Shown here piece by piece: positions 1 to 42,082 of a stretch of 42,082 nt of DNA. A program made the translations under genes and the position numbers. Under the pieces are notes generated by a model. The model had not been told where the DNA came from, did not search any database, and was given only the letters and a program-made list of their open reading frames with translations. Source of the stretch: Chiloscyllium plagiosum (Eukaryota); NCBI RefSeq assembly GCF_004010195.1, contig NC_057719.1, positions 39,269,218 through 39,311,299 on the forward strand, given 5' to 3'. The first letter of the stretch is position 1. Each line of letters opens with the position of its first letter.

Positions 1-418
1 TGGCGTTGAATTTCTTCAATCTCACGGTCGTGCTTCTGCAGCGCGGCCGAGAGCGACTCCCAACGGTTTCTGGATTCGACAATAAAAGCATCGATCTTCA
101 AGTCAAGCTTGGAAAGCATTTCTGCAAGGCTTGTTACTGTTGTAAGTCCCCCGGGGTGGCTGTGGACGCCTCTGCTGCAGCTGGAGAGTGTGGGGGAGGG
201 GTTCCTGCATGCTGAGAGCTGCGGGCTCCCTTCCCTTTAGTCATTTTAACTTAGGATTAAGTTGTTTAAATGTAATATTACACAACTAATTGAAGTACAA
301 AACTATTATAAATGATTTGGTGAGCTTGGTAGGGGGTAGGTGACCCACTGTGCCCAAATCTTGGGAGGAGCACTATAGACTCAGTCTTACTGGGTCGCCG
401 CCATCTTGGATCCCCCTC
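1..418 (-). mobile_element. LINE-1 (L1 clade) 5' end: 5'UTR plus start of ORF1 (frameshifted); continues beyond the window
   Basis: Minus strand begins GAGGGGGATCCAAGATGGCGGCG (G-rich start plus YY1 motif, typical of L1 5' termini). ATG at 244 reads MTKGKGARSSQHAGTPPPHSPAAAEASTATPGDL, then after an apparent 1-bp deletion near 142 continues TVTSLAEMLSKLDLKIDAFIVESRNRWESLSAALQKHDREIEEIQR, a coiled-coil-like ORF1p N-terminus. Confidence 0.75.
397..408 (-). promoter_or_regulatory. YY1-type motif CAAGATGGCGGC in the L1 internal promoter
   Basis: Plus strand gccgccatcttg at 397-408, about 10 nt from the inferred element 5' end. Confidence 0.65.
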
Positions 419-1217
419 ACCCATTTTTAAATCAGTATTTGTGTTTAGAAAGGGCAGAGGCCCTGTCGATGACAATCCATATCAGCTCAAAATCAGCAAT
501 AAACTAGGGCCAGCATTTATGTCAGTGTAATCTTGTTGAAGTTACTTCAAGAGGGTACATGAATTCTCAAGACCATGATTTATTTTAAAAAAATTAGTGT
601 GATCTTAAATACATTGGTTTCTCCTGTTTACTTTTTATTTCTCATTGTACATAACTCTCATTTCCGAGCAGTTTGAATGGAATATGGTATTGTTCTTAGT
701 TTGCATGGAACATCACATTTCTTTAAGACTTTGAAAAATCACATCTCCAGGCACCGAACATCTTAGGAAGAAAATGTGCGCATTCTGTACCTTAATCAGC
801 GCTAATTTGGAAAGCCACAAATTTGTGCCAGAGTATAATTGGAAATAAAGTATTGCTGCAGTAAATTCCTGATAGGCTTTCTGGATAGGAGGGGAAGGGG
901 GAAAAATAAAATCACAGGGCAATTCAATTCAAACCATTTTTAATATTCTGAGTAACTTGTTAGGCCATAGAGCAACTTGCATTTTCACAGTTTAATAAGG
1001 TAATAGTGGATGATAACTAGGGGCACTTAAAAGAAAATGACAAGGAAAACCACTTCAAATCAGAGGGAAAGCCAAGTAACTTATGGAAAGAGCTAACCTT
1101 TATGAAATAAGCAAGTTCAGGTATGGCCTACTCCTGCTCCTATATTTCTGCTTATATTCTTAAATAATGAATAGGATAGTTAAAAAATGAATAGGATAGT
1201 TAGTGAAATCTTCTTAC

Positions 1218-1370
1218 CAGATTTGCAAAGACCTGTTGCAGCTGTTTGGAGTCCTGAATAATTTTTCTAGATATCTGACTCCGGTTATTTGATGTACATC
1301 TCAGAGAACTGTTAATAATGACTCTTAAGTATTCCTGAATAATTACAGATTGTGCCCTCGCTACCAAAGC
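1218..1370 (-). CDS. Sec6/EXOC3-family (TNFAIP2/EXOC3L-like) gene, coding exon 8 (last seen in window)
   Basis: Acceptor TTCTTTGCAG|, donor CTG|GTAAG, 153 nt, phase 0/0. ALVARAQSVIIQEYLRVIINSSLRCTSNNRSQISRKIIQDSKQLQQVFANL resembles the Sec6 'EYLRA..K' helix region. Confidence 0.88.
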
Positions 1371-1463
1371 CTGCAAAGAAAATTCAAAATACAACTTCAT
1401 TTTCCAAAAAAATGAATTTTGAATGATATGTGCCATATGTGTACAAATTAAAGCTTACATTAC

Positions 1464-1583
1464 CTTGTAGAAGCCTGTTGTGCTCATATCAGAAAATTGA
1501 GCAAAATAGTCTATTATTGAAGAACTTGCTTTATTTAAGTTATTTGAATCCAAATCCTTTTTCAAATGGTTTGAAAAGCAAAT
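1464..1583 (-). CDS. Sec6/EXOC3-family gene, coding exon 7
   Basis: Acceptor TTTGTTTTTAAG|, donor AAG|GTAATG, 120 nt, phase 0/0. ICFSNHLKKDLDSNNLNKASSSIIDYFAQFSDMSTTGFYK; a 93-bp intron separates it from exon 8. Confidence 0.85.
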
Positions 1584-2404
1584 CTTAAAAACAAAACAAA
1601 AAATAGTTACACTGGGGACAATAAACCTCATCAATATTCAGTACACCCTCTCCATAAAATAATGTACCTGCCTAAGACATTTATATTTAGTTCTCACATC
1701 CACAATGGGACGAGCATTTGGGTATTGTTTACATGCTGATGACATTTCAACTATCTTAGTACTGACTTTCCAATAGCTAATGTCATTTTACAGCAGAACA
1801 AAACAGAAATACGGAGAAAAAAACCCAATTCATAACCTTGCCACACAGCGCAGACCTAAGGGTGGGAATGGATGAAGTAGAAGGCATCTTTAATCCCAGA
1901 TCCTTTTTTTTCCTCTCCATTTACTCATTTGCTCGTGGTCTGAGACATTTCAAGCATAAAATTATTTCAACAGCATTTTGACACATAAGCAATATTTGAA
2001 AGGGTACCAGTGGTTAACATTCAAACATATCTTCTGTTGCTCTTTCACTTCTACGAATGTCATCAAAGAGCCAGTGACAGGTCTGAAGTAGCTCCCATGA
2101 AGCCAAAATTGCACCTGAATCATTTAATCCACCAATTGTATTCAGCTACCATTAAAAATGTGCCGGATAAGATTCAAAAGGGAGCACCAGGTGAATCTTA
2201 AAGTGCATGCATGCAAGCTTGATGGTCATGGCAGGAGGAGAAGTAGGAACTTGCTGGACATTGACCAGTGTGAATCCTTCCCTAACTACATAGCCCAATG
2301 GATTTCCACCTCTTCACACTGCCATACAACAGAAGTCTGCTATCAATAATTTATGTAGTGTTGGACTCTGGCTCAATCTACCAATTTAAAGTTACTTTCT
2401 CCTA

Positions 2405-3003
2405 TGTGTGAGCCAAGTCCTGCGTGTTCTTTTAAATGAAGCAATAGGAGAAGATATTCGGTCTCACACTCTTAATTTATTTTACACAGTAAGTGAACAA
2501 AGCATTCAGAGCTCTGGGTCTAAACCTCTTTGTCCCTGACAAACTACAAAAGTGTGCCAGTTCAAAAAGAAAGACCTCGTTTTGTCCCTGCCCCAGTCTT
2601 TTATACCATAAAAAACGTCATATAAACACTGAGGTAGAATTATCTTCTGATTGGGTGTTGCTCTGACTCCATTCCCCGCCTCCTCGCATTCCTAGATGTC
2701 CGACCCCACGTGACCTTCTTTTGCCTGCGAAACGGAGCATCACGTGACCTCCTCGACCCATCTCCGAGGCGCGAAACGGAACATCACGTGACCGACCGCC
2801 CTCTTCCGGGGGCGCGAAACGGGACGTCACGTGACCGCCCCCTGCTTGTGTTACAGAGTCACCACAGGGTTTTGAGTGCTGAATCCATCCAGAGTCACAG
2901 CCAGCCTTCCGTTTTTAAAGTAAGGAATATATTTACAGTAGCCATTTGAGTTTAAGCAGAGTATCCAACATGGTCTGTCAGCAATTGTAATCTCCAAGCC
3001 ACA
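2405..3003 (-). mobile_element. Probable solo LTR (ERV- or Gypsy-type); upstream boundary uncertain
   Basis: Read on the minus strand in LTR order: enhancer repeats (2836-2707), GC box (2683-2674), CCAAT (2654-2650), TATAAAA (2605-2599), AATAAA (2481-2476), terminal ...CACACA (about 2405). No clean TSD found. Confidence 0.5.
2707..2836. promoter_or_regulatory. CpG-rich tandem array of E2F-like (GGCGCGAAA) and E-box (CACGTGAC) modules
   Basis: CACGTG at 2707, 2741, 2785 and 2828. GGCGCGAAA at 2768 and 2811, degenerate TGCGAAA at 2726. The full module repeats every 43-44 bp. Confidence 0.7.
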
Positions 3004-3281
3004 TTTATATAGCCTTCTTAGTTAAGAAGATTGTTTCAACTAAGTGAAGGAATCTGATGAATAAAATTGTGACGCAGGGGTTCAATGCCTTAATACCTAC
3101 CTGAAAGTGTGGACCCAAAAGCTCAGCGGATACAGAACAATCCTCAACAGCACAAGTGTAGCTGCACCAGTCATTGTGACATAGCTGAATGAACGTAGAA
3201 GGCCATCTCACTCAAAAGTGTTGCCCACTAATAACCAACACTGAGTTATCTCATTTACTGTTGGTGCGGAGGAGCCAGAAT

Positions 3282-3345
3282 TGAAGGAGCAGCACTCTGA
3301 AAGCTAGTGCTTCCAAATAACCTGGTGTTGTGTGATTTTTGGCTT
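3282..3345 (+). mobile_element. Short PLE terminal fragment (family B, same as 10930-11175)
   Basis: gaaggagcagcactctgaaagctagtgcttccaaataacctggtgttgtgtgattttt matches 11099-11172; hammerhead core degraded. Confidence 0.6.
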
Positions 3346-3499
3346 AATTTACTGTTGTCACTGGGAATGCAGCACCAGATTCACTCTTTAAATGTATTAC
3401 AATTAACGCCCTGATTTTCTTTTGCAGATAATTTGTTCAAATGCACAGTAACCTGAAGGGGCACTCTTGTGTGTGGTCTCCGCAGGAACCTTTGGGTTG

Positions 3500-3900
3500 C
3501 TGTAATGCCGTCTGGACACTCAGCAATGACTACCACTGAAAAATGCACTTAATATAGAAAACTGTTACAAGGTGCTTCACAGTCGCTTAATCGAAAAAGT
3601 AAACGCTAAGTTAAAATACAGATAAGTAGGAGGGATGGCCAAATTAGTACAGATTTATCGGAATGTTCTTCAAGTGGGAGTGGGAGATGGAGAGCCAGAG
3701 GAATTTATGGAGGGAATTCCAGAGCATTGGACTTAAAATGCTGAAGATATTGTCCACAATAAAAGGGGCAAACAACAAGGGAGCACAAGACTGGTGAGAG
3801 AGGAATGGAGTGTTTGGCACCAGGCAACAGTAGGATATAGAGCTGAGCAAGGTTTTATGGATAAGAAGGAGCAAGTTCATGAGGAATGAAAACATTCAGA
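3500..3900 (-). mobile_element. Old L2-like LINE / SINE 3' fragment
   Basis: Segments such as aaggtgcttcacag and ggagggaattccagagc resemble the reverse complement of L2 3' ends; highly decayed. Confidence 0.35.
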
Positions 3901-4093
3901 TGAGAAATATATATATCAAGGCACAGTGAACTGGAACATTAGTCGGTAACGAAAAATACAAACTGATGTTATTGAAAGTAGACAGTGGCAATATTCCGAC
4001 CCATTTGTTCAGTATGTCTGTCTGTTCATAAAGAACTTATCTCAAAACCTAATGGATGGGTTTCAACAAAAGGTTAGACACACATAGGTAATG

Positions 4094-4283
4094 GAGGAGA
4101 AAGTGAGTCTGCAGATGCTGGAGATCAAAGTTGAAACTTTATTGCTGGAACAGCACAGCAGGTCAGGCAGCATCCAGGGAACAGGAGATTCGACGTTTCG
4201 GAAGGGCCTGTGCCCGAAACGTCGAATCTCCTGTTCCCTGGATGCTGCCTGACCTGCTGTGCTGTTCCAGCAATAAAGTTTCA
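4094..4283. mobile_element. Palindromic PLE-derived mini-element (family A) with 14-bp TSD
   Basis: TSD acacataggtaatg at 4080-4093 and 4284-4297. Inverted arms 4131-4201 / 4214-4284. The junction has removed the CTGA of the hammerhead core. Confidence 0.85.
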
Positions 4284-4419
4284 ACACATAGGTAATGCTC
4301 AACAAAGAACATATTAGACTTTGGTGATGATATGGATCTGGATCCAGATCTTGGACAATTTTTTTTAAAATGGTCCATTAACATTAGGAAAAAGGACAAA
4401 CTTACTTCAAACAATTATT

Positions 4420-6240
4420 TAGTTTGTTCATGGGATTTGTCACTGACTAGGTCAGCATTTATTGTCCTATTCTAATTGCCCTGGAGAAGGTGAGCTATCT
4501 TCCTTGAACCACTGCAGGGCCACTCAACTGTCATTAGGAAGGGAGTTCCAGGATTTTGACCCAATGACAGTGAAGGAGCATGATATAGTTCCAAGTCAAG
4601 ATGCTGTGTGGTTTGGAGGAGAACATGTAGGTAGTGCTGTTCCCATGTGTCTGCTGTCCTCGTTCTTCTAGACGACAGACATCACATGTTTGGAAGGTGC
4701 TGACAAAGGAAGCTTGCTACGTTACTGCAGTGTACTGTCAGTGGTGAAGGGAATGAATGTTCAAGGTGGCGGATGGGTGCAATAAAAAAGGATGCTTTGT
4801 CCTGGATGGTTGACCCTCGTGTGTGTTGTTGGAGCTGTACACATCTAGGCAGTATTCCATCATACTCCTACTTGTGACTTATAGATAATGTATAGGCATT
4901 GAGGAGATAGGAGGAGACTTACTCGCTGCAGGATTCTGAGCTTCTGACCTGCTCTTGTAGCCACAGTATTCATATAGCTGTTCTAGTTCAGTTTCTAATC
5001 ATGGTAACTCCCATGGTAGTGAGTTATTAGATGATAGTAATGCTATTGAATGTAAGTGGATGACAATTATATTCCCTCTTTTGGAAATTGTCATTGCCTG
5101 ACACTTGTGTGGTGCAAAAGGGAGTTGGCTGAATGTTGTCCAGGTCTTGCTACATATGGACATACATTGCTTTAGTATCTGAAGAGTTGCAAAATTTGTT
5201 AAACATTATGAAACAATCACTGAATGTCTTCAGTTCTGGCATTCTGATGGAGGGAAGGACATTTATGAAGCACCTGAAGACCCATTTTCCTTTGAGTCAT
5301 GTATGTTTCCATCCAGAGGAGGCTTTTGTCCAATTGCCATTGACTCTAGTTTTGTTCTGCCTTCTTGTTGATGCGATACTCAGTCATATTCGACCCTGCT
5401 GTCAAGAGCAGTCAATCTCCCATCACCTTGGGAATTCAGCTTTTACTTGTGTTTGATCCAAAGCTGCAAGGAGGTCAGGTACTGACTGGTTATGGCAGAA
5501 CCCAAACTGAGTATCAGTGAGCATGTTATTCCTTTGCAAGTTCCAATGAATAACACTGTCAATGGACCATTCAGCCACTTTGCCAATGATTGAGAACGGA
5601 TCATTAGGGCTATAATTGGTCAGGCTGAGTTTTGCATATAGAATATACCTTTAGATGAAAGTTTTGTAGCTGCACTGGAACAACTTGGCTAAGGACATGG
5701 CTAGGAGGAGAAAGTGAGGTCTGCAGATGCTGGAGATCAGAGCTGAAAATGTGTTGCTGGAACAGTGCAGCAGGTCAGGCAGCATCCAGGGAACAGGAGA
5801 ATCGACGTTTCGGGCACATGGCTAGGTCTGGAGGACAAGTCTTCAATAATATTGTCAGAGTGTTGTGGGCCCGTGGCCATTGTGGTATCCAGTGTCTTCA
5901 GCTGTTTATTGACATGACATGGAGTTAATCAAATTGGCTCAAAATTAGTATCTGCAAATGTTGAGGATCTCAGGAGAATAACAAAATGAATCATCTGTTC
6001 AGCCCGTCATGGCTGAGGATAGATGAAAATGTTTCAGCCTTCTTTGCACAAATGTGCTAGAATCCCCCATTGTTAAAGATGGGAATAATTATCGAGCCTC
6101 TTCTTCCTCTTGTTGGTCATTTTATTGTTCACTACCATTCATAATTGGTCATGGCCAGACTGGAGAATTTACACCTGATCCGTTAATTGTTGGATCACTT
6201 ACACTATTGTATACTGCTTTCACAGCTTGGTCAGCAAGTT
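4420..6240 (-). mobile_element. Decayed CR1-group LINE (same type as 7715-8845), interrupted by a PLE fragment
   Basis: Reverse complement resembles 7715-8845 (e.g. gaatgttgtccaggtcttg vs caagatctggacaatatcc; ctgacctgctcttgtagccac vs gtggcgacaacagcaggtcag). Confidence 0.6.
5706..5815 (-). mobile_element. PLE 3'-terminal fragment (family A) with 11-bp TSD
   Basis: TSD acatggctagg at 5695-5705 and 5816-5826; sequence ggagaaagtgaggtctgcagatgctggag...cgacgtttcgggc. Confidence 0.85.
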
Positions 6241-7714
6241 GACCTAAGTTATGGGTTGATAGTTAGTTTATTTAGAAAGTTGTTGATTATTTTAGAATGT
6301 TATGAATTGTCTCAACTGCTGTGGTGCAGCTGTCAAAATATGAGCATCATTTTCAGAGCAGATTGTTGGATGACAATTGTCCTGAAGCTTCCTTAGAGAT
6401 GGAAACTCCTAACAGATTATTTTTTAGTTTTGTAGTTGCAAACCTCAAGGAAGAACTGTGTAATTGTAATAATGTTAACATAGCATGGCCAAGTTATTCT
6501 GAGTGCCCTATTCAAGTATAATTGTTGACAGGGGTTATTATCAAGGAGAAGCACCTCGCTAAAAATAGATTGCTCACATGCACCTATCAAGCAATACATT
6601 GAGATTGCTTGATTACCCTTTGAGCCACAGAGTTCCTTATGGTTGATGCAAAGTTAAGTATGAAGAAATGTTTTTTTAAACACACATTGCAGTGTTTTAC
6701 ATGAAGTAAGTGTATTCGATGAAGCCATTTCCATGGTGTGGTTAGCTTGGTCTTCAGGCAGTATGCAGAATATAATGTCCTGCATCTCTCTGGAACTAAT
6801 TGCTGCTATGATGGGGCCAGACAAGCAACCAATCAACACCTGAGGTGCCCCCACAAATACGCTCCACAGTATTTGTCAACTTGGGATAAATGGTAGTGTC
6901 AGGTGATCTGCTTCATTGTATTGTAAATATAAATCAAATAACTTTCCTTTATATGTTTTTTCATTCTTGCTATCCATTGTTTAGGGATTAGTCATATCTT
7001 TCATGTGACCTATTTAGGTATTGTTTTCTGCTGTTCCGGCATTGTCATGTTCACCTCCTTTTGCATTTAAAATGTGGAATATTTTCATGTGGAAGTATAT
7101 GTATTGCAATTCCCAAAACATTTTCTTGTTGAAAGGCACTGAACTGTCACTTGATCTGGTACCCCAAAAGTGGAAGTCATTATTGCAGAGACTGCTTTAC
7201 CGACCCTTTTTTCAGATTCTTTCTAACAATACTTTGTTATTGTCCACTTCTCTCTTTTATCTGAATTGCTTCTCGAGATGTGAGCACCCCTGCTAAGGTC
7301 AGAACCTGTTTACCTTTAAATGCCTTTAAGAATGTTGGAAACAATAATTTCAGCAGGTGTAACAATGCAAAAAATTCTACATTCTGACCAAAATATAAGC
7401 AAAAGGTTTTGAAAATCCAAACAATGAACCTCATTAAAATGCTTGAGTCCCTTTAAATACTCCTTTAACATAACGCTTGCTATTATCATCTTTTGGGAGT
7501 GGCACTAGATGATTTTGTTTTGAGATTTTTAGGATTTGAAAGGAATTAATAAAGGAAACAAGAAATCTTTTATGCTGTTGAGAGTGCCTTGAACAATGGG
7601 ACATAACATTAAATAACAGTGGTCAATCACAACTCTAATTAGGAAACACTTCTTCACAAGAAGTGTGGAACATTTCTCCCCCCATAAAATGTAGCAGTGG
7701 AACTTCTTTTTAAG

Positions 7715-8845
7715 CTACATTCAACCGACTGTGGCATCAAGAAAAACCATAGCAAAACTGGAATCAAACGGTATCAGGGGGCAAACTCTCCAGTGGCTGA
7801 CATGTAGGAAGATTGTTGTGGTTGTTAGAGGTCAGTCATCTCAGCTGCAAGACATCTCTGCAGGAGTTCCTTTGGGTAATGTCCTCAACCCAACCATCTT
7901 CAGCTGCTTCACCAATGACCTTCCTTCACCATAAGGTCAGAAGTGAGGATGTTCACCAATGATTGCATAATGTTCACCATTCGTAACTCCTCAGAAGCAA
8001 TCCATGTTCAAATGCAACAAGATCTGGACAATATCCAGGCTTGGGCTAACAAGTGGCAAGTAACGTTTGTGCCACATAAATGTCAGGTCATGACCATCAC
8101 AATTAAGAGCTAATATAACCACCACCCCATGGTATTTAACAGTGTTACCATCACTGAATCCTCCATTATCAACATGCTGGAGGTTATCATTCAGCAGAAA
8201 CTCAACTAGACTCATCACATAAACACAGTGGCGACAACAGCAGGTCAGAGGCTAAGAATACTGTGGAGAGCAACTCACCTCCTGACTCCCCAAAGTTTGC
8301 CCACCATCTACAATGCACAAATCAGGAATGTGATGGAATACTCCCCACTTGCCTGGATGAGTGGAGCCCCAACAACACTCAAGAAACCTGACACTGTCCA
8401 GGACAAAGCAGTCTGCACAACTGGCACTATACCCACAAGCATCCACTCCCTCCATCACTGATGCTGAGTAGCAGCAATGTGAACTATCTACAATATACAC
8501 TGCAGAAATTCACCAAAGATACTCAGACAGCACCATCCAAACCCTCGACCACTTCCATCTAAAAGAAAAAGAGCAGCAGATATATGAGAACACCACCACT
8601 TTCAAGTTCTCCTCCAATCCACTCATCATCCTGACTTGGAAATGTATTGTCATTTCTTCACTGTCACTGGGTCAAAATCCTGGAATTCCCTCCCTAATGG
8701 CATTGTAGGTCAACCCACAGCAGATGGACTGCAGCAATTCAAGAAGATAGCTCACCACCACCTGCTTAAGGGCAACTACGAATGGGCAAGAAATGCTGGC
8801 CAGCCAGCCATCAACGCCTACACCCTACAAAATGAATCAATTTTA
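7715..8845 (+). mobile_element. CR1-group LINE 3' portion (reverse transcriptase pseudogene)
   Basis: ORF fragments KLESNGIRGQTLQWL...ISAGVPLGNVLNPTIFSCFTNDLP (RT GVPQG motif) and IYNAQIRNVMEYSPLAW (RT C-terminal); multiple stops and frameshifts. Confidence 0.8.
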
Positions 8846-8859
8846 AAAATACCTCCTTA

Positions 8860-10600
8860 TCAATTTTAAAACCCTTTCAGTGACTGAGATTCCTCCTCTA
8901 TCTCAATGGCCAGGGCAGCATCTCCTTCATTAGTTTAAACAGATGCAAAGTATTAATTTAACACCACAGCCATGCCTCCTGCCTCTCTGCAGGTGTGAAA
9001 TTCCTTTTTAGTCACTCCTCCTTTTGGCATTCTTTTACTCTATAAGGTACCTCTACAATACTTTGGGATTCCATTTATGTTAACTTTTATTATAAACCCA
9101 CCCTGTTCTTCTAATTTGCTTTTTAATCTCCCTTTTAAACCTTCTTCATAACACTTATTCAGCTTGGCTCACAATTGCAATTTCTATATAACGCCTTTCA
9201 TAAAACAATTTTTTCTTATTATCTTAATTTCTATCACCTTTTTCATCTACAGAACACTGACTTTTTGTCTTAAAGTCAATGTAAGGGAATATATCTCAAA
9301 CATACCAACACATCTCTTCTTTGAAGGCCATCTCTTTTTCAGTTATAATTTTTCTTCAGTTCCAATCTAACCTGTTCGTGCTCCATTGAAATCAGCTCTC
9401 CTCAAATTAACTATTCTTACTTTGGATGGTCTTTTGTCCTTTCTACTGTTATTCTAAGTATTACGATAACTATTCCCTAAATACTCTGGCATTGACACAG
9501 TCTCTGCTTGTCCCAACCCCAATCCTAAGAACCAGGTCCATTAGTGCCTCCTTTTTCATTCAACCTGACAAGTATTCAGTAGAATATTCTACTGAATATA
9601 ATCTAAGAATGCATGCCCCTCGCGGTTCCTTATATTATCCTAGTCAATATGGGTTAATTAAATTTCCTCATTATTTCTGATTCTATCTAATGATGTTTAC
9701 ACCTCTCTAAGTTCCTTGCAGTTTTATTCCTCTAGTTCGTGATCTATAAATGATACCAAGCAATATAATTGTAGCCTTTTAGCTCTTTAACGCGAGCCAA
9801 ATCGATTCTGTCCTTGAACTCTCTAGAATATGACTTTTCTGTTGAATCTTTCCTTAACCAACATAACCAACCCTCCTAATTTTTTCCTTTTTCTATCTCA
9901 TCGGAACAGTTATAATTGGGAATAATTAACACCCAGTCCTGGCTTTCCTTGAGCAATGTCTCTGTTATAGTTATCATAACGTCATAATCCCGCATAGGTT
10001 GGCGATCTGCACATCTCATTGGCTGTGCTCCGTGCATTCAAATGCAGTGCAATGCTGATATACAGTCTACTCATTTCTTTCTTCAGTTCTGCAACTCTAC
10101 TTATTGACATACTTTTTTCTATTCTAACATTATCGATCTCTCTCAATGTTTTGTGCAGCCTGGTATTACTTCTAACATACTCCCTTGGTTCCCATACTGC
10201 TTCCAAGCTGGCTTAGAGCTCCCCAACAACAGTCTCTAAAAACCTGAAAATAACTCAGTCCCAGCTCCGTTAAGGTGCACCCTGTCTAACTTATACAGTT
10301 GCTTCCCCAGAGCCAGAGTCACATTCCTCCAAGGACTTCATCAGTATCAAAACAGGACCTCAGGCGACTCTTGCTTCACCTACCTGGCTCTCTTTGCCTC
10401 ACTATCACCTATTCCCTATTCGCCTACATGCCCCTATGCTGCAGTGTGACTACCTGTCTGAGCATGTATCCCTTTAGTTCTCTTCCATGTAGATACATTA
10501 CTGAGACTCCAGGCACAGTTCAAGCTCTAAATCCACAGCCAATAAAACCTTCTGCAAAAGTACGCACCTAGGTCATGTCATGCAGTCTTCCCACTTGCTT
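8860..10600 (-). mobile_element. Heavily decayed CR1-like LINE remnants
   Basis: Patchy resemblance to antisense CR1 ORF1/endonuclease regions; no long ORF. Confidence 0.3.
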
Positions 10601-10929
10601 AGGATAGATTAGATATGGCAAGGCATCTCAGCCAAGCCTTAAATCTTACTTTTGTGCTATTTACTAAGAACTTACTTTTCTTGAACTAGGTTGTTTTGTA
10701 AAATTACATTTTCAAAATTTTCCAAGTTTGTGAGACAGTCCCAAACAGCAGCAGCAGCAGCTTATAAAGGAATTTCTCCTTCGTTCTAAATCACTAAACT
10801 TCCAATTCAGCAAGTTTAGCTTTTGGAATAAACTGTACATAGAGTGCTTCGTTCCCCCTTTGCATTGAATTCCCACTTTGAATCTATTTCCTCAAGTACT
10901 CACTCTGCCTCACGTCACTCCTTTACATA

Positions 10930-11175
10930 TGAAAGAATTTACACATGTAAGAACTGAAACCAACATGTTCATTCTAAAAGATGAGAGACTTAACAAACAA
11001 TCCAGATCTTTTTCAATATATAATTTCAGTTACATCACACTATAAACTTTTGTTATAAATTCTATGTCCTACAATCTTATATTCCACAACCATCTGATGA
11101 AGGAGCAGTGCTCCGAAAGCTAGTGCTTCCAAATAAATCTGTTGGACGATAACCTGGTATTGTGTGATTTTTATC
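10930..11175 (+). mobile_element. PLE 3' end (family B) carrying a hammerhead motif
   Basis: Ends ...ccacaaccatctgatgaaggagcagtgctccgaaagctagtgcttccaaataaatctgttggacgataacctggtattgtgtgattttt; related copies at 3282 and 23905. Confidence 0.65.
11091..11125 (+). ncRNA. Minimal type I hammerhead ribozyme (family B)
   Basis: CAT-CTGATGA-A-GGAGC/agt/GCTCC (stem II)-GAAA-GCTA (palindromic AGCT stem III, CUA triplet)-GTG; short stem I. Confidence 0.6.
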
Positions 11176-11570
11176 TCATGTCACTCCAGCATAGTCTGAA
11201 CAGGCACCCTTACTGACCAGGTAGCTTTTTTAAAAAACTCTTACACGGAGATGCTGCAAAGTCACCTGACCACTCAGCTTAGTTTCCTGTTTCAGTGATT
11301 AACACCAATTCATCAATCATTTTAAATTTAAGACTAATGGGTTTCGAGTTTAGGCTTTCCAAGGGTATAGAATGATGTGGTGCCAAGGCAAGGGAGAGGA
11401 GTTCAAATAGGGATTAGCTTTGATCTCAGTGAATTTCAAAACAAGCTTAAAAGGAGTGAATAGATTGCTCCTGCAGGGACAAAGAATGAGAAACCAGAAT
11501 ATAAATCTTATATCTTTTAACAAAATCTTAATGCTTGGACATAAGTATATCCATGACATTTTCTTGATTA

Positions 11571-11789
11571 TGAAACTTTATTGCTGGTACAGCACAGCAG
11601 GTCAGGCAGCATCCAGGGAACAGGAGATTCGACGTTTCGGGCACAGGCCCTTCTTCAGGATTCCTGAAGAAGGGCCTGTGCCCGAAACGTCGAATCTCCT
11701 GTTCCCTGGATGCTGCCTGACCTGCTGTGCTGTACCAGCAATAAAGTTTCAACTTTGATCTCCAGCATCTGCAGACCTCACTTTCTCCC
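11571..11789. mobile_element. Perfectly palindromic PLE-derived mini-element (family A) with 15-bp TSD
   Basis: 90-bp inverted arms 11571-11660 / 11662-11751 around a single T, plus an unpaired ~37-bp tail to 11788. TSD cattttcttgattat at 11557-11571 and 11790-11804. Confidence 0.9.
11658..11697 (+). ncRNA. Minimal type I hammerhead ribozyme (family A)
   Basis: Stem I GGATTC (11658-63) / GAATCT (11692-97); core CTGAAGA (11664-70); stem II GGGC-ctgt-GCCC; GAAA (11684-87); palindromic ACGT stem III; GUC cleavage triplet ending at 11691. Confidence 0.75.
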
Positions 11790-11855
11790 CATTTTCTTGA
11801 TTATATCAAATACTAAACAAATGGACATTAAATACAGAAATACTACAACTGCAAT

Positions 11856-12561
11856 GCAATTTTTTAAATGCTTTTTCAGGTTGACAGGATTGTTTTGAGT
11901 TCCAAGGTTTCCAAGTTTCTGACTCAACACTCCTCTTACTGTAACTGCTGTAGGATTAACTGTAGTGGAGGGCACTGCTCACTGTTTTTGTTCAAGTGAA
12001 ATGATCTCACTTTCATTCAGTATATGAGTCAGCTTCATCCAAATATACACTTCAGTGATTTACACTTTAAATTCAATGACTGAAAAATCTGTTTTTGTAC
12101 CTCTGATTCTCACATAGCCAGTGGTGATTAACTTGAAACTGCCAGATTTTTAGGTCAAAGAGATGTGCTATTTGACTTGGAGATTATATTGCTTATTAGC
12201 ATATAGGCAATTTTTTAAATGCTTTTTTTCAGGTTGACAGGACTGTTTTGAGTTCCAAGGTTTCCAAGTTTCTGACTCAACACTCCTTTTACTGTAACTG
12301 CTGTAGGATTAACTGTAGTGGAGGGCATTGCTCACTGTATTTGTTCAAGTGAAATGATCTCACTTTCATTCAGTATGTGAGTCAGCTTCATCCAAATATA
12401 CACTTCAGTGATTTACACTTTAAATTCAATGACTGAAAAATCTGTTTTTGTACCTCTAATTCTCACATAACCAGTGGTGATTAACTTGAAACTGCCAGAT
12501 TTTTAGGCCAAAGAGATGTGCTATTTGACTTGGAGATTATATTGCTTATTAGCATATAGGC
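11856..12561. repeat. Direct tandem duplication, two copies of about 351-353 bp
   Basis: Copy 1 11856-12206, copy 2 12207-12561. By eye 8 substitutions and one 2-nt poly-T length difference. Confidence 0.92.
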
Positions 12562-13104
12562 TCTTCCGTGAATACTTACAGGCTGCCACCTTCTCTGCCT
12601 TGCATTGCTCTTTTGCACTGAGACTGAGGTAGGGAGTTTATCACTATGCAAGCACTGAAGAGTCAAGGGGTGGAATGTCTCTGCATGGCAATGTCACACC
12701 TCCAGCACATGCCAATAGTTTATGAGGCAAACACAATGCATGTGCTTCAACCAAAATGACATGCCTGAAAGTCAAAAGGAGTCCTTCGTAAGGTGAAAGG
12801 AGACATTGGTCAGTTGGGGTATCACCACATTCAGTTAAAAGACTCAGCTGATTCTAGTCAAGGACGTTGGTGATATTCAGTCAGGTACTTGATTGGGCCA
12901 ATGTCTGGGGACCTACGTCCTTCGAATCCAGGGATTGAGCCACAGTCAGTCCAGTAGATCAACTGCAACCACTCTGGGGGTCACCAATGCATCAGGTGGG
13001 GAGCTGTGGAGATATCAGCCGGGGAGTAAGCCGTATTCAGTTCAGGGTGTCATCAAAATCAGACGGCTTATGGTCCATGATTAATTCTGGGGATTAAATG
13101 ACCT

Positions 13105-13205
13105 CATTCCTGATGAAGGGCTTTTGCCTGAAATGTCAATTTCCCTGCACCTTGGATGCTGGCTGACCTGCTGTCCTTTTCCAGCACCACCCTAATCTGG
13201 ACTCA
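13105..13205 (+). mobile_element. PLE 3' fragment (family A) with degenerate hammerhead
   Basis: cattcctgatgaagggcttttgcctgaaatgtc...ggatgctggctgacctgctgtccttttccagcacc. Confidence 0.7.
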
Positions 13206-14364
13206 TTTATTTAAAGCACCATTCATGACCAGCAGCAGTAGCAGAGAAAGAACAGCAGCACCAACAAATTGGGCCTAATGTTTGAGGTTTGATGTTGGTG
13301 AACAAGTACAATTTCTGTCAAACTCATTTTTGAAGCAAATTGTTAACATAACATTAGGGGATTTGCATAGTAGGAGCAATAAATAAGACCACTGCTTTTG
13401 GAGCAGCTGGAGAGAGTCTTTCTTCTTACCTTCAAGAATATAAATCAAATACACAAAGGGATTTCCTGGGTAATGACACTAGCCTTACAAAATCAAACTT
13501 GAAACTTTACTACTGTTTAAATCTCAGTCATGACTCAAATGGCAGCACTTTCATCTGAGTCAAATGGTTGTGGAATGCAGCCCGCACCAGGAACTTCACA
13601 ACAGAACAATACAAACTCCACCTTATGAAGTGCAACGTTTGTTAGAGCCTTCATTGACTTTTCATTATTCTTAATTTATACTTTTATCAATTTTGGTTTT
13701 GAACTGTAAACTGGGAACTGTGAGCTAAAGATGATTTTTGGACTGTGGATAGTAGCTTGTGTTAAAAGGAAAACAGACAAAACAAATTTTTCTTTATTTG
13801 TGAGACCAGCCTGAAGTTAATTGCAGGTTGGTTCCTGATAATAAGGTTCTGCTGACACTTTGTCACCAGTGAAGAGCATTATGTTTAAACAGATAACAGA
13901 AGCTGGCTATTAACAAGGTCAGTACCTAAGATTTGGATCCAGCAAGTCTGGAAAAGACCTTATATTCAAGCAGATGGCAGATGTTGAATGGTAACTGGGA
14001 CCTCGTACAGGAGGTGCTCAGCCGGTCAGGCAGCACCCAGAGTTTGAATTGGGTTTTCAACAAGCATTCTTTGTTAAAAAGGAATCTGGCTGTTGAGGCT
14101 ACAGTTTGAAGGTATGTATTACTGCTTTTATCTGAGTGCTGAAAAGGTGATCCTGATTGACATCTTCAGAAAATCAACAAAAGTCCATGAAAACCATTTA
14201 AGTAATCAAGCCAGTTTTATTATTTTCTTTTATTTGTCTCTTAACTATGTTTGTTTGTCTGTCTGTCTTGTGTGAAACAAACATTCTTGCGTTTAAAGCA
14301 TGGACAAATTAGTTTAGTTTATTGTTTATTTTTTGCTGTACTAAAGTTGCCGTATTGCTAATTT

Positions 14365-14597
14365 TGGGGGTCAGTTAGCTCAGTTGGCTGGACAGTTGGG
14401 TTGTGATACAGAGCGGCGCCAGTGATGTGGATGCAATTCCAGCTGAAGTTACCATGAAGAACATTCCTACTCAGCATCTCCCTTTGCCCGAGATGCGGTA
14501 ACCTTCAGGTTAAATCACCCCCCCCATACTCCACATGTCTTTCTCTAATGGAACAGAAACCCTATGATGTGGAAACACTATAGTGATTTTACCTTTG
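14365..14597 (+). mobile_element. tRNA-derived SINE (not HE1)
   Basis: tRNA-like head ggggtcagttagctcagttgg (A box) with degenerate B box; near-TSD tattgctaat (14353) / tattgttaat (14599). Confidence 0.55.
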
Positions 14598-14784
14598 ATA
14601 TTGTTAATAAATTGCTAAGGTCTTTTTTTTTTAAATACAAACCAGGATCTGGAATTCGCAGAATCTGGGATAGGTTATTCAAAAGGTCTGCTTAAGAACA
14701 CTGGGTCAACTTTGAGGGTCTATGAAGGTTTTAATTTTATGGTGTTATAAATACAGAGTTGAGTTGGTTTAGCTGTCTGTGTGT

Positions 14785-15135
14785 CAAAAAGTGTGGCACT
14801 GAAAAAGCACAGCAGGTCAGGAGGGTGGAGCAGATAGGTGGGAAGGATGGTGGGCAGATAGGACAGTGCAAGAGGGCTGTGCCAAGTTGAAAGGTTGGAT
14901 CTGGGATGAGGTGAGGGAAGGGGAGATTTGGAAACTGGTGAAGTCTAATGTTGATGCCGTGTGGTTGAAGGGTCCCAAGGTGGAAGATGAGGTGTTCTTC
15001 GTCCAGTTGTCGGATGACTTGGACTTGGCAGTGGCGGTGGCCCAGGACTTCATGTCTTTGGGGGAGTGGGGGACAGAGTTGAAGTGGTCGGCCACAGGAT
15101 GGTGGAGTTGTTTGTGTCTGTCTCTGTGGCCTAAC
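14785..15135 (-). mobile_element. PLE fragment encoding the C-terminus of the GIY-YIG endonuclease region
   Basis: Minus-strand frames give HPVADHFNSVPHSPKDM and LDEEHLIFHLGTLQPHGINI, matching the PLE protein at 28604-28870. Confidence 0.75.
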
Positions 15136-15504
15136 ACATCAATGGCATCTGACTCTATCACCTCCAGTTAAAAATTACTGGACAGTGGTGATATATATTC
15201 AAGCTTCTCCAATGGTTCTATTTTAGCTAACCCCATAACTAAAAGTAACTAAAGTAACTCACTCCCCCATATCATTTAAGTGTAAAAATTCACCACCAAA
15301 TCAGACCATGCCACTGATCTAACTATCAAAATACTTCATTCTTCTAGCACTGTGAAATAAAAGGACAATTCATAGAACACCTCCATAATTTTATATACTC
15401 AAAGTTTATTAATGTGTTGTCTAGTAAGGAAGGGAGGATTTGTCGCTATAACTGAATATATTTTACTAAAGAGTTATATAGAATTTGTATGAAAAGCATT
15501 TTAC

Positions 15505-15785
15505 ACAGGTGACTGTGTGTGGAGCTGGCCAAAGCTCCATGTCTGTGTGGGTTTCCACTGGGTGCTCCGCTTCCTCCCACAGCCCAAGGATGTGCAAGGT
15601 AGGTGGATTGGCCATGCTAAGTCACCCATAATGTCAGGGATGTGCAGGCTAGGTGGATTAACCATTGTTAATGTGTGGTTATGGGCATAGGGTGAGGGGG
15701 TAGATCTGGGTGGGATGATCTTTGGAGGGTCAGTGCAGACCCGATGGGCCGAATGGCCTCTTTCCACACTGTACGGATTCTATAA
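15505..15785 (+). mobile_element. HE1/V-SINE, 5' truncated
   Basis: gtgactgtgtgtggag...tgggtttccactgggtgctccgcttcctcccacagcccaaggatgtgca core and CR1-like 3' tail. Confidence 0.8.
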
Positions 15786-16199
15786 GACTGTAGAATATTA
15801 AGGATTTTATTAAAATGTACAATAAACTATATTTGTGTTTACAATCTAAATAATTTGTATATCCACAAAAAAATGTAGAACATTTTTCCAAAACTAATAA
15901 ATTTGGCAGTGTTACACAGGGTAGTTAAGCTCTAATGTAGTCTTTGTGAAAAGTAGTATATGCTTCTATATGCTGAGTGGGCAGAGTAGGGGATGGTAAC
16001 AGGAAATTGGATCAGTGAACTTAATAATTCACTAGCATTATAAAGTCCAATATTCTTATCCTTATTTTGAATAATACTTTAGTTTTTTTTCTTACTAATA
16101 AAATATCCGGCAGTTTAAAAATGAAAAAGAGAGTTGGTTGATGCAGGGGACTTCCACTGAAATCCATGTCCAGGAGTTGAGTGAGATATAACTCAACAA

Positions 16200-16385
16200 C
16201 CAGGTGCTCCGGTTTCCTCCCACAATCCAAAAACGTGCAGGTTAGGTGAATTGGCTATGCTAAATTGCCCGTAGTGTTAGGTGAAGGGGTAAATGTAGGG
16301 GAATGGGTCTGGGTGGGTTGCGCTTTGGCCGGTCGGTGTGAACTTGTTGGGACGAAGGGCCTGTTTCCACACTAAGTAATCTAAA
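16200..16385 (+). mobile_element. HE1/V-SINE 3' half
   Basis: caggtgctccggtttcctcccacaatccaaaaacgtgcaggttagg...gaagggcctgtttccacact. Confidence 0.8.
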
Positions 16386-16726
16386 AAAAAAAACCATCAC
16401 TGACGGAAGTGAGTAATTGCAATTTGACAAGTAGTGTTGGGGGTGGGTGGTAGTGCAGATGGATATTACCACGCATTTTTGCCACCAAAGAAGTTAAGTT
16501 ACAGACATACTGAAATATTGTTAAACTGTCCAAGATTTCCTCCTAGTGGTTTGATGCAAAATTGGCTGACATCAAAACATAGTCAATAATGGATTAGAGG
16601 TAATCAGTTCTATTATAATCAGAAACAACTAACTAATGTAACCACTGTATTATTTTAAAAATCCATTATTTCAAAGGTATACCTATAAAATCAATCTGAC
16701 AATGTTAAAAAATATTTGTACCATAC

Positions 16727-16931
16727 CTTGACATGGTAGAACATTTTTTCTATTAGCTCATCACATTCCTTGGTTTGCACTTTCCTAAGTACAGCCAAAC
16801 ATTTTCTAAAATCATCAGTATCATTGTGTGATAGTTCTGTCAGAAAACATCTGAAGTGAATGCAACTTTGTACAATCTCCATTCTTTCTCTGCAGGATAA
16901 ATCTTTGGACTTCTTGATATGTTCTTGATAA
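16727..16931 (-). CDS. Sec6/EXOC3-family gene, coding exon 6
   Basis: Acceptor TTTTTTTTGTCCTTGAAG|, donor AAG|GTATGG, 205 nt, phase 2/0. (S)YQEHIKKSKDLSCRERMEIVQSCIHFRCFLTELSHNDTDDFRKCLAVLRKVQTKECDELIEKMFYHVK. Confidence 0.87.
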
Positions 16932-17622
16932 CTTCAAGGACAAAAAAAACAAGAATATAGCATTTTATTCTAAGAATATGAACTTTAAAAGCACCATTAT
17001 TCAAACAAAATATTGTTTGAGTGATAAATATGTTCCAAAATTTCTCATTATACTTGAAGAATCATGCCCTTGTGTGCATGAATTTCTGCTGTCATTGGCA
17101 GGAAGAACTCCATAATATTATTTTCCAAACATTTGAGAATGAGTTGTTGGTAAGAAGCAGACGATTTGATGTGATAATGGAATATTTCTTACTGTAGAGT
17201 TAAATTGGAACTTAAAACTAATGGAAACTATTGAAAATTAAATTGAAATTCAGCATAGTAATAGTTTTGTACAATTGTACATTTCAGGAAAATAAAATAA
17301 ATTTAGCCTTGCAAAAGTTCTTTTGTGAGTTTTAGAGATTGTTTTAAACTTTATTTTTGTCCCAAGTTGTTTTCCAGTTCCCTCTGCCTGCAATGTTTTT
17401 GCCTGCTCTTGTTGATCTGTTTATCTGTAAACAATATATCTCAAAAACTAATGGATAAATTTCAACAAAATCTTTGCACACAGATAGAAGAAGAACTGAT
17501 TTGTTTTTTTTTTGGTGAAATAGCAAATCCAGATCCTTGAATTTTTGAAAGTAATCATTATCATTCAGCAATAGAACAAATTTACTGTTATTTAGAATGC
17601 TATGGATTGTTTTATTTATAAT

Positions 17623-18454
17623 TGTTGAGACTATTGCTTTTTTAAAATTTTTCTCTTTTTTTTGGTTTGGAATTGAGAGTTGAGGTTACGTGTTGAACTT
17701 CAAACACCTGCTTATTTTAAAGGAGAAGCACACAAACGCAGGTGTTTGCTGTTGGGAACAAGCCTTGAAGATAATGCAAATTATTTTTCTAAGGATGCTG
17801 CAGGCAAATTGGCACTAAGCTGCTGCTTTGCTCAGGGATGGCAGTTGGATGGATGTTGAATTCAGTGCTAACCATCCAACAGCATAGAATGCTGGTTTTA
17901 AAAAAGGCTCTAATTGTGTTTTTTGCAGGAGATGGAGTGATTTTGGAAAGCTTCCACATTAGTTGCATTGTTTTGCTCTCTATTGTTTGTCTTCAGTTAT
18001 CACATTGTTGAATGTTCTGAGAAAAGAATCCCAGTCTGTAAGAATGAAATATTTCTAGGAGTCTGTTGAAACTGTTTGTACTAACCAGTGACTTTTGAAT
18101 TTGAGCAAGATAACCTTCTATATGCTGAGAATAATTCAAAGACCAAGGATTTTGAGAAGCCTGGTATTCATTATATGAAACTATTTAGTTAAACTGAAAA
18201 ATTACAATTTTTAAAAAATATATCCCTTAACTGGATCTGTCTGTCTGCCTATATGCAAGTTGGTGTTATGATCAAACAAGATTGGGTTTATATTATAGAT
18301 ATTAAGTTGTAACCTTGGTGTACAAGATGTGTTAGTCTGGGTTAGGAACAATTGGCTAATGTTGAGGATGATTTAATGTCTTTATTTCACTTTATTTTAC
18401 GAATTCAGTGATAGTGGGGCTGATTTAGTTTGACTGGCTGTTTCTGTTATAACA
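17623..18454. mobile_element. Possible old solo LTR-like element
   Basis: Bounded by TGTT...AACA with imperfect 4-bp flanks (taat/caat); no coding evidence. Confidence 0.25.
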
Positions 18455-19223
18455 CAATGTTATTGATTGGTTTAGAATATTGTGGATTGCCTCAGTTGCT
18501 ATGATGTAATTTGTCACAGCTATCAAAATGTGAGCAGAGTTGTCACAGCAAGTTGCAGGATGTGGATTGACCTGAAGCCTCCTCACTCAGATGGAATCTC
18601 TAATAAAAATAATTTTTTGTCTTCAGTTTTGTCAAGAAAGACCTGAATTATCATAACAACATTGAGTTAGCACAGTGTGAGAGAGGCATGTGTTTGGCTG
18701 ATTGTCTTCCTCATATTATTTGATGAATTAAGTGTGACAAAACCAAATTTAAAAAGGATAGTGGGCAGAAATTTACAGGGGTGTGGATTTGTAGGCAAGT
18801 CAACTGATATACACTCTAAGTTTATTTTCTTCTGTACAAACCCCCAAGTTCAGTCTGTGGCAGGGATCTCTGAATTTGGAAGTCAATGCTGGAAACCATG
18901 TGGGCACACTGATTGGCATATGTAGATGCTCAGTGTGGCTGCACGGCCAGACTAATTAGTGCAGAACAGAATGCTTATTCCAACCAGATAATACTGGAGT
19001 CAGTTGAGCTTTTAACAAGCGTAACTGACCCTTAATTATTTAGATATGGACAGATTTTGGCAGGTGTCCATCCTCCCTATTAGGGAGTAAACTCAATTTT
19101 GGATGAGAAAATAGTGGGCTGGTAACTGTCCTAGTTAAGTGTCTTTCCCCCAGCTACTGAAATCCCACTACACAGGGGCATGTAATATCCATACTATGGT
19201 TTCAGACAGAGCAATGATCTTAC

Positions 19224-19324
19224 CTCAGTAAGAAATCAAGCAGTTGAGCAGCACAAACACTTTTAATTCTCAATGCTATTGCTTCACTGATGTGTTCAGC
19301 TTTTTTTATGAAATAGTTCATGTC
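19224..19324 (-). CDS. Sec6/EXOC3-family gene, coding exon 5
   Basis: Acceptor TTTTTGTTGCACACACAG|, donor GAG|GTAAGA, 101 nt, phase 0/2. DMNYFIKKAEHISEAIALRIKSVCAAQLLDFLL(S) resembles the EXOC3 'AAQISEDL...CLQQMNSFL' segment. Confidence 0.88.
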
Positions 19325-21486
19325 CTGTGTGTGCAACAAAAAGGGTTTATAAAACCAAAAACCTTTGAGCAAATCTTTTTAATAACTAAACAAAGTTTTT
19401 CCTGGCATATTGATGAATACAGTGAATAAAAGTAATTGAAAGGTAAATAAAATTGGATGGCTATGTTAGCAACAAAAGAAAATGTATTAATATCTCCCTG
19501 GATACAACATTTCCCTCTCTGGAGGTCACAATTGAGATGGCCAGAAAGGAAAATAATTGGCTGAGCTAGCCCTGGAGAAAAAACTCCTCTCCTTCTTGCT
19601 GTCTTAACAAATAAGTGCAGGATGACAGGGCCATAATGCCTTTCTGATTGCCAGCTATTAAGGCTATCACACAATCAAGTAATGTCCATTTAAGGGCCTC
19701 AACTTGCCACCTCGTTAGTGGGTGAGAAAGGTAATTTATTTCTCAACTGGGAAATCATGGTGACCTGCCTGCCAAATTGAGGTGGACTACCTCTAACTGT
19801 CTAATCTGGAGGCAATCAGAGGCATGAATGTCTCTCAGAAAGCCACATGTCCTTATCTGACTCCTCCTGACCATGTTCCTTTCCTGCACCCTACTTTATG
19901 ACAAGGAGATAAAAATGACAACTTCTTGCTGCTGATTTCTCCCAGGAAGTATGCCTTGACCAGTGAACATCAGGTTGCTGATTGACCAACAGCTTCTGGA
20001 GATTCGTGTTGAGGCCTTTGATAGGGTGAGAAACTGACCCTTACTCAGCTGTGAGCTTTTAATGGGCTGACTGGCAGGCAATACTGTGACTTACCTCACA
20101 CCTAAGGCTGGCATGTTAGTCACCATTTAATACTTTTCTATGAATTAGACAAATGTTTTAACTGTCCTACATACTTGGGTAACTCATCTCTGTTCACTGC
20201 AAAGTGTTCATTAAAATATTACTTGCCAAATGGATTTAGTAACAATTCATGAATGTTTCCATTTATGAAAATATAGGAGTAGAATTCAGATAGAGTTAGC
20301 AAATACACTGAAATTTAGGCAGAAACCAAATCCATCACATTCCAATTCTGTTGATTAGGGGATACAATTCTGTCAATGGTGAAACACCACACTTTTACCC
20401 ACACCCTTACAGCAATTTGAAGTGTATCCAGAGTGGCAGGAAATCTGCCACATATACTTTCAATGTGGCTAGTGGGACCTATTCTGCAGAAAGTATGCAC
20501 AAAAGTCAAAGTTTTAGACCACATAAAAGAATAAAATGAAAATGCAGAATAAAATGCAGTCGAATTGGTGTCCTTTTGACTCAAGGCACACCAACATTGG
20601 ACAAAACGTACCTTCCGCCTTCACTTCAATTGTCTTGTTGAAACCTTTCAGATTGGGAGGGTGCTTTTTGATACCACATTAAGGACTTTGAATCTGATAA
20701 GCCACTGCTTATCCTTTAGGATTTGGAATGAAGTTAAACAGGTCAACATTAAGCAATGAACAAGAGTTTTACTCCACCAGTTTTCCTCATGGTTCAATGA
20801 ATGTGTCACAATTTCTACCGTATAATTCTTACCTTTCATGAACTATATATTTTAGTGGAGATCCTGTATTTCCATACCATTAGGGCTGTTTTTAATCTCT
20901 TTGCCCAGCAGAAACATACAATCTGAGTTAAAATGCTAGTCAGAGGTAGTGTGCTACATTCCCACTCCAATCAACATTAACAAATTTTCATTGAAAGTTT
21001 AACGAGAATTTGGGTACTGAAGACTTAAGTTTTGCGTACATGAATATGCACAATTACATATTCATATCAGTGCAAAGTTAATCACTCATCTTTTAATGCA
21101 GACTTAGCATATCATTTATGCTAAAAAAAAGACCAGCATTTACTACCCTTAGTTACTGAGGAGGTGTAGTGAATTCTTCTCAAACCACAGAAAGCAGTTT
21201 GATATAACCAGTTGGCTGGTTAGGCTACTTCAGAGGGCAGGTAAGAGGCAACCTATGTTTCAGTCTAATTAAATAGTGTGATGTTTAACTATTTTAATAT
21301 AGATATTCAATGTAAATCAGTGGAAATGGATGTTGAACATTAGGATTTTATGCTTGAACCAGATAATGTTTACATTACAAATCCAGTTAGAATTAACATG
21401 ATTCGAGCACTTATGAAAATGTACAAAATATAGAATAACATTTCTTGGTAGACACAATTATTGTATATAATTGAATAAATACCTAC

Positions 21487-21567
21487 CTGTTTGATTTTAG
21501 CTGGCAGCTGTGACCATGTCACGTCTTCCATTTTAAGACTTCTTGATAGCCTTACATTGATTTCTGA
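21487..21567 (-). CDS. Sec6/EXOC3-family gene, coding exon 4
   Basis: Acceptor CATTTATTTTCAG|, donor CAG|GTAGGT, 81 nt, phase 0/0. SEINVRLSRSLKMEDVTWSQLPAKIKQ. Confidence 0.82.
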
Positions 21568-22627
21568 CTGAAAATAAATGAGTCATTCTTTCAGCCAGGC
21601 TAAAAAAGGATAGTTCCGAAATTTAAATAGTCTATACGTTTAAGTTTCAAAATTAATACAGCAAACTTCAGGAAGCACATTTCATCTAGTATTCATACTT
21701 GGGTGACAAAACATAGTGGTAAAAATTATAAAATAACTAAAGAAAATGAGTTGCTTCTTTGTGGATTCAGAGAAATTTCTCCAACACATGTATCAAGATG
21801 AAAGAGCATCCAGTTGAGATGATTGTTTACAGCAAAATGCCCAAGCAGGATTTCCACCACAGTCTAGTCTACAGCATTAGAGTGGTTCATGGCTCACTCA
21901 TTATTCAACTCCAATCCCATATTGAAATTTCCAGGATTAACTTTGCTCAATGTATCCTCAGTCATATTTCTATTTACGTATGCAAACACTCATTACTGGA
22001 TAAGAAGAGGGAAAGAGAATAGAATGTCTTCAGCTGCTTAATGGCCTAAGTGTCATTGCCAAAGTTTTCAAATTAGTAATTAGAGGCCTAACATAGCTGC
22101 AGTTATAACATTTACTTCAATCCTACTTCTACTAATAAAATGACAATTGTGTCAAAAATCTCTATTTCTCCAAGTTCTGTTACTGAATCATGCTACATAG
22201 CTGTTGACTGCTGTCTTATTACCATTCAGCAGTGCTGAACTAATAATGACAGAAACTGCTGCCAATTGATCATTAAAGTACCTTCAGAAGAATGGGAAAT
22301 TATTGCCTCTTTTATTAATTGTTGTCTTAGCCAATAGTTAATTGGATAAAAAACAAACTAATTGCAGGCCTTAAAGGAACGGATCTATTATTGCACAACT
22401 TCCACTCAAAGCCTAAGCATTAATAAATCCATTCATTTATAGTGACCAGTGTCACAGGGATCCTCAAAGTTGAAGACATTCTTATTTCTTCCCTTTACTC
22501 TGTTTCCTAATTAATTGAAAATCCCTTTTCTATGCTGGTTTGCGAGTTATAAAAAGCTTAATGAGTTCAGAGTGCAAACATTCCATTTCCAAATTTTCAA
22601 ACTATGTTTAAGATGTGTGGTGTTGCA

Positions 22628-22955
22628 GGTTTATTAACTATATCTTTTAAGAACATAAGGACATCAGAAATAGGAGCAGGAGTAGGCAATCCAGCCCCTG
22701 ATTTAGTCTCAGCTTCAACTCCACTGTCCTTACCGCTCACCATATCTTTTTACCAGTTACTAATTAAAAATCTGTCCAGCTCCTCTTTAACGTTATCCAG
22801 TTTCCTGGCATGCACCAAATTCTGGGGTAGGGAATTCCCCAGATTCATGATCATTTGAACAAAAGGATTTTTCCTTATCTCTATTTTAAATCTGCCACTG
22901 CTTCGCCTAAAACTATGATCTCTTGTTCTTGGTCGTCCGACCAGGAGAAACATAT
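22628..22955 (-). mobile_element. CR1 LINE 3' end, decayed
   Basis: Minus ORF MFLLVGRPRTRDHSFRRSSGRFKIEIRKNPFVQMIMNLGNSLPQ...LDRFL matches the CR1 ORF2 C-terminus; tail aagaacataag. Confidence 0.8.
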
Positions 22956-23402
22956 GTTGTATGTCTTTTATTGGTCTGTTTTTAAAAAGGGAAATATTTT
23001 CTGATGCAGTGCATAAGGTTCAACAACATTTAAATGTAAGGATTTACTTAATTGTTAATGCAAGAGCATCATTTCTAGGTTCTTAATACAGAAGAATTAT
23101 ATGACTTATTTCTAAAATAATTCAAGTAGCTTCATGCACTCTGATACCACTTTCGACTGTTAGTGTTGATCACATGTCAAAAAGAAAAAACAAATGGATA
23201 CAGTGTGAACTTTTTAAATCATGAATAATGAATATTTGGCTCATAATGCTTTCAAACTATAAGGGGGATACACTCATTTAAATGTGGAAAATAAATCTGG
23301 CAATTCCACACAGCAGAGAGTGCTAAGATAATACATTCTGCATTGGGAAGAATAGTTATTCTCCGTGATGTCTCCAACTAGATTTCTTTCTTTTGGCTTT
23401 AC

Positions 23403-23523
23403 CTGTACTGTGCTGATCAACTTCTCTGAAGCACTATACACACATCTGGCATCTAAAAAGGGATCTAACATTGATGCTTTCAGAGTTATATCTTTAATTT
23501 CAGGATGGCCCATGAATTCTTCA
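23403..23523 (-). CDS. Sec6/EXOC3-family gene, coding exon 3
   Basis: Acceptor TTTTTGTCTTTCAG|, donor CAG|GTAAAG, 121 nt, phase 2/0. (S)EEFMGHPEIKDITLKASMLDPFLDARCVYSASEKLISTVQ contains a family-like 'MGHPE...L.P.L' pattern. Confidence 0.88.
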
Positions 23524-23904
23524 CTGAAAGACAAAAATGTATAGGTGGCATTATGCATAAATAAGGGCTTTTCCTCATTCCATACCTTCAAGAAAAATTT
23601 TTGAAATATTTTCACTTGTTATTTTGGGGAGGATTTCTCACTGTTCTCAAGTCCCAAGTTACTCATCATTTCCTGACTGGGAATAGGAGCAGACAATCTG
23701 TCCCTACAACTGATCTAGAAAGTTCACTAATGCAGTTTTTGTGGTGTCAAATTGAATGAAAACTCAATAACCTACTAAATTACAATTATACACCTTGCAT
23801 CTAAAGTTGTTTTCTTCTATTCCCTATAATGCTCATCATTGAACTGTTACATTTTGGTTGATAAGGTTCCTGTGATACTGCTTCTTGGCATATATTGCTA
23901 AGCT

Positions 23905-24037
23905 AACAATGATGGAGATACCGGTGTTGGACTGGGATGGACAAAGTTTAAAAAACTACACAACACCAGGTTATAATCCAACAGTGCTTCCAAATAAACC
24001 TATTACAGTATAACCTGGTGTTGTGTAATTTTTAACT
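23905..24037. mobile_element. Inverted pair of PLE family B termini
   Basis: aaaaactacacaacaccaggttata ... tataacctggtgttgtgtaattttt inverted arms, matching 11125-11172. Confidence 0.65.
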
Positions 24038-24389
24038 ATGCTAAAGATGTTATAAGTGTTGTTGGTGGTGTGTTCAGTTGGAAAGGATAAAGAAAATAAA
24101 AGGAAGATTTAAACCAGAGCACCCAGAGGAAACCCATGCAGACACAGGGACAATATGCAAACTCCACGCAGATGGAATTGTAGCTCTTCACAAGATATTT
24201 GCCACATTTGTCTTCTATATCTCTATTTATTCTTCACTTTCTATGTTAATTATGACTCGAGTATATACCGTATACACTCGAGTAATAGTTGAATTTTTTT
24301 TGACTGCCTTTTAAGGTTAAATTTATAGGGTCAGCTATTACATGGATATTTTTGAGGGGCTGAAATTCATGCCCGTCAAAATTCATACC

Positions 24390-24905
24390 GCACTGTTGGA
24401 ATATTGCGTGCAATTCTGGTCTCCTTCCTATCGCAAAGATGTTGTGAAACTTGAAAGGGTTCAGAAAAGATCTATGAGGATGTTGCCACGATTGGAGGAT
24501 TTGAGCTACAGGCTAGAGCTGTTTTCCCTGGAGCGTCGGAGTTTGAGGGGTGACCTTATAGAGGTTTACAAAATTATGAGGGGTATGGATAGGATAAATA
24601 GACAAAGTCTTTTCCCTGGGGTCGGGGAATCCAGAACTAGAGGGCATAGATTTAGGGTGAGAGGGGCAACAGTTTCACACAAAGCATGGTACATGCTTGG
24701 AATGAGCTGCCAGAGGAAGTGGGGAGGCTGGTACAATTGCAACATTTAAGAGGCATTTGGATGGGTATATGAATAGGAAGGGTTTGGAGAGATATGGGCC
24801 GGGTACTGGCAGATGGGAATAGATTGGGTTGGGATATCTGGTCGGCATGGACAGGTTGGACCGAAGGGTCTGTTTTCATGCTGTACATCTCTATAACTGT
24901 CTATT
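24390..24905 (+). mobile_element. CR1 LINE 3' portion
   Basis: LLEYCVQFWSPSYRKDVVKLERVQKR...RGDLIEVYKIMRGMDR...SRTRGHRF, followed by CR1 3'UTR. Confidence 0.9.
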
Positions 24906-25865
24906 CAGAAAGGAGTGTGGATGCATGAAATTCATTAACTGCTTTACTTCTTACACATTCCACAAACCTGCTGAGCCAAAAAGGAAAAAAATGTCTATAA
25001 AAACAATAAAACTGGGAAGTGAACATACCAGTTTTCAGGTACACAAGCTGAAAACACCGAGTCAGACCACTGTGTTATTTCCAAGTTTTATAATTTTTTG
25101 CTTCAGTGAAGCATTCAATTAAATGCAAGAAACCAAGCCAATGTTCCAGATTGCAACCCAAAACGATGACATATGGTGAATGGAAAAGACTTAGTGTTGC
25201 TCAGGCACGACCCGTATATATCAGCTGATCCTTAATAGTTTGTCATCAGAAAATCAGAAATCGCTTTCTTTATATGGGCTACATAAAAGGAAGAGAACGT
25301 CAATCACTCCAAATATTTCTGTAGATGTGGTAATCTCGGGGTCAAATGGCTGAAATGCTTGCCCTCAATAATATTCATTGATATTGATTGTCGTTCTACC
25401 TTGTCGTTTAGTCCTCTGATACTTAATAAAGTAACTATAAATCAATTTGAGAATTAATTGTGTGATCCAGCAGCAATTTGTGCTCATAATGAGCAAGTTT
25501 CAGACAACGCTATATTGATATAATCCTGAATCTTTGGCCAAATGATCCAAATGTAGTCTCCTGCTGCAAGAAAAGTATCAGACAATTAAATCTTAGCTTT
25601 GTTGATAATTTCTGCCCAAAATAGTACTGTGATTGGCAATGTTTGCAGATCTAGTTAGCTGTGTACCAATAGAGAAAAGCTACTAATTAACAGATTTATG
25701 CTAAACATATTTTAATGTCATTCTTGCTCCTATAGCCATAGGGTACAAGCTGATCGCTAGTGTAGAAAGTTCATCGGAAGTAAATAAGAATACGAATATC
25801 AATGTTATATTCTTTAAATTTTTAGTTTGAACAAGACTCTAAAGCTTATGAAAGGGGTGGCTTAC

Positions 25866-26475
25866 CTTTTATATTTATGAGTGATCCAGGATAAAACATT
25901 GAATAAATCTTCGATGTCCAGGTCTGCTTGGAAAACTTGATTTAGGTGATGAAAAATACATGCATGGTAAGCTTTTGCAAATATTTTAAAGATCTCATTT
26001 TGGTTCGAAAAAGACAATATATTGGTTAACACAATCTTCTGCAGCTTTGTTACATATTTCTCGACATCATTTTCGGCACCATTTTTCAGGAATAGCGGAA
26101 TTTGATTTTGCACAAACAATTCCACTATTTCAGTAAACTGTTGTTTCCATTCCTTTGTTCTTTCAGATTCTAAGCTGTCTGTTTCCAGTTCCTCTTTCAA
26201 CTGAGCCACCCTGTTATCTTCCAGCTCAACTACACGATACACCAATAATATAAATTCCTGCTGCTCTGGTGGCAATGTCCCACTAAATGATGAAATATTG
26301 CTTTTCAATTCTTTCAAAAGACTGTCCACATCCAATATAGTGTGCTGTTTTGGATTTGTTTGCATGTTATTTACTATAGGTTTCTTCAGCGAACTGTATC
26401 TGTCTTTGTGCTGATCAAGCCAAGAATTCACTTCCTTGAACCTTCGACCTTGCATTAATTTTTGTACTTCTATAA
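25866..26475 (-). CDS. Sec6/EXOC3-family gene, coding exon 2 (acceptor at 26475 or 26469)
   Basis: Long open frame (197-aa ORF in track) ending KYK-AG|GTAAG, phase 1/2. Helical sequence with RTKEWKQQF and IFAKAYHACIFHHL...LFNVLSWI, resembling TNFAIP2/EXOC3 N-terminal Sec6 segments. Confidence 0.9.
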
Positions 26476-26707
26476 CTTAGGAAAGAAAGTTAAATAAAAT
26501 CAAACAGGTTATTTTCAGAAGATGTAACAAATACAGTCTGATTCAATTATTTAAAGATCTAGTACTCCTATCTTTAATTCTATTTGACAACTAGATTCAG
26601 TAAATATTAATAACATTTGGAACAATGAAATTCAATTTAAAAAAAAAACTGCCAATTTTCTTTCCTACACTTCTAAAGACATTTACTTCGGGCTGCCAGA
26701 CACACTT

Positions 26708-26886
26708 CCACCCTCCTATTTATCTCTCAGCCCCCTGCTCACCCCCACCCCCATCACATTCCTGATGAAGGGCTTATGCCCGAAACATCAACTCTCCCGC
26801 TCTTTGGATGCTGTTTGACCTGCTGTGCTTTTCCAGCGACACACTTTGATTGTGACTCTCCTGCCTCTGTAGTCCTCACTTTCTCC
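26708..26886 (+). mobile_element. PLE 3' end (family A) with hammerhead core
   Basis: attcctgatgaagggcttatgcccgaaacatc...gtcctcactttctcc; the CG of the stem III/cleavage site is mutated to CA. Confidence 0.8.
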
Positions 26887-27898
26887 TAGATGTCTTGTTT
26901 TGTCAGGAGCAACTTTTTTTTCACAATGCGTTCTGGTGATCAAATAGCTTTCTCCAGATTGCTCAAATGAATGGATTTTCACTGACTGAATCCCCTTTAC
27001 CAATTCCCTTTGCAACCGCATCACCTCCCTCACTTTATGCAATTACATTAAAACAATCTCATTATATAATTGCACCCTACAATTATAACACCTAAAATGA
27101 GCAAAACGTAATGTAAGCAGAAACAATTATGCCAGTTTACTCTCATGTTTTCCACTCTTTGAACTATTACATGTAAATTATAATGTCAGCACATGACCTC
27201 CCACCTCCAACCGTCCCTCCTCCTTTTGCCATTAGTTGTGCTACATAATCAATTCTCAAGGCTTTTCAATGTGCATCAGTTTGGTTTTTGAACATCTGGT
27301 CATCCTATATTTACTCTGACAGTGAGAAGATCCCAAAGGTATCTATAATAAACTCTACACCACTTAAGTAGCCATTATTCAAAAATGGGCCTGGGCAACA
27401 TACGTTAGATGCTATTTAGCATGCTATTTGTCACACCTGAATAAGGTCCACTTTCTGCTGAACATCATGGGTGACAATCAGGAGCAGAATTCTTGACGTT
27501 TCTCCCCTTTCCATCACAATTCAAGATTGCTAACAGCCAATTTTCAATCAGATTTAGAGTAGCTAACTCAGATCAGACAATGGGTGAAAATTTCTCCTTC
27601 CTTGGTGCATCATGAGCAACAACGAGTAATGCAGAAAAATATGATGAGAACAAAAACAAGATTTCTGTGACAACTAATGTTTTTTCTAATTTTTTCCCCA
27701 CTTAAGCCTTAAATAACAATTCAGAATATTGAGCAGCAATTACCTTATTTCCAAATATTTACATCTCATTAAAGCCACAACTCCCCTTATCTCTACACCA
27801 CTTCTAATTGTCCTCTCCCCAACAATAAAATACATGGTGCAAATTGCTGATGTGTAAATCACAACAGGTAAATAAATGGCAGCTGCAGCTCACCAAAA

Positions 27899-28199
27899 TG
27901 GGTGGCACAGTGTAACCTCGCAGCGCCAGTGACCCGGGATCGATTCCAGCCTTGAGTGACTGCATGGAGTTTGCACATTCTCCCTGTGTCTGTGTGGGTT
28001 TCTTCCAGGTGCTCTGGTTTCCTCCCACAGTCCAAAGATGTGCAATTCAGGTGAAATGGCCAAGCTAAATTGCCCCATAGTGATAGGTGCATTAGTGGGG
28101 AGTAGGGGAATGGGTCTGGGTGGGTTACTCTTCAGAGGGTCAGTGTGGACTTGTTGGGCCGAAGGGCCTGTTTCTGCACTGTAGGGAATCTAATCTAAC
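27899..28199 (+). mobile_element. HE1/V-SINE, near full length
   Basis: tRNA-like head with B box gggatcgattcc, V-domain core, tail aatctaatctaa. Confidence 0.88.
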
Positions 28200-29002
28200 C
28201 TAAAAGCTTGTCCTACCCATCATGCAAAACTTTCTTCCCACAATTCCTCTGCATGTTCCTTGGCCACCATCCTCCTCAGCCCTTGGACCAAATTAAGCAA
28301 CCCTTCAACCCTTAAGAGCTCAGACACCTATAACTTGCATGTTAATGCCAGCTCACTTTATAAAGGACACACATGCAAATTCATGCATTTTCAGAGTGTA
28401 CTGAGTGTACTGAGGTCAGCCAGGTGGATTTCATTGAATATGAGTTCTCGGATTGGGGCAGTTAATCTTCGAAGACTGTACTCAGTATGTGGAAACAATT
28501 AATATTTTCTGGGCAAATGACATTGGGGCAGATGAAAGGAAATGTGTAATTCTTCTGACAACTTGTGAACCCACAGCTGTTTGGGTTATTAGGAGTCTAA
28601 CTTTCCCTAAGGCAGAAGATGAGGCATTCTCCCTCCAGGTGCGGGTGGTGAGGGAGCAGTGGTGGAGAAGGCCCAGGACCTGCATGTCCTCGGCAGAGTG
28701 GGAGGGGGAGTTGAAATGTTGGGCCATGGGGCAGTGGGGTTGATTGGTGCAGCTGTCCCGGAGATATTCCCTGAAGCGCTCTGTGAGGAGGCGTCCAGTC
28801 TCCCCAATGTAGAGGAGACCACAGCGGGAGCAACGGATACAATAAATGATATTGGTGGATGGGGCGAAACTTTAATGGATGTGGAAGGCTCCTTTGGGGC
28901 CTTGGATGGAGGTGAGGGAGGAGGCACAGGTTTTGCAATTCCTGCGGTGGCAGGACAAGAGGGTGGGTTGTTGGGGGGGCTTGGACCTGATCAGGTAGTC
29001 AC

Positions 29003-29939
29003 CGATGATACGAAGTTAGGTGGACAGGCAGGTAGTACTGAGGAAGTGGGGAGGCTACAGAAGGATCTCGACAGGTTGGGAGAGTGGTCCAGGAAATGGC
29101 TGATGGAATTTAACGTGAGCAAGTGCGAGGTCTTGCACTTTGGCAAAAAGAATAAGAGCATAGACTACTTTCTAAATGGTGAGGAAATTAATAAAGCCAA
29201 AGCACAAAGGGATCTGGGAGTGCTAGTCGAGGATTCTCTAAAGGTAAGCATGCAGGTTGAGTCCGTGATTAAGAAAGCGAATGCAATGTTGTCTCTTATC
29301 TCAAGAGGGTTGGAATATAAAAGCAGAGATGTACTACTAAGACTTTATAAGGCTCTGGTTAGGCCCCATTTGGAGTACTGTGTCCAGTTTTGGTCCCCAC
29401 ACCTCAGGAAGGACATACTGGCACTGGAACGTGTCCAGCGGAGATTCACACGGATGATCCCTGGAATGACAGGTCTAACATATGAGGAACGGCTGAGGAT
29501 ACTGGGATTGTATTCGTTGGAGTTTAGAAGATTAAGGGGAGACTTAATAGAGACGTACAAAATAATACATGGCTTGGAAAAGGTGGATGCTAGGAAATTG
29601 TTTCTGTTAGACGAGGAGACTAGGACCCGTGGACACAGCCTTAGAATTAGAGGGGGTCATTTCAGAACAGAAATGCGGAGACATTTCTTCAGCCAGAGAG
29701 TGGTGGGCCTGTGGAATTCATTGCCACGGAGTGCAGTGGAAGCCGGGACGCTAAATGTCTTCAAGGCCGAGATTGATAGATTCTTGTTGTCTAGAGGAAT
29801 TAAGGGCTACGGGGAGAATGCTGGTAAGTGGAGCTGAAATGCGCATCAGCCATGATTGAATGGCGGAGTGGACTCGATGGGCCGAATGGCCTTACTTCCA
29901 CTCCTATGTCTTATGGTCTTATCGTCTTATGGTCTTATG
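29003..29939 (+). mobile_element. Young 5'-truncated CR1 LINE with uninterrupted ORF2 C-terminus
   Basis: Open frame DDTKLGG...LQKDLDRLGEWSRKWLMEFNVSKC...LYKALVRPHLEYCVQFWSP...GKWS* (stop 29837). 8-bp ttatggtc tail repeats. Flanking gtcac at 28998-29002 and 29940-29944. Confidence 0.93.
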
Positions 29940-30113
29940 GTCACGGAGGGAACAGTCTTTGCGGAAAATGGAAAGGGGTGGGGAGGGAAATATATCTCTG
30001 GTGGTGGGGTCTGTTTGGAGGTGGCGGAAATGTCCACCTATTGTACTCTTTGCTACCTTCTCCTCAGCCCCACCCCCCCATTTATCTCTCCACCCTGGAG
30101 GATCCCTGCCTCT

Positions 30114-30149
30114 ATTCCTGATGAAGGGCTTTTGCCCGAAACGTCGATT
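30114..30149 (+). ncRNA. Minimal hammerhead ribozyme core (family A)
   Basis: attc-CTGATGA-A-GGGC-tttt-GCCC-GAAA-CGTC-gatt; core and stem II intact, stem I has a mismatch. Confidence 0.55.
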
Positions 30150-31575
30150 TTCCTGCTCCTTGGATGCTGCCTGACCTGATTTGGACACAAATATCTGGTC
30201 CTGGCAAAACTGAAACTGGTGATGATGCAGGAAACCAAAGGGCCATCGCAACCAGAAGTGAAACCTTTTTGGACCCGGGGAGACCAGATCCCAATTGCAG
30301 ATGGCATATTATTGCAGGGAGCAAGAGTGAGTGTCTTGAGCAAAGGTCACTAACAGATAATGGCTGAACACCTCCAGGGTCTTTCAGAGCTTTCCAAAAT
30401 GAAGAGGTGTTTGAGAAGTTATGTCTGGTGGCCAGAAATGGATTCAGACACAGCTGTGTAGGTGGGGCAGTGCCCAGAGTTCCAACAAGGAGAAAAATTA
30501 CAACTGCAACACTCTCTCAATCATGCAAGTGGCCAGGTAAACCCTGGACTCAGAAAGGTCTATGCAGTTCTCTTCATGGGCTCAATGTTCATACTCATTG
30601 TGAATGTCCACTCAAAGTGGCTGGACTTGCATAGAATTAATTCATCAAACACTGAGATGACAACAGAAAAACTGCACACGTCTTTTGCAATACATGGACT
30701 CTTAGAAGTGTTGGTAACAGATAATAAGCCACTGCTTATCAGCAAGGAATTTAGATATTTCCTAAAGTTGAATGTTATTCAACATGCAAGGACAGCTCTA
30801 TAGCATCCATTACCCAATGGCCTGGCAGAAAGAGCAGTCCAAACTTTGAAAGCAAGTTTAAAGAAATAGCCTACAGCTTCATAAGATAACAAATTGTTCC
30901 TGTACTTATTTGATTATAGGATCCCTATATGCAACTATAGAGGTAGTTTCAGCAGAGTTGTTCATAGGGAGAAGACTCCCCACACCCAGGTTAAATCTGA
31001 TCTTCCTGGACCTGGGTGATGGTGGTGGAGTGGGCAGGATGGAACTGCATCAGGAATGCCAATGTCAGGCACAAGACTCCATTAAGCGAGAGAGACAGTT
31101 TACTTCAGGGAAAAAAAGTTGTTGTAGGAACTACTCGAATGGCCCTGCATGGGTAAGTGTCATGGTCAATGCAAAGTCAGGTCCAGTAATGTTTTAAAGT
31201 TAAGGTAGGTGCGATGGTCCTAAACAAGTGTGTAGACCATATGAAAGCTGCAAACCCACAAACAGTGCAGGAGAAAAACGTGTCTGGTTCCTTGACAGCC
31301 TTTAACTGTTCCAGAACCTGTGGAGTCCCCCTCTCTGTCAAGCGTTTAAAGATACTTTGGAACCTGAAATAGATACAGTGGATCTCACCATCCCATTGTA
31401 GCCTGAAGAGAACACATTCTTTCAAGATGCTCTGAGAACAAGAGGCGAGCTACTGTGCATTTACACGCTGCACATATTAGGGTTGGACGAACCTGTCCAG
31501 ATGCTAAAATGCTCTGGGAGAAGACACACACACACAAAAAAAAAGCCTATATCCTCAGACTCAAAGGGGGAGAGA

Positions 31576-31756
31576 TTTAGTGATTGTAACAAGGTCAGCC
31601 AGGTGTACCTCATAGAGGACAGATAAATACAGGAGTGTCAGACATCCTGCTCACTCAGAGCTGGCTCTGAGGGAGCTAGATCAGTGACAAGGGCTCCCCA
31701 TGTGTAAAGAAAGGGTGACTTGGTGACGGGCTACTGGCCTCTGTGTAATTATTTCA
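31576..31756 (+). repeat. Gypsy 3' LTR
   Basis: Directly follows the PPT, ends ...attatttCA, shares aaggtcagccaggtg with the 5' remnant. Confidence 0.75.
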
Positions 31757-32398
31757 TACAGGATGTATCTTTATGGCTTTTAGGTTGCTATTTTAGCAAT
31801 GAGAGACTTTGTGGCAAATTTCAGAATGATAAGGTGCAATATTACCAGTTAGTCTGACTCTCACCAATTACTAGTGAGGACCTCATCTCGATGTCCTGGA
31901 TTTGTCCAGGATGTGGCATTTTGGTCTTTATGTTGAGAAGGGCCTCACGGGTCATCTCATAGAAATTTGGGAAAATTCTAACACTGCAACATATGCTTGC
32001 AGCTTACATAACAGGTACACTGCATGTGATTCAAGAAGTTGAGGTCATGTTGAAACTGTCCACTGTGGGATGAAGGAAGACTACAGTCAGTCAGGGGGAC
32101 TGCCACAATTGGTTAAGGGGTTTGCCTGATTCCAGTCCAGGGGCTTGGTCCTACCAAGGTCCAGGGATCCTTGTTCTTGCAGAGGATTGGACCACAGTCA
32201 GTGCTGCAGGTCAAGTATAAGCAGTCCAGGGAATACATTAGGTCAATCAGGGTTTCGCAAAGACATCAATCTGTAAGGGGTTTGGTTGCAATGAGACAAA
32301 GAAAGAGATTGAATATGATGGAGGTGGATGCCACAGACTAACTGCAGAATATGTGATTGCTAAGATAGCAACCTAAAAGTCATGAGATACATCCTATG

Positions 32399-32532
32399 TG
32401 AAATAACTCCACAGGCGCCAAAGCCCATCACCAAGCCACCCTATTCTTACACATGGAGAGTCCTTGACACTGATCCAGCTCATCCATAGCCAGCACTCAG
32501 TGAGCATGAGGTCTGACATGCCTGTTTTTATT
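32399..32532 (-). mobile_element. Partial LTR of the same Gypsy family, opposite orientation
   Basis: tgaaataactccacagg...ccatcaccaagccaccct...tgatccagct is a diverged reverse complement of 31625-31756. Confidence 0.7.
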
Positions 32533-32739
32533 AGCGATGAGGTAGGAGAGATGGTGAGGCGTTCCTAGTGAGTTCATAGGAAGTCTAAAGGGTAGGGATG
32601 GTTAGCTTGCGGTGGGCAAGAGCCATTGAGCGGACATGATGCATGTAATGGAGTTATAGCCCATAAGTCTTGATGAGGGAGGGGTGCAGTGGCAGAGTAA
32701 GAGTGAGTGGTGACTCGGAGTGTGAGGTAGCAGAGGAAA

Positions 32740-32985
32740 GATGGTGATATTTACCTTTGCACTGCACAGCAGTTTGTTGACCTTCTTGCACTATTGCTGG
32801 GTATCCCACTTTACTTGAGGCCAAGTTGTAACCTGTATCCAGGCTGGCTTCATCTAGTGGCATGGCCTCCGGTTGCAGAAAGCTGGAAAAAGATTGCCCT
32901 CTTCGCCACCACCCTGTCCACCACCACCATCAGGTCCCTATCCATGAAGCAGGAAGCGAGTTTTCCTTTTGTCGATATCATGTCA
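32740..32985 (-). pseudogene. Decayed Myb/SANT-like gene fragment, probably from a PIF/Harbinger transposon
   Basis: KGKLASCFMDRDLMVVVDRVVAKRAIFF followed in another frame by QTAVQCKGKYHHL, resembling the 'F...EL.VLVD.V...F ... RT..QCRKK.NDL' pattern. Confidence 0.45.
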
Positions 32986-33166
32986 TGAAGGTAGAGTTTC
33001 GAGTACCACAGGTGTGCAGTAGCTCCTAGTTTGCAGTGTCTGAAGTGTCTGCAGTCCCTATCCATGAAGCAGCAAGTGAGTTTTCCTTTTGTCGATATGA
33101 TGTCATGAAGGTAGAGTTTCAAGTATCACAGTGTGCAGTAGCTCCTAGTTTGCAGTGTTTGAAGTG
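32934..33166. repeat. Tandem duplication, about 120-bp period, two copies
   Basis: gtccctatccatgaagcag...ttgcagtgt(c/t)tgaagtg at 32934-33047 and 33054-33166. Confidence 0.9.
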
Positions 33167-34888
33167 GGCTTTAAATATGGACCAGGTGTGTGAAGGCCAG
33201 AAGGCCCTGGCAGTGGTGAGTATTCCTGCCTGTGATTCCCCGTTAAGGCAATCAAGAACGTGGTTGTATAAGTAATGAAGTGAAGAGTGGAAAACTGCAT
33301 GAGAAATGTCAATGCACGCTATGGCAGGCCACGTGGAATAAATCACACTAGACAAAACACTAACTGAAAATGGGAACATTTCACCATGAATTGAACCAGC
33401 TAACGTTTAGCAGTCTGGATGACTTGACAAAATGCAATGGCCCTGAAACTTAACAAGTCACCAATCCTGGCACTAACACCAAAATCACACCAGGAGGAGC
33501 TGCTGCTCACCTTAACAGACTGATGTGAGACTCTTACTAAAAATTGACAATTGTCCACATTGTATCATTCACATTATACAATTTCCATTGCATTGTATTG
33601 TACCTCAACCTGACCCACATAAGGCCTGCAGTGGGTATGGTCAGTGGTAGGGGCAGAGTCCCAGGTCAGGTAGAACTTTGCAATTTGGTCTGCTGAATGA
33701 ATATAGTCATAGAAGTGAAGTCCACTTCATTCTAGACTAAGATTGCTTTAAAAAAAAACAAATGGCACATCTAGTATCCTTCAGACAGAATGCCAGTTAC
33801 CTCCTTCAGGTACAACTTACCATTTAGTGATTCCTCTATTGCAGTTACGCACCCAAAATATGGTCTAGAAGTGTACATGCCCATGGCTATTTTTAAATCA
33901 GGTGATTGGTAGGATCAATAGCAGAGATAACCAGCAGATGGGAGTCTAGCATTTACACTAGGACTAAAGAACCAATGCACTGGCTGGCATAACAAAATAT
34001 CTTTGACTCTATGCTTGGCCTCCACGCCCACCCAAACTGTCTCAAATTTTAACCCAGAGAGTCTAATTTCTCATTGCATTGTAAAAGACTTGAAAGAAAA
34101 TGTGCTTGGGCAAACTCAATTCACAATGCGATAGGTTTTGTCTTAGTTGGCCATGGCCAAACAGCCTGCTAGCCATTAAGTTCAAACTCCAAACTGAAAA
34201 ATATTGCTTAAAGAATTAATGGCTGTGCAAATGGTAAAAATACCTAGCAAGTTTTCCAACCTTCAGTGAAGAAAGAACTATAACTGAAAAGTGAAAAACA
34301 GAAGCCCTTTAGTGTATGCATGGGTAGATTAGTGCAGGCAGAATCGTGACATACAAATTAGGAAATTTCTCTATATCAATTTATCAATACAGCAGACTTG
34401 CATTACAACTCCTGGATAAGGAGTGGAAAACGTCAGTCAACATTCTAATTCCTGTCAGCAAACCAATGGCCTCTCAATCAGAGTATCTGCATGAGAACTG
34501 CAATAACTGTTATTATCAAATATCCCAGTATTCCCCATCCTACTTCATACATGAAGTATTGTCACTTGATTGAACACCCAACGACAGCTTTGATGAACCC
34601 GGATTTCAGTACGAGTATTATGAGTGAAGATGTATTTGGAGAAACTCCCATCTTCCCACTTGGTTTATTGTGGGAAAAGAATAATAGTGAGTGTTTTTGT
34701 ACAGTTTGCTTTCATTATGAGTACCGTTCCTATCCGCAGCACTTGAAAGATATTAAGACTGTTTGTTTGGTATGAATAATCTCAAAAAATGAAACAAAAG
34801 AATACTTTCAGAGAAGCCTAGCACAATTTATAAAAATGACAAAAAATCTTTAAAAATTTCAGAATAGAACAATACTAAACATATTTAC

Positions 34889-35057
34889 CTTTACAATCAT
34901 CAGGTCCATCAGAAAAATAAAGCTTGTCTTCTTTCTCATGTGAACATTTTTGCAATTTTTCAGCTTTCTCTGATTTAAATTCATCAGCATTTTCCCTAGT
35001 GATTAAACGATCTTCTTCAGAACTACTGATCTTGCTTCCCCATTTAGATTTCCACAT
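34889..35057 (-). CDS. Sec6/EXOC3-family gene, first coding exon (preceded by 7 nt of UTR from acceptor at 35064)
   Basis: Acceptor TTCCTTTTTAATATAG|GAGGAAAATG; MWKSKWGSKISSSEEDRLITRENADEFKSEKAEKLQKCSHEKEDKLYFSDGPDDCK; donor AAG|GTAAAT in phase 1, matching exon 2. Confidence 0.72.
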
Positions 35058-35479
35058 TTTCCTCCTATATTAAAAAGGAATTTATCATAATTATCATTAT
35101 TCTAAACTGTTCATGATAGTCCTCTGATTTGAGAGCAAAATCATTCTTAATCCAAATGCATCAAAACATATATGTTAGTGCTTCTTTTTGCATGATTTAC
35201 AATCAGATTTCAACATCAAATTCAAATTTTGTACAGGTAAAAGGATAATTTGAGTAAATCACAATTATAATTTTATAATCTAGTAAATTGTCCATTATTC
35301 AAAAACTATGTGTGCACAATTAGAGATCTAATTGATATAAGATCCCACATGCATCAATAATTCTCAAAATTACAATGTGTGATATTTATTGATTTTTATT
35401 GCAAAGAAAGTAACTGTACATTTCACAATCGTTTGACAAGGTACATCACAAAAAGGTTGTATATTGGCATTTTGGCAAA

Positions 35480-36695
35480 ACAGAATTAGCTAATGGCAGG
35501 AAACAGCAAGTGGGGATAAGCTCTTTTTCAGGTTGGCAATCTGTTCCTAGTGGATAATTGTTGAGACTGCAACTGTTTACAATATACATTATGACTTGGA
35601 GGAAGGAAGTGAATGTACTGTAGCTAAATGTGTAGATGACACAAATTGGTGGAAAGACAGGTTGTGATAGGGATACAAATAACAGAGATAGTGATAGATT
35701 AAGTAAATTGCCAAATGGGGTATGTGAAATTATTCATTTTGGAATGAAGAACAAAAGAGCTACATGCTATTCAACTAGAGAATAACTTTAGAATGCTGCA
35801 ACACAAAGGGACTTCAGGGTAACTGCAGAGATTAGAGTCGAGAGTGTTGTGCTGGAAAAGCACAGCAGGTCAGGCAGCATCAGAGGAGCAGGATAATCAG
35901 TGTTTCGGGCAAAAGCCCTTCATCATGAATGAAGCTGGGAGCCTTGGGGGTGGATGGATAAATCTCTCCACCACTGAGGCTCCCAGCCTCATTCCTGATA
36001 ATGGACTTTTACCCAAAACGTCGTTTTTCCAGCTCCTCGGATGCTGCCTGACCTACTGTGCTTTTCCAGCACCACACTCAATTAAAGCAGGCCCTTATTC
36101 AAATGGGTTTGGAGCATATGAGTGGGGAAGTCTTAGTGTGACTTACAAGGTGCTACTGAGTCCACGTCTTGAGAATTATGGGCAGTTTTGGTCGCCTTAT
36201 TTAAAGGAAAGATATCATTTCATTGGAGACCGTTCAGAAATTCCCTCCTATGGAGAGATTGTCTGGAGCAAAGACTAAACAGGTTGGGACTCTACTCACT
36301 GGAGTTTAGAAAAATGGGAGGTGATCTTGTTGAAACATATAGTATGCTTAAGGGGCTTGACAGGGTAAATGCTGACAGGATGTTTCCCTCGTGGGAGAAT
36401 CTAGGACCCCGAGGGCATAGTCTCAGAATAAAAGGGTGCCAATTTAAGACAGATGAAGAGGAATTTCTTCTCTCAGATGCTTGAGAGTCTTTAGAATTCA
36501 CCACAGAGAGGTGTCTGTGGATAGAGTCCTTGTGTATATTTAAGGCTGAGATAAATAAATTCTTGGGGAATCAAGGGTTACAGGGAAAAGGCAGAAAAGT
36601 GGATGTGAGGACTGTTGGATCAGCCATGATCCTAATGGTGGAGCTGGCTCAAGGCAGTGAACGGTCAACTCCTGTTCCTATTTCTTATGGTCTAA
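35480..36695 (+). mobile_element. Decayed CR1 LINE, interrupted by a PLE inverted pair
   Basis: gatgacacaaa (DDT of RT), YKVLLSPRLENYGQFWSPYLK, LGLYSLEFRKMGGDLVETY, tail ttcttatggtc. Confidence 0.85.
35830..36080. mobile_element. Inverted pair of PLE family A termini (diverged)
   Basis: gtgctggaaaagcacagcaggtcaggcagcat...tttcgggcaaaagcccttcatca / attcctgataatggacttttacccaaaacgtcg...cttttccagcaccacactc. Confidence 0.8.
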
Positions 36696-37598
36696 TCAAA
36701 TCAATTATAAGTACCAATGAAACTAAGGTAATTACACCTGGCTGGGTCTGCTGCTGAAAAATGAGTTGACCCAAGTGGACCTGTGAAGGTACGACTGATC
36801 ATATCACAAAGTTTAGATTAGAAAAGAAGGGCATGGATCTCAAATATAACTTCTAAATTAGAAGATAGTTAACTTCCATTGGAATGGTTTCATAAACACT
36901 TATTGGGTAAACAGCCTTTTCTTTTTTGCATCTCCGTCTAAATCTCTTGTTTAAAACCTTAAATCTCCGTAATCTAATCTTTGTACCACTAGCTAATGTG
37001 AACATATTTGTTTTTGACTACCTTGTAGGCTCCTGCTGATTCACATTTATGCATTTGTCTTTATGGATAACTTTCATTAATTGGGAATTAAACTGGCAAA
37101 TTATCTAGCTTGGAAAACGTTGAGTCCAGAAATGAAAATACAAGAATGAGCTGCATTTCAAATAGCTGCTTTGGTGGAGCAGCAGAGAGAAAAATTGATC
37201 TGAAAGAAACTGTTTACTCTCTTTGTTGTTCTCAGTCTCTCTTGCAGAACCAAAGCTCATTAGTCAACCAAATCAAAGAAATATCTGATCATGTGGATCT
37301 TAAAGATATCTACAGTATTCACAGTTGCTGCTGACCAAGGATATCCCTAAACAACCATCATTTCAGATGAGGTATAGCTATGTACTAAAAGTAAATAAGA
37401 CCTTAGTTGCAGCTAACCAAAAAAGAGATTATAAAAAGCAGAGCAAAGTCAACTCTCCTCACCTGGTCAGAAAATATTAAAGAAACTTGTTAGTGTTACA
37501 AGGATAGAGCACAGCTTTGATTGGATTTTACTGGAGTATTTTAGAGACTGACTGACTGAAAAGCGGGCGGTGGCAATAGATATCCGATTAGTCAATTA

Positions 37599-37829
37599 TT
37601 GTGGTTCTGTTCGCCAAGCTGGGAATTTGTGTTGCAGACGTTTTGTCCCCTGTCTAGGTGACATCTCAGAGCTTGGGAGCCTGCTGTGAAGCGCTTCTGT
37701 GATGTTTGCTCCAGCATCTGAGGATGTCACCTAGACAGGTGACGAAATGTCTGCAACACAAATTCCCAGCTTGGCGAACAGAACCACAACAACGAGCACC
37801 CGAACTATAAATCTTCTCACAAACTTTGA
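37599..37829. mobile_element. Palindromic PLE-derived mini-element (family C) with 12-bp TSD
   Basis: TSD attagtcaatta at 37587-37598 and 37830-37841. Inverted arms ttgtggttctgttcgccaagctgggaatttgtgttgcagac... / ...tctgcaacacaaattcccagcttggcgaacagaaccacaa, then a ~40-bp tail. Confidence 0.82.
37714..37754 (+). ncRNA. Hammerhead ribozyme motif (family C)
   Basis: GCA-t-CTGAGGA-t-GTCACCT/agac/AGGTGAC (7-bp stem II)-GAAA-TGTC-TGC; GUC triplet ending at 37751. Confidence 0.55.
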
Positions 37830-38983
37830 ATTAGTCAATTAAATGGCGTATTATCAGCCATCTCTCCCAGTGGCCTCCCTCAGGATTCCAGTGTGGTTGG
37901 GTATGGTCAGGTGTGAGGCATACTCCTTTATCACTGCTCATGAGCCAAAGAGTCCTTCCCTGTCAAAATGGATAAAGCCCTACAGGAAGGTATACCCACA
38001 TTAATCCTCCATACTTCAAACTAGGATTTTTTTTTTAATTGCAGAAATAAATAAATGCAGGCAAATTATTTAACAATATTCCCTTCCAATAATCATCAAG
38101 AACTAGTCACCCACAGAAATGGAACTAGTGACCTCAGTTTGTTTTTTCTTCCTCCCTACAGGGGAGCATTTTACTCAGAGTCACAACATTCAGAGTTATT
38201 GTGAAACTGGATAGATAATTACAGATTTGAACTTATTTCAGATCACTGGGTTTAAAAACACAATGTGCCACTATTCTAACTAAGCATCATATTATTTTTA
38301 AAAATGATCAAATAAAAAGTATACCTACCAAACATATATTTTGGAATGTTGAATATATTATAGAAAATATCGCGAATCCAAATGAAGAGTGATATACCCT
38401 AATTGCCAGAAGCATAAGTTATGATTTGTTTGTTTTGTTTTTGAAAATATCTGTTAAAATCTGTTAATATATCACTTAATACAAGCAGTTTGACAATATA
38501 GAGATAATTTGCAAAATACTGCTCGACTGATATTACAAGCTGCAGTACGGTGGTAATTTTTATTCATTTCGAAGCAGCAGGGTTTGTGTTAAGGTCTCCC
38601 AGCTGTGCTGTAAGATTTGCTGCTCGCGAAACACATTCTTCAAATGTTTGGATGGAAAATGGCTGATGGGGGCTGTTCAAATAATCTGCAGTATCAGTTC
38701 AGTGTCAGCACTGTATGTTCCAGAAATGGAATATAGTTTATTCAAAGCTTTGCTCCCCTCCCCTTTCACATTGTGTGCCTAACATTCCATCTATTTCTCT
38801 GCAGTAAAACAATTCAAATTATGCATGAACAATAGAGGTTCATTCTTTCTGCAAGTAAACACATAGTGGCAGATTATTCTTTTACTTTAAAAAGACAATA
38901 TAAGAGCAGCCTAATACTAACATGTACTTCCCAGTGAATTACAGAGCTGTGTGTCTGTTAGTTGAGTCTGTAACATTTATGAT

Positions 38984-39819
38984 GAGAGAGTCAGAGTCAT
39001 ACAGCATGGAAAGACCCTCCAGTTCAACGTATCCAGGCCAACTAAATTAGTCCCATTTGCCTGCGGTCGGCTCATATCCCTCTAAACTTTTCCTATTCAT
39101 GGAGAAAGTGAGGACTGCAGATGCTGGAGATCAGAGCTGAAAATGTGTTGCTGGAAAAGCACAGCAGGTCAGGCAGCATCCAAGGAGCAGTAGAATCGAC
39201 GTTTCAGGCATAAGCCTGAAGAAGGGCTTATGCCCGAAACGTCGATTCTTCTTTTCCTATTCGTGTACCTGTCCAAATGTCTTAAATGTTGTAACTGTAC
39301 CTGCAGCCACCACTTCCTCTGGCAGTTCCTTCTATAAATGAACCACGCAATGTGTGAAAAGGTTGCCCCTCTGGTCCCTTTTAAATCTTTCTCCTCTCAC
39401 CTTGAAATTGAACTCCCCTATCCTCGGGAAAAGAACTTTACTATTCACATTATCTATGCACCTCATGATTTTATAAACTCCATGAGGTCATCCCTCAGCC
39501 TCCAACGCTCCAGGGAAAAAAGTACCAGCCTTTCCTTATAACCTTAAACCCTCCAGTCCCAATAGCATCCTTGTAAATCTTTTCTGCACCCTCTCCAATT
39601 TAATAATATCTGTCCTATAACAGGGTGACCAGAACTGTACACAGTATTCCAAAAATGGCCTCACCAATGTCCCTGCTCATATACTCAATGGTCTAAGCAA
39701 TGAAGGCAAGCCAAACGCCTTCTTTACCACCCTGTCTACCTACGAGGCAACTTTCAAAAAACTATATACCTGAACATCTAGATCTGTCTGTTCAACAACA
39801 CTCCCAGGGCCCTATCATT
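38984..39819 (-). mobile_element. CR1 LINE 3' portion (resumes about 40141-40196), hosting a PLE element and an HE1 SINE
   Basis: Reverse complement of the CR1 type at 24390-24905 (ccagaactgtacacagtattcc = EYCVQFW; tail gagtcatacagcatggaaa). Confidence 0.85.
39101..39250. mobile_element. PLE family A terminus with short inverted arm and ~15-bp TSD
   Basis: cttttcctattcatg (39087-39101) / cttttcctattcgtg (39251-39265); contains CTGAAGA-A-GGGC-ttat-GCCC-GAAA-CGTC at 39216-39243. Confidence 0.85.
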
Positions 39820-40137
39820 GGGGCGGCATGGCGGCTCAGTGGTTAGCACTGCTTCCTCACAGCGCCAGGGATCCAGGTTCGATTCCAGCCTTGGGTGACT
39901 GTCTGTGTGGAGTTTGCACATTCTCCCTGTGTCTGCGTGGGTTTCCTCCAGGTGCTCTGGCTTCCTCCCACAGTCCAAAGATGTGCAGATCAGGTGAATT
40001 AGCCATTCGAAATTGCCCATAGTGTCAGGTGCATTAGTCAGATGGAAATGGGTCTGGGTGGGTTACTCGGAGGGTCAGTGTGGACTTGTTGGGCCGAAGG
40101 ACCTGTTTCCACACTGTAGGGAATCGAATCTAATCTA
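39820..40137 (+). mobile_element. HE1/V-SINE, full length
   Basis: A box tggcggctcagtgg, B box ggttcgattcc (39876-39886), V core, aatct tail, TSD atcatt (39814-19 / 40138-43). Confidence 0.92.
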
Positions 40138-40293
40138 ATCATTAACTGTGTAAGTCATGCCCTTGTTTGTCTTGCATTTATCTAAATTAAGCTCCATTTC
40201 ATAAAAATGATTTGAGGAAATGGAGTATTCTACTGAAACGAATAGGGTGTAGGAAGGGAAGATCTTTCACAATGTTCATTCCATATCACATTT

Positions 40294-40608
40294 GATTAGG
40301 TTTGATTACATTACAGCGTGGAAACAGGCCCTTCGGCCCAACAAGTCCACACCGACCCGCCGAAGCACAACCCACCCATGCCCCTACATTTACCCCTTAC
40401 CTAACACTACGGGCAATTTAGCACAGCCAATTCACCTGACCTGCACATTTTTGGACTGTGGGAGGAAACCGGAGCACCTGGAGGAAACCCATGCAGACAC
40501 TGGGAGAACGTGCAAACTCCACACAGTCAGTTGCCTGAGGCGGGAATTGAACCCGGGTCTCAGGCGCTGTGAGGCAGCAGTGCTAACCAATGTGCCACCA
40601 TGCCGCCC
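40294..40608 (-). mobile_element. HE1/V-SINE, full length
   Basis: Reverse complement head gggcggcatggtggcacattggttagcactgctgcctcacagcgcc, B box gggttcaattcc, V core. Confidence 0.92.
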
Positions 40609-41109
40609 AGCTTCTTTATAGCTGAAGATGATTTTTAAGTACTAATTTATTTTCCGCCCAATGTTGCCATTTTCTTCTTTCCCTTCATATTCCAAGTAAA
40701 TAAATCATCGACTTGCAGAGTAGACATGAAATATTTTCCTTTGCCTCTGCCAACTGCCACTTGCAATAATATCCATGATGCCAGGAAGTACATAAAAACA
40801 TGTCCCACACTTCGGTTCAACATCTCACAGGATAGTATAGGAGTCTCAAACACTAGTCCCTGAATTTAATGTAATTGTATAAAGAGAAAGATTTGTTAAA
40901 CATGAGATAATTTGATTTTGAAAGAACACTGGGTACATTCACAGTGTAAAATTTGTTGTTACACTTCTAGTTGGGAATATGAGTTCAATAAAGAAGGGAA
41001 TACCTTAATTGATGAACAGATTATTTGGAAAGAAAGGAGAAAACCTGAAGAAAGATTTGTTCCTCTTTACATTATTCTGTTCTGCCTCATCAAAAAAAAA
41101 ACAAAAAAA

Positions 41110-41835
41110 TTAATACCAGTTGGGGGTAACAGCTACTAATTCCATATCCTTGTTAATGGAAATGACAACATATAGGGAAAGGAAAAGGTAAGTGGGATAA
41201 TGTAATCACAATGTGGGACAAAGTATACAAGGAATATCAGGTGTTTGTGATAAAGGCACAGCAATAGCCATGGTGACTTTAATTTATATATAAACTGGAA
41301 AAGTCACATTGGCAGTGGAAGCCCGGATGAGGATTTCAAAGAATGCCTTTGAGATAGTTTCTTGGAGCAGTACATTCTGGAATTGACCAGAGAGCATGTC
41401 ATATTAGACTTTATATTGTGTATTGTGACATGATTGATTAATGAGTAAAGGAGAGTAGCAGTAATCATAATTTAATTGAATTTTGCACGAAAGTGGAGTT
41501 AGCTGAAGTGAACAGTCATATCAGGCTAGGGGATAAATCAATAAACATGCAATCATCTATTTAAGATGATAATTCAAATACTCAGAATGACAATATTCTT
41601 GCTGTAAAAAATAAACATTCCAAATGGAAGACACAATATCTGGTTAACTAAAGAAGTTAGGAAAAGCATCAAACTTGAAAGAAAGCATAACTGAAAATTA
41701 ATGGCAGGTCAGATGATTGGTCAGGATATAAAGAACAGCAGAGAATGACTAAAAGGTTAATCAGGAGGAAGATATTAGATTTTGAGAGGAAGGAATGTGA
41801 AAACAGACTTTCTACAAGTATTTTAAAAGGAAAAT
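41110..41835 (+). mobile_element. Decayed CR1 ORF2 endonuclease/linker fragment
   Basis: atggtgactttaat (GDFN-like), ttcttggagcagtac (FLEQY), atattagactt (ILDL); many stops. Confidence 0.5.
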
Positions 41836-41841
41836 AATAAG

Positions 41842-42082
41842 ATAGAGTCATAGAGATGTACAGCATGGAAACAGACCTTTCGGTCCAACCTATCCATGCC
41901 GACCAGATATCCCAACCCAATCTCATCCCACCTGCCAGCACCCGGCCCATATCCCTCCAAACCCTTCCTATTCATATACCCATCCAAATGCCTTTTAAAT
42001 GTTGCAATTGTACCAGCCTCCACCACTTCCTCTGGCAGCTCATTCCATACACGTACCACCCTCTGTGAAAAAATTGCCCCTT
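41842..42082 (-). mobile_element. CR1 LINE 3' end, continues beyond the window
   Basis: VRVWNELPEEVVEAGTIATFKRHLDGYMNRKGLEGYGP; closely similar to the reverse complement of 24680-24900. Confidence 0.92.

Follow-up and report, generated by a model that had tools for sequence, protein, structure and literature searches.

A young palindromic insertion, probably from the hammerhead-bearing end of a Penelope-like element, in a bamboo shark intron

Described Penelope-like elements and the shark locus

Penelope-like elements (PLEs) typically insert as 5'-truncated copies, each with an adjacent inverted copy that is itself 5'-truncated and with a one-sided tail of 30-40 bp (Craig et al. 2021, PMC8557442). 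In rotifers the inverted pLTR is accompanied by a 31-bp tail and a target-site duplication (TSD) of 8-10 bp, head-to-head being the usual arrangement (Arkhipova et al. 2013, PMC3846280). The passages of the former account drawn on here describe the origin of inverted copies as undefined (PMC8557442). PLE pLTRs carry a minimal hammerhead that has no stem III loop, is palindromic at positions 15.2-16.2, holds an extra base after position 9 and has a G10.1-C11.1 pair (Cervera and de la Pena 2014, PMC4209133); in the experiments excerpted there and in a review (PMC6765202), such motifs show no cleavage in vitro as monomers and low cleavage as dimers. The hammerhead of an anole PLE is reported to be protein-assisted (Frangieh et al. 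2024, PMC11167929), and in vitro the protein of that element, a predicted dimer, cleaves both strands of its target and extends each of them, with reverse transcription (RT) starting at two sites that delimit the tail.

In the window, by which we mean the whole 42,082-nt stretch of Chiloscyllium plagiosum DNA that was analysed, a palindromic insert shares with the complex insertions of rotifer and other EN+ PLEs (PMC3846280, PMC8557442) a 5'-truncated copy with an adjacent inverted copy head-to-head, a tail on one end only (38 nt), a TSD of variable length (15 bp here and 11-14 bp in three sister copies, single at an empty site in run X11) and a hammerhead motif in the pLTR. It differs from the insertions described there in that only 130 nt of element end are present, the whole insert being palindrome plus tail, and in its 15-bp TSD, which compares with 8-10 bp in the rotifer examples (PMC3846280). 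Since new PLE insertions in algal introns have a median of 128 bp in the data cited (PMC9977147), the size of the present stump is ordinary. The palindromic layout has already been published for PLEs, and what we see here is probably an unremarkable insertion of that known type. We regard its membership of the PLEs as very probable, and consider it probable that the palindrome as a whole is a recent insertion in which an abundant shark PLE left only its hammerhead-bearing end, truncated on the 5' side, likely by way of two-strand priming and with a ribozyme predicted to be inactive.

The motif matches the PLE minimal hammerheads of PMC4209133 in its loopless stem III, its palindrome, the extra base between 9 and 10.1, the G10.1-C11.1 pair and a short stem I (4 bp in its native form here). 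By contrast, its stem II has 4 bp rather than the 7-8 bp of the Schistosoma motifs described in that source, and it is paired with its own antisense copy where the metazoan motifs have a tandem partner (PMC4209133). The likeness to the Poseidon element PAc of Anolis lies in the two RT starts delimiting the tail and the cutting and extension of both target strands, each proposed for the shark element, in an A+T-rich target and a minimal hammerhead near the 3' end of the copies (PMC11167929). However, the PAc reading frame starts at hammerhead stem II, whereas the shark subfamily has no ATG in the core box, and the sections of that account drawn on here offer no explanation of inverted copies (PMC11167929). 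Non-LTR retrozymes are likewise non-coding, derived from pLTRs and equipped with a type I hammerhead, and the available part of the preprint reports them in the one cartilaginous fish sampled (bioRxiv 10.64898/2026.07.22.740005); they form head-to-tail tandems, whereas our insert is head-to-head and offers a single sense core on each strand. Penelope of Drosophila likewise has rearranged copies in which long inverted repeats occur; in transgenic D. melanogaster, siRNAs mapped to the inverted parts according to the text consulted (PMC3681739), although the host sequence here is a vertebrate intron. Among the papers searched on Penelope in sharks or Chiloscyllium we found no published description of this family, which Repbase, Dfam or the supplements of the retrozyme preprint may hold; PMC6155905 mentions sharks only through the name of the ribozyme.

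Insert anatomy, host intron and empty sites

The inverted arms (11571-11660 and 11662-11751) are 90 nt each and 100% complementary around a single centre base, T11661; in five shuffled windows the longest perfect arm reached just 9-11 nt. The outermost arm pair recruits the final base of the left TSD, so that the insert itself, without this base, spans 11572-11789 (218 bp). The two copies of the 15-mer TSD are identical, and the 15-mer occurs only twice in the whole window. An earlier reading from sequence only had claimed mismatch-free 90-bp arms and an exact 15-bp TSD, both of which hold, and an unpaired tail of ~37 bp, which exists with a length of 38 nt. Upstream of the junction, the native letters of family members differ from those of this copy. 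A 353-bp tandem duplication (11856-12561, copies 97% identical) begins 51 bp past the right TSD. Features are collected in Table 1.

Table 1. Features of the insert, its host intron and related copies, in window positions
Feature	Positions	Strand	Remarks
TSD, left copy	11557..11571		15 bp, 80% A+T; single copy at the empty site of run X11
Inverted, tail-less arm	11571..11660	-	element positions 3-92 (position 1 = window 11660)
Head-to-head junction	11660..11661		tailed arm begins 2 nt further 5' than inverted arm; base 11660 common to both
Tailed arm	11660..11789	+	element positions 1-130; 5'-truncated PLE 3' end (pLTR and tail)
One-sided PLE tail	11752..11789	+	38 nt; same tail on copies at 4096, 5707, 26760 and 39101
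TSD, right copy	11790..11804		15 bp, matches left copy
Minimal type I hammerhead core	11664..11691	+	CUGAAGA 11664-70, extra A 11671, stem II 11672-75/11680-83, GAAA 11684-87; loopless palindromic ACGU 11687-90; C17 at 11691; stem I 11658-63/11692-97
Minimal type I hammerhead core	11631..11658	- (pre-mRNA)	stem I interrupted; cleavage would follow 11631
Host intron, EXOC3-like (Sec6 domain) gene	1584..16705	-	~15 kb, donor side approximate
Palindromic sister copy	4080..4297	-	99% identical, arms 72/72, 14-bp TSD, centre elsewhere, core disrupted in each arm
Sister copy without inverted arm	5695..5826	-	11-bp TSD, truncated in stem II
Degraded copy	14790..15125	-	end of GIY-YIG PLE frame leading into 23-32 nt of this repeat on the same strand; hammerhead part missing
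PLE frame remnant joined to pLTR piece	28599..30178		GIY-YIG frame (-) split by another element, joined head-to-head to hammerhead pLTR piece (+, 30035-30178)
Old palindromic copy	35828..36079		arms 94/113 identical
Palindromic copy, short inverted arm	39087..39262	-	inverted arm at element positions 4-46; 12-bp TSD

A Pfam scan of 117 frames matched the minus-strand frame 1203-1454 to Sec6, below the curated cut-off, and this frame has four homologues, EXOC3-like or unnamed, with Chiloscyllium punctatum (96%), Hemiscyllium and Stegostoma represented. With three of the four shark EXOC3-like homologues, tblastn placed coding blocks at 35060-34890, 26476-25868, 23525-23403, 21570-21487, 19327-19226, 16933-16706 and 1586-1218, all on the minus strand, and an acceptor AG was found before 1583. 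The insert therefore lies in a ~15-kb intron with minus as the pre-mRNA strand, which confirms the location that had been proposed for it from the letters.

Of 24 runs listed, four were aligned with the region 10900-12200: three DNA-type runs, X3 and X5 from different studies of organism A (the host species) and X11 from organism B (a related one), and the RNA run X21. In X11, the contig of record 7 covers 11118-11556 and then 11790-12200 at consecutive record positions 433/434; with one repeat copy at the empty orthologous site, it proves the TSD. In X5, record 22 (134 nt) matches 11453-11571 and carries 15 further letters at odds with the insert sequence; the match of record 23 starts at 11790. 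Adjacent X5 records overlap by 30 letters, and as 15 + 15 letters account for this overlap, run X5 probably holds an empty allele of the host species, judged from record lengths rather than letters. The claim of a recent insertion is thus supported by the empty site in organism B and the probable empty allele in X5, and presence or absence of the insert offers a usable marker for telling the two organisms apart, probably one that also varies within the host species. Positions 11510, 11975 and 12024 of the unique flank differ from the window in all three DNA-type runs, as private variants or window errors. None of the runs listed as containing the locus is an RNA run. In X21, of which about 2 in 100 were read, reads are confined to repeats with zero depth on the unique flank bins, a repeat signal that is not assignable to this copy; these reads show no pile-up of starts or ends, and their variant letters equal those in the DNA runs.

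These records also bear on the extremely improbable alternative that the palindrome is a fold-back artefact of sequencing or assembly. Arms that are 100% identical would suit it, as would the fact that among the contigs listed for the aligned runs none spans the whole insert. However, the exact TSD is matched by the empty site in another organism, and in X3 the contig of record 11 (11144-11600), the only listed one at the left junction, passes from unique flank into the inverted arm by 29 letters, 2 short of our 31-letter junction rule and in the same study as the best-matching DNA run for the locus. Arms have diverged in sister palindromes (94/113, 26/28), and independent short-read assemblies likewise contain head-to-head joints.

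The hammerhead motif and its predicted folding

The motif comprises a CUGANGA core, stem II, GAAA, UH, an open stem I, a palindromic loopless stem III and an extra base before stem II; on the plus strand, cleavage would follow 11691. Stem I has six possible pairs on plus, two of which (G11658, G11659) are borrowed from the inverted arm so that the sense arm alone gives four, and five on minus with an inner mismatch. A loopless stem III cannot close inside a single motif and depends on a partner core. The complete plus core with 6-bp stem I claimed by the sequence-only reading thus stands as a core (11664-11691) with the reservation about stem I, and the same core on minus with a weaker stem I (11658-11631) is borne out, but its palindromic stem III, counted there as part of a complete minimal motif, cannot close.

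The Rfam covariance search suggested at that stage returned no hammerhead at the gathering threshold over the whole window; at 11400-11950 it gave only miRNA matches and one snoRNA match, far below cut-off, with no hammerhead, and for the isolated core 11656-11720 there were no matches at E up to 10. The missing match lowers the case for an Rfam member, not for the motif, which lacks the stem III loop. The miRNA matches are owed to the hairpin, and a miRNA gene at the palindrome was rejected on scores far below gathering. In metagenomes, a 32-letter element pattern had no matches, and the 48 loci found for a 19-letter pattern were dismissed as chance, none aligning over more than 27 bases to the element. 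A scan for bacterial promoters and terminators, a method unsuited to shark, found nothing. Pair counts were not taken from a MAFFT alignment of 10 cores, which misplaced the third of the hammerhead-like repeat families in the window. This third family (11094-11176, 3282-3320, 23951-24037) has AGCU, as seen at 11094-11122, at the hammerhead place held by ACGU in our insert; its copy at 23951-24033 is partly palindromic, and the family is very abundant in all three DNA-type runs.

Folding predictions strongly favour the hairpin. The insert is predicted to fold at -194.7 (plus) and -200.8 (minus) kcal/mol, in support of the long double-stranded RNA hairpin proposed earlier, and an ensemble constrained to the hammerhead (stems I and II, free core) lies higher than that of the hairpin by 59.1 kcal/mol on plus and 63.0 kcal/mol on minus, these energies being equilibrium predictions. 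The penalty is unchanged with ~150 nt of flank added and already amounts to 49-51 kcal/mol in transcripts whose 3' end lies just past stem I. Whichever strand is read, the head-to-head layout places the sense core in the second-transcribed arm, and each strand of the palindrome has only one such core. Transcription as EXOC3-like pre-mRNA or in antisense is thus predicted to yield the core after its complement, which would zip it up at once, with no second sense core in cis for the needed dimer.

We consider the ribozyme very probably inactive in this context, as modelled, with the caveat that proteins can shift folding, by analogy with the protein-assisted anole hammerhead. The earlier proposal, that the hammerhead competes with the hairpin and cleaves EXOC3-like pre-mRNA or antisense RNA, is correspondingly very improbable. 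It can point to the presence of all core residues on both strands and to a probability of 0.45 that the isolated 43-nt plus core forms stems I and II. Set against these are the predicted penalties (59-63 kcal/mol in context and 49-51 for the earliest core-containing transcript), the loopless stem III with a single sense core per strand, the absence of monomer cleavage and low dimer cleavage described for PLE minimal hammerheads in the cited part of PMC4209133, a predicted misfolding of 11650-11720, the fragment that the earlier proposal chose for its assay (probability printed as 0.0), and the many sister palindromes that are cut through the core.

A duplex of 90 bp within an intron could plausibly serve ADAR as a substrate. 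This hairpin may be used by ADAR or Dicer, and the likely fate of the insert would be that of a near-neutral intronic passenger and candidate for ADAR editing.

The family and the origin of the palindrome

The sense arm has matches in the window at eight places that exceed 60 nt or form partner arms (4096-4285, 5707-5818, 13106-13186, 26758-26886, 30114-30178, 35828-36071 with two arms, 39101-39257 with two arms). Matching contigs number 34,358, 29,521 and 22,045 in the three DNA-type runs, a second repeat at 10944-11207 contributing, and summed depth in X3 (which does not equal copy number) is 1.3-3.1 million over bins wholly inside the insert against 5-13 on the unique flanks. The PLE family is plainly hugely abundant. 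At 11628 and 11694 total depth is ~1.25 million in X3 against ~0.05 million in X11, so that close relatives of the subfamily are more than 20-fold deeper in organism A than in organism B runs, which suggests a lineage-specific burst. Loose ends in all four runs place the family 3' end at 11788/11789. The object is accordingly not the singular one it had been taken for: it is one among tens of thousands of matching contigs and one of four palindromic family copies in the window. These four have four different centres, and TSDs measure 15, 14, 12 and 11 bp across the insert and three sister copies. Since centres vary among copies, the presence of a core on both strands is an accident of the truncation point. 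Head-to-head centres at other positions account for 12 of the 15 joints listed (sides of 19-26 letters), with 155 further joints beyond these; in all 12 listed centres both arms start after the first core base, centres upstream of 11660 being invisible to this listing. Head-to-tail joints occur elsewhere in the family.

Several other structures in the window resemble parts of this picture. At 37587-37841, a palindromic insertion of a different hammerhead family (7-bp stem II) has arms 79/83 identical, a 12-bp TSD and a layout like that of our insert. In the copy at 26760, the tail ends (26877-26889) in a pyrimidine run followed by TAG, which is splice-acceptor-like; Penelope pLTRs are known to contain an intron, according to the part of the review drawn on here (PMC6765202). 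Two inverted copies (76%) of another repeat lie at 39821-40608, and the same repeat occurs at 27916-28203, 16200-16384, 15508-15638 and 24111-24172. This repeat resembles a tRNA-derived shark SINE. A weak match to an integrase core (rve) at 30462-30800 (E 0.0008, below cut-off) probably marks the remnant of an LTR element.

Two degraded copies link the repeat to a PLE coding region. The remnant at 15125-14790 has 40% identity to protein P0008 (E 3e-11), and that at 28599-30030 has 73% over 136 aa; Pfam GIY-YIG matches, P0008 among them, score 20.7 and 21.7 bits, just under the curated cut-off of 22.6. Because the link rests on these two degraded copies, with no full-length element with RT, endonuclease and exact pLTR recovered, we regard it as supportive but incomplete. 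Together with the motif descriptions in the cited parts of PMC4209133 and PMC6765202, it supports the connection to PLEs and to a dimer-type minimal hammerhead that had been drawn from the letters. In the composite at 28599-30178, the frame remnant and a non-overlapping pLTR piece are joined head-to-head in a way that looks like L1-type twin priming, and no TSD of at least 7 bp was found around it. The element that splits this remnant at ~29003-29924 contains an open frame of 404 aa, bears an 8-bp tandem tail and is probably a LINE.

It is highly improbable that the palindrome moves whole, as a non-autonomous MITE-like or retrozyme-like unit. Inverted ends with a TSD, high copy number and the derivation of animal retrozymes from PLE pLTRs described in the preprint (bioRxiv 10.64898/2026.07.22.740005) all speak for such a unit. 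Yet among near-identical copies the centre, the length of the arms and that of the TSD (11, 12, 14 and 15 bp) all vary, one copy has no inverted arm, and the tail is on one side only. A MITE or other DNA transposon was rejected because the tail separates the right arm from the TSD and because centres, arms and TSD lengths vary. A non-LTR retrozyme tandem was rejected because the units described in the preprint stand head-to-tail with a core each (bioRxiv 10.64898/2026.07.22.740005), whereas the locus has a single head-to-head pair. The source RNA may nonetheless have been a non-autonomous PLE derivative.

For a truncated PLE insertion, the question becomes how the mirror arm was made. Both arms carry A11734/T11588, where ~94% of X3 family depth has the other letter, and a minority variant common to both arms makes one template likely. 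From three copies, we lean towards two-strand priming on one RNA over a self-priming fold-back. The end of the tail-less arm, at position 92 in this copy and at 92-94 in copy 4096, falls 38 nt short of the tail end, which recalls the two RT starts of the anole PLE. In two of the three fully tailed palindromic copies, moreover, the inverted arm starts further 5' than the tailed arm, by 13 nt in 4096 (tailed 23-129, inverted 10-94) and by 10 nt in 39101 (tailed 14-129, inverted 4-46), an excess that fold-back of tail-primed cDNA cannot give directly. Self-priming, in which the 3' end of a single cDNA or antisense template folds back to copy its own strand and the centre is later trimmed, seems to us possible but rather unlikely. 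Consistent with it are the identical arms with the minority variant in both, the tailed arm that starts 2 nt further 5' here, as a fold-back predicts, the difference of just 0-30 nt between arm starts in the 12 listed centres (worked by hand) and its published proposal for rotifer PLEs in the portion of PMC3846280 drawn on here. A later deletion at the palindrome centre could be the source of uneven arm starts, and fold-back or arm-to-arm repair could be that of shared arm variants. However, the 13- and 10-nt excesses require such an extra deletion under self-priming, yet the arms of 4096 are 72/72 identical, and self-priming gives no reason for a tail-less arm that ends at 92 in both young copies. 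The short inverted arm of 39101, which ends at about 40-46 and not at 92, fits neither priming model neatly.

Under two-strand priming, the GIY-YIG endonuclease of the element would cut the two strands of A+T-rich DNA at points 15 bp from each other. From one cut strand, cDNA synthesis would begin at the tail end (position ~130); from the other it would begin inside the element, ~38 nt upstream (position ~92), with a single RNA probably serving both. The two cDNAs would stop near the hammerhead and join through a 1-nt overlap.

A wider proposal, which we offer tentatively, is that this PLE family remains mobile in bamboo sharks and that its dimeric RT-endonuclease makes each palindrome in one step, with both cut target strands primed at the two start sites of one RNA, so that each insertion disarms its own hammerhead and plants perfect double-stranded RNA in host transcripts. 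The single locus matters little, and its modest value is that of a clean young specimen with a known empty site. If the one-step reading is true, however, the junction statistics of young polymorphic copies would reveal the origin of PLE inverted structures in a vertebrate.
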